Below are positions 1 through 64,000 of a stretch of DNA of 64,000 nucleotides, in pieces. Numbering within the stretch: the first letter of the stretch is position 1; the number at the start of each line of letters is the position of its first letter. This stretch comes from an uncultured Chloroflexia bacterium (lineage in GTDB: Bacteria > Chloroflexota > Anaerolineae > JAAYZQ01), in NCBI GenBank assembly GCA_963700285.1, contig CAVOXA010000001.1, positions 1,120,001-1,184,000 of the forward strand, given 5' to 3'. The notes beneath the pieces are model-generated. The model was not told the origin of the DNA. It searched no databases and worked only from the letters and a program-made list of their open reading frames with translations. The position numbers were made by a program, and so were the translations under genes.

Positions 1-3000
1 TGATCGTCGGCTCCTCTGGCTCGGGCAAGTCGTCGGCGCTGTTTGCCGGGCTGCTGCCGCGGCTGCGGGAGGAGGGCGGCTGGCAGTTCGCACTGCTGCG
101 CCCGGGCGCCCAACCGTTCTACGCCCTGGCGCGGCGCGCTGCTGCCGCTGCTGGAGCCGGGCCTGAGCGAGACCGATCGCCTGGCGGAGACGCGCAAGCT
201 GGCCGAGCGGCTGGCCAGAGAAGGAAGTCAGCCTGGTGCAGGTGGTGGAGCGGATCCACGAGAAATCGCCCGAGACCCGGCGGCTCCTGCTGGTCGTGGA
301 CCAGTTTGAGGAGCTGTACACCCTCGTGCACGGATGCCGCTCGCCCAGCAGGCATTCATCGACGCAGCTGCTGGCGGCGGCGGACGCGAGCAAAGGCCGG
401 CGGCCGTCAGCCGTGTGTCATCCTGCTGACGCTGCGGGCGGACTTCATGGGGCAGGCGCTGGCCTACCGGCCGTTCGCCGATGCCTTGCAGGAAGGCTCG
501 CTGCTGATGGGGCCGATGACGCGGCAGGAGCTGCGGCGTGGCCATCGAAAAGCCGGCCGAGATGCAGGGGGCGGCCTTCGAGGCGGGGCTGGTGGAACGG
601 ATCCTGGACGATGTGGGCGACAAGCCGGGCAACCTGCCGCTGCTGGAGTTCACGCTGACGTTGCTTGTGGGAGCGGCAGACCGACGGCTGGCTGACCCAC
701 ACGCACTACGAAGCCATGGGCAGCGTCGAGGGCGCGCTGGCAACCTACGCCGACCAGGTGTACGCCGAGCTTGAGCCGGAGGAACAGGAGTCGGCGCGGC
801 GAGCGTTGGTGCAATTGGTGCGACCCGGCGAAGGGACGGAGGACACGCGCCGGGTGGCGACCCGGGAGGAGCTGGGGGAGGAGAACTGGAAGCTGATCCA
901 GCACCTGGCGACCGGCGGCTGGTGGTGACGGGCGGGACGACGCAGGGCATGAGACGGCGGAGGTGGTGCACGAGGCGCTGATCCAGCGGTGGGGGCGGTT
1001 TCGGGAGTGGATGGACGCCGATCGCGCCTTTCGGGCCTGGCAGGAGCAGCTGCGCGGCAACCTGCGCCAGTGGCAGGAGAGCGGGCAGGATGAGGGTGCG
1101 CTGCTGCGCGGCGCGCCGCTGCTGGTAGCGCAGAACTGGCTGGCCGAGCGCACGGCTGAGCTGAGCGAAGCCGAGCAACAATTCATCCGGGACGGGGTGG
1201 CGCTGCGGGAGCGGCGGGCAGCCGAGCGCGAAGCCCAGCGACAGCGAGAGCTGGAGGCAGCGCATAGGCTGGCCGAGGCGGAAGGCCGCCGGGCTGAGGA
1301 TCAGGCTCAGGCTGCAGCTCGGCTCAGGCGCAGGGCGCTTCTCCTGACCGGAGCATCGATCCTGGCCGTCATCCTGGCAGCGATCGCCTTTCTGGCTTTC
1401 CGCCAGGCCAATCAGAATGCCCAGGCCGCTGAGATCGCCAGCTCGCGGGCGGAGCAGGAGCAGGCGGCCGCCGAGGCAGAGGCCGAGGCGCGCGCGACGC
1501 AGCAGGCCCTGGCCGAAGAGCAAACGCGCCTGGCCACATCCCGCGAGCTGGCCGCGGCCGCGGTGAACAACCTTCAGATCGACCCGGAGCGTAGCATACT
1601 GCTGGCATTGGAAGCTCTGAAGGAAGCCGATACCCTCGAAGCGCAAAGTGCCCTGCACCAGGCGATCCTGGCTTCACGCCTGGTCGCTAGCATCCCTGCC
1701 GATAGCCAGTCCGTCTTTGGTGTGGCTGCCAGCCCTGACGGGAGCAAGTTTGCCGCCGCTGGCATGGATGGTGTATTGAAGATCTGGGCGATGAGTGACT
1801 TGAGTGCATTGTCCGCCACCTCGCCGCTGCTTGCGCTGGAGAACCCAATTGACTTTGATGTTTCGATGGAAACAGGCGGCTATACCCTGGCTTTCAGTCC
1901 GGATGGCAGCCGGTTCGCAGTAATCGCTGACAATCAAAGCGCCAGAATCTATGACGCCTCAAGCGGTCAATTGCTGCAAACCTTGTCCAGTCAGAGCGGA
2001 AACGTGTATAGCCTCGCCTTCGACCCGGATGGAAAGCGTCTGGTCACGACCAGTGCTGGCGGCATGGCGGTTGTTTGGGATGTCCTTACCGGGGATGAGC
2101 TGTTGACCGTCACCGTTCCTGAATATGCAATCTATGGCGCCGTCTTCTCTCCAGACGGTAGGTGGCTGATCACCGGCAGCGATGATGCACTGGCTCGTTT
2201 TTGGGACCTGGATAGCAATTCAGGCAAAGAGATGTTCTCTCTGAGCTTTGATTATATGACGGAAGGAGTGCCTGGCGCCTTCGCCTTCAGCCCGGACGGA
2301 AAGTTCCTGGCGATTGGCGCGGGAGCGGTCGCCAAAGTGTGGGATTTTCAAGTACTGCAGGCGGACCCGTCGGTCAAACCCTTGTTTACCTTGTTTGGAC
2401 ATCAGAACAATACGAACAGCCTGGTATACACCGAGGACGGATCACGCTTGGTCACCGGCAACGCGGATGGCACCGCCAAAGTTTGGGATGCTGCAACGGG
2501 TCAGGAGCTATTCACGCTTGCCGGAGGAACGAGAAGTATTAACAGCCTCGCAATCAGCCCGGATGCGATGCATGCATTAAGCGCGCATGGCGACGGCCAG
2601 GTCAGGATCTGGGATATCTCCCCTACCGGAAGCCATGAATGGTGGGCAGCCTTCCCGGCCTACCGCGGTCATATCAGCCTAGATGGCGAGCATCTGGCCA
2701 CGGCCTATCCAACTTCGGAACTTACAGGCGAGTCGCGATTCCAGTTGTGGGCGCTTTCCCCTTCTGGTGTCAGGGAGACACAAACCATCATAGTGAACCC
2801 TGGGACACCAGTATGGCAATATGGTTTTGCTGCAGATCTCTCTCGTTATGTTACAATTGATGCAGATATGATGCTCAAATCATGGGAGCCTACAACAGGT
2901 CAGTTGATACAATCGTTCCCAATTGGCCAAACCGCAACATCCAGCGGTCATGATACGGATTTTGTCTTTGGATTCGATTTCAGTCCAGACGGCACGCGAT

Positions 3001-3644
3001 GTGCCACTGGCGGCGATGATGGCCTGGCAATCGTGTGGGATTTAGCCAGCGGTAAGCCACTATTGACCCTCACCGGTCACGAAGGGCCGGTGAGGTTTCT
3101 TAGCTTCAGCCCGGATGGTACCCGTCTGGCGACTGGCAGCCTGGATGGAACGGTGCGCATCTGGGATACCGTGAGCGGCCAATGGCTGCAAACCTTTTCC
3201 GGCCATGAAGGATTTGTAGCCGATGTTGAGTTCAGCCCGGATGGGAAACGCCTCTTGACAGGCAGCGGCGATGCCACCGCCAAAGTGTGGGACATCTTGA
3301 CAGGAAAGGAGCTGCTCACCCTCAGGGGTCATATCAGCACGGTCTTTTTTGTGGACTTTAGCCCGGATGGCACGCGCGTTGCTACTGGGAGCACGGACGG
3401 GAACGCCAAAGTATGGGACGCCTCTGCCGGACAAGTTTTGTTGACTTTGCCAGGTTTTGTGGTTGAGTTCGCGCCAGATGGAAAGAGCCTGATGGCAATA
3501 TCAATCGCAGATATGGTTGGGCGGGGATTTTTTCTTGATGTACAGGAGCTAACTGCCCTGGCTCGCTCACGTCTTACGCGCACATTGACCACTGCGGAAT
3601 GCCAGCAATACCTGCATGTTGCGCAATGCCCGGAGACACCCTGA
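1..3644 (+). CDS. STAND (nSTAND1-like) NTPase - TM - WD40 repeat protein; 5' partial, frameshifted in the first ~960 bp
   Basis: P-loop IVGSSGSGKSS from nt 3, Walker B LLVVDQFEELYT, then LTLRADF, GNLPLLEFTL and VHEALIQRW. A TM helix is followed by many WD40 repeats (AFSPDG...TGSxDGTxxxWD) and the family-typical C-terminus RTLTTAECQQYL. The motifs are spread over several frames before 963. Confidence 0.9.
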
Positions 3645-3872
3645 GGTGATCTGGGAGCAATCGAGGGCCTGGGCAAGAGCAGTATCGTCTTCAGCCCTGG
3701 CGGCCGCCGCGTGGCGGTGGGTAGCGTGGGCGGCACGGTGTTCGTCGTCGACGCGGCCCCGGCCGAGTTGACCCTGTCGGGGCATACCAACATGGTGTTG
3801 GGCCTGGCTTTCAGCCCCGATGGCACGCGTCTGGCACCACCAGTTGGGACAGTACGGCTGCAACGTCTTTAA
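3645..3872 (+). pseudogene. WD40 repeat remnant in frame after the stop codon
   Basis: Translates as ...SIVFSPGGRRVAVGSVGGTV...LTLSGHTNMVLGLAFSPDGTRLA...; no start codon or RBS in front of the repeats. Confidence 0.6.
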
Positions 3873-4356
3873 CCTCTCTCCAGACGCGCAGCACATTCCC
3901 ACTCCATATCTTGCCGATTTCCTTAACGGTAGAGCCGTGCCGGACCAGCTCCAGCGTAACGTTGCGCGTCTCGCTGGCGTCGCACCACCCATCAAGACTG
4001 AAGCTGTAGTTATAGAAGTCTGAGCTGATGCCGACGTGATCAATACCGATGCGATTCACCACGTAATCGACCTGGTCAACGAGATCCCGCGCACTCGGCC
4101 TCCCGTGTTTCTTCTCGATTTCCTCCAGCCGTTGCTCATATGCCATGCGTGTTTCCGCACTGCGGTCCCCGAGTGCCAGAAAGAATGGCCAAAAGCCGAC
4201 GGGGAGGGCGAATTCTACCCGGAGGTCAGCGATCTCTTCTGCCTTCTCTGAGGAGTCCGTCTTGATGGCGCGCTTCAGCCCAACGATATGAATAACCCCG
4301 CCATTCTCTTGGAGTCCGCCTAATACCCACATGATACGAGCGCGTTCTTCTGTCAA
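3811..4356 (-). pseudogene. Membrane dipeptidase (M19) C-terminal fragment
   Basis: ENGGVIHI, DLVDQVDYVVNRIGIDHVGISSDF and KIWSGNVLRV are present; the N-terminal half with the metal ligands is absent. Confidence 0.7.
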
Positions 4357-4438
4357 ACAGAGGAGTCAGCTCATGGAAAACCATCACTGGTGCGAGGCAC
4401 AGCCGACCGCAGCCCCCTGCATCAAGAAGACAAGCCGT

Positions 4439-4523
4439 TCAGTTCAGTTCCACGTAATACAGCTCGTTGGCCAAGGCCTCGACGATCCGCTTGTTGAGGG
4501 TGAGCTTGTCGCCGGGGATGATC
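4439..4523 (-). pseudogene. Short remnant paralogous to the C-terminal linker of the radical SAM gene at 5601-6723
   Basis: Translates IIPGDKLTLNKRIVEALANELYYVELN*, versus IIPGDKRTLNKLIVEALANQTYYMELN in the intact gene. Confidence 0.75.
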
Positions 4524-4645
4524 GAGCGACGAAAGCGACTCCCGCCTTGCTACCTGCCAACCGCTGTTAGCCCAAAGGGCAGTTCACTCCTCGACATAGC
4601 CCGCGGGAGGGTGAACCCTCGCGGCAATGACACGGCCCGGCCGTG

Positions 4646-5065
4646 TCAGAAGCTGATCGGCTCCTTTGAATCATCTGCCATCGTCCAGAAATGGGCTTCG
4701 CCCGTGAATATCCGGCAAGGTCGAACAAAGGGTTTGACCGAGAACCCGGCGATGGCATCAATCCAAGCCCTATTCTCATACGCTCTTTCCAGGCTTTTTT
4801 CGTCCTCCAGAAACTCGACCTCGCCCGTTACCCTCATCTGTTTCCAGTCAGCCGGGCCTGACCCATTGAAGAAACACACCTCAACCCTGGGGTTCTGCTG
4901 TAATTGGCTGGTAACGTCCTTTCCAGCGAGCGGTATGAAGTAGAAACCGCTTTCGTCGGCGTACCACAGATAGAAGGTTCTTACTCTCGGCTGATCTCCG
5001 TCTGTCGTGGCCAGGTAGCAAACGGGGTTGTCATTCGCGAACTCGAAACAGTCCTTGAGGTCCAC
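4646..5065 (-). CDS. Pyridoxamine 5'-phosphate oxidase-like FMN-binding protein
   Basis: YLATTDGDQPRVR...QLQQNPRVEVCF...QMRVTGEVEF; GTG start with AGGAG RBS. Confidence 0.85.
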   Translation of the reverse strand: MDLKDCFEFANDNPVCYLATTDGDQPRVRTFYLWYADESGFYFIPLAGKDVTSQLQQNPRVEVCFFNGSGPADWKQMRVTGEVEFLEDEKSLERAYENRAWIDAIAGFSVKPFVRPCRIFTGEAHFWTMADDSKEPISF

Positions 5066-5280
5066 TTTTCACTCCTTTCGCTCTCACTTCTGAGAGCAGC
5101 AACTCGGATCAACAGCCACTGATCACCCTCCCGCAAGCCACAACAACGCCTACTCGGAGCTGTGCGCTGCGCAGCCCAGGCTGTACAACATGGCAAGCAC
5201 TTGTGCAGTCTGCCATCTGCCGATCCCAGTGCGGCTGTGATGAGTCCTCGGAAGTCACAGCGAACTGCGAGTGCATCTAT

Positions 5281-5309
5281 ACTATACCACCGTTAGACTG
5301 AGTTGTCAA
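5281..5309 (-). promoter_or_regulatory. Sigma70-type promoter TTGACA-17-TATAGT
   Basis: Near-consensus hexamers with a 17-nt spacer, about 215 nt upstream of the gene starting at 5065. Confidence 0.65.
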
Positions 5310-5600
5310 TGGTTCAAATTGACCCATTATGCAGGCGATTTCACATCGATCTGGGTGTAGATGTACACTGCCTCGATCTAGCCGTTATGTCTAATTAGAC
5401 ATAGGTCGTCCCGGACAAAGATTGCTTGCTCAATGGGGGATTGGCAAGAATCTATTGCACGAATGGCAGGCGATGACAGTATTGATGGACACAACCTGCC
5501 CGAACCTTTCGCCTTGACGGCGCGCTTGGTGATACCTCCGCCTGGACGCAGACAAAAAGTATCATGACGCGATAGAAACCAGCGGGTCCCAACTCGCCGA

Positions 5601-6723
5601 TCATGCCCATTGTCGTATTAGACCTTCCACCACCTGCGCGAGTTTGGGTCCGACGTTCCCAATGCTTTCCAGACCTTTCGCACCCATTTGGCGGTAGATC
5701 AAGCCCAGGTCCTGGGGTGTATCCTCAATGGCCCAGGCGGCCTTGCGATAGGCCCAGACGCGGTGTTGGGGCTCGCTATTGAGTTCCATGTAGTAGGTCT
5801 GATTGGCCAGGGCCTCGACAATCAGCTTGTTCAGGGTGCGCTTGTCGCCGGGGATGATGGGCCGGGGCATTCGGTCGGAGATGCCGTACTGCTCGCACAG
5901 CTCGCGCAGGCGCAGGGCGATGGGCTTCCAGTCGCCGCGGACGGGGCCGTAGCTGGTGGGCGGGTAGAGGGCCTGGTAGGGTTCCAGCAGGTCGGGGAAG
6001 CGGTCGCGCAGGACGCCAAAGAAAAAGTCGCGCTGCTGGTCGGCCAGGGTCAAGCCGCCGGCCATGACGAACTGGCCGCCGTGCTCGGCGGTCCACTTGA
6101 CGACGTGCTGCAGGTTAGCGTCGTCGTCGCACAGCCCCGGCAGGATGGGCATCATGCAGGTGCCGGTCAGGATGCCGGCCCTGGACAACTGCTCCATGGC
6201 CGCGAAACGTTTCTCCAGGGGCGGGGCCAGGCGCTCCATACGGCGCACGATCTGGTAGTGGGCCGAGTCGGGGGTGGAGATGATGCTGAAAAAGACGACG
6301 GCTGTGGCCCGGTCATTGATATCCCGGATCAGGTCCAGGTCTCGCAGCACCAGCGGTGAGCGCTCGAGGATGGAGACAGGAAAGCCCAGCTCCAGACAGA
6401 CCTCCAGCATGCGCCGCGAGAGCTGGAACTTGCGCTCGGCGGGCTGGTAGTCACCGGTGGCGACCAGGTCGACGGGCGAGCGGCCCAGGGCCCGGCGCAG
6501 CAGGTCGGGGGCGTTTTCCTTGGGTTGGATGCGGAAGGCAAAGTCTGCCGGATGCTCGTACGGATAGTACTTTCTGTTCGCGGCAGTAGCAGAAGTCACA
6601 ACCGTGCTGGCAGCCCTTGTAGGGGTAGGCGCTATAGCGGACCCAGAACCAGTGGTCAGGGCGCTTGTGCTTGTTCAGGATCGTTTTGGGCCGGTAGGGC
6701 ACGAATTGCGTGCGTCTTGTCAT
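5601..6723 (-). CDS. SplB/Rv2578c-like radical SAM protein with C-terminal helix-hairpin-helix domain; one frameshift near 6570
   Basis: AYPYKGCQHGCDFCYC (CxxxCxxC), DYQPAERKF, ERSPLVLRDLD; the C-terminus AYRKAAWAI...LESIGNVGPKLA resembles the PolX 8-kDa HhH domain. Confidence 0.8.
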
Positions 6724-6831
6724 GATCTGACCTGATCAGGACAGAATCGATAAGCTGGATTCTGCCCAGAGTCTTCTCGCCAGCGAACGGATTGGAGTCT
6801 GTCCGTATTGTACTGGGGAACGAAGAAAAGG

Positions 6832-7629
6832 TCAACCGGCGAGCAACATCTCTAGCCAGCGACGGGCCGCTTGCGGCGATTCCAGCCGCAGGTCCGCCTC
6901 GGTTTCCCGTGGCTCCGCTGCCACAACAACGGCGATGCCCCCGCGCGCCTTGATCGACGCCAAACGCCTCTTCATCCTTGTCGTCGTCGCCCAGGTAGAG
7001 GGGTACCGCCCCGCGCCAAGGGTAGTGGTCCAGCAGATAGGCGACCGTCAGGCCCTTGTGCGCCAGCTGGGGGCCGATCTCCAGGAACTTGTGCCCGCCC
7101 AACAGGCGGAACGATCTCCGGATCAGCTCGGGTCAGCGCCGCTGTCTGCCAGCCGGCTGGCGCTGGCCAGCACCCGTTCGGCCTCGTCCTCGGCGGCAAA
7201 GCGGGCGTGGAGCGCCAGCGCCCAGCCCTTGTCCTCCAGGAAAAAGCCCTGCCGCCCGGCGATCAGCTCTGCCCATCGGGGCTTGAGGGCATCCAACGTG
7301 GGGCGTACGACGTATCATAGTCCAGCCGGTCGATCCGCTCGCCCTCAGGGCGTCTGCAGCTCGATGCCGTAGGTGCCGGCCAGCAGAACGCCGGGCACAG
7401 GGACCAGCTTCTGCACGTGGCTCAGCCGCCGGCCGCTGACCATGGCCACACGGAATGCGAGGGTGCCGCGCCAGCCGCTGCGATCAGGTCGACCAGTTCT
7501 GGATCAGGGTTGACGTGGTCCGGCGTGGGGGCAAAGTCGGCCAGGGTGCCGTCATAGTCCAGGAACAGCCACAGGCGCTCTGCCTGGGCCAGTCGCTGCT
7601 TTCACCCCTTGGGGAGTCGCTACCCTCAC
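6832..7629 (-). CDS. otsB: Trehalose-6-phosphate phosphatase (HAD), frameshifted
   Basis: LWLFLDYDGTLADFAPTP, SGRRL, LAGTYGIE, GGHKFLEI and YLGDDDKDEEAF across shifting frames. Confidence 0.8.
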
Positions 7630-8894
7630 GGCGTCCTCCCGGCTCCGGAGCAGGGGCTCGATGTCGCGGCGAAAGATGGCCTGCCAGGTATAGTCCTGCC
7701 GCACCCGGCGGCGCAGGCGATGCACCGGGCTGTCGCTCGGCCCAGGCCAGAATCCGCCCGGCCAGGTGGTCGGGCGCATCGTCCAGGTCGAACAGGATCA
7801 CGTCCTCGCCGCCAATCTCCACGGCGGCCGGCACCTCGGTGCACACCACGGGGATGCCGACCAGCCCGGCCTCCAGCACCGGCATGGCAAATCCCTCGCG
7901 GTGGCTGGGCATGAACATCAGGTCGCTGACGCGGAACAGGTCGCCCACCACGCCGGCGTCGATGAGGTAGGGCTCGTCGGGGTCGCTCCCCGATTCAAAG
8001 ACAAAGCGCATCTCCTCTTCCACGCCCAATTCCTGGCGCAATGCCTGCAACGAGCGGAAATAGGCCATGCTCTCCGCGTCGTGGGGGTCGGGCGGGCCGG
8101 TGAGGACCAGCCTGGGGCGACAGCCACGCGCTTTCAGCGCAGCCACCACCCGCAGCGCATACTCGATGTTCTTGGCCTGGGTGACTCGCACCGGCATCAG
8201 CAGCACCAGGTCGCTGTCCAAGCAGGCCCAGGCGCTCCACCAGGGCTGCCCCTTCCGCCGACAGGCCCAGCAGCGCCTGCGGATCGACGCCGTTGTAGAT
8301 CACGCGGATCTCTTCCGGCGGGCAGCCGTACAGCCCGGCCAGTTCCTGCTGCCGGCGCTGCGAGACGACGACGTAGGTCACGTCCGGGCGCCGGGTGCGC
8401 AGCAGATCCCAGGGATAGCCGGGATGGACCTTCGAGCCGGAGCTGGGGCTGGTCCAGGTAAAGTCGTGACACCAGGCGATGCAGTGCGGATGCGCCGTGC
8501 CCATCCAGCAGGCGATAGAGCGCGGCCGTCAGGGGCAGGTTAAAGTGCTTGGTAAAGACGTTGTGGACGATGACGTTGTCAAAGCGCGTTCAGGATGGGC
8601 GCCAGCGTCTCGGCTCAGTCGGCTCGCTCATGGCCTCGAACTCGGGCGGCACCTGGCCCTGCTCCAGCTGTGCGCTCATCTGCGCAATCTCGGCGTACTG
8701 CGAGTCCATCTCGGGCACGAGTACCAGGTCGACGCCCTCTGGCAGCGCCTCGGCCTCACCCCGGCCGGCGACGACGGTGACCGGATAGCCAGCCTGCGAC
8801 GAACGTCTGAGCGTGGGCCTGGATCACGGCTTCGACCCCGCCGACCACCGGCGGGGCGGTGTAGTGCAGAATGGCGATTCGAGGGTAGTTTCAT
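7626..8894 (-). CDS. GT4-family glycosyltransferase, frameshifted
   Basis: ILHYTAPPVVGGVE, IAWCHDF, LLMPVRVTQAKNIE, FMPSHREGFAMPVLEAG (EX7E motif). Confidence 0.85.
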
Positions 8895-8916
8895 CGGGCC
8901 AGACTCCTTCACAAGT

Positions 8917-10433
8917 TCAGCTCGGCGACTGTCTCCAGCTGGCGGCAGAGCCAGTCAGCGATGTCCTCCCGCTCGATGAGCCAGCGCAGCCGGCTGGGCG
9001 CGCTCCTGGCGCTCCTCGGCGGGCATGACCAGGGCCTGGTGGAGCGCTTCGGCCGTGGCGTACACGTCGCAGGGTGAGATGACCAGCGCGCCAGGCTCCA
9101 GTTGCTGGCGCGCGCCGGCTCGTTCGGAGAGGATGAGCACGCCGTCGCGCTGGTTCACGATCGGACCCTCTTTGGCCACCAGGTTCATGCCGTCGGCGAT
9201 GGCGTTCACCAGCAGCACGTCGTACAGCTGCATGGCCGCCACCGCCCGCGGGTAGCTCTCGCCGACCAGCACGCGCACCGGTTCCCACTCGCTGTCGCCG
9301 TAGGTGGCATTGACCCGCCCGGCAGTGGCCATCAGGTCGTCCAGGTAGTGCCGGTATTCCTCCACATCCAGCCGCGATGGCACCAGCAGCGCCAGGAACT
9401 GGACCTGGCCCCGGTGCTCGGGATACAGTTCCAGCATCTCCTCAAAGGCCAGGAAGCCCCGCACAATGTTCTTGCTGGGCTCGATGCGGTCGATGCGCAG
9501 GATCAGCTTCCGGTCACCGACGATATCCTGGATTTCGGCTGCGATGCTCGGCCACCTCCGGCGACGCGGCGAGCTGTCTGCAGAGCCTCCACATCAATGG
9601 AGATGGGAAAATCACGCACGTGGGTGGCGTGATTCCTGATACCACACCCGGCTCCGGCGGTAGTTGACCGCGGCACGGGGCAGGAACGACTCGCAGGTGC
9701 GGAGAAAGTTCTGCCCATCCTCGCGGGTCTGAAAGCCCAGGACATCCACGGCGCACAGCCCATTCAGGATGTCCTGTCGCATAGCCGGCGGCAGGATGCG
9801 CCAGTACTCCGGCCCGGGCCAGGGGATGTGGATGAAGTGCAGAATCGTGGGTCGCTCGCGCCGCCGCAGCCCAGCGCGCAGGTGACGGGCCACCAGGTAG
9901 AGGTGATAGTCCTGGAGCATGACCAGGGTGGGGCGGGATGTAGCCCGGACCCGCTGGACGATGGCGTCGGCAAACTGGCAGTTGACGGCCTTGTAGCCCT
10001 CTTCCCAGGCCTGCCAGGTGGCACGGTCGATCACCGGCGCCCGCGGCACGTCCCACATCGAATGCTGCAGGAACCAGAGCAGCGGATTGGCGATGACATT
10101 GTAGTACCCATCGTAGGCAGCTTCGTCCGGCGAGAGAAAGTGCACTCGCACGGCGGTACCATCGTCAAGGGCCACGCGCCCCTGTTCCCAGTCAGCGTCG
10201 GCCTCCGTCCGGGCGCAGGCGATCCAGGTGGCATCGCGTGTGCCGGCACAGGCCGGTCAGGGCCGTGACCAGCCCGCCGCCACCTCGCTCGAATAGCAAG
10301 CGTCCCATCCTCGGCCTGCTCAAAGGTCACCGGGCCACGGTTGGCGGCGATGATCAGCGCCCGGTCGGCAAAGAACTCGGTTTGCAGCGCCTCACAGCGC
10401 TGGCGAGTCGACTTCTCTATCCAGTTCCATCAT
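8917..10433 (-). CDS. otsA: Trehalose-6-phosphate synthase (GT20), frameshifted
   Basis: IIAANRGPVTF, GYYNVIANPLLWFLQH, QDYHLYL, FIHIPWP, RIDRIEPSKNIVRGF, ADGMNLVAKEG, LSERAGA. Confidence 0.88.
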
Positions 10434-12216
10434 TCGACCCTCCCATGGACCGGACCTCCTCCTCGCGGCTGGCCTGGATGGCCAGGTCGATAAAGACGGC
10501 AGCGGTCCAGCCAAAGACCTCGGCGGCGGTCGCCGGCGGCTCGCCGGTTTCGGCGTGATAGTACTCATAGATGCCGGGCTGGTCCATGATCAGATCCAGC
10601 GTCTTTTCCAGCAGGGCGTCGCGCCAGGTCGAACTCGCCGACCTGCCGCAGCGCCTCGATAAAGATATAGTTGATGTTGACCCACACCGGGCCGCGCCAC
10701 ATCGTCTCCGGATCGTAGTGCGGGTCGTTGCGCGCCACCGAGGGGATGGCGTACTCTCCCCAGAACTGGTCAGGGTCGGTCAGGTGGGCGATGCAGCCGG
10801 TCGCGGATGTCGTCGGGCAGCTGGCCGGTCCACAGGGGGTAGAGGTTGAAGGGCGTGACCACCGGGATGGGTTGGTTGTCGTGCAGGGCGCGGAACAGGC
10901 CCGCCTCCTCGTCCCAAAAGTCCTCGATCATGCGCCGCACGATGGCCGCGGCCCGGCGGCGCCACATGGCCCCTTCGGCCTCCATGCCCAGGGCCTCGGC
11001 CATCATCGCCAGCGAGCCCATCTGCACGCAGAGATAGGTGTTCAGGTCAGGCGATTCGACCGGCATCCCATAGTCCCACAGCGGGCTGTCGTCCAGGCCG
11101 GAGGAGTAGGGATGGTTGTACTGGGCCAGGCCGTCGGCGTCGTCGTCGTTCATGCTGAACCACCAGGCGTTCCAGCGCACCAGCGGCACATAGATCTCTT
11201 GCAGGAACTCCAGATCGGGGTCGAGTCTCGTGCAGCTTGAGCGCCGCCCAGGCCATGATGGGCGGCTTGGTGACCTCGGCCCGCAGCGGATGCTCGATGT
11301 CGGCGACCACGGCTTCGTCGTAGACGGCATCGGGGATCATGCCGTCGGGCAACTGGCAGGCCAGCATGGTCCGCAACTGGTTGCGGGCCAGCTCCGGGTC
11401 CACGTGGCGAAAGGCCAGGGCGTGGAAGCAGGCGTCCCAGTTCCAGATGCCCACGTACTGCACCTTGGAGGGCATCATCGCCTCGTGCTCCACCCGTCCC
11501 AGCGGGCGCGACCAGGTTGTTGCTCATCACCCACCAGGCATAGTAGTAGTGATCCCGGATAGCGTTCGGCGACGGGCGGCACGCGGCAGAACCAGTCGTG
11601 CCACCGCCCCTCGGCAGCGGCCAGCGTCTCGGAAAAGGGGACCGGCTTTGCCATCCAGTTGCAGGTCGTTGCGGATGTTGAGGTGGATGGCCACGTCGTC
11701 GCCGCCGTCCACGACGAACTCGATGGCATAGGCCTCCCGTTCCAAGCCCAACTCGTTTCTGAGCACCTGGCCGTTGGTGCGATAGGACAGGTTGCGCACC
11801 CCCACCAGGCTGCCGCCATCGTCGCCCTGCTGCCACATCTGGGTGCTGACGCGGAAGCGGATGCCGGCTGGCACTCCTGGCGGCAGGCCCACGGCCAGCG
11901 TGTCGTTCCGGTGGAAAGCCAGGGAGAAGGTGCCCAGCCGGGTCTGGAAAAGGAGGACGTGGGGATAGGTGGTCAGGTGATAGGTGAGCGGCATCCCCTC
12001 GCCATCGACGAAGCACAGGTCCTGGATGTAGGGCGGGCGGAAGCGATAGGTGTCCAGGCCGGGCTGGATGGCTGTCAGCCGCTCGGCGAGCTTGATGTAG
12101 AGGTGTTCGCCATCGGCTTCTTTGAACACCAGCAGCCGCGAGCCCCGGTCGCTGAAGGGCACGCGGGTGATGTCGATGCGGTTCTTGAGTGATTCCAGAA
12201 AGAAAGATGCTGTCAT
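10417..12216 (-). CDS. GH63/MGH1-like (alpha/alpha)6 glycoside hydrolase, frameshifted
   Basis: YVGIWNWDACFHALA, TKPPIMAWAA, SSGLDDSPLWD, ESPDLNTYL, WRGPVWVNINY, FGWTAA. Confidence 0.8.
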
Positions 12217-12498
12217 TGGTTACCTCTGCCCAGTAGTATACCACAGAAAACTGCCTGGCAGTACATTCGACTCGGCCCTTGTCGGATCGCCGAAATCAAG
12301 GCAGGGCACGGTCATAGGTACATTGTTCCCGGCCGCCCCGGAAGCTGATCGCGTTCTACTGATACTACTTGATATTTTGGTACAATGCAGGTACAATTGG
12401 GACGCGCTTGCATAGGAATTCTCGCCGGGATTGCCAGCCTTTCATGAGTCTTTGCCCTAACCCCGGTAATTCTAGAACTGGAGGCTAGCGAAACCCAG

Positions 12499-13155
12499 AT
12501 GAACAAAGCACATAGAATCCCAAGTGCTGAATGCTCACAGCTCGCTGTGTTGCTTATCGACGCCCAACCCTGTTTCTGGGACTATGCGTTCCCCGATGAC
12601 GACTTGCGCAAAGAAGCGGTCACGGTCCGACTCGAACATCTGCTGATGCTGGCCGGCTGGCTGGACCTGCCGGTGGTCGCGACTTTTGAGGATCCAGTTG
12701 CGAAAAACGGCGAGTTGCCAGAGCGACTGGAGGCGGTATTCCCAGCAGCCGCCCAGCGGTTCACCAAAAAGACCTACAATCTCACCCTGGAATGGACCAT
12801 CAGCCAGGCCCTCAAGCGCTTGCCGGTGACACAATTCGCCGTTGCCGGGGCCGAGACCGACGTATGCGTCATGCAGTCTGTTCTGGGCCTGCTGCGCATG
12901 GGCTACCAGGTTTTTCTCCTGGAGGATTGTCTATTCACCACGGAGCCATACCCCGGGCCAGCCCTACGTCGGATGACCATGGCGGGCGCCATACCTACTA
13001 CGCTCAAGTCGCTCGCTTACGAGATGGTGGTCAGCACCGAGCGCACACCTTGGTATCCCGAGGGCTGGATCGATGCGGAGAGATCGTACGCCAAGCCGTT
13101 TCCCGAACAGTTTGTCGTTCCCGAGGCGTGGCCTGCCTGGGCGCCGCGGCGGTAG
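12499..13155 (+). CDS. Isochorismatase-family hydrolase
   Basis: VLLIDAQ, FTKKTYN, VAGAETDVCVMQS; GGAGG RBS. Confidence 0.85.
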   Translation: MNKAHRIPSAECSQLAVLLIDAQPCFWDYAFPDDDLRKEAVTVRLEHLLMLAGWLDLPVVATFEDPVAKNGELPERLEAVFPAAAQRFTKKTYNLTLEWTISQALKRLPVTQFAVAGAETDVCVMQSVLGLLRMGYQVFLLEDCLFTTEPYPGPALRRMTMAGAIPTTLKSLAYEMVVSTERTPWYPEGWIDAERSYAKPFPEQFVVPEAWPAWAPRR

Positions 13156-13352
13156 GTCACTGCGCGCCGGCAGATTGCCGCGCAGGGTGGCCTTTTGGGT
13201 GCTGGGCCCGGCGGCGTGGCCACGCTCAAGTTGTTACACTTTGCGCGTCGTACCCGGCAACCCCGGGGCTGTGTTTGCCGGCCTACGCCTGAGGCGCAAA
13301 ACGTGGGAGCAGATATGGTAGCAGGTTGGTCTGATCTGGCCGAGTCAGGCGG

Positions 13353-14135
13353 TCATGGGACTGCTGGCGCCTCGTAGTCCAAATCTCGCTTCACAAAACG
13401 CAAGGTCAGAGCCACCACGTCCTCGAACTCGCGGTCCAGGATAACGGTATGGCCCGAGTTTTCCATCCAATGTGCTTCTACCACGGTAGAACTCACACCC
13501 TCGCAGATGATCCTCCCGCTGTCGGGGGCGGTGGCGTCGTCCTGGCGACCCTGGACGATGAGAACGGGCTGGTAGATGAGGGGCAGGCGGCGCAGCACTT
13601 CCTTCTGCATACGGAAGAGCTGAAGGGCAGCCCGCAGGGGGTTGACGCGGTAGCCCTGCCAGCCGGCGCAGGGTTGCCAGTTGCTCTTGGCGATGGAGGA
13701 TACAACCCGAGCACTGAGGTGCAGCAAGAGCCGGTCCCATCTGCCCAGGTTCAGTTTGATGGCGGGGGCGTAGGCCAGTACTCCCACTGTCTCGGGGTGC
13801 TCGCTGGCCAGGTACAAGGCCGTGAGGGCGCCCATCGACTCCCCTCCGAGAAAGACCTGTTCGCAATGTGATGCCAACTGCTGGTAGGTTCCCTCGCCTG
13901 CAGCCGCCCACTCCTGCCAGGTTGTTCGATTCAGTTCCTCGGGTGTGATGCCATGCCCTGTGAGGAGAGGTCCAGCCACCGTATAGCCTGCGCCGTGTAA
14001 CCGGCGGGCCAAAGGGCGGACCTCCGCCGACGTAGCCGTCAGCCCATGAGACAAAAAGATACCCACGGGACCGGCCTCCCACAAGAAAGCTCCACCTTGC
14101 AGGTGAGGGTTGTGCAGGGCTGGACCCTGGTCCAT
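13353..14135 (-). CDS. Alpha/beta-hydrolase carboxylesterase (Est30/YvaK-like)
   Basis: HGLTAT, GESMG nucleophile elbow, QGRQD, SGH. Confidence 0.88.
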   Translation of the reverse strand: MDQGPALHNPHLQGGAFLWEAGPVGIFLSHGLTATSAEVRPLARRLHGAGYTVAGPLLTGHGITPEELNRTTWQEWAAAGEGTYQQLASHCEQVFLGGESMGALTALYLASEHPETVGVLAYAPAIKLNLGRWDRLLLHLSARVVSSIAKSNWQPCAGWQGYRVNPLRAALQLFRMQKEVLRRLPLIYQPVLIVQGRQDDATAPDSGRIICEGVSSTVVEAHWMENSGHTVILDREFEDVVALTLRFVKRDLDYEAPAVP

Positions 14136-14147
14136 GAGCTAACCTCC

Positions 14148-14185
14148 AAAAAAAGAGTGCGTGGACCAATCTTCTGGTCCACGCA
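14148..14185 (-). terminator. Rho-independent terminator after the csp-RRM operon
   Basis: 11-bp stem TGCGTGGACCA/TGGTCCACGCA followed by a T-run on the minus strand. Confidence 0.75.
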
Positions 14186-14230
14186 GCGTTGATCTCTAGA
14201 ATATTTGTTTGGCGCCAGCGGGTGCTCGTC

Positions 14231-14518
14231 CTACCAGCGATCGCCGCCTTGGCGGTTGTCCGCTCCATCCTTGCGAGGTTTTGCCTCGGCGACTTTTATC
14301 TCCCATTCGTCCACCGTCTTGCCGTTCAAGCCGGCGATGGCTGCCTGTGCGGTTTCATCGCTCGCCATCTCAACGAAAGCAAATCCTCTCGACCGTCCGG
14401 AGTAGCGATCCGTGATCAGGTTTGCCGACTCTACTTCACCGAACTCGGCGAACAGTGCGCGTATTGTATCCTCCGTCGTCTGGTAATTCAGGTTGCCGAC
14501 GTATACTTTCTTGGCCAT
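14231..14518 (-). CDS. RRM RNA-binding protein
   Basis: RNP2 VYVGNL and RNP1 RGFAFVEM. Confidence 0.95.
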   Translation of the reverse strand: MAKKVYVGNLNYQTTEDTIRALFAEFGEVESANLITDRYSGRSRGFAFVEMASDETAQAAIAGLNGKTVDEWEIKVAEAKPRKDGADNRQGGDRW

Positions 14519-14525
14519 GTTTCTG

Positions 14526-14741
14526 CTACCAGCCTACAACAGTCACGTTGGCCGCCTTCAGTCCCTTGGGGCCCTGCTCGACGCTGAATTCGACCGCCTG
14601 TCCTTCCTCAAGATTGCGAAAACCATCGCCCTGGATCGCAGAGTAGTGGACAAAGACGTCTGCGCCATTGTCCTGCTCGATGAACCCGAATCCCTTTGAT
14701 CCGTTGAACCACTTGACTTTTCCAGTTACTCGCTCCGACAT
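14526..14741 (-). CDS. csp: Cold-shock protein
   Basis: [34 protein letters not shown]. Confidence 0.95.
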
Positions 14742-14872
14742 TCTTCTACCTTTCTGATGCATCGTTAGGGCGAAGTGTGATCCTTCCCAGCATGCATAAA
14801 GCGCCCAGACCTGTAAGCCTGGGCGCTCATTTGCTTTGATCGAACCAGATTCTTACCTCGTCCTACGGCGTT

Positions 14873-14901
14873 ATGCTACCATGATCACCCAGAACTGTCA
14901 A
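14873..14901 (-). promoter_or_regulatory. Sigma70 promoter of csp (TTGACA-17-TAGCAT)
   Basis: Consensus -35 and 17-nt spacer; the ~125-nt leader contains hairpin AGCGCCCAG/CTGGGCGCT at 14800-14827. Confidence 0.7.
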
Positions 14902-14949
14902 GTTCCGCCAGCATGTGGGTAGGCCCATAGGGCCAGCGTACTTGGCTCA

Positions 14950-16032
14950 TCAATTCTGCATCTGTAGGTCAAAGCTGTACACCTGTTCATGGTCGCCTCC
15001 CATGGACACTGCAATGTCACCGGTGGTTAGACCGTAAACAACGGACCACATCGTGTTGGGCTGGGACACGTCCTCCAGAATTGCCATCGCCTGCATTGGA
15101 GATAGTGCTCCCTCGCCCTGCTCAAGAGCATGGTAGGCCCGGGCATATCGCGGGCAGAGGGTCTTTGCAGCCTCGGGGCTCCTGCCTGACATGAGAAAGT
15201 TGGTGGCCACCTGCCAGGGCTCTTGGTTGCGCAGGACCTTCATCTCGCCATCTATGAACTCGATGATAGCAGAGGTCCCCTTGCGGTCGGCTACCAAATA
15301 GTGCAAAGGAGGACCGCCGTCGAAATCTATGTGATACTCCCGAAGAAGGGCGATGGCCTCGTCGACGCTTCGCGCCTGATCCAGAATCAGGCGCATAGCC
15401 TGCAGGCCGCTGATAGTCGTCTGGAGAGGATCTGCCCGGTCCTGGGCATGGGGCACGGCCATCATGCCCACGGCCAGGCCCTGCTCATTCATGCCGTCGA
15501 ATGGCCAGTAGGGCGCGTCCCGCAGCCTGAGCACCTCGATCCAGGGAGGAGTACCCCCGTCAAAGCCCAGGTATGAGATATCCACCAGGGATACGCTGTC
15601 ATAGCCTTCCGGTGGGTGCGTAAAGAGGAGCAAGGTGGGCCGGTTGTGCCAGTCAAAGTTGCGACCCAGGAGCAGATCCCCGTCCCCGTCCAGCGAGGCA
15701 AAGACCGTGCAAGCCCAGCCAGGTTCGGGTCGATCTTCAGTCGGCCGCAGGCCGGCGCTGGCGCGTATGCCCTGTTGCAGGAAATCCTCGAATCCATAGC
15801 TCCCGTAAAAGTGCATCACGTAGAGAGGATAGTCATCAACTTTTCTGAAGGTGATCAGCGTGCGTGCCTGGCTGCCGAACAGGATGGTTAGTGCGGCGAC
15901 CATTACTATCACGGCGCTCACCAGGATGATCACCCTGCTTCTGCGCGATGCCCGCCCGGTTCCTGGCTGCATCAGGCTGGTACCTCCTTGTGACACGACA
16001 GCGGATCCGGAAACCCATGAATTCAGTCTCAC
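14950..16032 (-). CDS. Membrane-anchored Ntn hydrolase (linear amide C-N hydrolase / C45-C59-like)
   Basis: N-terminal TM segment; CTVF...LLGRNFDW, FDGMNEQGLAV, HYLVAD, VATNF. True start may be ~60 nt downstream. Confidence 0.8.
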   Translation of the reverse strand: MRLNSWVSGSAVVSQGGTSLMQPGTGRASRRSRVIILVSAVIVMVAALTILFGSQARTLITFRKVDDYPLYVMHFYGSYGFEDFLQQGIRASAGLRPTEDRPEPGWACTVFASLDGDGDLLLGRNFDWHNRPTLLLFTHPPEGYDSVSLVDISYLGFDGGTPPWIEVLRLRDAPYWPFDGMNEQGLAVGMMAVPHAQDRADPLQTTISGLQAMRLILDQARSVDEAIALLREYHIDFDGGPPLHYLVADRKGTSAIIEFIDGEMKVLRNQEPWQVATNFLMSGRSPEAAKTLCPRYARAYHALEQGEGALSPMQAMAILEDVSQPNTMWSVVYGLTTGDIAVSMGGDHEQVYSFDLQMQN

Positions 16033-16049
16033 TGGGAAATCCGTGTCTT

Positions 16050-16568
16050 TCAGTCCGCCATGCTATCCCATGGCTCTATGACCACGGTTTCGATGGTTTC
16101 GTTGTCCTCTGCATAGGTGTAGCATGCCCGGACCCGCTCGCCAGCAAGGACTCGCGGGAGCCAATGGGCATTGTCCTGCCACATCTGCTCGAAGGGGATG
16201 GCGTCTACCGCGTACCAGGCCGGCGCCATCTCGCGGCTCTCCTCGGACTCTCCCTGCCAGGTGCTGGTCAGGAAGACGTGTACCGTCTGGCTCCAGGCAG
16301 GTTCTGCGGAGAACAGGAAGGTAAAATGACCTACCAATCCCAGATCCTGCTCCGCAACCCTGATCCCTACTTCCTCTTCTAGCTCTCGGACGGCAGCCGC
16401 GACCACGGTCTCCCCGGGTTCGACCTTGCCCCCGATGCCGTTGATCTTGCCAGCGGCAAAGCCGGCCTTCTTGAGCCCCAGGAGGACCTCGGTGGGCGGG
16501 TCTCCCTTCACAAGAAGGCACACCGTTGCATCGTTCAGGGGCCTTTTCGAGTCACTGTCAAAGCTCAT
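16050..16568 (-). CDS. Nudix hydrolase (MTH1/8-oxo-dGTPase-like)
   Basis: Nudix box GGKVEPGETVVAAAVRELEEEVG; ESREMAPAW, IPFEQMWQD. Confidence 0.9.
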   Translation of the reverse strand: MSFDSDSKRPLNDATVCLLVKGDPPTEVLLGLKKAGFAAGKINGIGGKVEPGETVVAAAVRELEEEVGIRVAEQDLGLVGHFTFLFSAEPAWSQTVHVFLTSTWQGESEESREMAPAWYAVDAIPFEQMWQDNAHWLPRVLAGERVRACYTYAEDNETIETVVIEPWDSMAD

Positions 16569-16653
16569 AGGATCTAACGCGTATGGATCAACTTTCGTTC
16601 GCCCAGCATCTCGCTGTTTAGGGTGACGATCAGCCGGTAGACGCTGAGCTCTT

Positions 16654-17127
16654 TTACGCGCCGCTGTCCAAAGGCTGGGACGACCAGCGCTGTAATTCGA
16701 CGATGTTGCCTTCAGGATCGGTCACATAGGCAAAGGTGATCTGGCCCACGCCGGAGATCTCCAGGGACTGGATCTGGCCGACGGCGCTGCCCCCGGCGGC
16801 CAGGACGACGTCGTGGGCGGCCTGCACATCGTCCACGGCGAAGGCGATGTGGCCAAAACCCGGGCGGTTGACGGCCATCACAGGGGATTCTAGCTGCTGG
16901 TTGTACTGAAAGACCTCGAGGGTGGGCCCTTGGTCGCCATAACCGGGGAGCCGGAGGTGGATGCCCTGGATCTGGGCATTTGGTACGCCAGTGGCGGCTT
17001 CCAGCCAATCACCGGCTAGATCGCGCTCTGGCGGTACCGGCGTGCAGCCAAAGATCTGTTCGTAGAAACGGGCCAGTCTTTGCCAGTCCTGGGCGACTAG
17101 GTTGGTGTGGACGAATCTGGCGTTCAT
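16654..17127 (-). CDS. VOC/glyoxalase-family protein
   Basis: FVHTNLVA...LARFYE, GFGHIAFAVDDV, YVTDPEGNIVELQ. Confidence 0.88.
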   Translation of the reverse strand: MNARFVHTNLVAQDWQRLARFYEQIFGCTPVPPERDLAGDWLEAATGVPNAQIQGIHLRLPGYGDQGPTLEVFQYNQQLESPVMAVNRPGFGHIAFAVDDVQAAHDVVLAAGGSAVGQIQSLEISGVGQITFAYVTDPEGNIVELQRWSSQPLDSGA

Positions 17128-17652
17128 GCTTTCATCCTTCTCTGGTACATAACGTCCAGCTCGGCGTGGATAACCAGCTAAACTGGCTAACGATTGGCCG
17201 GCCATGGCAGCATGCGGCGGCAGGTTCTGGAGGCTGGTATCAAGGGGCAAGCTGGCCGATCCTTCGCGCACTCGGGACGGGCCTGCCCTACGAAGATGAG
17301 TCGCGCCCGGCAGCGCGTATCACGGTGCCGACATTGTACTTCAAAAGACGTTGGGCTGCAAGGCGCCTGCGAAAGGCGGCCCACAAGAAGTGCCGGTCCG
17401 CTCGTCAGTAAGGGGCCGGGGTCTAGTACCTGACCGGGGCGAGTGGGCCCCTGGTCTAGGACGTGAGGGTAGGTAACTTCCTCCCGAATCTGTACCTAAA
17501 AGAGGATGTCAAAGATAGAAAGAAGATGATATAGTGTGTATGAACTATAGAATGAGAGATAAAATCTAAGAAAGATAGATATGGGCTTAAAAGCCTACTT
17601 TGAAGTATAGACAGTCTTTGATATATAGAGAGCATAAGGAGAAACTGCAATC

Positions 17653-17904
17653 ATGGTGACGACGCTGTCCTCTGGTCGAATGTTCATGTTTGGTGCGGCG
17701 CTGGTGGTGGCGGTGCTTCTGGCCCCGGCACTGATCTATGCCCACATCTGGTGGCAGGCCGCGAAGCGGAGTAGGGTACAGCAGGCGAGAGAGTCAGGTC
17801 GTGGCAAGCTGATCGCGCAAAGCTTGCCTGGCAGGAGTCCCGGTCCACGGACCTGGCCCGAAGGCCAGGCACGGCCGAGCGCCCGGGCTACCGACTCGCG
17901 GTAA
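17653..17904 (+). CDS. Small hypothetical membrane protein
   Basis: AAGGAG RBS, one hydrophobic helix, preceded by an AT-rich tract. Confidence 0.4.
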   Translation: MVTTLSSGRMFMFGAALVVAVLLAPALIYAHIWWQAAKRSRVQQARESGRGKLIAQSLPGRSPGPRTWPEGQARPSARATDSR

Positions 17905-17994
17905 CCGGCAGGTACACAGCGCGTTCCTTTCCTCTCCAGGTCGGGTGGAGCAGTGTCTTGTCTGAGCCCAGGGATGGGGTGAGGCTAGTGCTCA

Positions 17995-18094
17995 GTTGCC
18001 CTCGGAAGAAGGCCCATTCCTCACACTCGGAGCCATCGTCAAAGACGCGGTTGCCGCCCTCATCGGTGCATTGCGCCGATGAGGGCTTTGGCAT
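17995..18094 (-). pseudogene. Degenerate DUF333 (putative hemolysin) domain remnant
   Basis: MPKPSSAQCTDEGG...FDDGSECEEWAFFRGQ; an internally deleted copy of the repeats at 23766-24182. Confidence 0.7.
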
Positions 18095-18103
18095 GCGGGC
18101 GAC

Positions 18104-21100
18104 CTACCGGTTCTTGTACGCCAAGGGCAGGTAGAGTTTCGGCATCTCTGGCGGGCCAGGGGCGACCGCGACCCCAGCGCTGAGCGGATCGGATAGGGTG
18201 ATTGGGTGTTCCGGTGTACCTTCCGCCATCTCGGACAGGGATGCCGCTGATTTCGGATCGACGTCCCCGGCGAGGTGCAACGCGTAGCGGCTGTCGCCGT
18301 TTGCCTGTACTTCGACTAGGTGCAGGCCTCTCCTGGAAACGGGGAAACCGACCGTCTCTACCGGCCCGGTACCGTCGGCTGCAAAGTCAGGCCGCCAACC
18401 GTTGGCCGGCTGCCAGATGTAAAGATTGGGATCGCCGGATCGCGCTTCCAAGCCAAAGATGGCCAGGTCCCTGATCCGAAGCGGGAAGCGGTATTGGATG
18501 CGCTGCCCGTCGGTGAGGGTTTGGCTGCCCTCCAGCAGGTTGGTTAGAGCAAGGCTGTTGAAGTCCAGTACGGTGACATTCCCTTCCGCATCCGCCAGCC
18601 AGACGCCCATATACTTGGCACCATCGCCCTGCGACAGGCTCCAGGGGACCGTTGGACTGTAGGGCAGCCAGCCGCTCTCCTGAACAGCGGTCCAGGTCCC
18701 ATCGCTGGTGTCCAGCGTCCATTCCCGCAGGAACATCCAGCGCGCGTCTGTGACTGCTCTGCCATCCTTGGTGATGAGCAACTGGGTTTGCCGGTGGTTT
18801 GTGGCTGGCCCGGCCTCAATCCTCAGAGAAGGAGAGGCCGGCGGTTGGGTATCGGCCCCGTCGGGCAGTGCGGGATCCACCGAAAGCTGAGCGGTTCGCT
18901 GCACAGTGGTTTCCGTGTCTCGGAAGGCGGCTAGTTCTCTCGCTGGGCAGGTATCGACGATGGGCCAGGTGCCCAGCGCCGTCAGCGAGATGTCCAGGGT
19001 TGTGGCCGCCAGCCCGCCGTCCACCTGGGCACGGAAGCTCAGGGGACGTTCCTGTCCAGGCCACAGGAGTCTGGGCGGCCAGGTGATGGTGCGACTGGCG
19101 TCATCATAGACTCCATCGCTGCTGATGCTGTCCGCCTGGACCTGCAAGCCGGCCGGTACGGTAGCACTGATGGGCACCAAGGTGTCCTGTGGGCCACTGT
19201 TCGGTACGTTCAGCGTCACGGCCACCGTTTCGCCAGGCCGTGCCTTGTTGGGGACAACCGCGATCCTGCTGCCCGATAGCTCGGGGCGTTGCCTCGGATG
19301 CCAGGCTACTTCCTCGCCATGGGCACGCAGCGTCTCCATGTTGCCTGCCCAATCCTCGCCCTGGACGTGGAAGGCGTAGCAACCTGCTCCCAGGTCCGTG
19401 TCAGAGGTATAGGACCACAGGCCGTTGCCGATCTCGTCGGCGGCTGTCCATCGCTCGCCGTTGATCTGGATGCCCAAACCTCTCTCGCCCGAGACTGAGC
19501 CATTGATCTGGCCGCTCAGGCGTAGGCGCTGGTTGCCCGCGGCGTCGGTGATCACGCCGGCCATACAGTCCCTGCCGGGCTTCCAACAGCCTGGCGCTAC
19601 CTGGGTGGTGGGCAGTGTCAGATCCAGGGCAAAGGTCTTGGAGACCGGCTCCGAGACGTGGTCCATGAGGTCCGTCGCCCGCGCCCAAAGGGTGGTGGGC
19701 GCCATGTCGGTGTCAAAGATCAGTGGCTGAGTGTAGGGCTGCCAGGTGGCGCCGTCGGTGCTGGTCTCGATACGGGTCGTACCCGACCCGTCGCCGTCGT
19801 CGGCTGACACCTCGGCCCTGACCGGCACGTTGTACCAGCCGCTGCCTTCGGTGGGGCGGGCCGGGTCAAGGCTGAGCGCAACCTGGGGCGCGTGCGTGTC
19901 CACCAGAACCGCAAGATGGGCGGTCTCGCCCCACTTGCCGCCATCGCTCCTGGCGCGAAGGTGTACGTACCACAGCCCGTCGGACAAGCCTTCGTAGGTG
20001 TCGGTGGTGGCCAACCCCAAGCTCATTTCCCGTGGAACGGTATCAGGGTTCCGGTCCATGTACCAGCGATAGCCGTCCACAACTGCCGGGTCGCCGTCCG
20101 GCTGCCTCCAGGTGAAGGTCGCTGTGTCGGCCGCGTACCAGGCCCCCGGGTCGGGATGGGTTATGCTGTCGATGAGGGGAATTCCCGGTGCGACCGCCGG
20201 ACCGGTGGCCCTTGCAGCTTCGGTGCTCGTGTTCTGGCCCGTGTCCGACCCCCTCCAGGGCACAAAGTAGTCCAACACCATATAAGCCTGCTTGACTCCC
20301 GTGTGAGAGTCGGACTCTTGCATGTAGGTGAAGGGATTGTATTTGTATTCCTGGGCCTGAGTGGGCGGGGGTTGCTTGTAGGGGTCGAGGCCCACATTCG
20401 TGCCGTCCATAAAGAACCCCTGTTCCCAACTGATCGAATAGGAAGTTCCTTCTTCAAAGCCCCAGGTTTTCGACCCCTGGGCTCCGATCCCCAGGAATTC
20501 GGCCTCGCCGCTTACCTCATAGTTGTAGGATTCACTGGTTTCCACGGTCTGCTCGGTGAAGGTTGTCTTTTCTACCTTCCAGTAGGGGTCTCCACCGCCC
20601 AGGCTTATATAGATGGGCGGGGGTGGACCTCCTGACTTGTCCCAGCGCCACAAGAGGTCCCCGTTCGTGTCCCACCACTGGTCGTGGAGTTTGATCTTGA
20701 ACTGGCCATCCTTAGCCACCGGGTCTTCGATATCTGTCGGGCGCTGGTCCACCTCGCCGCCCAGTTGCTGGCATGTGCCTACCCGTGTGTAGGCGGGATT
20801 GCCACCGACCTGATCTTCGATCCAGCCGACCACCAGCTCGGGGTGACCATCCGCGGCCACCAGGTCGGCGGAGGCGACCGTGGCCCCAACGACTTTATGC
20901 TCGGGCGGGACCGGGATCGGGTGGCCGGGCGCCCAGGATTCCACAAAGCTGGAGCCTTGCAGGTCCTGGCCGATACTGTAGCCCAGTTCCCATTGCCCGG
21001 CTTCTTCAGCCTCTCGCCCCCAAGCCGCCACCAGATCCAGATCGCCGTCACCATCGGAATCGGCGATAGTCAGGCCCATCCCACCGTTCCCATCGCCAAA

Positions 21101-23638
21101 GTTGCCCTCGATCGGCCTGGGGTTTGGCCACCAGTTGCTACTGTCTCCATTGGTGTCCAGGTCCCAGCCAACGCGGTAGTAGCCATGGTTGGTGCCGGCC
21201 GGATTGTCGATCCAGCCGAAAAAGATCTCGGGCCGGCCGTTGCCGTTCACGTCGTGGATGTCCAAAGCGGCGCCCTGGGTGGATCCGCCCACCCAGCCTG
21301 GGATCTGCTTCTTTGCGCTCCAGTTCGTGGGATTTGCCGGGATATCCCAGCCTACGCTATAGTAGGCGTTGTTGTCGCCTGCTGGATCCTCCACCCAGGC
21401 GACTATTAGCTCTGGCTTCCCGTTGCCATTCAGCTCGGTGAGGGCAATGCCCAAGCCGCCAGGCTTGTCGCCGGTTTCGGGGCCGCCAAAGTACGTAGCC
21501 CAGGAGTCCACCTCGTAGTAGATATATTTGGCGCCGTCGCTCCAGGCCGATACGCGCTCCGTTTGGCCATTAATCTGGCCGAAATCGGATCCAGCCCACT
21601 TGTCCGAGTCCTCGGTGCTGTACACCAACTGCTTGTCCATCCATCCAGTGCGGTGGGCCGGCACCCAAGAATCTGGGAACAGCGTCTGCGCCCCACCACT
21701 GGCGTTCCAGTACGATATCTTTTTGGAGTCGGTCTGGGTCGAGACCGGAACGCTGACACGGGCCAGCCCGCTACCGTCGCGTTTCTGATATTGGTAGGCA
21801 TAGTAGGTAACGGTATTGAGGGTCACCAGGCCGTCATCAGGAGAGGTCCAGCCCGCACGGGTCTCCAGGCTGCTGCCATGTTCCGTGGTTTGGGTGATGG
21901 AATGCTCCCAGCTCTTGGTGAACGAGGAACCTAGCTTGAACTTGCCAAACTCGAATTCGGATTCGAAAGTGGCCGAACTTCCGTAGGAGTTGGTGATCTG
22001 GTCTGCGGTCACATCGCCGCCCTTGATGCTACTGGCATAGGCGACGTCTGTCTCTGGGTTGTAGACCTCCCAGTAGGGCGGGCGATTGACCATCGATATC
22101 AAGCGTGTCTCGTCGAGTTGCTGGCACTTGCCCGTATAGTCGCCGTAGAGGTTGTTGCCGTCCACATCGCCCATGACGAGGTCGGTGAAGCGCGTGTCCA
22201 TGTCCTGCCGCTGATCGCGCAGATGGAGGCCGTCACCGTTGTCGCTGCACGGGCAGGCAGAGTTGTCGTCAAACGACAGTATCTGAAGAAGGTCGTCATA
22301 GTCAGAGAAGCTGGCCACGATTTCCGCTTTGCCATCGCCGTCGATGTCGCCGGCATCCACAGACACGTAGTCCACGTCTGTGGCTGCATCAACGCCCCAA
22401 TTTGAGCTGTGGAACTTGAGCTGGCCGGTGTCTGCGTCCAGCGTGACGGCCTGGAAATAGTCGTTTTGGTCGGCAAAGGCCGTCACCACCTCGTCCCACC
22501 GGTCGCCATCGATGTCGCCGGAAGCAATGGAGACGTACTCAACGTCGTCGCGGTACTGGTCGCTGGAATGCCACCAGCTCAGGCTGTGGAGGCTGTTGTC
22601 GCTGCTGTTGAATTGAAATAGCCCAACGTGCAGGTTCTTTTCCGAGTCCTTGTAAACGGCGGCGATCTGGTCGCGGCCGTCTCCGCTAAACACGCCCGTG
22701 GTCACGTCGACCTCGGAGGCGCCACTGTAGCGGCCATAGGCCAGCTCCGTGAGACCGCCGCTGCCGTTGTACTCCAGGACGATGATCTGCAGGACCTCGT
22801 ACTGGTCCGAAAGGGCCAGGGCGATCTCGTCCTTGTATCCGTCGCCGTCCAGGTCCCCAACCGCTGCGGCGATGTCCGTCATCTCATAGCGGCCATGGCT
22901 GGAGCTTCTCCAGGTGCCCATGTACTGGATCCCGCCATCCGATTCGCCGTCCAACAGCACCACCTGGAGGTACTGCTGGTCGTCACCAAAGGCCACGACG
23001 ACCTCTTCGCTGGCATTGCCGCCATGGGTCGCGTCCAGGTCGCCGGCGGCCGTGGCCATGAGGTAACCCATGTTCTCGCCCTGGCGATAGTTGCTTGAGC
23101 TGGACCAGAAATCGCGGGCCAGGTCCCCACTTGATGCCTCCGGGTTCTTGATGGAAATGACCTCCAGCTCCCCGGGGTTGTCGTCGCCAATGGCCATGAC
23201 GACTTCCACTTTTCCGTCGAGATCCAGGTCGGCGGCAGTGATGGCTGCCGAACGGGGGCGCCACCAGGTGTCATTGCTGATCTTGGACTCCCAGAAGTAC
23301 TTCAGACTCGCATCCGTGTCGCTCGTGTTGTCATATTTGGCAATCCCCATCTCGCCAATCGAGTTCTCGAGGGCGATGAGGATCTCGTCGTCCACGCCCA
23401 GCGTGGTCGTTCGGCCCGGCAGCGGCTTGGTACAGTCAATGCCATCTGCTGTCGGCGCCGACCCTGCCTGGCGCTCGCTACCTTCAGGCGCCCGAACCGC
23501 GTCTTCCGTCTGGACGAACTCGTGTGTCCTGTCTGCAGCCAGGCCCAGGACTGGTGCTGGCAGGGTCAGCGTAAGCGCCAACAAAAGCGCCAGATTCAAC
23601 CACATGGCCGGCCTGGCAAGTGCATTCTTCATTTTCAT
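18104..23638 (-). CDS. Giant secreted protein with FG-GAP/VCBS-like repeats, Ser/Thr-rich beta segments, Ig-like/DUF11 domains and C-terminal YLPL motif
   Basis: Signal peptide; repeated (A/G)DxDGDGxxE motifs; ends KLYLPLAYKNR. Confidence 0.85.
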   Translation of the reverse strand: MKMKNALARPAMWLNLALLLALTLTLPAPVLGLAADRTHEFVQTEDAVRAPEGSERQAGSAPTADGIDCTKPLPGRTTTLGVDDEILIALENSIGEMGIAKYDNTSDTDASLKYFWESKISNDTWWRPRSAAITAADLDLDGKVEVVMAIGDDNPGELEVISIKNPEASSGDLARDFWSSSSNYRQGENMGYLMATAAGDLDATHGGNASEEVVVAFGDDQQYLQVVLLDGESDGGIQYMGTWRSSSHGRYEMTDIAAAVGDLDGDGYKDEIALALSDQYEVLQIIVLEYNGSGGLTELAYGRYSGASEVDVTTGVFSGDGRDQIAAVYKDSEKNLHVGLFQFNSSDNSLHSLSWWHSSDQYRDDVEYVSIASGDIDGDRWDEVVTAFADQNDYFQAVTLDADTGQLKFHSSNWGVDAATDVDYVSVDAGDIDGDGKAEIVASFSDYDDLLQILSFDDNSACPCSDNGDGLHLRDQRQDMDTRFTDLVMGDVDGNNLYGDYTGKCQQLDETRLISMVNRPPYWEVYNPETDVAYASSIKGGDVTADQITNSYGSSATFESEFEFGKFKLGSSFTKSWEHSITQTTEHGSSLETRAGWTSPDDGLVTLNTVTYYAYQYQKRDGSGLARVSVPVSTQTDSKKISYWNASGGAQTLFPDSWVPAHRTGWMDKQLVYSTEDSDKWAGSDFGQINGQTERVSAWSDGAKYIYYEVDSWATYFGGPETGDKPGGLGIALTELNGNGKPELIVAWVEDPAGDNNAYYSVGWDIPANPTNWSAKKQIPGWVGGSTQGAALDIHDVNGNGRPEIFFGWIDNPAGTNHGYYRVGWDLDTNGDSSNWWPNPRPIEGNFGDGNGGMGLTIADSDGDGDLDLVAAWGREAEEAGQWELGYSIGQDLQGSSFVESWAPGHPIPVPPEHKVVGATVASADLVAADGHPELVVGWIEDQVGGNPAYTRVGTCQQLGGEVDQRPTDIEDPVAKDGQFKIKLHDQWWDTNGDLLWRWDKSGGPPPPIYISLGGGDPYWKVEKTTFTEQTVETSESYNYEVSGEAEFLGIGAQGSKTWGFEEGTSYSISWEQGFFMDGTNVGLDPYKQPPPTQAQEYKYNPFTYMQESDSHTGVKQAYMVLDYFVPWRGSDTGQNTSTEAARATGPAVAPGIPLIDSITHPDPGAWYAADTATFTWRQPDGDPAVVDGYRWYMDRNPDTVPREMSLGLATTDTYEGLSDGLWYVHLRARSDGGKWGETAHLAVLVDTHAPQVALSLDPARPTEGSGWYNVPVRAEVSADDGDGSGTTRIETSTDGATWQPYTQPLIFDTDMAPTTLWARATDLMDHVSEPVSKTFALDLTLPTTQVAPGCWKPGRDCMAGVITDAAGNQRLRLSGQINGSVSGERGLGIQINGERWTAADEIGNGLWSYTSDTDLGAGCYAFHVQGEDWAGNMETLRAHGEEVAWHPRQRPELSGSRIAVVPNKARPGETVAVTLNVPNSGPQDTLVPISATVPAGLQVQADSISSDGVYDDASRTITWPPRLLWPGQERPLSFRAQVDGGLAATTLDISLTALGTWPIVDTCPARELAAFRDTETTVQRTAQLSVDPALPDGADTQPPASPSLRIEAGPATNHRQTQLLITKDGRAVTDARWMFLREWTLDTSDGTWTAVQESGWLPYSPTVPWSLSQGDGAKYMGVWLADAEGNVTVLDFNSLALTNLLEGSQTLTDGQRIQYRFPLRIRDLAIFGLEARSGDPNLYIWQPANGWRPDFAADGTGPVETVGFPVSRRGLHLVEVQANGDSRYALHLAGDVDPKSAASLSEMAEGTPEHPITLSDPLSAGVAVAPGPPEMPKLYLPLAYKNR

Positions 23639-23765
23639 CCTCCATCATTGTTGGGTACCGATAGACAGACCTGGCGCAGCGCATGCAAACACGACTCGGA
23701 GACCCTGCCGGCCAATGGGCGCGGCAGAGTCTCCCGGCCAGATTCAACGGTTGACGGGCGCGATT

Positions 23766-24182
23766 CTAGGGCTTGTTGTCCCCTGGCTTGCAGTCTCCCC
23801 GGTAGAAGGCCCACTCCTCGCATTCGGAGCCGTCGTCAAAGACGCAGTAACCCACCTCGCCGCCCGATTCTGAGCGGATGTCGGTCTTGCCGCCCTCGTC
23901 GGCACAGTGCACCGACGCGGGGTTGGGCATGCCAATAGGAGCCTCGGCCTCGCCGCCGGGGCCGCACTGGCCGCGGTAGTAAGCCCACTCTTCGCATTCG
24001 GAGCCGTCGTCAAAGAGGCAGTATCCCACTTCGCCACCGGATTCGGTGCGGCTCTCCCACTTGTGGCCCTGATCCGCGCAGTACTTGGATGCGGGGTTCT
24101 CCATGTTGAGGTTGCGTTGCGAACCACAGGCGCCGATGGCCAGGATGGCTGCCAGTAGTACGACCAGCATTGTTCTTTTCAT
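23766..24182 (-). CDS. Lipoprotein with two DUF333 domains
   Basis: Lipobox IGAC; two copies of MxNPASxxCADxG...GYCxFDDGSECEEWA. Confidence 0.9.
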   Translation of the reverse strand: MKRTMLVVLLAAILAIGACGSQRNLNMENPASKYCADQGHKWESRTESGGEVGYCLFDDGSECEEWAYYRGQCGPGGEAEAPIGMPNPASVHCADEGGKTDIRSESGGEVGYCVFDDGSECEEWAFYRGDCKPGDNKP

Positions 24183-24417
24183 TTCTTATCTCCTTATATT
24201 ACTTACTATGGACAAGGGATGATAGGCGGCGGACGACGGAAGATGGATGGTAACCACGGATGATGGATGAAGGATAGTGGGGCGCTGGATGACAAGAGCC
24301 GGCCTGCCGTGCGTCCGCTGAGGTTGGTATTGTGCCTCTCTTATGGTGGCATGTCTATACCCTCCCGGACAAGCAACTTCAAGTGGGTGGCCTGACCACC
24401 CACTTGAACAGGGCTGC

Positions 24418-26055
24418 CTACGAGTCCTTGAAGGCCAGCGGCAGGTACTGGCGGTGAGGCACCAGGTAGATGGTACGGTGGGCCCAGTTGTCCGTGTAGA
24501 GGTCCTCGTCCCTGTCCCGGTGCTCGACGTTGATCCAGAAGTCGTGGGCACCCATCTCGCCTGAGGAGTCCCAGGCAAACTGGGCGGTGGCCGTTTCCCC
24601 GGCCAGGATCAAGGGGATATAGTCTCCCCCGAGGTACCGACCGCCGCCGTTGGGGTTGCCGTCCCAAAACTCAACCCCGACGTGGCTGAAGGCATCACCC
24701 TGCGCCTGGACAGTCGCCGAAATGCGAACCGTTTCGCCGGCGCTCGGTAGCTCGGGATCGAAGACAATGCTCTCCGGTTCGATGGCCAGGTTGATGGGTC
24801 CCTCTGCAGTTCCCTGCGGTTTGACCGGGAGTATCGCATAGGCCTTGTTGTTGTTGGGCGGATTCGTCTCGTCGTGCACCTCTGCGATCTTGTTGTCGGG
24901 GTCCACGACGGCATAGATGTCCAGCGTCTGGCCACCGTAGCCTGTGGTGTCGAATTGCACTGTGACCGTTTGGCTGGACTGGGTCTTCAGTTCCGGGATG
25001 TTCTGGTCGAGGCCGATCTGCTGCCCGCCATCGTCTGGATCGCCCTGATAGAGACGGACTGTGACGTCTCTGGCATCTGTGACACCGGTTTGCGACCACA
25101 CGCTGTAGTTGCGCACCTTGGCCGTGACCGTAACCAGTTCCCCGGCCGTGGGTGAATGAGGATCGAAGGTGATCTCCTTGGTGAGCAGAGGGTAGCCCGG
25201 GGTCGTGGAGTATTTCCAGGGCAGGTTGAAGGCGGGATCGGGCTTGTCGTAGGTGAGCTGCCACCAGGTGGCTGGTATCGTTGGGTTGTTGGCGTTGGTC
25301 TCCGGCCGGACTGCATAGTCAAGCGCCAGGTGCCCATCGTCCGAGGACCAGTAGACGTAGGGATCCATCACGTATTTGTCCTCTTGCGTTTGGTCAATGT
25401 TGTTGACCCTGAGGTAGATCGAGGTTGTCTGCTCAAAGCTCACCTTGTGCGTGGATATCTGCTCCTTGCTGTAGGTCCCGTCCACCTTGGCCTTGATGCC
25501 CCATACATCGACCCCGGTCCCGAACTCGACATCCTGCTTTCTAGTCTGCTTTGTCTTGTCGTCTTTGACATCACTCCACTCGACCGTGAACGTATTGACA
25601 CTCCCATCCACCTGGCCGTCCCTGTCAAAATCCCCAGTAGCCACCCGGGCAGGGGGGATGCCTGTTCACCGGTATCAAAGTCATACGCGATCTCCTGAAG
25701 ACCGTCCTTGAAATACCCTAGCGTCATGTAAAAGTCCGATCCGTATCTGCGGACGCCCACAAAGTCGTCCAGCTTGTCCCCGTTAAAGTTTCCAGTCGCC
25801 AAAGCGGATCTATCACCGTAAGATCTCGTCGTCCGCCACCAGCCGGCGATTGCCGGCCAGGGGGTCCCCGCCCTGGGCTACCAGGGTATCCAGGTCCTGG
25901 ACCTTGGCCCGGTGGCCGACGCGGTGGCGAGGGATCAATGGCTGTTCGGGCTCGTCCGCCTGAACGGGCGCGCCGCCGCCGGCCAGCCACAGGCTGGCCA
26001 GCAAAAGGCAGACCAGCAGAAGTAATACCGCAAGCAAGGCAAACGTGCGTTTCAT
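24418..26055 (-). pseudogene. Split, internally deleted paralog of the 18104-23638 protein with CARDB domains
   Basis: Signal peptide plus LVADDEIL (cf. LGVDDEIL), two FG-GAP stubs in different frames, YVMDPYVY...LALDYAV (cf. YKYNPFTY...MVLDYFV), CARDB VVDPDNKIAEVHDETN; ends QYLPLAFKDS. Confidence 0.7.
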
Positions 26056-26155
26056 GATTATCCCTCCCCTAGAACTCCTGACCCCAATCTCGCATGCCCA
26101 CGGTCGGGCGCAGCAGGGCACCCAGGCCATGCGCGTTGCCGCCGCCTGCCGGTTC

Positions 26156-29100
26156 CTAGTGCTGCGGCACGAACGGGAAGTAGAGCCAGTACCGGCGCCA
26201 CTCGTGCAGGTGGCTGTCGGACAGGGAAAAGGGCGAGTACTCGTCTACGTCCGTCACCTGCACGTACTGCCCATCCCCGCTGCCACCTCGTTCGTACACG
26301 CCAGCTTCTTTGTCCCACTTTCTGTTTGTCTCGTTGCTGTGGTAGACCTCCAACGTGGCGTTGTCCTGGCCATTACGCTCCGCCTCGGCATAGTAGAAGC
26401 GGACCGTGGCCGGCTGCGGCGCCGTGGGGTCCAGCTCGAAGCAGCGCTGGACGCCGGCGCTGGCGCTAGGGCACAACTGGTTGCCCCAAACCGTCACGAT
26501 CGTGCTGCCCATGATGCCGGTCCCCGGATCGATCTCCAGGCCGAGGTAGCTGTCCTGGGTCCCGCCGGCATCCCTGATGTGCAGGAAGGCGGTGTTGCTG
26601 CCGTCCACCACCCTGCTCTGCTTGAGGCCGCCGTTGTTGGCCAGGGCGCCGTCTACGTGCAGCGCCGTGGCTGGGCCCAGGTCCAGCGTCGTCCCCTTTG
26701 CCACGGTCAGGTCGTGAAAGGTGATCGTGTCGGTGTCGAGGGTCTGGGCGCCTGGGCCGTCAAAGGTGACGGAGCCGCCGCGGGCAGCAAAGACGCCGCC
26801 GTTCCTCACCAGGTCTCCGCCGACCTCGATGGCATGGTTTCCCTCCGAAACATCCAGCGTACCGCTATTGAGGGTCAGGTCGCCGTGCACGTCCAGCGGA
26901 GCGCCCAGGGTGGTGGTGGCCATGGAGGTCGCCGGGTGTCTTCCGCCGGCCAGGGCGCTGATCTCGCCCGCCGTGAGCGCCCGGTTGTAGACCCGCACGT
27001 CGTCCAGCAGGCCGTCCAGGGCGCCATCGACTCCGCTCCAGCTCAAGTGGATGCCATCGCCCGCGCCAACCGCGCCTGAGATGCTGGCTGCACCTGCCTG
27101 CTCGGCGCCATTCAGGTACAGGCGCATGGTGCTGCCATCGTAGGTGCCTGCCGCGTGCAGCCAGGCGCCGGTGGTCAGGACGTCATTCACCCGGATGCTG
27201 TGCAGGCTGCCGCCAATCTTGGCATAGAAGTGAAGCTGTCCTGGCCCGTTGTCCCCTCCATAGCGCAGGACCGCCTTTTCGTTGCCTAGTGTTACAAAGC
27301 GCATGTCCTGGCCTGCGGGCATGGCATCCAGCTTGACCCAGGTGGCCAGGCTAAACTGCTGCAGGTTGTCGATGTCGCTGGTGCCAGCGATGGAGACATA
27401 GTCGGCATCGGCGCGGTCAAAGTGCAGGGCGTAGGGATTCTCAAAGAGCGTGGCCGGTGTGTCCGTGCTCCAGGATGGGCTTCTTTGCAGCACCCCATCG
27501 TGGCCGTAGCCGGATGAATCGGCTGCGGTGGTTCCGACGCCGCCATCGAGCTTCCAGTAACCCAGCATGCCATCGTTGAGGACCAGGTCGTTGAAGGTAG
27601 TGGACAGCGTCTGGTCAGTCGTATTGTCGAGCAGGACGCGGCCCCCGTTGGGGTTGAAGGTGCCGCCGCTGTGCCGGAAGCCGCCGCCGGCGCTCATCAG
27701 TCCCGATGGGGCGGTGAAGCTCCCGCCGCCGAGGTCAAAGGCGCCGCCGATGTCCAGCCTGCTGCCGCCGCCGGTGAACGTCCCCCCGTCCTGGACCCAA
27801 TCGCCGCTGATGGTCAGGTCCGCGTTCTGGGTGATCTGGCCCGCGTAGCCGGAAGCGATGGTCAGACGCATGATGGTATTGGCAAAGCCCTTGTCGACGA
27901 CGGCGTTCTTTGTAGACGTGCTGTCAAAGCGCACCCCGTCGGTGGAATGGCGGGGCACGACGTCGGAGGCCCAGTTGGCCGCCTCGGACCAGTTCGGCGT
28001 GGCCCCTCCGCCGTCCCAGACGCGGGTGACAGGCAGAGCAACGTTGCCGGTACCGGCATCCGCGGCATATTCCAGGATGAGGGGGATGCCGTGGTCGCGA
28101 TCCTGGGCCGTGCTGCTGGAAGTGGTGACGTGCGTGACCCGGATCTGGTCGACGGCGGTTTGGGCGAAGGCGTCCCCGGTCATTTCGACGACGACGAAAT
28201 AGATACGCGGCGCGCCGAACTGCACCTGCACGTTGGCATCCCCATCGGTCAAGGCCACGGTCTGGATTCCCCCGGTGAGGGACAGGCTATCCACACCGGC
28301 GACCAGGGTGTCGCTGTTGATCTCAAAGGCGCCGGAACCATCGTCCAGGTAGATGGCCAGCTTGCCGACAAGACTGCTGGCTTCGGCGGTGGTGAGGGGG
28401 ACGCCGTGGCCGTCTTCGAAGAGCAGTTCCAGGGTGGCCAGCTCCTCGTCGCCGTCGCCACTGCGGCCGCGATGGGTCATGGTGATCATCAGCAGGTCAT
28501 CGGTCTGGCCGCTGGTCAGTTGGGTGGGAGCGGTACTGGCCGTGGCCAGGGCGAACTGCCCGCCGAGGTTCGCCCACCAGGCGATCTCTTTCGCCTCTTG
28601 TGCGGCGCCGACCAGATCCAGGTCTCCGTCACCATCCACGTCAGCCGCGGCGGCAGCCGATCCCCCGGCAAAATCCTTGGCTGCACTGTGCTTGCCCCAC
28701 GCGCTGCCGTCCCCGGCGGCGTTTTCCCACCAGGTGATCGCCCCGTCGCCGGAGGAGGCGCTGAGAACATCCACGTCGCCGTCGCGATCCAGGTCGGCCG
28801 CTGCAATACCCAGCGGCATGGGGACGTCCGGATCCACGGGGTGTTGGGTCCAGGCGCTGCCAGAGCCTGTCGAATTCTCCCACCAGGTGATGTCACCGGC
28901 AACAGACGCCGCGCCGAGGATGTCCGGGTCGCCGTCACCATCAACATCGGCGGCGACCACGCTGACTGCCCCGTCGAAGCTTTCGGCTACGACGTGTTTG
29001 CTCCAGGTGCGGCCATCCCCGGCCGTGTTCTGCCACCAGGCGACGTCGCCCGCGTACCCGGCGCCAAGGATGTCCAGATCCCCATCACCGTCCACGTCGA

Positions 29101-30814
29101 CTGCGGCGACGTCCTGCGCCTCGTCGAAACCTCCATCCACGGCGTGTCTGCTCCAGGCGCTGCCATCCCGGGCCGTGTTCTGCCACCAGGCAACCATATC
29201 CCCTTCGAGAGAGGAGCCCACGACATCCAGGTCGCCGTCACCATCCATATCGGCGGCAGCCACGCTGCTCGCCCCGCTGATGTCCGTAACGATGTTGCGC
29301 CTGCTCCAGGCGCTGCCGTCCCCGGCCGTGTTCTCCCACCACGAGATATCGCTGGCCGAATTGAACGCCGCGCCGAGGATGTCCAGGTCACCGTCCCCAT
29401 CCACGTCGGCCGCGGCGATACCCACCGCCCCGCCAAAGTTCGCATCGACGATCTGTTTGCTCCAGGTGCTGCCGTGCCGGGCTGTATTCTCCCACCAGGC
29501 AATGGTATCGAAAATGCCCCCCGCTGCGAGGATGTCCAGGTCCCCATCACCATCCAGGTCGGCCACGGCGACGCTTTCCGTCCCCTCAAAGGCCCCGTCC
29601 ACGACGGTTCTGCCCGCGCCGGGGAAAAGGGCGCTGCTGTGGATCAGCTTGTTCTCCCACCAGGCGATATCGCCGTCGTCGTGCGCGATGCCCAGAATGT
29701 CCAGGTCACCATCGCCATCCACGTCCGCGGCGGCAACCCCGTTCCAGCCGACGTGATCCGAAGCCATGTGGTGCCCGTGCCAGGCGCTGCCGTCCCCGGA
29801 CGTGTTCTCATACCAGCCAATCTGATCCACGTAGGTCCACGGCGCGTTGAGCAGATCCATATCGCCGTCACCATCCACGTCGGCCGCTGCGACGGCCCAG
29901 GCAAAGGAATGGCTGCCAGTCACGGCATGCTTGTCCCAAGTACCGCCGTCTCCGGCCACATTCTCCCACCAGATCATACCCTCGTTCTGCAGCGCGCCGA
30001 GGATGTCCTGGTCGCCGTCGCCGTCCACGTCGGCCGCGGCTACGTCCCGCGCCGAATCCACTCCTTGCTCAACGTGGTACTTGAGCCAGGCGCTTCCATC
30101 TCCGGCGCGGTTCTCCCACCAGGTGATCGCCTCCTCACCCTCAGAGGCGCCCAGCACGTCCAGGTCACCGTCCCCATCGATATCTGCCGCGGCAAGGGCG
30201 AAAGTAAGGTAGGTATCGGTGGTTACATGGTATTTGCTCCAGGCGCTGCCATCCCCGGCAGTATTCTCCCACCAGGCGATGCTGGACCCTTCGTAGCCCA
30301 CGCCAAGGATGTCCATATCGCCATCGTTGTCCATGTCGCCAGCGATGACATCCCACGCTGCGGAGAAACTGCTGTCCACCGCATGCTGAGTCCAGGCGCT
30401 GGCGTCCCCTGTCTCATTCTCCCACCAGGCGACATCGTTGGCCCCCGGCGCCGCACCCAGAATATCCATATCGCCGTCGCCATCGAGGTCAGCCGCGGCG
30501 ACGCTTGAGGCATGTTCGAACGAGCCATCCACGAGGTGCTTGCTCCAGCTGGTGCCATCTCCAGCCGCGTTCTCCCACCAGGCAATGTCGTTGACGTTCT
30601 CAGCCGCGCCAAGGACGTCCAGGTCGCCGTCCCCATCCAGGTCGGCCGTGGCGATATCCAGCACCCCCCCAAAGTTGCCGGCAATTGTGTGTGCCGTGGA
30701 GAATGGGATGTCGCGGGCATGAACGGGAGCCACGATCAGGACCAGTAGCAGAGCAACGATAGTCGCCAACGAAAAGATTCGAAGCACGTGTTTGGTCGGT
30801 CGTACCGGTTTCAT
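26156..30814 (-). CDS. Secreted FG-GAP/VCBS repeat protein with LamG-like domain
   Basis: AAGGAGG RBS, signal peptide, ~14 repeats ADxDGDGDxDILGA...IAWWEN, LamG (WLHAAGTYDG...LYLNG...LDDVRVYNRALT); ends WLYFPFV. Confidence 0.9.
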   Translation of the reverse strand: MKPVRPTKHVLRIFSLATIVALLLVLIVAPVHARDIPFSTAHTIAGNFGGVLDIATADLDGDGDLDVLGAAENVNDIAWWENAAGDGTSWSKHLVDGSFEHASSVAAADLDGDGDMDILGAAPGANDVAWWENETGDASAWTQHAVDSSFSAAWDVIAGDMDNDGDMDILGVGYEGSSIAWWENTAGDGSAWSKYHVTTDTYLTFALAAADIDGDGDLDVLGASEGEEAITWWENRAGDGSAWLKYHVEQGVDSARDVAAADVDGDGDQDILGALQNEGMIWWENVAGDGGTWDKHAVTGSHSFAWAVAAADVDGDGDMDLLNAPWTYVDQIGWYENTSGDGSAWHGHHMASDHVGWNGVAAADVDGDGDLDILGIAHDDGDIAWWENKLIHSSALFPGAGRTVVDGAFEGTESVAVADLDGDGDLDILAAGGIFDTIAWWENTARHGSTWSKQIVDANFGGAVGIAAADVDGDGDLDILGAAFNSASDISWWENTAGDGSAWSRRNIVTDISGASSVAAADMDGDGDLDVVGSSLEGDMVAWWQNTARDGSAWSRHAVDGGFDEAQDVAAVDVDGDGDLDILGAGYAGDVAWWQNTAGDGRTWSKHVVAESFDGAVSVVAADVDGDGDPDILGAASVAGDITWWENSTGSGSAWTQHPVDPDVPMPLGIAAADLDRDGDVDVLSASSGDGAITWWENAAGDGSAWGKHSAAKDFAGGSAAAAADVDGDGDLDLVGAAQEAKEIAWWANLGGQFALATASTAPTQLTSGQTDDLLMITMTHRGRSGDGDEELATLELLFEDGHGVPLTTAEASSLVGKLAIYLDDGSGAFEINSDTLVAGVDSLSLTGGIQTVALTDGDANVQVQFGAPRIYFVVVEMTGDAFAQTAVDQIRVTHVTTSSSTAQDRDHGIPLILEYAADAGTGNVALPVTRVWDGGGATPNWSEAANWASDVVPRHSTDGVRFDSTSTKNAVVDKGFANTIMRLTIASGYAGQITQNADLTISGDWVQDGGTFTGGGSRLDIGGAFDLGGGSFTAPSGLMSAGGGFRHSGGTFNPNGGRVLLDNTTDQTLSTTFNDLVLNDGMLGYWKLDGGVGTTAADSSGYGHDGVLQRSPSWSTDTPATLFENPYALHFDRADADYVSIAGTSDIDNLQQFSLATWVKLDAMPAGQDMRFVTLGNEKAVLRYGGDNGPGQLHFYAKIGGSLHSIRVNDVLTTGAWLHAAGTYDGSTMRLYLNGAEQAGAASISGAVGAGDGIHLSWSGVDGALDGLLDDVRVYNRALTAGEISALAGGRHPATSMATTTLGAPLDVHGDLTLNSGTLDVSEGNHAIEVGGDLVRNGGVFAARGGSVTFDGPGAQTLDTDTITFHDLTVAKGTTLDLGPATALHVDGALANNGGLKQSRVVDGSNTAFLHIRDAGGTQDSYLGLEIDPGTGIMGSTIVTVWGNQLCPSASAGVQRCFELDPTAPQPATVRFYYAEAERNGQDNATLEVYHSNETNRKWDKEAGVYERGGSGDGQYVQVTDVDEYSPFSLSDSHLHEWRRYWLYFPFVPQH

Positions 30815-30850
30815 TTTGGAATCCTCCTTTATGATCTGTCGCTTGGTCTC

Positions 30851-30883
30851 AGTATACCCCATGGGCGTGACAAAAGCGTGACA
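30851..30883 (-). promoter_or_regulatory. SARP-type direct repeat TGTCACGC-TTT-TGTCACGC, 8 bp upstream of -10 TATACT
   Basis: The 19-mer is identical to 59099-59117, with 11-bp periodicity and the same spacing to the -10. Confidence 0.8.
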
Positions 30884-30967
30884 GTAGGATGGGCCGCCCC
30901 TCTGACCTTTGGCTCAGCCGGGAGACTGGTCCAGTTTTCCGAAACTGGACCAGACTTGAGCCTGCGC

Positions 30968-31993
30968 TCAACGGGCAACATCTCGCCTGAACTGCTCCAG
31001 CAGGTACCGGTAGAACGCCTCCTTCTGGGCAAAATCGAGTACAACGTCAACGCATCGACCGTCGGGGCTCTTCCGGATGGTGCCCTGGTCAAAGCCCTCG
31101 TTCTCGATCGAAAACCTCATGGTCTCCGGCTCCTCAAAGAATTCCGGGTGCGCCAGGTAGGCGGTGGTCGTGGTGTTCCACATCTCATAGTACGGGTCAT
31201 CTCGGACCATGGCATAGCTCTGGTGGACCAAGTCGGAATACTGGTGGCTGGCAGCCTGCTGCTCGAGCTTTGCCCTGAATTCGTCCGTGATCGGCGCCTT
31301 GTCGGTCACGTCTAGGGGAAGCATTACAATAGGAAACGATGTGTTCTGGAATATCCAGTCTACTGCCAGCGGATCCCAGTAGGCATTCCATTCGGCTCCT
31401 GGATTGGCGATTTTGGCCGGGATGGTGTTGGGATCGAGGTTGCCATCTACGTGTATGGCACCGCCCATCCACACTAGCCGTGCGATCCCTTTTTCCAGAT
31501 CCGGGTACTCTTTGAGCACGTCGCTGAGCGGGGTGAGGGGACAGGTGATCAGGAGCGTTACCGGTGTATCTTCCTCCACGGCCCGGGACAGGAGCTCGTG
31601 CAAAAGGTCACCTCCGGAGGGATGGGGCGGCCACTCTTCCTTATCCTCCAGTTGGGAGAAGGCCTCAATCTCGTGGTGGCGAATGACATCACCTCGATAG
31701 ATCCAGGGGAAGGGGTTCCATCCCCGGGCGTCGCTCAGTGCTACCGGGACTCCCGAATGCTTGATAAGCTGCATGAGCTTCCACTGGACCTGCATGGCCT
31801 GATCGCCGATTGTATCGGTATGGGTAAGGATGATGCCCTGCAGGTCTATTCCGTCCATCGTCGTCAGCAGCAGGTAGGACACAAAGTCATCGATAGTTCT
31901 GCCCTGGATAAAGACGACGGGCTCTCCCGCCTGCGCCAGCCGGCCACTGATATAGCCGCCCATGGCCCCGGCTCCCATGACCGCAATCTTTAT
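30968..31993 (-). CDS. Nucleoside hydrolase (IUNH) with chimeric ketopantoate-reductase-like N-terminus
   Basis: LVWMGGA, AEWNAYWDP, PLDVT and YYEMWN are IUNH features; the N-terminus IKIAVMGAGAMGGY...RLAQAG replaces the start of the DxDxxxDD motif. Confidence 0.75.
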   Translation of the reverse strand: MKIAVMGAGAMGGYISGRLAQAGEPVVFIQGRTIDDFVSYLLLTTMDGIDLQGIILTHTDTIGDQAMQVQWKLMQLIKHSGVPVALSDARGWNPFPWIYRGDVIRHHEIEAFSQLEDKEEWPPHPSGGDLLHELLSRAVEEDTPVTLLITCPLTPLSDVLKEYPDLEKGIARLVWMGGAIHVDGNLDPNTIPAKIANPGAEWNAYWDPLAVDWIFQNTSFPIVMLPLDVTDKAPITDEFRAKLEQQAASHQYSDLVHQSYAMVRDDPYYEMWNTTTTAYLAHPEFFEEPETMRFSIENEGFDQGTIRKSPDGRCVDVVLDFAQKEAFYRYLLEQFRRDVAR

Positions 31994-32026
31994 GATCTAC
32001 CTCCCTGATTCCCGTCCGTGAGCCTT

Positions 32027-34421
32027 CTATCGATCCCGCAAGTGCTGCACAAAGTAGTCAGTACTCTCTGACAGGACGGCGACCAGCCCGTCTCCGCCAT
32101 AGTGATGGTCCGAGTTGGGCAAGGGGAGAAAGTCGAAGGGTTTGTCGATGGCCATCATAGCCTCGATCAGGTTCACCGAGTTCTGCAGGTGGACGTTGGT
32201 GTCGGCCAGACCGTGGATGATCAGAGGCCGGATCTCGATCTGGTCCACCTTGCTGACAAGCTCTGTGGCCTCGTAGCCTTCTGGATTCTGATCGGGGGTG
32301 CCCATGTAGCGCTCGGTGTAGACCGTGTCGTAGTAGCGCCAGTCGGTGGGCCCCGAGCCGGCCACACCAGCGCGAAAGACGTCAGGCGCATGGATGAGGG
32401 CGAACAGGGTCAGAAAGCCGCCGAACGATTTGCCGTCGACACCGATCCGGTCAGCATCGACGTAGGGCAGCGTCCGCAGGTATTCGACTCCGGCCAGTTG
32501 GTCGTCGAGGGCTAGCAGGCCCAGGTAGTTGTGGATGGGCGTCTCAAAGCCGTGCCCGCGGCCAAAGCTGCCCCGGTTGTCCAGCCGCCAGACGATAAGG
32601 TCCTCCTGGGTGTACATCACGTCGCGCTCGATGTGGTTAAAGATGTTGGTCGTGCCATAGCGGTTCGACACCAGCTGGAGCGTGGGACCGCCGTACCAGT
32701 GGATGACCACCGGGTATTCTTTCGCCGGGTCAAAGCCCTCAGGCCTGACGATCTGGGCGTACAGGTCCTCGCCATCGTGGGCCTTGACCGTCAGGAACTC
32801 GCGGCTGACTTGCGGCAGGTCCAGTGCCGGCCCGGCACTCTGGCTCAGGACCTCTACCAGGCTGCCGTCGGACCGCAGGATGGAGGTGACTGGCGGGGTG
32901 TCGACGCTGGAGAACTGTTCCACCAGGTACTCTCCGTCGCCGGATAGGATGGCAAAATGAAAGCCGGGCTCTTGTGTGAGTTGCTCCAATTCGCCGCTTT
33001 CGAGGTTCAGGCGGTAGAGCTGCCGCTCCAGGGGGCTTGTCTGGGTGGTGGAAAAGTAGGCCCAGTCGCCAGACGGGTCGACGTGTACCGGCCTGCCAGG
33101 CGTGAGGAGGTCCCAGGCAGGGTATCGATGAGCCACTCTCCCTGGGTCAGTTGCTGGATCAGCTCTCCTTTTCGCGAGTAGAGGTAGAGGTGCATGAAGC
33201 CATCGCGCTCGGAGAGCCATAGGAGATACTCCCCATCGTCCAGGAAGACAGGGGCTACGTAGAGGTATTCGTTGACCCAGTAGGGGTCCGTCTCGCGGAT
33301 GACGGTCCGTCCCGTATTGGTCTGGGGTTCCAGGCCTCTAGCTCGAGGACGGTGTGGTCGCGGTTCTCAGCCAGGTACAGCGCTTCACTGGAATCAGGGA
33401 ACCAGGTGAAGAAGGGCAGGATATATTCCGCCTCTTCCGGTTGCGGGATGGCCTGGGGCTGCCCGCCGGCCGCTACGTCGATGAGGTGCAGGGAAGCCTT
33501 GGGATTCGGGCTGCCCGCGGACGGATAGCGGGTGTAGCTGACCTCGGGAGGTACCGGCCGGAAGTCGGTGACCGGGTGCTTCTGGACCTGCTCGTCGTCG
33601 AGGCGCAGGTAGATCAGCCACTGGCTGTCCGGCGACCAGGCGTAGGCCGGTTGCGCCACGCGCGTGGCAAACTCTTCGTTGTAGACCCAGTCGAGGCTCC
33701 CGTTGAACACGGTGTCGCTCCCGTCGGAGGTCAACTGCTGGACTCGGTCATCGTCGACGGTCACGACGTACAGGTCATTGTCCTGGACGAACGACACTGC
33801 TTCCCCTGAAGGTGAGAAGGCCACGGCAGTCTTGGTCCCGCCTTCGGCCAACGACGCCAGCTTGCCTGTCTCTACGTCGAGCAGCCACAGCGCTTTTTCG
33901 CCGGTCAGCAGCAGGGCATCGCCCCGCGGTGACCATTGGGCCGAATCAATATCGACGCTATCGGCGTGACCACTGGGATCAAGAAGGACATGCCTATCGC
34001 CCGTCGTCGCTTCGTAGAGCCACAGCACGGGCTGATCGTCCTGGGGGGCCTGATAGGCCAGCGTGGCCTCTTGTGGGCTCCATTGCAGGTGCGAGGGGCC
34101 GGGTCCGACCAACGCATCTGGGGCCACCAGCTCGCGGGCTGTGATCTTGGCTGTGGCTGGCGCGCCGGCTCCCTCCTGCGCACCACTGGACGCACACTCG
34201 CCCCGGAAAAAGGCCCACTCCTCGCACTCGGAGCCGTCGGGGAAGAGGCAGTAGCCCACCTCCCCTCCAGCCTCGGTACGAATCTCTACCTTGAAGCCCT
34301 GATCCGCGCAGAACTTGGATGCCGGATTGGCCATGTCAAGGGCAGGTTCTGTGGCCTGTGGACTACAGGCGGTGATGACCAGAATGGCCACGATCAAGGT
34401 GACGATCAACGTGCGTCTCAT
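32027..34421 (-). CDS. Lipoprotein DUF333 - dipeptidyl peptidase IV (S9B), frameshifted near 33100-33330
   Basis: Lipobox ITAC, DUF333, DWVYNEEF, RYPSAGSPNP, YGGP, GKSFGG, GLADTNVH, DHH catalytic triad. Confidence 0.85.
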
Positions 34422-34540
34422 TTCTTCTCCTCCGTTTGGGTGACTGGTCAAGTTTTCCGAAGCTGGAGCAGTCTCCTATGTAGAAAGAACCTGTACTAGC
34501 CTCGCAAGGCTGCCCATTGCTCGTGCGCAGGATAGTGCCA

Positions 34541-35653
34541 TCAAGGGCGTCGTGGGGAGCCTCTGGCCCCCAGAAGGATAACCCCCAGAATCCTGAAGGG
34601 CCGCAGGTAACACAGTCGCAGGAAAGCGATGGTCAGGAGCAGAGTCAGAGCTGCGATAGTCAGGAACTCCAGACCTTCTGACAGAGCGGGCATGAACTTT
34701 TCCCAGAAGGAGACGAGGATCATCAGCACGGCGAGATGGGCGACATAGATGCCGAACACATCCTTCCCATATCCAGCAAGGTGACTCATGGTGCGACTTG
34801 CCCGTATGCGGTCCTCGAGCCCATAAAGAAAGGCGAGAAGCCAGGTTGCGGCAATGAACTGGAATGGCAAGCCACTTGGCAGGAAATAATCCCTGGCATA
34901 GGTCCCAAACTGCTCGAACTGTGCGCGCTCCATGACCAGGTAGGGTACGTAGGTAGCCACCGCCAAGAGAAGCAACCACCATTGGGCCCTCCTCAATCGT
35001 TCTAGTGCGGTGGGAGAGTAACCGAGCCACAGACCCCAGAAGAAAAAGACGGCCCAGGCGAAGAACAGTTTGCCATAGCGCCATTCGAAAGCATGCTGGT
35101 CGGAACCCTGTGTCCAGAGCAACCTTCCCGAAATCGCATAGAATGCAATGGAGCTGAGGGCCGACAGGAGCAAGCAAATGAGCAGCACCTTCCGGCTGAT
35201 GTGCTTGGCTAGCAGCGTGTAGAGAAGAAGGAACTGGAGCAGGACAAAGATATAGTAGAGATGTATGAATCCGGTTGTCAGGTTGAACAAGGTCTGCCCA
35301 TTGATGGCCAAATTGCCCTGCAAGGCTCCAAGAACAAACATGTACACGATGTTCCAGGCAAAAAAGGGCACGACGAGCGTGTGGAACCGGCGCTGCCAGA
35401 AACGCCTGGCGTCCAGGCGATAGTCCGGATCGCGGTGATGGAGGCCCAATACCAATCCCGAGATTATGAAAAACAGGGGCACGACAAAGCGGGCCAGCGG
35501 CGAGATGAGGGTGTACAGCCACGTGCTGTGCACGTCTGGCGCTGTAAGCCCGGCAGTATGCAACAGTACGACGACGACTATTCCGATGACCCGAGCTATC
35601 TCGATATAGCTTAGCCTTACCCTTGATGAAGCGGGATTCGTTTGGTTTTCCAT
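34541..35653 (-). CDS. Acyltransferase-3 family membrane protein
   Basis: RLSYIEIARVIGIVVVVLLH, RFVVPLFFIISG, HLYYIFVLLQF, FGIYVAH. Confidence 0.85.
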   Translation of the reverse strand: MENQTNPASSRVRLSYIEIARVIGIVVVVLLHTAGLTAPDVHSTWLYTLISPLARFVVPLFFIISGLVLGLHHRDPDYRLDARRFWQRRFHTLVVPFFAWNIVYMFVLGALQGNLAINGQTLFNLTTGFIHLYYIFVLLQFLLLYTLLAKHISRKVLLICLLLSALSSIAFYAISGRLLWTQGSDQHAFEWRYGKLFFAWAVFFFWGLWLGYSPTALERLRRAQWWLLLLAVATYVPYLVMERAQFEQFGTYARDYFLPSGLPFQFIAATWLLAFLYGLEDRIRASRTMSHLAGYGKDVFGIYVAHLAVLMILVSFWEKFMPALSEGLEFLTIAALTLLLTIAFLRLCYLRPFRILGVILLGARGSPRRP

Positions 35654-35717
35654 GTGCCTGATCTCTTCTCCGTGCGGCGTTTCTGCCTGCTGCCAACCAA
35701 ACTTCATTGGTCAGCTT

Positions 35718-36974
35718 TCAAGGATCCACTCTGTCCGCGATGCCAATGCGGACAGGATCCGTCGTATAGTCAAAGACCGAGTAGTAGTGATCCAGAAAGA
35801 CGGAACCTGCCAGCAGCAACCGGGAAGTACTTGAGTTGTCTGTGGGCTGCAAGCCATGGAACGCCAAACGCCAGCCATCAGGAAACTCTTGAAAATACTC
35901 TTGGGCTGAGAGTGTGTATTCATTCCGACCCCTACCCTCGTCCACGAGTGCGATGGTGAGATCAGGATAGTCATCGAGAGCTGCCGGTTCATGCACTGCT
36001 TGGGGCCTGGCACCGTTGTCGGTGATTCGATTGACGATATCGTCCACCAGGGCCGGATCCCCCTTGAACCTTGAGGAACCCGTATCGAGGGCAAAAGCGG
36101 CCCCGCTTGAGGGTAGCGCTATTGGATCATCTCCGACCCTTATCTCACCCAATCTGACAGACCATAGGTCAGATGCGCTATCGGCAGAAGCTATGCCTCG
36201 GCTAACGGGATAGTATTTGAGGCTTGCTGGATCGTATCTTTTCTCGTTGAAGCCGCCGAGAACAACCTCTCCCCTGTTGAGTTCACGACTTGTCCAATAC
36301 GATACAAGTTTTCTATCCACCCATTCCTCTGCCAACAATAGATCCAGCAACTGGGTTGACATACCTTCCGCATTCACCGAGGGAAAGGCCAGCGAGCCAT
36401 CTTGAACCAGATCGTCCCAATTGGTGTTGGCGGTGCCGTCTGGGTTTTCTCCGTCTATCAGCGTCACAGCCTCCAGAAACCTCATGTCTGGAATGCTATA
36501 GAGCTGTTGGTCCTGCTTTCCACGGTGTGGACCGACCGCCCAGAAGTGCCAGGTATCTTGCCCGACCTTGAACTGGAACTTGCCCCATGGTCCCAATTCG
36601 CTGTCTCGTACCTGTTGATCGATCCAAACATGAGTTGCCGAGAGCTGTGGGTCGTAGCGACGGTGATGGCGGCACGGGTTGGTATCGCACTCTCGCGAGG
36701 TCACCCACGTGCTGCTCGTTCCAGTATCCATGATGAACTTGAACAACTGACCTGCCGAACCGGCATCGGCGGGGGATCCTCCACCTATGGCAAGCTCACC
36801 ATACCATGGTGAGGCACCGTTGTCTTTTGCTGGCCCCATGTGCAGCGAAATCACCAGTGCTTTGGTTCTGTTCGGCTCGATGGCAGAGCAGGAGGATATG
36901 GCCGTCAGTGCTGCGGCAATCAGGAAAAGCGCCGGAACCGGCCTGACTGCTGCCCTACCAAAGATTCTGCTCAT
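35718..36974 (-). CDS. Pepsin-like (A1) bilobed aspartic protease, probable lipoprotein
   Basis: WYGELAIG, FIMDTGTSSTWV, C...C...YDP, FALDTGSS, LLAGSVFLDHYYSVFD...RIGIA; signal peptide ending ISSC. Confidence 0.85.
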   Translation of the reverse strand: MSRIFGRAAVRPVPALFLIAAALTAISSCSAIEPNRTKALVISLHMGPAKDNGASPWYGELAIGGGSPADAGSAGQLFKFIMDTGTSSTWVTSRECDTNPCRHHRRYDPQLSATHVWIDQQVRDSELGPWGKFQFKVGQDTWHFWAVGPHRGKQDQQLYSIPDMRFLEAVTLIDGENPDGTANTNWDDLVQDGSLAFPSVNAEGMSTQLLDLLLAEEWVDRKLVSYWTSRELNRGEVVLGGFNEKRYDPASLKYYPVSRGIASADSASDLWSVRLGEIRVGDDPIALPSSGAAFALDTGSSRFKGDPALVDDIVNRITDNGARPQAVHEPAALDDYPDLTIALVDEGRGRNEYTLSAQEYFQEFPDGWRLAFHGLQPTDNSSTSRLLLAGSVFLDHYYSVFDYTTDPVRIGIADRVDP

Positions 36975-37012
36975 CGGCTGCCCCCTTTTCCACGAGGAAC
37001 ACGTGCTCGCAG

Positions 37013-37225
37013 CTAGTAAATCTCTGGCATGTCGATCGGTGCTGGCTGCGGTTTGCAGACCCCGCAGTAGAGAGCGTCGGTAACTACCACGGCTTTGGGT
37101 GTCTCATTCTTGCCCACGAAAATGGTCAGGATGAATGGTTTCTTGGATACATGCTCCTTGCAGACGGCTCGTCCGCAGAAACGGCAGGTACCCTGAGCTG
37201 GTTGGTTGCACTGCCAGCAATTCAT
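37013..37225 (-). CDS. Small Cys-rich zinc-finger-like protein (DUF2180-like)
   Basis: CWQC...CRFC...CKEH...CGVC; GGAG RBS. Confidence 0.7.
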   Translation of the reverse strand: MNCWQCNQPAQGTCRFCGRAVCKEHVSKKPFILTIFVGKNETPKAVVVTDALYCGVCKPQPAPIDMPEIY

Positions 37226-37374
37226 GTAAGCTCCTCGCTTTCTTCCGTCTTTTGCCCAGAACCTCTACGCTGAGTCGGTGTCGGAGCAGAACTATCCCTG
37301 GACAGAGGGTGCTGCGCCTCGCTCTATCCCGTTCGGATCGCTGGCTCCCTTGTTAGGGTAGGACCTCTTCAGGA

Positions 37375-38796
37375 TCAGAGTCGCAGATCGTTCTCTTTCT
37401 CAGCGCCCTGTGGCTGTGTTGTGAGGCTCCCACCCATGGTCAGGTCGCGGAGTACGTTTCCAGCCCAAGCCGCAGCGACAAACTCCTCATATGCAACGTG
37501 CTCTGGCTCCACGTAGTAAAAGCTCGAAAATACCTGGGGATAGTCCCGGATCATTCGATCCATTTCGGTGGTGCTCAAGTCCGCGAATCCAGTCGAGAAG
37601 GACGAGGGCACAGCGGCGAGTCTGAGCCGTGAGGCGTATCGTGTGGTGAACGGCGTCTTGGGCAATGGGGTCACCACTAGAATCTGGCTTCTGGCTGCAC
37701 CGATGCTCAGGAAGTGCTGGTGCAGTGAAAGGGTTTCCTGGAGGTCCTGCTTTGTCTCCCAGGGAAAGCCCACGACGAGAGAAGTTGTGACCCGGAACCC
37801 ATAAGCAGTTGCCGCCTCGACCGTTCTGCGCGCCTGTTCTACATCGAGATTCTTGCCGATACGCCTCTGTACCTGCTGGGAGCCGCTCTCGATGCCAAAG
37901 TAGATGTGCCGGCATCCTGCACTCTTCATATTCGCCAGCGCCTCGATGGGAAGGCTGTCTGGCCTGAGGTAACAGAACCAGGTCACCTCGTCGCCAGCCT
38001 CCATAGCATGAAGAAACTCGGCAAGCCAGTCCTCGTTTACAGCAAAGAGATCCTGTACGAGAAACACGTTCTTCAGCCCATAGCTGCGTACGAGCATCTG
38101 TAGTTGCTCAGCCAAAAGCCGCGGAGACTTCTGGCGCATTTGCCTGCGCCAGAAACCCGAAGTCGAGCAGAAGCAGCATCCGTGGGGGCACCCGCGTCCA
38201 GGTTCATAGGGAAGGAATCTGCCCAGGAGCGCTTCATCAAAGTGTGGATAGGCCCGATAGTCAGGAATCGCCAGGCAATCCAGATCGGGCAGCAGCGGAG
38301 CGGGCGGCGTCGAGAGGACCTTCCCATTAGATCGGTAGGTGAGGCTGGCTGCACTCTGAGGGTCCCTTCTGCCATCGATAACCTCTACTAGGCCGAGGAC
38401 GGCTCGTTCTGCCTCCCCCCGAACGACATAGTCGATCCAGGGAAAGGCCGCCATCGATTCCTCGGCTACGATGGATGCCTGCGACCCACCCAGGACGACT
38501 CGAGTCTGCGGCGAATGGCGTTTGACTTCCCTGGCCAAGAGCAGGACGAGTGGATAGCTGTTGCACATGGTAGAAAAACCTACCCAATCGGGCCCAGTCG
38601 CCACAATGTCAGCGGCCCAGCGGTCCAGGGCCGTATTGGTGTTGGTATTTCTGGAATCCCCCTGGCCAGGGTAATAGATCGTGCAATGATGTCCGGCGTT
38701 CGTAAGAACCTGATGTAGAGATAGGACGCCCAGTGGAAAATAGGGCGCCATCTTTTGCCCTTGGATGTCTGGGGCAGGTACTAGTACCACCTGCAT
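37375..38796 (-). CDS. B12-binding radical SAM enzyme (RiPP maturase 4)
   Basis: PYFPLGVLSL, VGFSTMC, VVLGG, VRGEAE (cobalamin-binding domain); GRGCPHGCCFC; FGIESGS. Confidence 0.93.
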   Translation of the reverse strand: MQVVLVPAPDIQGQKMAPYFPLGVLSLHQVLTNAGHHCTIYYPGQGDSRNTNTNTALDRWAADIVATGPDWVGFSTMCNSYPLVLLLAREVKRHSPQTRVVLGGSQASIVAEESMAAFPWIDYVVRGEAERAVLGLVEVIDGRRDPQSAASLTYRSNGKVLSTPPAPLLPDLDCLAIPDYRAYPHFDEALLGRFLPYEPGRGCPHGCCFCSTSGFWRRQMRQKSPRLLAEQLQMLVRSYGLKNVFLVQDLFAVNEDWLAEFLHAMEAGDEVTWFCYLRPDSLPIEALANMKSAGCRHIYFGIESGSQQVQRRIGKNLDVEQARRTVEAATAYGFRVTTSLVVGFPWETKQDLQETLSLHQHFLSIGAARSQILVVTPLPKTPFTTRYASRLRLAAVPSSFSTGFADLSTTEMDRMIRDYPQVFSSFYYVEPEHVAYEEFVAAAWAGNVLRDLTMGGSLTTQPQGAEKENDLRL

Positions 38797-38920
38797 ACGC
38801 TCTTGCCTCCATTCGTTGCCGCTGGCTCAGATGCCCGTATCTTCAACGATGTGGGTCGCCATGCCGCACAAGCGCCAAAGCCGCCACTCATCTTCAATGC
38901 GAAAGTCATTCCAGGCCCGA

Positions 38921-38953
38921 GCTGGAGGAAGGGAGCATCCCTCCGGCTTCAGC
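38921..38953 (-). promoter_or_regulatory. Conserved stem-loop after precursor A4
   Basis: GCTGGAGG..GGGAGCATCCCTCC..CTTCAGC; homologous to the hairpins after the other three precursors. Confidence 0.6.
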
Positions 38954-38981
38954 CTTGCCGTTCTGCACTTCCCCTGCCAAC

Positions 38982-39212
38982 TCACATAGGGATTCCAACA
39001 AAATCCCAATGCGCTTCTTTCGTCAGCCTTTCATCGAGGTCTGTACTGAGGGCTTTCAGATCTCTTTCTTTGAGGGCAGCCATCTGCTTTTCTGTCAGGT
39101 CATAGCCAGCGTCCTTGACGGTTTTCTCCGGGTTCTCCACCAGGCTGGCCCGGAATTCAGGATCGGCCACCATCCGTCCGATCAGCTCGTGAATCTCTTT
39201 CTCAGTTGCCAT
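38982..39212 (-). CDS. RiPP precursor A4 (NHLP-clan leader; putative core EAHWDFVGIPM)
   Basis: AGGAGGTGA RBS; leader LIGRMVADPEFRASLVENPE...GYDLT...LDERLTK. Confidence 0.9.
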   Translation of the reverse strand: MATEKEIHELIGRMVADPEFRASLVENPEKTVKDAGYDLTEKQMAALKERDLKALSTDLDERLTKEAHWDFVGIPM

Positions 39213-39388
39213 TTCGCTCACCTCCTTTCCTCGTTAGATGGTATTTGTTCAGGAGCCGCAGGGCAAGCTGCTCCCTGGGTCAGAGTTCACTGCGCCTCTG
39301 GCCAGCTTGCCCCCTGTCCTTGGTGAACGAGCTATGGACTGGCACTCTATTTCGGTGAGGTGAATTGCTCTCAGTTTCAGCCCCTTTT

Positions 39389-40798
39389 CTACTCTGTGCT
39401 ATTGGGCACTCTCCCTTCGCTGAGGTCACGCAGAGCATTGCTGGCCCAGGACGCGGCAACGAACTCCTCGTAGGAGACGAATTCCGGTTCCAAGTAATAG
39501 AAATTCGAAAAGATTTGAGGATATTGCCGGATCATCCTCTCCATCTCGGCGTTTCGGAAATCATCGAGGCCCCTCGACCAGGAGGAGAGCACAGGAGCAA
39601 GGGTGAGCCGTGAGGTACATTGGGTTGTCAAGGGTGTTTTGGGCAAGGGAGACAGCACATACATCTGGCTTCTCGCCACACCGATGCTCAGGAAATGCTG
39701 GTGCAGAGAGAGGGTCTCTTGGAGATCATCCGCTGTCTCCCAGGGAAAGCCCACAATGAAGGAGGTTACAACCCCCATACCACAGGCTACGGCTGCCTCG
39801 ATGGTCTTGCGTGCCCTGGCAAGGTCCACATTCTTTTGCAGTAGCGCCTGCACCCGTTGGGAACCGCTCTCGACGCCGAAAAAGATGTGTCTGCATCCCG
39901 CTCTGTGCATATCAGCCAGAGTGTGCGCGTCCACGCTGTCTGGGCGGAGAGCGCAGCCCCAGCTAACGGCGTCCTTCGCCTCAATAGCGCGAAGAAAAAC
40001 GGCCAGCCAGTCATGGTCCACGGCAAAAAGATCCTGCACCAAGGCCACGTTCTTTACCTGGTACCTGCGGGCCAGGTTCCCGATCTGTTCAGCCAGCAGG
40101 TAAGGAGTCTTCTGGCGCCGCCGGCGGCGCCAGAAGACAGAGGTCGAGCAGTAACTGCATCCGTATGGGCATCCGCGCCCCGCCTCCAAAGGCATGCTCT
40201 CATCTCTAGCACCATCATGTCCTCGAGTTAGTGCCTCGTCGAAGCGCGGATAGGCCCTGTGGTTTGGGACCGGCAAGGAATCGAGATCGTTCACCAGGGG
40301 CCTGAGTGGTGTCGACACAATCCTACCATCAGCTCGGAAGGTCAGACTGAGTACTGCATCCGGCTTCCGGCTCCCGTCCATCACCTGGACAAGGTCGAGG
40401 ATAGCTTGTTCTGCCTCTCCTCGAATGACATAGTCGATCCAGGGAAAGGCTCCCAACGACTCTTCGGCTACAGCTGAGGCCTGCGGTCCACCCAGCACGA
40501 CCGGTGTCTGTGGAGAAAGGTGTTTCACTGCCTTTGCCAGGAGCAGAATCAGCGGATAGGTATCGCACGTGGTCGAGAAACCCACACAATCGGGTTCTGC
40601 CGCCACGATTTCAGCCGCCCAGCGGTGTATGGCCACGTCGGGCTCGGCTGGTTCAGGCAGATCTTGGCCCGGATAGTAGATGGTGCAGCCGAATCCAGCG
40701 TCACATAGTATTTGGTTGAGTGAAAGCGCACCCAGTGGAAAGTAGGGCACCGGCCTGCGCTGCCGGAGGTGTAGGGCAGGCACCAGCACGATATTCAT
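39389..40798 (-). CDS. B12-binding radical SAM enzyme (RiPP maturase 3)
   Basis: Same domain motifs; GRGCPYGCSYC; start overlaps the stop region of maturase 2. Confidence 0.93.
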   Translation of the reverse strand: MNIVLVPALHLRQRRPVPYFPLGALSLNQILCDAGFGCTIYYPGQDLPEPAEPDVAIHRWAAEIVAAEPDCVGFSTTCDTYPLILLLAKAVKHLSPQTPVVLGGPQASAVAEESLGAFPWIDYVIRGEAEQAILDLVQVMDGSRKPDAVLSLTFRADGRIVSTPLRPLVNDLDSLPVPNHRAYPRFDEALTRGHDGARDESMPLEAGRGCPYGCSYCSTSVFWRRRRRQKTPYLLAEQIGNLARRYQVKNVALVQDLFAVDHDWLAVFLRAIEAKDAVSWGCALRPDSVDAHTLADMHRAGCRHIFFGVESGSQRVQALLQKNVDLARARKTIEAAVACGMGVVTSFIVGFPWETADDLQETLSLHQHFLSIGVARSQMYVLSPLPKTPLTTQCTSRLTLAPVLSSWSRGLDDFRNAEMERMIRQYPQIFSNFYYLEPEFVSYEEFVAASWASNALRDLSEGRVPNSTE

Positions 40799-42243
40799 AA
40801 ACTCTTGCCTCCACCGATTGATGACGACCCCAGCGCTTCTTCATCAGGTTGTACGCGAGTCTGTGCTGCAACCTGTTCCCCTTTGCTGCATCTATACAGA
40901 GCATTACCAGCCCAAGCCGCAGCAGCAAACTCCTCATGCGGGACGAATTCTGATTTCACATGATAGAAGCTCGAGAAAATCTCAGGGTATTGCCGGATCA
41001 TTCGCTGCATTTCGGCCGTTCGAAAGTCTTCGAGCCCCATCGACAAGAACGATGGTAGAGGGGCAAGGGAGAGCCTTGAGGTGTATTGAATTGTGAGCGG
41101 CGTCTTGGGCAACGGACACAGCACATAGACCTGGCTCTTTGCCACACCGATGTCTAGAAAATGCTGGTGCAGGGAGAGAGTTTCCTGAAGATCTTGCCTT
41201 GTCTCCCAGGGAAAGCCCACAATGAACGAGGTGATGACCCCCATACCATAGGAGACTGCTGCTTCGATGGTCTCGCGCGTCCTGGTCAGGTCCAGGTTCT
41301 TCTGCAACCGCTTCTGTACGCGTTGGGAACCGCTCTCGACACCAAAGAAAACATGTGTGCATCCTGCTCGATACATATCGGCCAGGGTCCGCGCGCCAAC
41401 GCTGTCTGGTCGGAGACGACAGGTCCAGGTTGCCCTGTCACCAGTCTCCATGGCTCCAAGGAAGGCGCCCAGCCAGTCGCGGTCCAGGACAAGGAGATCC
41501 TGGGCCAACAGCACGTTTTCCACCTGGTACCTGCGGACAATCATCCCAAGCTGGTCAGCCAGCAGGTCTGGCGACTTCTGACGCATACGTCTGCGCCAGA
41601 AGTCAGAGGTGGAGCAGAAGCTGCACCCATAAGGACATCCGCGTCCAGGTTCGAAAGGAATGAAATCATCCAGCAGTGCTTCGCGGAAATAGGGATAGGC
41701 CTGGTAGTCAGGCAATGCCAGGGAATCCAGCTCGGTCAATAGTGGCACAAGGGGTGTTGAAACGATCTTCCCATTTGCTCGGTATGTGATACTGCCTGCT
41801 CCTTGTGGTTCACTCCCGTGTTCGATTACCTGGACAAGGCCGAGGACAGCCTGTTCTGCCTCCCCCCGAACGATATAGTCGATCCAGGGAAAAGCGGCCA
41901 TCGACTCCTCGGCCACGACCGAGGCCTGTGGTCCGCCCAGGACCACGGGCGTCTGTGGCGACAAATGCTTCACCGCCCTGGCCAGGAGCAGAATCAGGGG
42001 ATAACTGTTGCACACAGTTGAAAACCCCACCCAGTCAGGCTCTGCCGCCACGACTTCAGCCGCCCACTGGCGTATGGCCATATCGGTCTCGGCTAGATCG
42101 CCTGCATGCAGGTGCGGATAGTAGATGGTGCAATCGTGCCCGGCGTCCGACAGTACCTGGTGTAGAGACAGAACTCCCAGTGGGAAGTAGGGCATCGTCC
42201 TTCGCCCTTTGATGTGTGGCGCAGGTACGAGAACCACGTGCAT
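40795..42243 (-). CDS. B12-binding radical SAM enzyme (RiPP maturase 2)
   Basis: Same domain motifs; GRGCPYGCSFC. Confidence 0.93.
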   Translation of the reverse strand: MHVVLVPAPHIKGRRTMPYFPLGVLSLHQVLSDAGHDCTIYYPHLHAGDLAETDMAIRQWAAEVVAAEPDWVGFSTVCNSYPLILLLARAVKHLSPQTPVVLGGPQASVVAEESMAAFPWIDYIVRGEAEQAVLGLVQVIEHGSEPQGAGSITYRANGKIVSTPLVPLLTELDSLALPDYQAYPYFREALLDDFIPFEPGRGCPYGCSFCSTSDFWRRRMRQKSPDLLADQLGMIVRRYQVENVLLAQDLLVLDRDWLGAFLGAMETGDRATWTCRLRPDSVGARTLADMYRAGCTHVFFGVESGSQRVQKRLQKNLDLTRTRETIEAAVSYGMGVITSFIVGFPWETRQDLQETLSLHQHFLDIGVAKSQVYVLCPLPKTPLTIQYTSRLSLAPLPSFLSMGLEDFRTAEMQRMIRQYPEIFSSFYHVKSEFVPHEEFAAAAWAGNALYRCSKGEQVAAQTRVQPDEEALGSSSIGGGKSL

Positions 42244-42306
42244 ACGCTCATGCCTCCATTGCTTGCTGACGGATCAGGTATACCTTTCTAGGAATACAAC
42301 CGCACT

Positions 42307-42420
42307 TGTCATTCTGAGGAGCGAGCGCAGTGAGCGACGAAGAATCTCGGCTGCGCCCAGCTATCAGTTTCTCGCCATGTAACCGGGATTCTTTGCTCTA
42401 TTCAGTCGCCCAGAATGACA
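42307..42420. repeat. REP/MITE-like palindromic element
   Basis: Terminal inverted repeat TGTCATTCTG...CAGAATGACA with inner GAAGAATCTC/GGGATTCTTT arms. Confidence 0.7.
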
Positions 42421-42503
42421 CACGGCTTGGACTGCGGTCGTAGTACTAGATGCACGCCAAGGTCTTCATTCGCTTGCCATTCGGTAGTCATGCCGGGCCA
42501 GAA

Positions 42504-42531
42504 CTGGAAGAGGGGTGCTCCCCTCTTCCAG
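42504..42531 (-). promoter_or_regulatory. Conserved stem-loop after precursor A3
   Basis: Perfect 12-bp stem CTGGAAGAGGGG-TGCT-CCCCTCTTCCAG with no U-tail. Confidence 0.7.
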
Positions 42532-42568
42532 CCCCAGGTATGCACCGCCAGTTCCTCTTGCTGACCTA

Positions 42569-42805
42569 CTAGAAGATAAAGGGGACACCGAGAAAGTCCC
42601 AATGCGCTTCCTTGGATAGCCTTTCATCCAGATCTGTGCTGAGGGCTTTCAGGTCCCGGTCCTTGAACGCAGCCATTTGCTCTTCGCTCAGATCATAGCC
42701 CGCGTCCTTGATTGTTTTCTCCGGGTCCTCGACCAGGCTGGCCCGGAACTCGGGATCGGCCACCATTCGTCCGATCAACTCGTGAATCTCCTTCTCAGTT
42801 GCCAC
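42569..42805 (-). CDS. RiPP precursor A3 (putative core EAHWDFLGVPFIF)
   Basis: GTG start after AAGGCGGTGA; leader nearly identical to that of A4. Confidence 0.9.
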   Translation of the reverse strand: MATEKEIHELIGRMVADPEFRASLVEDPEKTIKDAGYDLSEEQMAAFKDRDLKALSTDLDERLSKEAHWDFLGVPFIF

Positions 42806-42924
42806 GTCGCTCACCGCCTTTCTCCATAAGATAGTGTATCCTCGGACATCGGCAATCAAGATGCGCCCATAGGCAGAGGATACGGTGTCTCTGCCTGTCC
42901 GGCCTCCGATCCGTGGCTCGCTCG

Positions 42925-44418
42925 CTACGGATCGACTCGCTCCCCGGCAAGCGAGCCGGGGGCAGAGCTTCTTGAGTGAGGCGAATCACTTACATGCTTT
43001 GCACCTGTTCGTGCCTGTGGTACAGGGTCTTCCCCCTTGCTCAGAGTACACAAAGCATTGCCTGCCCAGGCCGCGAGACGGAACTCTACGTGCGGCACAA
43101 ATTCTGTTTCAATATGGTAGAAGCTTGAAAAGATCTGCGGGTAGCGCCGAATCAAACCATCCATTTCGGCGTTCCAGAAGCGTTCCATCTCCCTCGGCGC
43201 GACCGACTGTGTGCTGTCAATCCTGAGCCTCGAGGCGTAGCGGGTTGTGATCTCGGTCTTGGGCAACGGAGAAAGTGGATAGATCCGGGCGCTATCCACA
43301 CCAGTATCCAGGAAATGCTGGTGCAGGGAAAGGGTATCCTGGAGATCCTGCCTTGTCTCCCAGGGAAAGCCCACAATGAGAGAAGTGGTAACGCTTATCC
43401 CTGTAGCAACGGCTGCCTCGACAGTCTTGCATACTTGCGAAACGTCGAGGTTTTTGCCCATACGCTGTTGCACCCGCTGTGAACCGCTATCCACACCGAA
43501 AAAGATCTGTCTGCACCCCGCCCGATTCACAGCGGACAGCTCCTCTGGTTCAATGCTGTCTGGTCGAAGATAGCAGCCCCAGCTCACTTTGCCGCAAGCT
43601 TCCATAGCCTGAAGAAAATCAGAAAACCAGCCCTTGTTCACGGCAAAGATATCCTGCACCAAGAACACAGATCCTACTCCTTGGCTATGGGCGAGCGCCT
43701 CTAGCTGTGCTGCCAGCAAACCTGGCGACTTCAGACGCATGCGCCTGCGCCAATAGTCTGAAGTCGAGCAAAAGCAGCATCCATAGGGGCATCCGCGCCC
43801 AGGTTCAAAAGGCAGCAATCCATCCTCGAAAGGGGGCTTCCCGCCCAGGAGCGCTTCACGGAAGTATGCATAAGCCTGGTAGTCAGGTAGCGTCAGGGAA
43901 TCGAGATCGCTCAACAGTGGCACGAGGGGTGTGGAAACGACATTGCCGTTGACCCGGTGCGTGAGACTACCTGCTTTTCCCGACCCACTCCCTTTTCCGA
44001 TTACCTGGACCAAGTCGAGAATAGCGTTCTCTGCCTCCCCCCGGACAACATAGTCAATCCAGGGGAAAGCCGCCATCGACTCCTCGGCCACGACGGACGC
44101 CTGTGGTCCACCCAGGACGACCCATGTTTGTGGGGATAGCTGCTTCACCGCTCGGGCCAGGAGCAGAACGAGTGGATAGCTGTTGCACATGGTCGAAAAA
44201 CCCACCCAATCGGGCTGTGTCGCCACGATGTCAGCCGCCCAGCGCCCGATGGCTGCTTCGGGGTCGGCTGGGTTGGCAGCATCCTGGAGCGGGTAGTAGA
44301 TCTTGCTATCGTAGCCTGCGTCAGCTAGCACCCGGTGTAGAGACAGGACGCCCAGCGGGAAATAGGGCGCTATCCTACGCTCCTGGATATGTGGCGCGGG
44401 TACCAGTACTACATGCAT
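42925..44418 (-). CDS. B12-binding radical SAM enzyme (RiPP maturase 1)
   Basis: Same domain motifs; GRGCPYGCCFC; FGVDSGS. Confidence 0.93.
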   Translation of the reverse strand: MHVVLVPAPHIQERRIAPYFPLGVLSLHRVLADAGYDSKIYYPLQDAANPADPEAAIGRWAADIVATQPDWVGFSTMCNSYPLVLLLARAVKQLSPQTWVVLGGPQASVVAEESMAAFPWIDYVVRGEAENAILDLVQVIGKGSGSGKAGSLTHRVNGNVVSTPLVPLLSDLDSLTLPDYQAYAYFREALLGGKPPFEDGLLPFEPGRGCPYGCCFCSTSDYWRRRMRLKSPGLLAAQLEALAHSQGVGSVFLVQDIFAVNKGWFSDFLQAMEACGKVSWGCYLRPDSIEPEELSAVNRAGCRQIFFGVDSGSQRVQQRMGKNLDVSQVCKTVEAAVATGISVTTSLIVGFPWETRQDLQDTLSLHQHFLDTGVDSARIYPLSPLPKTEITTRYASRLRIDSTQSVAPREMERFWNAEMDGLIRRYPQIFSSFYHIETEFVPHVEFRLAAWAGNALCTLSKGEDPVPQARTGAKHVSDSPHSRSSAPGSLAGERVDP

Positions 44419-44537
44419 GCTCTCTTACTCCAGTTCTTGCTGAAGGCTCAACTGCCCCTTCTTGGAACTTGCGGGCTTGCATCCTGCGCAGCAGCCGTGA
44501 GCCTGTTCCCTTCAGATTCGAAAGCTATTTAGAGCCA

Positions 44538-44569
44538 GGGGTGGAGGAGGGGAGCCCCCCTCCATCCCC
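44538..44569 (-). promoter_or_regulatory. Conserved stem-loop after precursor A2
   Basis: GGGGTGGAGG-AGGGGAGCCCC-CCTCCATCCCC. Confidence 0.65.
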
Positions 44570-44605
44570 AGGATTGCTGCAGCAGGTTGCGCGTACCAGC
44601 GCCCA

Positions 44606-44842
44606 CTACCAGGTCGGGTTCGTGCCAACCCCGCCGAATCCGACCTCCTTAGACAGTCTGTCGTCCAGATCTGCGCTAAAGCCTTCCAGGTCTACTTTCT
44701 TGAGTGCAGCCAGTTGCTCTTCCGTCAGATCATAGCCAGCGTCTTTCACTGCCTTTTCGGGGTCCTCCATCAGGCTGGCCCGGAAATCAGGGTCGGCCAC
44801 CGTTCGGCCGATCAGCTCGTGTATCTCTTTCTGCGTTGCCAT
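44606..44842 (-). CDS. RiPP precursor A2 (putative core EVGFGGVGTNPTW)
   Basis: GAGGTGA RBS; leader MATQKEIHELIGR...LDDRLSK. Confidence 0.9.
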   Translation of the reverse strand: MATQKEIHELIGRTVADPDFRASLMEDPEKAVKDAGYDLTEEQLAALKKVDLEGFSADLDDRLSKEVGFGGVGTNPTW

Positions 44843-45049
44843 TTCGCTCACCTCTTTTCTCCCTCTGATGGCAAATGCTTCAGAAGCTGAGAGCAAGGTG
44901 CAACCGGAATCAGAGAACGCTACCTTTCCGCCCATCTTGCCCCCAAGCTCAGGCTCCTCGCCGGGGAAAGGCGCCCAGAATCAGAACAGCAGATTGCTTC
45001 CGAATCCACTAGGACCGATTCGCCCCAAGTCACCCTCTCAACGCTAGGC

Positions 45050-45085
45050 CCTGCCGAAGAAGGAGAGCCTCCCCTCCGGCGCAGG
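45050..45085 (-). promoter_or_regulatory. Conserved, imperfect stem-loop after precursor A1
   Basis: CCTGCCGAAGAAGGAGAGCCTCCCCTCCGGCGCAGG. Confidence 0.55.
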
Positions 45086-45113
45086 CTTGCTTTGGCGGAC
45101 AATGCAGAGTGCT

Positions 45114-45350
45114 CTACGGCCAGGGCGCGATTCCAACCTCACCTACTCCGACTTCCTTGGACAGTCTGTCGTCCAGATCTGCGCCAAGATCCTCCAGGTC
45201 CGCTTTTTTCAGTGCCGCCAGTTGCTCTTCTGTTAGATCATAGCCGGCCTCCTTCACCGCCTTTTCCGGGTCCTCCACCAGGCTGGCCCGGAACTTGGCG
45301 TCGGCCACTGCACGGCCGATCAGCTCGTGAACCTCCTTCTCAGTTGCCAT
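45114..45350 (-). CDS. RiPP precursor A1 (putative core EVGVGEVGIAPWP)
   Basis: AGGAGGTGA RBS; leader MATEKEVHELIGR...LDDRLSK. Confidence 0.9.
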   Translation of the reverse strand: MATEKEVHELIGRAVADAKFRASLVEDPEKAVKEAGYDLTEEQLAALKKADLEDLGADLDDRLSKEVGVGEVGIAPWP

Positions 45351-45386
45351 TTCGCTCACCTCCTTCCTCCGTTGGATAGTATGCGC

Positions 45387-46436
45387 TCAAGAATCAAGCG
45401 GCAAGATGCTCCCGGGCTCTAGGGACATGTGCCCTCCTCTCATCTTGCTGCCAGTTCCAGGTTGCCCTACGGGGACAGGCGGTTTGGGGATCAGAGCGGC
45501 GAATTGCTCCCGAATCCATTCCGTGCGCCTGGCTTCGAGATCTACGCTCAACTGTCTGGCAGCCTCGTCACGGAGCGCTAGGTACGCTTCCAGGTAGGGA
45601 ACAGCCAGAGCAGAAGCGCTTTCCAGCGCCCGCCGGCGGTATTCCGCAATCAGTCCCAGATACTCATCCAACACTGCGCCGGCAAACAGAGCCTTCTCTA
45701 CGTCAGTCTCAGTCAGTGTGGTGTGAGGGTCGAGTCTGCGATGAGCTAGCACCCGGGTGAGGAAATAGGTATAGCTTCCCTGCGCCAGGTCACCGCGCCA
45801 ATCCTGCAGATCATCAGCCAGCAGAAAGGACATCATCAAGTCGTCTATCATCTTTTCCAGGAGCTCAGTGGCTTCCTTTCGCCCGGCCAGCAAGCACAGT
45901 GCCGCGCAGGAGATCTTTAGTGGGGCGGCTTTGCGTGCCAGGAGAATCAGATCTGCTTCCTCAAAGGCGCGCACCTGCCCCCAATGCCACTGCCGCTCCC
46001 ACGAAATGCTCAGTCCCCACTGGGCGATGTATTCCTCAAAAAGCGCCCAAAACGCTGGCTCGGAGCCGAAAACGCGGTGATACGGCGCCAGCGCATCGAG
46101 AAGAAGAAAGGTAGCCAGTGGTTGGAGATGCCCCTCGTACTCCTCAGGCTCGGCATCCATCAGCTCGTCCTGCAGCATGAAATAGAGCACCAGGAAGGTA
46201 CTGCTCAGGCCTACCAGACGGCAGACATTGCGATCCAGGGCAAGGGGCTCCTCCAGCCAGAAGGGCAACAGATATGCGATGTGAAAGGCCCGAGGCATCT
46301 TGTGTTCCAGTGACCACTGATCCTCAAGGCGAGCCCGTCCGGGCTGGCGCAGCGCCGGTGGATACGTGGAGATGCGCTCCAGACAGGCATCCAGCAACCA
46401 CTTACACTCCCGGTCAAAGTCACGAATTGGGTCCAT
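45387..46436 (-). CDS. Class-I isoprenoid-synthase-fold protein (putative ComQ-like peptide prenyltransferase)
   Basis: Helical composition; two Asp-rich motifs QDELMD and ADDLQDWRGD; RKAAPLK segment. Confidence 0.7.
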   Translation of the reverse strand: MDPIRDFDRECKWLLDACLERISTYPPALRQPGRARLEDQWSLEHKMPRAFHIAYLLPFWLEEPLALDRNVCRLVGLSSTFLVLYFMLQDELMDAEPEEYEGHLQPLATFLLLDALAPYHRVFGSEPAFWALFEEYIAQWGLSISWERQWHWGQVRAFEEADLILLARKAAPLKISCAALCLLAGRKEATELLEKMIDDLMMSFLLADDLQDWRGDLAQGSYTYFLTRVLAHRRLDPHTTLTETDVEKALFAGAVLDEYLGLIAEYRRRALESASALAVPYLEAYLALRDEAARQLSVDLEARRTEWIREQFAALIPKPPVPVGQPGTGSKMRGGHMSLEPGSILPLDS

Positions 46437-47895
46437 GTTGCCCTCCGGCTTGCGATCTCCTGGTGCTGCGGCTTCGGAGAAAGCAGCGTACCCGGTGAGC
46501 GCCCTCGCCGGCCAACAGAAGCGCTTTGGTGGTCAGTCCCAGGATAAGGTTTGCGCCGGCCACCAGCATCAGCCCACCGACGAGGATGATGGGCAGGACG
46601 TCTTTGCCGCTGACCAATTCCCCTTCCATCTGAGCTATCTCTCTGTACCAAAGGTACACGGCCATGACCACAGCGAAAGCCGTCCAGGCAGCCGCTAGAA
46701 TGCCAAAGACGGCAAAAATCCTCTGTTCGTGGCTGAACTTGCTCCACCCCTTGAACAGCTTGGTCGGCAATTCCTCCCGGACGAAGGCCAACGATCTCTT
46801 GCGCAGCATGGGTATCTCTACCCAGTCCACCAGGGCGTAGTAGCCATCCAACTCCAGGAGCGGATTTACATTCATCAGGGCTCCAAAGTAGCCTATCAGG
46901 GCTGCTTTGAACAGAACCCCATTGAAGGCGAAGGAGGGAAAGAGACCAGCTACCACCGCCAGCAGGCTGCCCAGCAGCAGCGTTGTGAACGGGCCGGCCA
47001 GCGAAACCAGGATGCGAGCCCGCTTGGGTGCCATCCAGATATCCGTGGTATCCACAAAGAAGGCGGGCGAACCCATGTAAAGCATCAGCCCCCCTTTGGG
47101 CACTCGACGGCCATACTGCTTGCATGTCAGGGCGTGACCGCACTCGTGAAAGAACGTCATCACATAGTAGAGCGCCAGCAAGATAACCAGGCCCAGGCCA
47201 AAGGAACCGGCCGCGCTGAGCAGGGGATAGTTGCCGGCCAGCAGCTCCCGTGCGAAGAAGACCAGCCCGGCTACGATCACCAGCCCGTACAGGATCCTGG
47301 CCGGGCGCGTGAATAGCAGCCAGCCCCCCCACCGGTAGAGCGAATCGAAGAACCCATCGGCGTTTTTCAGGCTGAACTCCCTCTGAGCGGATCTTTCGGA
47401 GAAGCGTTGGAGTCGGTGGGCCAGGGTGTGGGCAGCAAGCTGCTCCTCGATGCATTGGAATAGGTCCACCGGCTTTTCCGCCAGGAATTGGTGCGTGCCA
47501 AGCTCCGTGAGGAGATTGGCCAGTCGCTCAAAGGGAAAGGCCCCGAATTCTGAGTAGTAGGCCATGGCCAGGTCGCTGACAGAGTGCTCGCCATCCATGA
47601 GCCCCCACAGTAAGTAGTCGCGGGCGTCGACCTTAAGGTAGGTGTCCGCCCTTGGGTTGTTCAAGACATAGTATGCCTCCCCTTGGGCGTTTTGGTGGCA
47701 CGACACCTCGACGCCGGTCACGCCCTTGGGCTTCTTCATGGAGGGGTCCAGCCCTTCCTGCAGGATCGCCCACAGGTCGACCGCCGTTGATCTCTCCTCT
47801 GCGGTCGCCTGCTGCAATCGCATCCACATGGTGGAGGCTGGTGTACCCTCTTCTGCCACCCCGTTCTCTTCTTTCTGCAATAGATTCATCCCCAC
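46420..47895 (-). CDS. RRE/PqqD-domain M50 (site-2) membrane metallopeptidase
   Basis: YYVLNNP...YLKV...LWGLMDGEHSVSDL (PqqD-like); HECGH; LAGP; NVNPLLELDGYY; multiple TM helices. Confidence 0.85.
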   Translation of the reverse strand: MGMNLLQKEENGVAEEGTPASTMWMRLQQATAEERSTAVDLWAILQEGLDPSMKKPKGVTGVEVSCHQNAQGEAYYVLNNPRADTYLKVDARDYLLWGLMDGEHSVSDLAMAYYSEFGAFPFERLANLLTELGTHQFLAEKPVDLFQCIEEQLAAHTLAHRLQRFSERSAQREFSLKNADGFFDSLYRWGGWLLFTRPARILYGLVIVAGLVFFARELLAGNYPLLSAAGSFGLGLVILLALYYVMTFFHECGHALTCKQYGRRVPKGGLMLYMGSPAFFVDTTDIWMAPKRARILVSLAGPFTTLLLGSLLAVVAGLFPSFAFNGVLFKAALIGYFGALMNVNPLLELDGYYALVDWVEIPMLRKRSLAFVREELPTKLFKGWSKFSHEQRIFAVFGILAAAWTAFAVVMAVYLWYREIAQMEGELVSGKDVLPIILVGGLMLVAGANLILGLTTKALLLAGEGAHRVRCFLRSRSTRRSQAGGQHGPNS

Positions 47896-47971
47896 TTCCA
47901 GTCGGGCGACCTTTGCCCCACAGGCTCATGTCTCCAGGCGTACAACCCCGCTGGATGCCGGCTCGTTCGGG

Positions 47972-48533
47972 CTAAGACAGCATGATGAGGACACTAATGC
48001 CGGTGCCCAAGGTACCAAGCGCGCCAAACACTAGCCCCACAGTCCAGAGGAACTTGCGCTCAGTCCCGATGGCCATCCCGCCCAGGGTAATGCCAAGGGC
48101 GAGCAACGCTACGGCGATCGCAAAGACCTCATGGGCATTGGCAGAGACACGAACCATCTCCTCTTCGCTGGCCGTGCTGGCCTTCAACTCCCTCGTTCTG
48201 TCCTCAAGTGCTGCCACCTTCTCGATCTCGGCCGGGTCTGGCGCTTTTTCCCAGGATGGTCAGGAGCTCGTGCTTGGACGTGAGCGTCTTCACATACTCG
48301 CGGTCGCTCTCCAGACGATCAACCCCGATGATCTCTTGGGTTCTGTCCAGTAAGGCTCTGTTGGCGGTCATACCCGCCAGCAAGCCTCCAAGTGCGGCCA
48401 GTAGGGGCATGATCAGCGTGGTCAGGGCGACATGTCGGTGCCACCTGGGTTCTTCCGGCCCCACTTCTCGCAACTCTACTGCCTCCACAACTGCATCCTG
48501 TGCCGTCTCTGCCATTTCTGTCAGTTCAGACAT
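47972..48533 (-). CDS. DUF4337-like membrane protein, frameshifted
   Basis: VALTTLIM..LAALGG helix, coiled coil, then FAIAVALLALGITLGGMAI; split into two ORFs at ~48240. Confidence 0.6.
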
Positions 48534-48580
48534 CGTGCCTCATTGACTCTCCGCATGATGATGATACGACGTCAGGGCGT

Positions 48581-50028
48581 TTACTCTTCTCCTGCCGTGA
48601 ACAGCGCCCAGGGCTGGGTTGGCCGGTCCTTGAGGTAGCCCTCCAGGTGGTCCCACTGCGGATGTTCGATGAGATGCTCGTCGGCGTCAAAGGCCATGCC
48701 GCTGGAACTGCCCCAGCGGGCCCAGAAGCTGAGGTCTGCGGCCAGGTCGCTGTCCATGACCTTGCCGTCCACTGCGCCCTGGGGCGCGTAGGGCAGCCGC
48801 GCGGGCCAGTACTCAAAGGCGTCCAGCTCGTAGTGGCCCTCGATGGTGCGCGAGCCGGGGTTGGTCTTTTTCAGATAGACGTCATAGTGGTCGGCGATGA
48901 TCTTTTTGGCGTTCTTGATATCGATCTTGCCCTTGTACTGCTCCATGAGCTGGGTCAGGCGCACGCGCCGGGCGCCCGCCGGCATCCGGATGTCGTCGTA
49001 GCCGGTGTTGGCGCACTCCAGGTTGCGGATCTGGGGGTCGATCGGGCGCGTTAAAGCCGACATAGTAGCCGTCCTTGGTGCGCTCGACGGCCGAGAACTT
49101 GAGGCCCAGTTCGAAGCGCATGATCTCGCCCGTGTTCCGGTCGGCCAGCAGCCAACTGTTGGCATAGCCGCCGTTGTTCTCCTTCTTCATCAGCGTCCAC
49201 CCAACCGTCGAGATCGTCGGCATACTGCATGGCCCGGCGCACCCGAAGGAACTCGGGTACCTCGTCGGCGTCGTATTGGCTGTAGCCGCCGATGGTGGTC
49301 TCGGTGCCCATCAGGCCGGCGTCGGTCACGAAAAAGTCGGTAAAGCTGGCGATGAGCCCCGGCATGCTCTGCATGAACATGCGGTGGCCTTCAGCCGGCT
49401 GGAGGTCCAGGATCTCGTTCATGTACTGGCCGTGAGTGAAATGGTCCCAACTGTTGTGGGCCATCACGATATCACCATCCCGGGTGTAGGAACCGGTAGC
49501 GACAAAGGCGCTGCAGTGGTCCTGGTCCTGCGGCACGTACTGGCCGTACCACTGGGACTGCTCGTTGGGCCACCAGTAGCCGACCAGTTCCTCGTAGCCG
49601 TTCCAGGTCAGGACCTCTTGCCAGGTGATATCGGTGCCGGCCTCCTGGGCGCCTTCGGCAATGCCCCTCATCTCCTCCTGTAGCTCCTCGTCGAGATGTT
49701 TGACGAACTGTTCCTGCGCCTGCTCGACAAAGAACTCCCACTCCATGCCGGTGTCCATGAAGGTCAAGTCCTTTGTGTTGGCCAGGATCTCGGCCAGCTC
49801 CGGCGCCACCAGGTAGCCGTACTGGAAGCCCCGCTCGTAGGGTTCGCCCTCGATGTGGATATAGATCCAGCCATCCTGTTCGAGGCGGTAGCCCTTGCCG
49901 TCGGGACTGGTCTGGCGCTCTTCGGAGCGGGCCGTGGGTAGCGATGTGGCCGATGACGATAACACCAGTACCACAAGTAGGGCTAGAATCACGCTGGCCA
50001 TTCCAACCTTCAATCCGCGGGTCTTCAT
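48581..50028 (-). CDS. Secreted C45/phospholipase-B-like Ntn hydrolase, frameshifted
   Basis: Signal peptide; GEPYERGFQYG; HCSAFVATG...IVMAHNSW; GTETTI; NGGYANSWL. Confidence 0.8.
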
Positions 50029-51029
50029 ATCTTGCCTCCTGAAAAGTATAACGTCTCGGCGTTCTTCCGAGCGAGTTTTTGTCTGGTCTCTTTGGGCAGA
50101 TGTGAAAGCAGGCCATTGTAGCGCGCCATCGTCCTGGCATGAATGGCAAAATGACCGCAGACATCGCTGCCCAGCATGATGCGGTCGGGATACTTGAGCA
50201 CAAGATCGATCCAGCACTGTTTCGGGCTAAGCCGCTCATCATCACGTTGCCGGGGTTCGCAGATCGTTTGTTCGTAGACCACCCACGAGAGATCGACGTA
50301 CAGGTTGGGGTAGCGATCCATCATGCAATCGATCATGGTGTGATAGTCTCTGTGCGTCACCCTGCGCGAAATCCCGCAATGACCCCAGACAATCGTGGTA
50401 TCCCGATGACGCTCCAGGGTTTCGGTTAGTTCGTGCAGATAGACATACTCGTCGTGAACACCTACTGAAGTGCTGTTCTGGTGCAGGCAGATGGGGAGTC
50501 TCTTCGAGGCACAGAACTCGTAGATGGGATCCATGGCTGGGTGGTTGGCCCTGGCCGTTTCGCCCAATGTCAGGTTGGTGAGGTCGTCGTGCCGGAAAAA
50601 GACCTCGCCCACCCCAGCCCAGAATGGATACTTGGCGTACATCGATTCGACATAGTCGATCGCGGTACTGTCGGTCGGATCGAAGGCGCAGACCATGGGA
50701 GCAAATCTCGCCTGCTGCTCCGGAGCCAGGCTTGCGTAATGCTGCGCAACGATCTCGTCGGACGCCGAATAGTGGTAGCAGCGAGCATTGTCGCCCAGGT
50801 AGTAGGTTGGCTTGTAGGGCTCATAGTGCTCCCACTTTTTCTTGACCGGCAGGCCAAAGACCACCGCCTTCAGGATGTTGCCCTGCTCCATTGAACGCAG
50901 GAGCTGCTCAAAGCCATCCGTGTTCTGCAGGAAATCGACAAAGTGCAGGTGCATGTCAATGACCGGCTCACTGGCCCTGTCGTCGGGATACTGCTGGATC
51001 TTGGTCTCAAACTCGTGGTGAAAGCTCAT
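50025..51029 (-). CDS. Amidohydrolase-family protein
   Basis: IDMHLH, GVGE, LHQN, WGHCG, YVDLSW, MLGSD. Confidence 0.85.
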   Translation of the reverse strand: MSFHHEFETKIQQYPDDRASEPVIDMHLHFVDFLQNTDGFEQLLRSMEQGNILKAVVFGLPVKKKWEHYEPYKPTYYLGDNARCYHYSASDEIVAQHYASLAPEQQARFAPMVCAFDPTDSTAIDYVESMYAKYPFWAGVGEVFFRHDDLTNLTLGETARANHPAMDPIYEFCASKRLPICLHQNSTSVGVHDEYVYLHELTETLERHRDTTIVWGHCGISRRVTHRDYHTMIDCMMDRYPNLYVDLSWVVYEQTICEPRQRDDERLSPKQCWIDLVLKYPDRIMLGSDVCGHFAIHARTMARYNGLLSHLPKETRQKLARKNAETLYFSGGKI

Positions 51030-51044
51030 CGCTGTTCTCTCCGG

Positions 51045-51998
51045 CTAGCCAATTATCGAAAACACGAGCAACAGGGTCAGGCAACTGACTATCGTGGCCG
51101 CCAGGAGCAGCGCCGAGGCCAGCGAAGCATCGCCCCCGTACCGCCGCAAGTATACTGGTCCCAGTACGGCCGGGGGCATGGCCGCCAGCAGGACCAGCAC
51201 GTCCCGCCACAGGTCGGGAAAGCCCAGGAGCGACCCGGCCAACCCGGCCAGCAGTGGTTTCAGCAAAAGCTTGATGGCGACGACGATGGCCAGCGGCAGG
51301 ATGATTCCCCGCAGGCTGGGCCATTTGAACATCAGCCCGACCGAAAGGATCGCGACGGGCGTCAGGGCTGCGGCCAGGATGTGGCAGACGCGAAAGACGG
51401 GTGACAGAAAGGCATTGTCCTCGCCCGGCAGCCTCAGTATCCCCCAGAGCAGGCCCAACAGCAGGGCGAAAAATACCGGGGATTTGAAGAACTGGAGCGT
51501 GGAGGACAGCATCGACCTGGTACCCGAACCATCGGTGCCAAAGTGCGCGGCCAGGATGGGGCCCAGGATAAAGATGGTGTAGCCCACGCCGATCTCGGAT
51601 ATCAGCACCGCCTCGGTCATGGCCTGGGGCTTGTTGGGATACATCTGGGTGATGATCGAGTAGCCCAAAAAGGTCGAGGAGCCAAAGGCTGAGCAAAAGA
51701 TAATGGCGCCCTGTTGGCTCCTGTCAAAGCCCAATAGGGAGCTCACTCCCCAGGCCAGGGCGATCATCGAAAGCTCCAGGGCCAGCATGACCCCAGCTGG
51801 CGCCAGTTGGTCCAGTTGGATCGACTGCCCCGCCAGCGTCACAAAGACAATGGCCGGCAGGAACAGATCGGTCACGATGCGGGCCAGGACCAGGGAATGC
51901 TCTTCCTTGAGTACCCCGCGCCAGCGCAGGAGCAGGGCCAGCGCATACAACAGGATGATGACGATGACGGCATTCAGAAGGTTCTGGATTGCGTCCAC
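51045..51998 (-). CDS. AEC-family transporter
   Basis: About 10 TM helices; DLFLPA, FLGY, AAMPPA. Confidence 0.85.
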   Translation of the reverse strand: MDAIQNLLNAVIVIILLYALALLLRWRGVLKEEHSLVLARIVTDLFLPAIVFVTLAGQSIQLDQLAPAGVMLALELSMIALAWGVSSLLGFDRSQQGAIIFCSAFGSSTFLGYSIITQMYPNKPQAMTEAVLISEIGVGYTIFILGPILAAHFGTDGSGTRSMLSSTLQFFKSPVFFALLLGLLWGILRLPGEDNAFLSPVFRVCHILAAALTPVAILSVGLMFKWPSLRGIILPLAIVVAIKLLLKPLLAGLAGSLLGFPDLWRDVLVLLAAMPPAVLGPVYLRRYGGDASLASALLLAATIVSCLTLLLVFSIIG

Positions 51999-52001
51999 GG
52001 A

Positions 52002-53723
52002 CTATACCTCTTCGTCGCTTCTCGTGTGCAGTAGAGCCTCTACGGCCTCATGGACATAGTCAAAGAGCCGCTCGCGCCCCAGAGCGTCAAGGATGCCATG
52101 CCGTTCCATACTGTCCACGATCCCGACCTTGGTCCGGGCCAGGTGCAGCTCGATGCCCGTGCTTTGCAGTTCCTCTAGTACGTCGTGCAGCACATCGGAA
52201 CCCTCCAGATCGATGATGTTGGTGCCCTCCATGTCCAGCACGATGCCCTTGACCTCCGTGTCGGCGTCCGCGATCAGCGCTCTAATCCGGTCGCGCAAGT
52301 TTCTGGAAGTCGCAAAGAAAAGGGGCCCGTCAAAACGCAGGACGATCAGCCCGGGATGGGTCTCGCTGTCGGGGAACCGTTCGAGGCTGTGGTAGACTCT
52401 GCTATTCGGCATTCTGCCCAGCAGTGGCATGGCCGGGTGGGATGTGCGCCAGACGAGCCAGAGGAGTGAGAGACCTACGCCGATGAGAACGCCCTGCAGT
52501 ATGCCAAAGGTAAGCACTCCCAGCAAGGCCGCCAGGGCCAGCCAAAACTCGGTGCGCGCCAGATGCCAAAGGCGCTGCATGGCCCGAACCTTCAGCAGGC
52601 CGAATACGATGGCCGTGATGATCACGGCGGCCAGTACGGGCTGGGGCACGTGGGAGAAGAGCGGCGCCACGAACAGCAGGGTCAGGATGAGAAAGATGCC
52701 CAGGACCAGAGAAACCAATTGACTCTTGCCACCCGCCGCGGCACTGACAGAAGTAACGCTAAACACCCCGGTCAGGCTCATGCCCTGGAACAGTCCCGAA
52801 ATAACGTTGGGCATACCCTGGGCAAGCATCTCCTGGTCAGCGTCGATGTCATAGTGGTCCTGGGCGGCATACTGGCGGGCAGCGGCCAGGGAGACGGAAA
52901 GGCCGACCAAGAAGACGCCGGCGGCCGCGGGGATGACGACCTGCAGGTTGTCTACCACGAGGCTGAGGCTGGGCAGGGCCAGGCTGGGCAGCCCCCGGGG
53001 AACGGAGCCCACCAGTTCCACGCCGGTGTTGCTCAGCCCAAAAACCAGCTCAACGCCGATGCCCAAGGCCACGGCCAGCAGGGCTCCCGGAAATTTGGGG
53101 GCCCACAGCTTGAGGGCGAAAAGGAGGGCAAGTGTGGTCAGGCCCACCACCAGCGAAGCGGGGTTGGTGTCGGGCAGACCCTGGATCCAGTTCCAAAGCT
53201 TCAGCCAGGTGTTGGTGCCAGATTCCGTCGTACCCGTGATCCAGTGTACCTGGCTAACGATCAGGGCGATGCCGATGCCAAACACAAAGCCGGTGAGCAC
53301 GCTTTCGGACAGGAAATTGGAGATCCAACCCATCCTGAGCAGGGCACAGATGATGTACAGCAGGCCGGCCAGCAGGGCAATGGTCGCCACGAGCTGCACG
53401 GCCTCGTCGGAGCCCCGGTCGGTGACCGCCAGCACGGCCGCACCGGCGATTGCGGCCAGGGACGCCCCAGGCGTGGTGATGACATGCCGCGAGGTGGTGA
53501 ACAGGGGGAAGACCAGCGCGGCGATGGTCGCTGCATAGAGGCCGTGCTGAACGGGAACCCCAGCGATGGCCGCTGATGCCAGACAGGCAGGCACCAGCAG
53601 CGCCCAGACCGATAGGGCGCCGATGACGTCGCCCGCGAGCCACTCGCGTTTGTAGTGGGGCAGCCACTGGAGGATGGGCAGGGTTCGGTACAGGAGGTTC
53701 TCTTTCTTCTTCGTGGCAGCCAT
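52002..53723 (-). CDS. SulP anion transporter with STAS domain
   Basis: LAGDVIGA...GLYAA; VPRGLP; RFDGPLFFA...IDLEG. Confidence 0.92.
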   Translation of the reverse strand: MAATKKKENLLYRTLPILQWLPHYKREWLAGDVIGALSVWALLVPACLASAAIAGVPVQHGLYAATIAALVFPLFTTSRHVITTPGASLAAIAGAAVLAVTDRGSDEAVQLVATIALLAGLLYIICALLRMGWISNFLSESVLTGFVFGIGIALIVSQVHWITGTTESGTNTWLKLWNWIQGLPDTNPASLVVGLTTLALLFALKLWAPKFPGALLAVALGIGVELVFGLSNTGVELVGSVPRGLPSLALPSLSLVVDNLQVVIPAAAGVFLVGLSVSLAAARQYAAQDHYDIDADQEMLAQGMPNVISGLFQGMSLTGVFSVTSVSAAAGGKSQLVSLVLGIFLILTLLFVAPLFSHVPQPVLAAVIITAIVFGLLKVRAMQRLWHLARTEFWLALAALLGVLTFGILQGVLIGVGLSLLWLVWRTSHPAMPLLGRMPNSRVYHSLERFPDSETHPGLIVLRFDGPLFFATSRNLRDRIRALIADADTEVKGIVLDMEGTNIIDLEGSDVLHDVLEELQSTGIELHLARTKVGIVDSMERHGILDALGRERLFDYVHEAVEALLHTRSDEEV

Positions 53724-53879
53724 GATTCGGAATCCCCTTGATCTAGGTCTCACTCCTCTATCGGTGCCATCAGGCAGATGCGCAGGCTTTCCAGCACTAT
53801 CGAGTTGCCGTGTCCGCTACTGGCTGTCCTGGTAAGGGACACGTGGTGGCTGGACAAGTACCACCGCCTGGTCGTCGAG

Positions 53880-56800
53880 CTATCTCACAAAAGACACTCC
53901 CCAGAACGCCGGTGACACGGGGGTCGTCTGGGCGATCCACGTCTGGCCGCCGTCCGCTGTATGCAAGACATGCCCCGGATTCGGCGGGACAGGCTGCGTC
54001 ACGGACCAGGCGGTCTGCCCGTCCACGGCACTGATTCGTAGGATATAGTCGCCGGTTGTGCCTGGTGGAGCGGGTTGCTTTGCCCAGTGACCTCCACCGT
54101 CATCTGAACGAAAGATCCCTCCCTCGTCAGTCACAACCCAAACGGTACTGTGGTCAACCGCAAAGACGCCGTTGACGTCATAGCCGGCAACTGGAAGGTT
54201 CTGGTCAATCCAGGTGAGGCCACCGTCTGAAGTATGCACGACCAAGTCGCGGCCGACAGCCCATACCGTGTTCGCATCGACCCCATGCACCGAGATCAGG
54301 TAGTAGCCCGAAAGTTCTCTTGTGAGTGAGTAGGGTATTCTCTCCCAGGTGATGCCTCCGTCGGTTGTGCGCACAATCGTCCCGTACTCGTTCCCGGGCT
54401 CATTCGCCCCAACAACCCAGGCATGGTCCCCATCGCTGGCATAGACGCCGCACAGGTTGGCCGCCAACGCCATGTCCTGCGCCTGTCTGGTCCACGTGCT
54501 GCCTCCATCCGAAGTATGAAGGATGACGCCAGGCGGGCTGGCAGCCCAATCGGCACCAGCAACCCAGGCCGTTTCGCTATCCACAGCGTAGACCCCGCAC
54601 AGACCAGTCTGAGAGGCCTCAGCCGGGACTGCCTGGCGCTGCCAGGTGCGGCCGCCGTTCTTGGTGCGTAGGATGGTGCCCTGTTCGCCAACCACCCAGG
54701 CGTTCTGGACATCGATGGCTGCCACCCCACCCAGGTTCACGTCGGGAATCTCGCCCGCGCTTCCCTGCCGCACCCAGGTCTCCCCGCCATCGGTCGTGTG
54801 GATGATCACGCCGTAACCATCCACGCTGTGCCCGGCCGCCCAACCTGTGGTCCTGAGGCCGCGCTTGGCCACTAGCGGCAGATAGCGCCAGAACCCAGGC
54901 CACTCGTAGGCGCCCAGGTCCACGGCCGGGCCCCTCGGGCGGGCCAGGTCGTCGGCATCGTGATCCGGCGCCGGCGGCACGCCGGCCGGGTCGCCCGCGT
55001 CCACCGCGGCGGAGCCGGTGCTGAGATGGTAGTCGTCGCCCGCCGGGTCGGCAAAGGCCGGGTCGCCCGTCACCGGGTGGGTGTGGCTGACGATGCCCGC
55101 GGCGTCGACGTCGGTGCCGTTGGCGTGCCACAGGGTATAGCGTACCGTGACCGTGGTGTCCTGGGCGACGCTGATGCCCACGGTGTGGCTGACCACGATG
55201 TTGTTGGTCAGGGTGACGGGAATGGTCGCCAGGTTGACGGACAGGCCGATGTCGCCATTGGCGACCACGGTGTTGTTGGTGATTTCGGCGCCCTGGGGCA
55301 AGAACCCCAGGGAAACGCCCCCTACAACGCTGGCCTGGTTGCCCGCCACCACGTTGTTGGAGAAGGAGAGGCCGTCGTAGATACCAAAGAAGGAACAGCC
55401 GCCATCCGCAGAAGGAACGGCCGGGTCGGCACTGGCCCGGTTGTCCACGATGAGGTTGCCGTCCACGGTGGCGTCAAACGTCTCATCTTCCAGCATGTCT
55501 ATGACCAGGCCGCCTCCGCTGCTATAGCCGGCCATGCCCGCCCGGTTGCGCGAGATCTGGTTGCGCAGGACGTGACTGCCGCTGGTCCCGCGCAGTAGCA
55601 GGCCGCCCCCACGCCCACGGCCATCCAGGAGCGCCCCAGCATTGCCGGTTACCGCGTTGCCCGCAACCAGTGCGTCCCTGGATGTGTCGATGAGGGCGCC
55701 GCCGCCATATCCGCCAGCTATCCCGCAGGAGTGGCAGGCGGCGTTGGCCGTGATGGTGTTGCTGACCAGCCGGCTGCTCTCGAGCGCCGTGCCCTGGAAG
55801 CCGCCGCCGAACTGGCCGAAACTGCCCCCATAGTCGCCGAACATGCAGGCGGCGTTCTCCTCTATGACGTTGCTGGCCACCGTGGTGCTATAGACGGCGG
55901 CCACTTTGATGCCGCCGCCCTGGCAGTCCCAGCAGAAGAAGCCGGCCAGGTTGCCGGTCACCTCGTTACCGGCCACCAGCCCAAAGTTGGACCAGACGTA
56001 CTGCATGCCTCCCCCGGCGCCTTTGCCATGCAGGGTGGCCACGTTTTCCCTTATCTGATTGTCCTGAACGGCAGCGCGTGGGGAGTGGGTGACAAAGAGG
56101 CCACCTCCTATTCCCCGGGTGGCGTTCCAGGCGCCGCTGGCCATGTTGCGTTCCAGTTGGTTGCCCTGGACCAGGGCGTCGGGGCAGGTGTGCAGGGCGA
56201 GCCCACCGCCAATGCCCTCGCCGGCCTCCCCCGTGTCGCTGGCCAGGTTGTCAAGGAACGTGGTGTCCTGGACGACCAGGCCGGGAGAGGAGTAGACATA
56301 GGCCCCACCCCCGTAACCACTGCCGGTGCTGCTGGCAACATTCTCCTCCACGACGTTGTTGCGGACGATTGCGCCGGGGGTGTTGTAAAGATAAAGACCA
56401 CCTCCCCAACCCTCACCCTGGACGGAAGCCAAGTTCCCGGCGATGAGGTTGTCTTCGATGCGCACCCCGCCGGTTGGGGCATCGCCGGCAAAGACGCCAC
56501 CTCCGACGCCCAGACCGTCCTGGCTGGCCACGTTGCCGATGATGGTACTGTTGAGCAGGTGCAGGCTGGCGTTCTGGCTATAGAGCCCTCCCCCGGTGCC
56601 CGGCCCCAGTTCCGGGGCGAGCTGGGGAGAAGCGGTGGCTGCCCGGGCCCGGGCCTCCTCTGCCCGCGCCGTCAGCCGCTCCAGCCGGGCGAGGGCCGCC
56701 TCATAGGCCGGCGGGCCGCCGGGATAGAGGCCGCTGTCCGCCAGGCGCCCCAGACCCGCCCGCAAGTCAGTCGCCCGCTGGGTTGGCGAGCGGGGATCGG

Positions 56801-57275
56801 CAAGCCCCTGTTCCAGCGGCGTCCCGGCATCGCCGGAGGCAGGGTCCGCGCCCGGCGGGGCGGGAATCGCGACCATCCCGAGGCCACTGGCGTCGCCGTT
56901 CTCCAGGGTGAAGCCGTCTATGGTGACCACGGTATCGCTGCTGGCGCAGGTGATGCTGACGGCACGGCCAGCCCAGTCGGCGAATACGACGCTGGCGCCC
57001 AGGGTGCGTGTGGCAAAGGTGGGGTCCCAACCGCCAGTCAGGGTGATGCCCTCGGTAATGGATAGGTTCTCCGTGTAGGTGCCGCTGGCCACCAAGATCG
57101 TGTCACCACCCGCTGCCGCGTCGATGGCGGCCTGGATGGTGGGGTGATCGTCGGGAACCTTGATGGTGTCCGCAGTGGTGCTCATTGGGGATTGGGCGCC
57201 TGCAGTCAGGACCAACAACAGAGCCACCAGACCCATGCCGGTCAACGCGAATGTCAAATGTGCCATGCGATTCAT
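53880..57275 (-). CDS. Secreted beta-helix protein with C-terminal BNR/YCF48-like propeller
   Basis: VPDDHPTIQAAID, GGG/NxA beta-helix repeats, DYHL...SAAVDAG...DLGAYE, internal YLPLV, repeated TxDGGxTW. Confidence 0.85.
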   Translation of the reverse strand: MNRMAHLTFALTGMGLVALLLVLTAGAQSPMSTTADTIKVPDDHPTIQAAIDAAAGGDTILVASGTYTENLSITEGITLTGGWDPTFATRTLGASVVFADWAGRAVSITCASSDTVVTIDGFTLENGDASGLGMVAIPAPPGADPASGDAGTPLEQGLADPRSPTQRATDLRAGLGRLADSGLYPGGPPAYEAALARLERLTARAEEARARAATASPQLAPELGPGTGGGLYSQNASLHLLNSTIIGNVASQDGLGVGGGVFAGDAPTGGVRIEDNLIAGNLASVQGEGWGGGLYLYNTPGAIVRNNVVEENVASSTGSGYGGGAYVYSSPGLVVQDTTFLDNLASDTGEAGEGIGGGLALHTCPDALVQGNQLERNMASGAWNATRGIGGGLFVTHSPRAAVQDNQIRENVATLHGKGAGGGMQYVWSNFGLVAGNEVTGNLAGFFCWDCQGGGIKVAAVYSTTVASNVIEENAACMFGDYGGSFGQFGGGFQGTALESSRLVSNTITANAACHSCGIAGGYGGGALIDTSRDALVAGNAVTGNAGALLDGRGRGGGLLLRGTSGSHVLRNQISRNRAGMAGYSSGGGLVIDMLEDETFDATVDGNLIVDNRASADPAVPSADGGCSFFGIYDGLSFSNNVVAGNQASVVGGVSLGFLPQGAEITNNTVVANGDIGLSVNLATIPVTLTNNIVVSHTVGISVAQDTTVTVRYTLWHANGTDVDAAGIVSHTHPVTGDPAFADPAGDDYHLSTGSAAVDAGDPAGVPPAPDHDADDLARPRGPAVDLGAYEWPGFWRYLPLVAKRGLRTTGWAAGHSVDGYGVIIHTTDGGETWVRQGSAGEIPDVNLGGVAAIDVQNAWVVGEQGTILRTKNGGRTWQRQAVPAEASQTGLCGVYAVDSETAWVAGADWAASPPGVILHTSDGGSTWTRQAQDMALAANLCGVYASDGDHAWVVGANEPGNEYGTIVRTTDGGITWERIPYSLTRELSGYYLISVHGVDANTVWAVGRDLVVHTSDGGLTWIDQNLPVAGYDVNGVFAVDHSTVWVVTDEGGIFRSDDGGGHWAKQPAPPGTTGDYILRISAVDGQTAWSVTQPVPPNPGHVLHTADGGQTWIAQTTPVSPAFWGVSFVR

Positions 57276-57511
57276 CGGTTTTTCTCCTTCCCTTGTGTCT
57301 CTAGACACTCCTCAATGCATCGGCTCGTCATTCCATCGCCCGAATCTTCCTCCCTAGATCGCAGAAAATCGGCCAAGCTGTCCAGATCAGGCAATTCCGA
57401 GCGTTGGCCCGTGGCCACGCACTGTAGGGATACCCGGTAGTCGGTCACGCCCCCCCGCCGGGTCGGCCAGAGGCGGATCAAGTAGGCACAGCACGGGACA
57501 GGTTGCTCCAT
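57272..57511 (-). CDS. Small conserved hypothetical protein
   Basis: YLIRLW...YRVSLQ...TGQR...DLDSLADFL pattern; GAGG RBS. Confidence 0.6.
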   Translation of the reverse strand: MEQPVPCCAYLIRLWPTRRGGVTDYRVSLQCVATGQRSELPDLDSLADFLRSREEDSGDGMTSRCIEECLETQGKEKNR

Positions 57512-57677
57512 CTTTCGCCTCCTTTCGATTCCTGAGGGTCACCAGCGGGTGCGGAAGACTTGTTGCTCTTCGGTCTTCACTCATAGCCATAGCGAAGGAT
57601 CTCCGTTGGGCATGCGAGGAGGCATTGCCCGCGGGCAAAGAAGAGCCTCGATAAGGAGAACGTTCGGAATCAGTCGC

Positions 57678-58975
57678 TTACTCCCAATTGGCTGTGTCAA
57701 AGGTGTTGTTGCGCCACTTGTTACTTGTGCCTTCGTCAAACAGGTCGTAGTTGCCGCTTCGCACTGCTGTGTTCTCGATGATCTTGTTGTTGTCGCCTGC
57801 TACCTCGATGCCATTGTCATCGTTGTCGTGAACATCATTGCTCTTGAGTTTGTTTTCGTCGCCAAACACCACGATCCCGTCCGCGGTGTGGTCCTGGGCA
57901 ACGTTATTGAGGACCTGGTTCTTGTCCGCCCCCGGGTTCAGACAAATACCGCTGAGGTTGCGGTATATGGTATTGAGCCGGACCCGGTTGTCGCTTACAG
58001 ATGCTCCTTCAGCGTCCCAGGGCTCAGCACCCAGCTCGATCCCACAGATCGCAGAGAAGCTCGCTTCGTTCCTTAGCACAATGTTATGGGATAGCGTGGC
58101 TCCAGCGCCTGCTTCGAGGGAAATACAATCTTCCCCACAGTTCTGAATGATGTTCTTTGATATCTGGTTGTGAGTAAGAACTGTTCCGGGTCCGGCATAC
58201 AGGGAGATGCCATTCCCGGCGCAGTAGCCCATCGTGTTCCCTTCGATCCTATGGCGGCCCTGGGCTATCTTGTTTTCCCCAGAGTGCCGACGGCGATGCA
58301 GTGCCCGAAGGACGCTCCATCAATGCTATTCCCAGATATGAGGAATCCCTTGCCGTTGCCTACCCCGATTGGTGTCTGGGCGATTTGCTGGAGTGTGTTG
58401 TTCCGGATCACATTACCACGATTGATGGCATCCTCTGTCTCAGCCGCCACTTCAATGCCAATGTCAGCTGCATGGATCGTATTGCCCTCAATGGTGTTAG
58501 AATCCGACCCACCATCCTGATCCCTGCACGTAAGGGCATTGACCCCGAGGCATGAGTGATTGAGGTAGATATAGTTGTCCACAAAGGTGTTGTGGCTTCC
58601 TTGGAACTTGATCCCGGCGGCGCAGTCCCATCCGTACGCGATCTCAAAGCCCTGGATGGTCACATAGTCGGCGTGAACATCAAAACCAGCCGGTAACCAG
58701 CCTGCCGGCGGCTCCACGGTGACGCCATCACCCTGGGCGATGATCCGCAGGTTGTTCTTGGTGATGGACACTGCTTCGTTGTAGTGATCAGGATAAACGA
58801 GGATCTTGCTGCCTTTCTCTGCAGCATTGACAGCGGCCTGGATGGTCGCATACTCCTGGCCAGGGCCCACGCGAAGCGTGTTTCCCTCTCCTTTCACCGA
58901 GACGGGTACCGCCATGAGCAGTACCATCAATAGAACGACCAACATACCGAGAACCCCAGATTTGCGCTTGTTCAT
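57678..58975 (-). CDS. Secreted NosD/pectin-lyase-like beta-helix protein, split at ~58260
   Basis: Signal peptide, YATIQAAVNAA, Asn-ladder repeats continuing in the second ORF. Confidence 0.8.
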
Positions 58976-59084
58976 TTCTCCTCCTCTTTTTCTGACATAC
59001 AGATCGGGGTCGGCCATTGCCCGTACACGGGGCTGCGACGAAGGGATAGCAAAGCTAGGCAGCAGCGCGCCCGAGTCTGGTCCC

Positions 59085-59117
59085 ATGATACCATACCAGC
59101 GTGACAAAAGCGTGACA
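59085..59117 (-). promoter_or_regulatory. SARP-type direct repeat TGTCACGC-TTT-TGTCACGC, 8 bp upstream of -10 TATCAT
   Basis: Identical to 30865-30883; lies in the region divergent from the SARP gene. Confidence 0.8.
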
Positions 59118-59400
59118 ATTTGGCCGTGTTTCGTTAAACTCTACTTGTGCTCTGCATCAAAGTGAGTTATAATCAGCAGACTACTACCAACTGCCCGGAT
59201 GCTTGTCACCGGCTGCGATCCTGACCCGCTTTCGTCAAGTTTACTGGGTTCATCTCGTCTGTCCGGGCACAGCTTTCGGGGGAGTCGGGTAGTACGTGTT
59301 CCGCTCTGTGGTCCATTGACAACGGCAGCCGCGTGGCGGTACGGTCCATTCACGGCAACCGCAGCTTGCCCCGGCAGCAAGACAAAAATCTGACAGCGCC

Positions 59401-62400
59401 ATGACCAGCCCTTCTGATAAAGCCGGCGACTACCAGCCAACACCTGCACGATTGGTGTTGTGCTTTCTTGGCCCACCCCAAGTTCTTCTGGATGGAGAGG
59501 TGGTACTGGGCCAGCGAGCTCAAAAGCCTTTGGCCTTGCTGGCCTACCTGGCCCGGCAGGCGGATCGCCCCCATCCGCGCGGCGCACTCGCCGCGCTCTT
59601 TTGGCCCAACAAGCCCGAGAAGCGCGCCCTGCAGGATCTGCGGCAAACGCTGGCTCGACTGCGCGCCGCGATAGGAGATCGCGCGCCATCAGGAGATCGC
59701 GCGCCATCTGATGATGGCGCTGCGACTTTCCCCTATCTGCTCGTCGATTCCCAGTCGGTCCAATTCAACCGCCAGAGCGATTACTGGTTGGATGTGAAAG
59801 TATTTGAGGAATTGGTGGCCACGACCGAAGATCACCGCCATCGACGCTTGGATGCTTGCCTCACCTGCGCGGCGCGCCTTTCCGAGGCTGCCCAAGTCTA
59901 CAAAGGGGAGTTTCTGGCCAGCCTGCATCCCGCGGGAAGCCCGGCTCTGGACGAATGGCTGCTGATCCAGCGAGAACAACTGCAGCAGCGCGCCTGCGTC
60001 ATGCTCCACGCCCTGGCTGTTGCTCACCTGGCGCGGGGTGAAGCCGATGTGGCCCGGGACTATTGCCGGAGGTGGCTGCGCCTGGATCCCTGGAACGAGG
60101 TGGCCCAACGGCTCATGTTGCGCGCCATCTCAATAGAGGAGGGGCGCAACGCGGCTCTGAATCACTATCGGACCTTTAGAGCGGATCTGGCCTGTGAACT
60201 GGGAGTCGAGCCCGAAGATGCAACCCTCGCCCTCGTCGACCAGATGGGGGCTGATGCACCGGCTGGTATGGAGCCTCACCTTCCCTTTGGGTCTTTGTCA
60301 GCGCCGGCAACACCCTTTGTCGGACGCGACGCGGAGTTGGCACGGGTCTCCGACTACCTGGCGGGCCAAGATCAGCGCCTAATCACCCTCTACGGCCCCG
60401 GTGGAAGTGGAAAATCACGGCTGGCGCTGGAAGTTGCAGCAATGCAGGCGTCCCTGTGGCGAGATGGTGTGTGGTTCGTTCCCCTGGCCAGTGTGCCAGC
60501 CGCCCGGGCAGTGGTGGACACGCTTGCCTCCGCGCTGAACTTCAGGGTGAGCGGCGATTCGATGCAGGCCGCCCACTTGCTGGATTTTCTGGCTTCCAGG
60601 GAGCTACTGCTGGTTCTGGATAGCTTTGAGCATTTGCTGGATTGTGCGTACCTGTTGCGAGATGTTCTGCGTTCTGCTCCACGGGTCAAGGTCCTGCTGA
60701 CTTCCCGCGCCCGGCTAGGGCTGCCCGAGGAGTGGGCGGTCGAAGTGCTGGGCTTGGACATGCCGTCTGAGCCTCAGCCGACGCTCTTGCAGGCGCAGGA
60801 GCATGCGGCAGTCCGGCTCTTCCTCAACAGTGTTCAGAGGGTGGATCCTGCTTTTGCCCTCTCCCCGGACAACCTGTCTCATATCGTCTACATTTGCCGG
60901 CGCGTTGCCGGCCTGCCGCTGGGTATCGAACTGGCCGCCGCCTGGGCGCGTCTTATCCCTTGCCATAAAATCGCTGAGGAGATGGAAGAGAGCCTGGACT
61001 TTCTCCAGAATCCGGATGACAGTACCGCTGGGCGGCATCGCAGTCTGCGGGCGACCTTTGAATACTCGTACAGGTTGCTGTCAGAAACGCAGCAGGCCGA
61101 GTTTCGGAAGCTATCCGTATTTCGTGGTGGCTGTTCGGCGGAGGGCGCCCATCGAGTTGCCGGGATCAGCCCAGCCGTTCTGATTTGTCTGGCAGACCGG
61201 TCTTTGCTCCAGATTTCGCCTTCCCGTCGCGTGGACATGCACCCCACCCTGCAAGAGTATGCGACGGAGAAGCTGGCCGAGCACCCAGAAGAAGAGGCCG
61301 CAATAAGAGAATCTCACGGTCGCTTCTACCTGTCGTTCCTCCGTACAAAAGAGAACGCGCTCCGTGGAGAGAGTCCCCAAGGGGCTCAGAGTGAGATCGA
61401 CAATGAGTTGGGCAATGTCCGCGAAGCATGGCGGTGGGCCGTAGATGGGGCTGAGTTTGAGGAGTTGGGATCGAGTGCTGCGGCCCTGTCGCGTTACTAT
61501 GACCTCCGAGGGCCCATCCAGGAAGCGGAAGCGGTTTTCGGTGAGGCTGCACAGCGACTGCTGACGCTCGCCCCGGGGACGAACGGGGTGCAGGCGATCG
61601 CATGTCGCTTGCTCACCGAGCAGGCGCGTTTCTTGCTCCAGGGCGGGGACTATGCCCGGACTACTGAGGTGGCCACGGCGGCTGCAGCGCGAGCTCGCAC
61701 GGCTGGGGAGACGCTCTGCGAGGCAACTGTACGCTATATCGAAGGTGAAGCGCTATGGCGCCAGGGCGACTATATGACGGCGCGGGTTGAGCTGGAAGGC
61801 GCCCTGGATCTGAGCCGGAAGGAGCAGGCAACCGAAACAGACCGCCGTGCGGCACGGGAAGTTGAGACTTGGACGCTGGCAAGCCTGGGAGCGGCATGCT
61901 GGATCAACAGAGACCGTGAACAGGGCCAATGCTACCTGCAGCAGGCTCTGGAGATCGCTCAGGCTGACAACAACGTACGGGAGCAGTCCAAGTTGCTGGC
62001 AAACCTGGGTGTGTGCGCGGTTGAGCAGGGGAACTATGCGCAGGCCCACGACCTGCTCCAACAGTCTTTGCTCATCCGGCAATCGATGGGCGACCGTAGG
62101 GGTGAAAGCCTAACCCTGGGAAACCTGGGGAATATTTGGCTATACCTGGGGGCCTATGTGCAGGCCAAAGCTCACTATCAGCAGGCCCTCCACATCCAGC
62201 GCGAGATAGGCGCCCGGAACGACCAGGCGTTGTCGCTGGGCAACCTTGGCTTGGTCCATCACTATCTTGGAGAGAACGCAGCGGCAAGGGATCTCTGCCG
62301 CCGGGCGCTTAGAATCGGACAGGAGACTGGTGAGCGTCGAACGGAAGGCGCGCTGTGGATGAAGCTGGGACATGCCCTGGAGGCACTGGGGCAGCATGAC

Positions 62401-62796
62401 AGCGCTGCCAGGGCCTATCAGGAATCGCATGATCTGCGTCGTGAGATGGGCTGGCACGATGTAGCAATGGAACCTCTGGCCGGTTTGGCCCAGGTGGCGA
62501 TGGCCCAGGGTAGGCTGGATCGGGCCCAGGAATACGTCGAAGTGATCTGGACGCATTTGCAGGACGGCACGCTCAACGGTACGGTGTCCCCGTTCCAAGT
62601 GTACCTGACCTGCTACCATCTTTTTGAGGCGATCAAGGATCCGCGTGCCCACCAGATCTTGGAGCAAGCCCATAGAGATCTACAGGAAAGAGCCGCAAGG
62701 ATTGCGGATGTTGAGATGCAGTGGTCCTTCCTGGAAAACGTACGGCCCCATCGCGAGATCATTCGTGAACTTGCCTTGCTGAACGGGGCCGCCTAG
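59401..62796 (+). CDS. SARP/AfsR-like regulator (wHTH-BTAD-ATPase-TPR)
   Basis: FLGPPQV...LLAYLA, LDPWNE...LMLRA...ELGVEP (BTAD), GPGGSGKSRL, LVLDSFEHL, GLPLGIELAAAW, TPR repeats. Confidence 0.93.
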   Translation: MTSPSDKAGDYQPTPARLVLCFLGPPQVLLDGEVVLGQRAQKPLALLAYLARQADRPHPRGALAALFWPNKPEKRALQDLRQTLARLRAAIGDRAPSGDRAPSDDGAATFPYLLVDSQSVQFNRQSDYWLDVKVFEELVATTEDHRHRRLDACLTCAARLSEAAQVYKGEFLASLHPAGSPALDEWLLIQREQLQQRACVMLHALAVAHLARGEADVARDYCRRWLRLDPWNEVAQRLMLRAISIEEGRNAALNHYRTFRADLACELGVEPEDATLALVDQMGADAPAGMEPHLPFGSLSAPATPFVGRDAELARVSDYLAGQDQRLITLYGPGGSGKSRLALEVAAMQASLWRDGVWFVPLASVPAARAVVDTLASALNFRVSGDSMQAAHLLDFLASRELLLVLDSFEHLLDCAYLLRDVLRSAPRVKVLLTSRARLGLPEEWAVEVLGLDMPSEPQPTLLQAQEHAAVRLFLNSVQRVDPAFALSPDNLSHIVYICRRVAGLPLGIELAAAWARLIPCHKIAEEMEESLDFLQNPDDSTAGRHRSLRATFEYSYRLLSETQQAEFRKLSVFRGGCSAEGAHRVAGISPAVLICLADRSLLQISPSRRVDMHPTLQEYATEKLAEHPEEEAAIRESHGRFYLSFLRTKENALRGESPQGAQSEIDNELGNVREAWRWAVDGAEFEELGSSAAALSRYYDLRGPIQEAEAVFGEAAQRLLTLAPGTNGVQAIACRLLTEQARFLLQGGDYARTTEVATAAAARARTAGETLCEATVRYIEGEALWRQGDYMTARVELEGALDLSRKEQATETDRRAAREVETWTLASLGAACWINRDREQGQCYLQQALEIAQADNNVREQSKLLANLGVCAVEQGNYAQAHDLLQQSLLIRQSMGDRRGESLTLGNLGNIWLYLGAYVQAKAHYQQALHIQREIGARNDQALSLGNLGLVHHYLGENAAARDLCRRALRIGQETGERRTEGALWMKLGHALEALGQHDSAARAYQESHDLRREMGWHDVAMEPLAGLAQVAMAQGRLDRAQEYVEVIWTHLQDGTLNGTVSPFQVYLTCYHLFEAIKDPRAHQILEQAHRDLQERAARIADVEMQWSFLENVRPHREIIRELALLNGAA

Positions 62797-63472
62797 CCCC
62801 CAAGCTCCCTATTCTCCCGCCAGCCCCTGACCCACCACTTGGCGTGGGGCATGCCGCATGCCAGGGCCGCCTGGACCAGGACGGCGCTGTCGAAGGATGT
62901 GCGCCGAAACTCGATTCGCAGATCGCCAGCCGGGCAGCTCACCAGTGCATACTCGGCCCAGGACGGATTGCGAACCTTCCCGGTCGAGGGATCAGGTACG
63001 ATGGGTTGCCCAACGCAGCCAGGGTCGATCAGCGTTCGGCCCCCGAAGCGACGTAGCATTTGAGTGTGGGTGTGCCCGCCGGCCATCACTGTGGCCTGGC
63101 AGCCTGAAAGCAGAGAAGGTTCTCGCCCCCGCCGAGTGGAATCTCGACGAGTGGCCGGAACGAACCTATTTGATCCAGGTCAGAAGGCGAGAGCTGGCGC
63201 ACAGCCCAGAGTTCTACCTCGTAGAACCGGTGCGAGTCCTCGTCTCTTTGCTCAAAGGGCTGAGGGTCCAACGCCCAGGCATCGGTGTTGCCCATGACGA
63301 CTGGGCAGCCCAGTTCCCTCAAGATGGCGAGTACCTGCCGCGGCTGTGGGCCAAAGAGGGCCACGTCGCCCAGGCAGACTATCTCGTCAACGCCCTCCGC
63401 ATTAAGCTCGGCGAGGACCGCCTCCAGGGCCGGAAGATTGCCGTGGATGTCGGAAATCAGAGCGATTTTCAT
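62793..63472 (-). CDS. Metallophosphoesterase, frameshifted near 63100
   Basis: ISDIHGN, CLGD, MGNTD, GHTH, DPGCVG. Confidence 0.85.
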
Positions 63473-63553
63473 TTCTTTTCTTCGCTAGAGACAAGACCTG
63501 ACAGAGCCTATGCCCAGCATCCGCTCTGTCAGGTCTGACTGAGGCATGAAGGG

Positions 63554-64000
63554 TCAGACCCGCACCAGAGCGTGAAAAGTCGGCATGAAAGCCAGGCGCG
63601 CCCCTGATTCAATGGCGGCCCGGTCAGCCTCCTTAAGGCGGGCCAGTTCGTCCGACGGTATCATGCCTGCCAGCGACCGATCCCAGAGTGCCCACTCGGC
63701 GTCGAACTCGGCGCACAAGGTGACCAGGTCCCACAAGCCGTGGATGACGCCCACGTCGGCGTCCCGAACCCCGGGCAGGGCAAACAGCTCCCGGAGCTTG
63801 CGGCCCATGAACGGGTCAGCACCCTCGCTGCGCAAAGCCTCCGCCTGCCAGCGGCCAATGGGCAGTTCTGGATGGTCAATGCGACCGCCATAGTCGGGCT
63901 CGGCACAGACCAGTACGGTGCCGCCGGGCCGGGTCACGCGAACCATCTCCTGCGCCGCCCGAGCGGGGTCGCGGCACCACAGCAACAAGAAATGACAGGC
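63554..64000 (-). CDS. Class I SAM-dependent methyltransferase, 5' partial
   Basis: HFLLLW..DP...EMVRVTRPGG..V.AEPDY. Confidence 0.8.
   Translation of the reverse strand, partial: ACHFLLLWCRDPARAAQEMVRVTRPGGTVLVCAEPDYGGRIDHPELPIGRWQAEALRSEGADPFMGRKLRELFALPGVRDADVGVIHGLWDLVTLCAEFDAEWALWDRSLAGMIPSDELARLKEADRAAIESGARLAFMPTFHALVRV

Follow-up and report, generated by a model that had tools for sequence, protein, structure and literature searches.

What product would be made by a locus in which four short precursor genes alternate with genes for B12-dependent radical SAM (rSAM) enzymes, beside a prenyltransferase-fold gene and a putative membrane protease gene, and does such a system have precedents? 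The locus lies in a 64,000-nucleotide stretch of DNA from an uncultured Chloroflexia bacterium, hereafter the window. A sequence-only reading had proposed a RiPP cluster here, and the precursor leader families and enzyme domains described below bear this out.

Layout and integrity of the gene cluster

Ten intact open reading frames, free of frameshifts, occupy positions 37375 to 47895 of the minus strand, with the place, strand and order first described: RRE-M50, prenyltransferase-fold, A1, A2, rSAM1, A3, rSAM2, rSAM3, A4, rSAM4. This inventory of ten genes stands, but it had overlooked a Cys-rich accessory gene immediately beyond, to which the cluster probably extends as an eleventh gene. The features are as follows.

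46420..47895, minus strand: fusion of an RRE with an intramembrane zinc protease of the M50 (site-2) type, similar to daptide MpaP and predicted to remove the leader (NF041824, 168 bits)
45387..46436, minus strand: PalQ-family trans-IDS-like peptide prenyltransferase, assigned from PalQ homology and predicted fold
45114..45350, minus strand: precursor A1 (NF038399, 77.8 bits), predicted core EVGVGEVGIAPWP, Trp penultimate
44606..44842, minus strand: precursor A2 (NF038399, 76.8 bits), predicted core EVGFGGVGTNPTW, with Trp at the C-terminal end, where PalQ needs it
42925..44418, minus strand: B12-dependent radical SAM enzyme 1, 497 aa, ApyD-like with a short C-terminus (PF02310 and PF04055; NF050148, 228 bits)
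42569..42805, minus strand: precursor A3, GTG start (NF038399, 70.8 bits), predicted core EAHWDFLGVPFIF, internal Trp
42485..42568, minus strand: stem-loop 3' of A3 (z -3.47)
40795..42243, minus strand: B12-dependent radical SAM enzyme 2, 482 aa (NF050148, 255 bits, model positions 26-454 of 645)
39389..40798, minus strand: B12-dependent radical SAM enzyme 3, 469 aa (NF050148, 247 bits)
38982..39212, minus strand: precursor A4 (NF038399, 69.3 bits), predicted core EAHWDFVGIPM, internal Trp
37375..38796, minus strand: B12-dependent radical SAM enzyme 4, 473 aa (NF050148, 258 bits)
37013..37225, minus strand: 70-aa Cys-rich putative Zn-binding accessory protein, CxxC-x7-CxxC...C..H...CxxC, recurring at RRE-M50 loci

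Clear purine-rich ribosome-binding sites precede the precursor genes and most enzyme genes. The rSAM3 and rSAM2 genes overlap by 4 bases, and the start codon of RRE-M50 is uncertain (47895, 47889 or 47859). The paralogues are 59-68% identical (dN/dS 0.21-0.28, dS about 1), the precursor leaders have dN/dS of 0.06-0.21, and all enzymes tested are under purifying selection. Paralogue divergence, low dN/dS and ribosome-binding sites together argue that the cluster is neither a chance arrangement nor an assembly repeat. As had been noted from the sequence, YcaO, LanB/M, SPASM and C39 proteins are absent, with no match among the 21 proteins scanned.

Precursor peptides

All four precursors score above the cut-offs of NF038399 (69-78 bits, cut-off 40) and PF14407 (48.5-58.5 bits, cut-off 48), which places their leaders in the NHLP clan, as Franean1_4349/Os1348-like, just as the earlier description had it. 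That description of a common 65-aa leader with short C-termini also holds: 65 residues are shared up to a conserved Lys, followed by tails of 13, 13, 13 and 11 residues. On TIGR03793, the leaders reach 18-21 bits, below the cut-off of 50.9. They form two pairs, A1/A2 (83% identical) and A3/A4 (89%), with 73-75% identity across pairs. Each predicted core contains exactly one Trp; the four cores end in P, W, F and M, none contains Tyr, and those of A1 and A2 are rich in Val and Gly.

A PalQ-family prenyltransferase with an altered Gln position

The prenyltransferase-fold protein has no match in Pfam or NCBIfam, nor to a ComQ model, and is homologous over its full length to PalQ of P. alvei TS-15 (24% identity, E 7e-29; hhalign 100%, E 2.4e-39). 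Its AF2 model (pLDDT 89) has the isoprenoid synthase fold first recognized from sequence, with Foldseek TM-scores of 0.62-0.69 to most top trans-prenyl synthase matches. Both Asp motifs are intact: FARM D90/D94 and SARM D208/D212 correspond to D89/D93 and D200/D204 of PalQ. The indole-binding Gln position (Q197 in PalQ, just upstream of the SARM) is occupied by Leu205. Across 189 aligned homologues this residue is Gln in 109, Val in 64 and Leu in 8; the Leu type, comprising these 8 and the enzyme of locus L094, is confined to close relatives, is accompanied by Met202 in 9/9 and does not form a single clade on a quick tree. Against four relatives, dN/dS of the gene is 0.21-0.35.

PalQ is reported to prenylate the Trp of an NHLP precursor with help from the leader, and to lose activity if residues follow this Trp (PMC10853753). 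The characterized trans-IDS-like prenyltransferases are all described as acting on Trp, with the Gln as key determinant of Trp recognition (PMC13290415); Ord1 Q216A is reported to retain 4.2% yield (PMC12510300). ComQ and ChrPC are described as prenylating an internal Trp (PMC13290415) and thus offer a precedent for A3 and A4. The earlier suggestion of possible prenylation is therefore strengthened by the PalQ homologue and can be sharpened, Trp being the likely acceptor; the Gln-to-Leu change had been missed. Leu205 in place of the Trp-recognition Gln, and a terminal Trp in A2 only, count against the product that we favor below.

A predicted complex of the prenyltransferase with A4 scores 0.51, against 0.01 for the best control, and weakly suggests binding; its contacts agree by at least 72% between runs, with partner pLDDT at least 72. 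In calibration, 116 of 157 solved pairs reached the mark, as did 2 of 215 mismatched ones; scores up to 0.60 comprise only 18 of the solved pairs and both mismatches.

Four short B12-dependent radical SAM enzymes

In agreement with their original assignment, the four rSAM enzymes score above cut-off on PF02310 and PF04055 and retain the CxxxCxxC motif. For each, the best curated model is that of ApyD (NF050148, 228-258 bits, below the cut-off of 750), ahead of other models by about 100 bits or more. The match ends near position 454 of 645, about 190 positions short. The RiPP C-methyltransferase model TIGR03975 gives 125-139 bits (below its cut-off of 281.85), and BchE/HpnJ models also match, all scores lying under every curated cut-off. 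The sequence-only reading had compared these enzymes with PoyC and TsrM, models of which are absent among the matches listed; the closest curated model is instead ApyD, and the shortened C-terminus had escaped notice. The four enzymes belong to a short clade of 20 rows (SH-aLRT 100) with at most 497 aa, whereas almost all of the closest sequences outside it have 557-715 aa; on the ApyD model, the nearer ones among the long relatives reach 356-404 bits. rSAM1 groups with P0196, from another metagenome, and rSAM3 with P0193, P0204 and P0206.

ApyD is reported to beta-methylate the Tyr of a RiPP (PMC11117315) and is described as RRE-containing; C-S, C-P, ring contraction and cyclization chemistry are also ascribed to B12-rSAM enzymes. 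The rSAM scores of one third of the ApyD cut-off, the early end of the match, and cores devoid of the Tyr that ApyD targets likewise count against the favored product.

RRE-M50 protease and Cys-rich protein

RRE-M50 reaches 168 bits on NF041824, below the cut-off of 300, and matches PF02163 weakly; its HECGH and NPLLELDG motifs are nearly invariant in 45 homologues. PqqD is matched by 27 of these 45, though not by the window protein; an AF2 model has three strands and three helices at residues 52-123 of P0002. Foldseek retrieves the site-2 protease 3b4r (E 1.3e-3) and the RRE of TbiB1 (target TM 0.71, E 0.19). The homologues' PqqD matches, the model and Foldseek together uphold the fusion read from the sequence.

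The Cys-rich gene lies near an RRE-M50 gene in 29/58 related loci, and directly after an RRE-M50 fusion on contig C5 of the same genome. Its zinc-finger Pfam matches are weak and below cut-off; its Atlas look-alikes score 0.96-0.97, Chloroflexota being their commonest phylum.

Related loci

Relatives reshuffle the same parts, and a similar gene order recurs in other datasets. A first scan found a leader-pattern ORF near 56 of 80 loci, with Trp in the last three residues in 56/56. Among precursors at most 3 kb from a prenyltransferase homologue, 29 of 38 distinct tails have Trp within the last 13 residues. Trp is present in 27/27 tails beside homologues with E<1e-30, versus 7/34 at RRE-M50 loci without the enzyme, counts in which the E-value cut was set after seeing the data and kin are not independent. 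Beside distant homologues (E>=1e-30), only 2 of 11 tails have it.

Locus L094 has in a row a prenyltransferase (72%), an EAHWNFAGIFY precursor and a short-clade rSAM (82% to rSAM1 over 111 aa). It is the only stored relative in which a short-clade rSAM adjoins a precursor; neither the GTDB scan nor 400 genomes of the same class yielded another. EAHW cores among stored loci are those of the window and L094, both with Leu205 and a short-clade rSAM. L092, whose core near-identical to A1 adjoins a prenyltransferase, and L095 have a Gln enzyme and near-terminal Trp cores; L100 and L106 have Val and, where checked, C-terminal Trp precursors alongside. L001, L002 and L093 combine a 600-aa ApyD-like enzyme with precursors of this family, RRE-M50 and the prenyltransferase. 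On a run X3 contig, an A3/A4-type precursor directly follows the prenyltransferase; in one related run X3 contig the first 603 bases, which reach from ahead of rSAM1 into the gene and include its start, are missing, so this rSAM may be dispensable there. The leader family exceeds its cut-off in 124/401 genomes of the host's class (the unpublished genome G357 included).

Proposed biosynthesis and alternatives

Our best explanation, which we consider an even bet, is that the cluster makes Trp-prenylated, C-methylated lipopeptides of 11-13 residues, their leader being cut off by the RRE-M50 membrane protease. The PalQ homology, the Trp counts near close prenyltransferase homologues, the gene row of L094, the parts shared with L001, L002 and L093, the reported action of ApyD on a RiPP, purifying selection and, weakly, the predicted complex with A4 speak for it. 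Against it, besides the points above, stand the 2 of 11 tails with Trp beside distant homologues, the 5'-deleted rSAM1 of run X3, and L094 being the one stored relative with a short-clade rSAM next to a precursor. The folded leader would dock on the prenyltransferase, whose Asp motifs would ionize a prenyl diphosphate, and the indole of the single core Trp would be alkylated. Each rSAM paralogue would methylate its own site or its own neighboring peptide, by 5'-deoxyadenosyl hydrogen abstraction and transfer from methylcobalamin; beta-carbons, the sites that ApyD methylates, would be the most likely targets. The lipidated precursor would partition to the membrane; with its leader bound by the RRE, it would be cut by the zinc site of the M50 protease close to the conserved LD(D/E)RL(S/T)K. 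The cluster has no gene for a transporter, which suggests release through this membrane step. We infer chemical steps, sites, chain length, cleavage site and role from the observed genes, families, motifs, selection and co-occurrence. Regulatory neighbors of sister loci incline us slightly towards a signal rather than an antibiotic.

Leu205 could instead mark a changed acceptor or position: Trp away from C3, the prenylated carbon in the pyrroloindoline of PalX/ComX, and thus on the benzene ring, C2 or N1; an rSAM-methylated Trp; or a different residue, for instance His in EAHW. The restriction of Leu205 to close relatives with coupled Met202, the intact Asp motifs under purifying selection, and the pairing of EAHW cores with Leu205 and short-clade rSAM, as opposed to Gln and near-terminal Trp in L092/L095, speak for this, but the pairing comes from only two loci, which are kin, and the Leu enzymes do not group as one clade. 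Where checked, the Val branch (64/189) still has precursors with a C-terminal Trp as neighbors (L100, L106), so Gln can be dispensed with in some cases, and we judge a changed acceptor rather unlikely. Alternatively, one protease may serve two product lines, A1/A2 being only prenylated and the aromatic-rich A3/A4, with internal Trp, only methylated. Gene order (A1/A2 follow the prenyltransferase; A3 and A4 both open an rSAM block), the two leader pairs and the reported strictness of PalQ for terminal Trp fit such a division. It seems unlikely enough given the A3/A4-type precursors directly following the prenyltransferase in L094 and run X3, the position of A2 at the head of rSAM1, internal prenylation by ComQ and ChrPC, and the weak predicted binding of A4 (0.51 vs 0.01).

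The prenyltransferase-fold protein might also be barely catalytic, serving mainly as a leader-binding adaptor for rSAM enzymes without a C-terminal recognition domain of their own. The replaced Gln, the shortness of the rSAM clade next to its long relatives and the RRE-containing ApyD, and the joint occurrence of Leu205 with short rSAMs in the window and L094 are compatible with this; yet four metal-binding Asp and a Trp in every core are kept, the protease RRE could serve in trans, and the missing rSAM part is only presumed to be an RRE, so that we hold an adaptor improbable. Hardly any better is the prospect of rSAMs acting off peptide side chains (on the prenyl chain or a lipid) or by non-methylating chemistry. 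The known B12-rSAM repertoire, the sub-cut-off scores and the BchE/HpnJ matches leave room for it, and we think it very improbable against the lead of ApyD for all four enzymes, the 356-404 bits of longer relatives and the alternation of rSAM with precursor genes. Finally, the one genome of the same genus lacks the cluster region, and in one relative an rSAM gene has lost its 5' end, as might be expected of a chance assembly or decaying duplication without a peptide product; with intact frames, dN/dS of 0.06-0.35 and a gene order repeated in other datasets, we find this scarcely credible.

Comparison with known systems

Proteusins such as polytheonamide have an NHLP-clan leader and PoyC-type B12-rSAM C-methylation, and the Val/Gly-rich cores of A1 and A2 are a further likeness. 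Unlike them, the window leaders miss the TIGR03793 cut-off, the cores are very short, and there is no epimerase or C39 transporter. We found no paper on the combination of parts seen here. The claim of no recognized class was overstated all the same, because an NHLP precursor with a trans-IDS-like Trp prenyltransferase (PalX/PalQ, PMC10853753) and an RRE-site-2 protease (daptide MpaP, PMC10036551) are already published: the locus is a PalX/PalQ-type RiPP with altered parts, built on a broader chassis of precursor and protease found mostly in Chloroflexota, and is not without precedent.

In Paenibacillus alvei, an NHLP-clan precursor likewise adjoins a same-family prenyltransferase, with a core Trp and the four Asp kept (PMC10853753). 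The window differs in its Os1348-type rather than PalX-type leader, its four precursors, a terminal Trp only in A2, Leu at the Gln197 equivalent, four added B12-rSAMs and RRE-M50 protease, and the lack of a histidine kinase alongside. With ComX/ComQ and ChrPC it shares trans-IDS-like enzymes, reported to prenylate internal Trp (PMC13290415); unlike ChrPC, it has no terpene cyclase domain or gene in the cluster, a cyclase gene occurring in relatives L001/L002/L005. ApyD of the aminopyruvatides (NF050148) is reported with B12-binding and radical SAM domains in a RiPP context (PMC11117315), whereas the window has four paralogues without the last ~190 model positions (228-258 vs 750 bits), cores without Tyr or C-terminal Asp, and no MNIO, P450 or ApyS. 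Daptide MpaP (NF041824; PMC10036551) also fuses an N-terminal RRE to an intramembrane site-2 protease, with several precursors per cluster; unlike daptides, the window cores have no C-terminal Thr, and dehydrogenase, aminotransferase and Dmp methyltransferase are absent from the cluster. The Os1348/Franean1_4349 family, whose cut-offs 4/4 window precursors pass, is described as defined by leader, not chemistry, and includes a four-gene Pseudomonas locus linked to antibiotic activity (PMC7726476).

We may also hypothesize, doubtful as it is, a distinct sediment-Chloroflexota RiPP family. A re-tuned PalQ-like enzyme (Gln to Leu) would attach the prenyl group at a new position of a Trp that is internal or already methylated, and a shortened B12-rSAM clade, borrowing its partner's leader recognition, would have been duplicated into site-specific methyltransferases, on a widespread chassis of precursor, RRE-M50 and Cys-rich protein that swaps YcaO, SPASM, cyclase and prenyltransferase. 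Should our reading of the cluster be right, a leader family present in nearly a third of the class genomes would gain its first product chemistry. PalQ prenylates internal Trp poorly, and a naturally occurring variant that may do so would be at hand, together with a set of four B12 methyltransferase paralogues whose substrates are short and tractable. The exchange of one Gln for Leu allows a direct test of the Trp-recognition mechanism proposed for trans-IDS-like prenyltransferases. Each part is of a known kind, and until the chemistry is demonstrated the cluster is an interesting new combination rather than new biology.

Hairpins behind the precursor genes

Besides the stem-loop 3' of A3, purine-rich hairpins follow A1, A2 and A4; that after A2 has a z of -2.20, and those after A1 (z 0.27) and A4 (z 0.09) are no stronger than shuffles. 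Such hairpins may stabilize the precursor mRNA.

Cluster layout and precursors

A sequence-only reading had proposed ten minus-strand genes free of frameshifts, and all of them lie at the positions claimed. They are listed here with a Cys-rich gene that, judging from related loci, is part of the finding:

46420-47895, minus strand: RRE-M50, putative protease
45387-46436, minus strand: prenyltransferase (isoprenoid-fold protein)
45114-45350, minus strand: precursor A1
44606-44842, minus strand: precursor A2
42925-44418, minus strand: B12 radical SAM enzyme rSAM1
42569-42805, minus strand: precursor A3
40795-42243, minus strand: B12 radical SAM enzyme rSAM2
39389-40798, minus strand: B12 radical SAM enzyme rSAM3
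38982-39212, minus strand: precursor A4
37375-38796, minus strand: B12 radical SAM enzyme rSAM4
37013-37225, minus strand: Cys-rich gene

The protease and prenyltransferase genes overlap by 17 bases, and rSAM2 and rSAM3 by 4 bases. The proposed 65-aa leader with short, variable C-termini was borne out: the common 65 residues end in LD(D/E)RL(S/T)K and are followed by differing predicted cores, namely (A1 to A4, in order) EVGVGEVGIAPWP, EVGFGGVGTNPTW, EAHWDFLGVPFIF and EAHWDFVGIPM, each with exactly one Trp. Likewise, the suggested resemblance to NHLP-clan leaders holds, as A1-A4 each exceed the curated thresholds for NF038399 (Os1348) and PF14407 (Franean1_4349); none reached that for TIGR03793 in the HMM search.

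The cluster is real. The radical SAM paralogues are 59-68% identical, with dS near 1 and dN/dS of 0.21-0.28, and the leaders give dN/dS of 0.06-0.21 among A1-A4; this divergence and these low ratios show that the cluster is neither an assembly repeat nor a product of decay. It lies in a variable region: the only same-genus genome, G001, is without the cluster and has almost no close DNA match over positions ~26000-60400, and long matches resume near 60468. Relatives of the bacterium suggest that it belongs to Anaerolineae.

No Rfam match was found in 34000-50000, promoter and terminator scans stayed at or below chance level, and hairpins 3' of A1 and A4 did not stand out from shuffled sequences. 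The spacer from A3 to rSAM2 has a short palindromic repeat (42296-42350); three weaker copies of it occur in the genome, and public runs yield many matches. Public RNA run X6 has three pieces identical to the window, on A4 (38915-39065 and 39087-39339) and A1 (45078-45315), but as low-depth contigs of a run chosen via this region they are no sign of transcription; a 19.9-kb control stretch had no piece longer than 25 bases among those listed.

The prenyltransferase and its likely acceptor

The prenyltransferase has no Pfam or NCBIfam match. Its AF2 model (pLDDT 89) resembles the structures of trans-prenyl diphosphate synthases (TM up to 0.69, E about 1e-4), in agreement with the isoprenoid-synthase fold first read from the sequence. 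A genome scan with a prenyltransferase alignment gave loci mainly from Paenibacillus and Cohnella, in which the gene is followed by an NHLP peptide ending in Trp, the arrangement reported for the P. alvei peptide PalX and its Trp prenyltransferase PalQ (PMC10853753). A leader-pattern ORF lies near the gene in 56 of 80 scanned loci, with Trp among the last three residues in 56/56; in the remaining 24, no ORF was caught by the leader pattern used. The claim that the cluster fits no class must thus be narrowed, as this arrangement is published. For the whole combination, our literature search, with subscription journals mostly outside its reach, found no paper in which a trans-IDS-like prenyltransferase occurs together with B12 radical SAM enzymes, and none on this chassis.

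We retrieved the PalQ locus of P. alvei TS-15 through the PalX core sequence; in the enzyme encoded there, K39, D89 and D93 fall at the positions published for PalQ. The window enzyme is 24% identical to it (E 7e-29; hhalign probability 100%), and D89, D93, D200 and D204 of PalQ correspond to D90, D94, D208 and D212. However, Leu205 occupies the position of Q197, the proposed binder of the indole NH (PMC10853753). Section 2.4 of a 2026 review (PMC13290415) gives this Gln a key part in Trp recognition, and replacing the matching residue of Ord1 (Q216A) reportedly left 4.2% of the yield (PMC12510300). At this site, 109 of 189 homologues have Gln, 64 have Val and 8 have Leu; the last group consists entirely of close relatives with Met202 in common, and a quick tree does not unite them in one clade. 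Because the Asp residues are kept and a dN/dS of 0.21-0.35 indicates purifying selection, while Gln has given way to Leu, we predict that the enzyme acts like PalQ, yet is not a strict member of the PalQ group. The genome also contains polyprenyl synthase matches, both apparently split.

Precursor tails were taken from complete ORFs that a purpose-built leader HMM detected no more than 3 kb from a prenyltransferase homologue. Trp occurs in the last 13 residues of 29/38 distinct tails, a count that excludes truncated ORFs, ORFs >170 aa and loci L083-L090 of the own genome, and includes kin that are not independent. By homologue strength, this is 27/27 at E<1e-30 and 2/11 for weaker matches, a cut set once the data were known; RRE-M50 loci that lack a prenyltransferase give 7/34. 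Furthermore, a predicted complex of prenyltransferase and A4 scores 0.51 against 0.01 for the best control, which weakly supports binding; the score mark is passed by 116/157 solved and 2/215 mismatched pairs, with only 18 solved pairs but both mismatches at 0.60 or below. Runs share at least 72% of the contacts, with a partner pLDDT of 72 or more.

A short clade of B12 radical SAM enzymes

All four radical SAM enzymes have the B12-binding and radical SAM domains attributed to them, and HMM and motif checks found CxxxCxxC in 4/4. Their best model is that of the aminopyruvatide enzyme ApyD (228-258 bits, cut-off 750), the match stopping at about position 454 of 645. ApyD contains an RRE and is reported to make (2S,3R)-beta-methyltyrosine (PMC11117315). 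The four group with 16 other proteins (358-481 aa, 50-65% identity, SH-aLRT 100), whose next relatives are nearly all 557-715 aa: the short C-terminus is a clade trait. We infer that the missing part may be the RRE. Tyr is absent from all four cores, so the target could be Phe, Trp, His, Asp, Val or Ile.

Both rSAM1 and rSAM3 are more closely related to proteins from other metagenomes than to the rest of the window four, which suggests old paralogues with separate roles. A model of co-duplicated precursor-enzyme cassettes was set aside, the four paralogues being unresolved on a quick tree. A GTDB scan with the short-enzyme alignment gave 80 loci at only 24-31% identity; among 400 other same-class genomes, five match at E<=1e-70, none near own-genome scores.

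The protease and a shared core

The RRE-M50 ORF encodes 491 aa; its motifs HECGH and NPLLELDG are kept across 45 homologues. Its reading as an M50 protease agrees with these motifs and with a Foldseek match of the model to site-2 protease (E 1.3e-3). As to the RRE part, PqqD matches 27 of 45 aligned sequences but not the window protein, and Foldseek aligns a domain predicted to have three strands and three helices with the RRE TbiB1 (target TM 0.71, E 0.19). With the daptide protease model it reaches 168 bits vs 300. Daptides are reported to require a C-terminal Thr (PMC10036551), whereas the window cores lack one.

In 58 loci with an RRE-M50 homologue, mostly from Chloroflexota and some of them short, we found an Os1348-like ORF in 32, a 70-aa Cys-rich protein in 29, a prenyltransferase in 5 and a B12 radical SAM enzyme in 3; other such loci have YcaO, a cyclase-like gene or additional radical SAM maturases. 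These counts define a constant core of precursor, RRE-M50 and Cys-rich protein, around which tailoring enzymes vary.

Proposed products and alternatives

We give an even chance to a pathway in which the prenyltransferase would prenylate the core Trp, the radical SAM enzymes would C-methylate the core, and intramembrane cleavage guided by the RRE, close to the conserved Lys, would then yield lipopeptides of 11-13 residues. A plain PalQ reading is disfavoured, because PalQ activity is abolished by residues following Trp (PMC10853753) and Trp is C-terminal in A2 only; ComQ and ChrPC are reported to accept internal Trp (PMC13290415). An altered acceptor or position of the prenyltransferase is unlikely, while standing first among the alternatives.

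Separate prenylated and methylated product lines come just behind in probability. That the prenyltransferase, its Asp residues kept, is an adaptor seems improbable, and that the radical SAM enzymes act on a non-peptide target marginally more so; a cluster under such constraint but without a product is very improbable.

For the proposed lipopeptides, we slightly favour a signalling role, since PalQ loci carry a histidine kinase (PMC10853753) and genes for Crp-like, FHA and kinase proteins occur at sister loci; work on Os1348 points instead to antibiotic activity (PMC7726476).

Related loci and neighbouring genes

Locus L094 encodes a prenyltransferase (72%, Leu205), the precursor EAHWNFAGIFY and a short-clade radical SAM fragment (82% to rSAM1, 111 aa); L092 has a prenyltransferase, QVGVGEVGLAPWPT and a second prenyltransferase, and L095 a prenyltransferase, STVGTVQPSW and RRE-M50. 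Loci L001 (362-7801), L002, L093 and L005 are candidates for polycyclic-isoprenoid peptides: the prenyltransferase adjoins a stand-alone squalene-hopene-cyclase-like gene, beside a radical SAM maturase, an ApyD-like enzyme and Cys/Trp/Tyr cores. In L001, L002 and L093 the set comprises RRE-M50, the radical SAM peptide maturase, GCDWICYGY(Q/K)W(G), the prenyltransferase, a 600-aa ApyD-like enzyme and the cyclase-like gene. Distant prenyltransferase homologues in L134-L148, L150 and L155 (for example L135, 8951-11210) keep the Gln, and their precursors end in RFIT, GNIT or GFT and have no Trp; in L135 the gene adjoins an isoprenylcysteine-methyltransferase-like membrane gene. Anaerolineales-type clusters (L029, L070, L097, L099) combine two prenyltransferases, a radical SAM maturase, YcaO and TIGR03975 methyltransferases, with cores such as ACWGKAQHICGWD that have two Trp and two Cys.

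Contigs of public run X3 (80% likeness) are smaller versions of the cluster: they carry RRE-M50, a prenyltransferase, an A2-like peptide and one 5'-deleted radical SAM gene, or join the prenyltransferase end to an A3-like gene and radical SAM ends to the Cys-rich gene; coming from other organisms, these joints show rearranged relatives only.

Around the cluster we found:

47972-48533: DUF4337 gene, apparently split
48581-50217, minus strand: phospholipase B-like gene, seemingly split over two frames
35718-36974, minus strand: pepsin-like aspartic protease (PF00026, E 1e-28), signal or lipoprotein-like N-terminus, start 38 bases after the Cys-rich gene
32027-34451, minus strand: dipeptidyl peptidase IV gene over two ORFs (DPPIV_N; then DPPIV_N end and S9)
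26156-30862, minus strand: 1568-aa secreted protein, by eye with many FG-GAP-like repeats plus a LamG-like domain; shares the variable region with the cluster

The PF00026 family is mainly eukaryotic; its gene was rejected as a core part, having no homologue in loci L001-L080 and L091-L165. The split of the dipeptidyl peptidase IV gene probably reflects a frameshift or an error in assembly. Enzymes of this kind take off X-Ala dipeptides, and the A3 and A4 cores begin with Glu-Ala, a candidate link to the cluster. Elsewhere in the genome, two further Os1348 loci (C14:140287-146478 and C5:262995-269565) encode RRE-M50 fusions of 1141 and 1163 aa with long C-terminal extensions. Annotated by eye, they carry Crp-like regulators and HD-domain-like and M16-like genes, with no evident tailoring enzyme, and are possibly a peptide signalling system.
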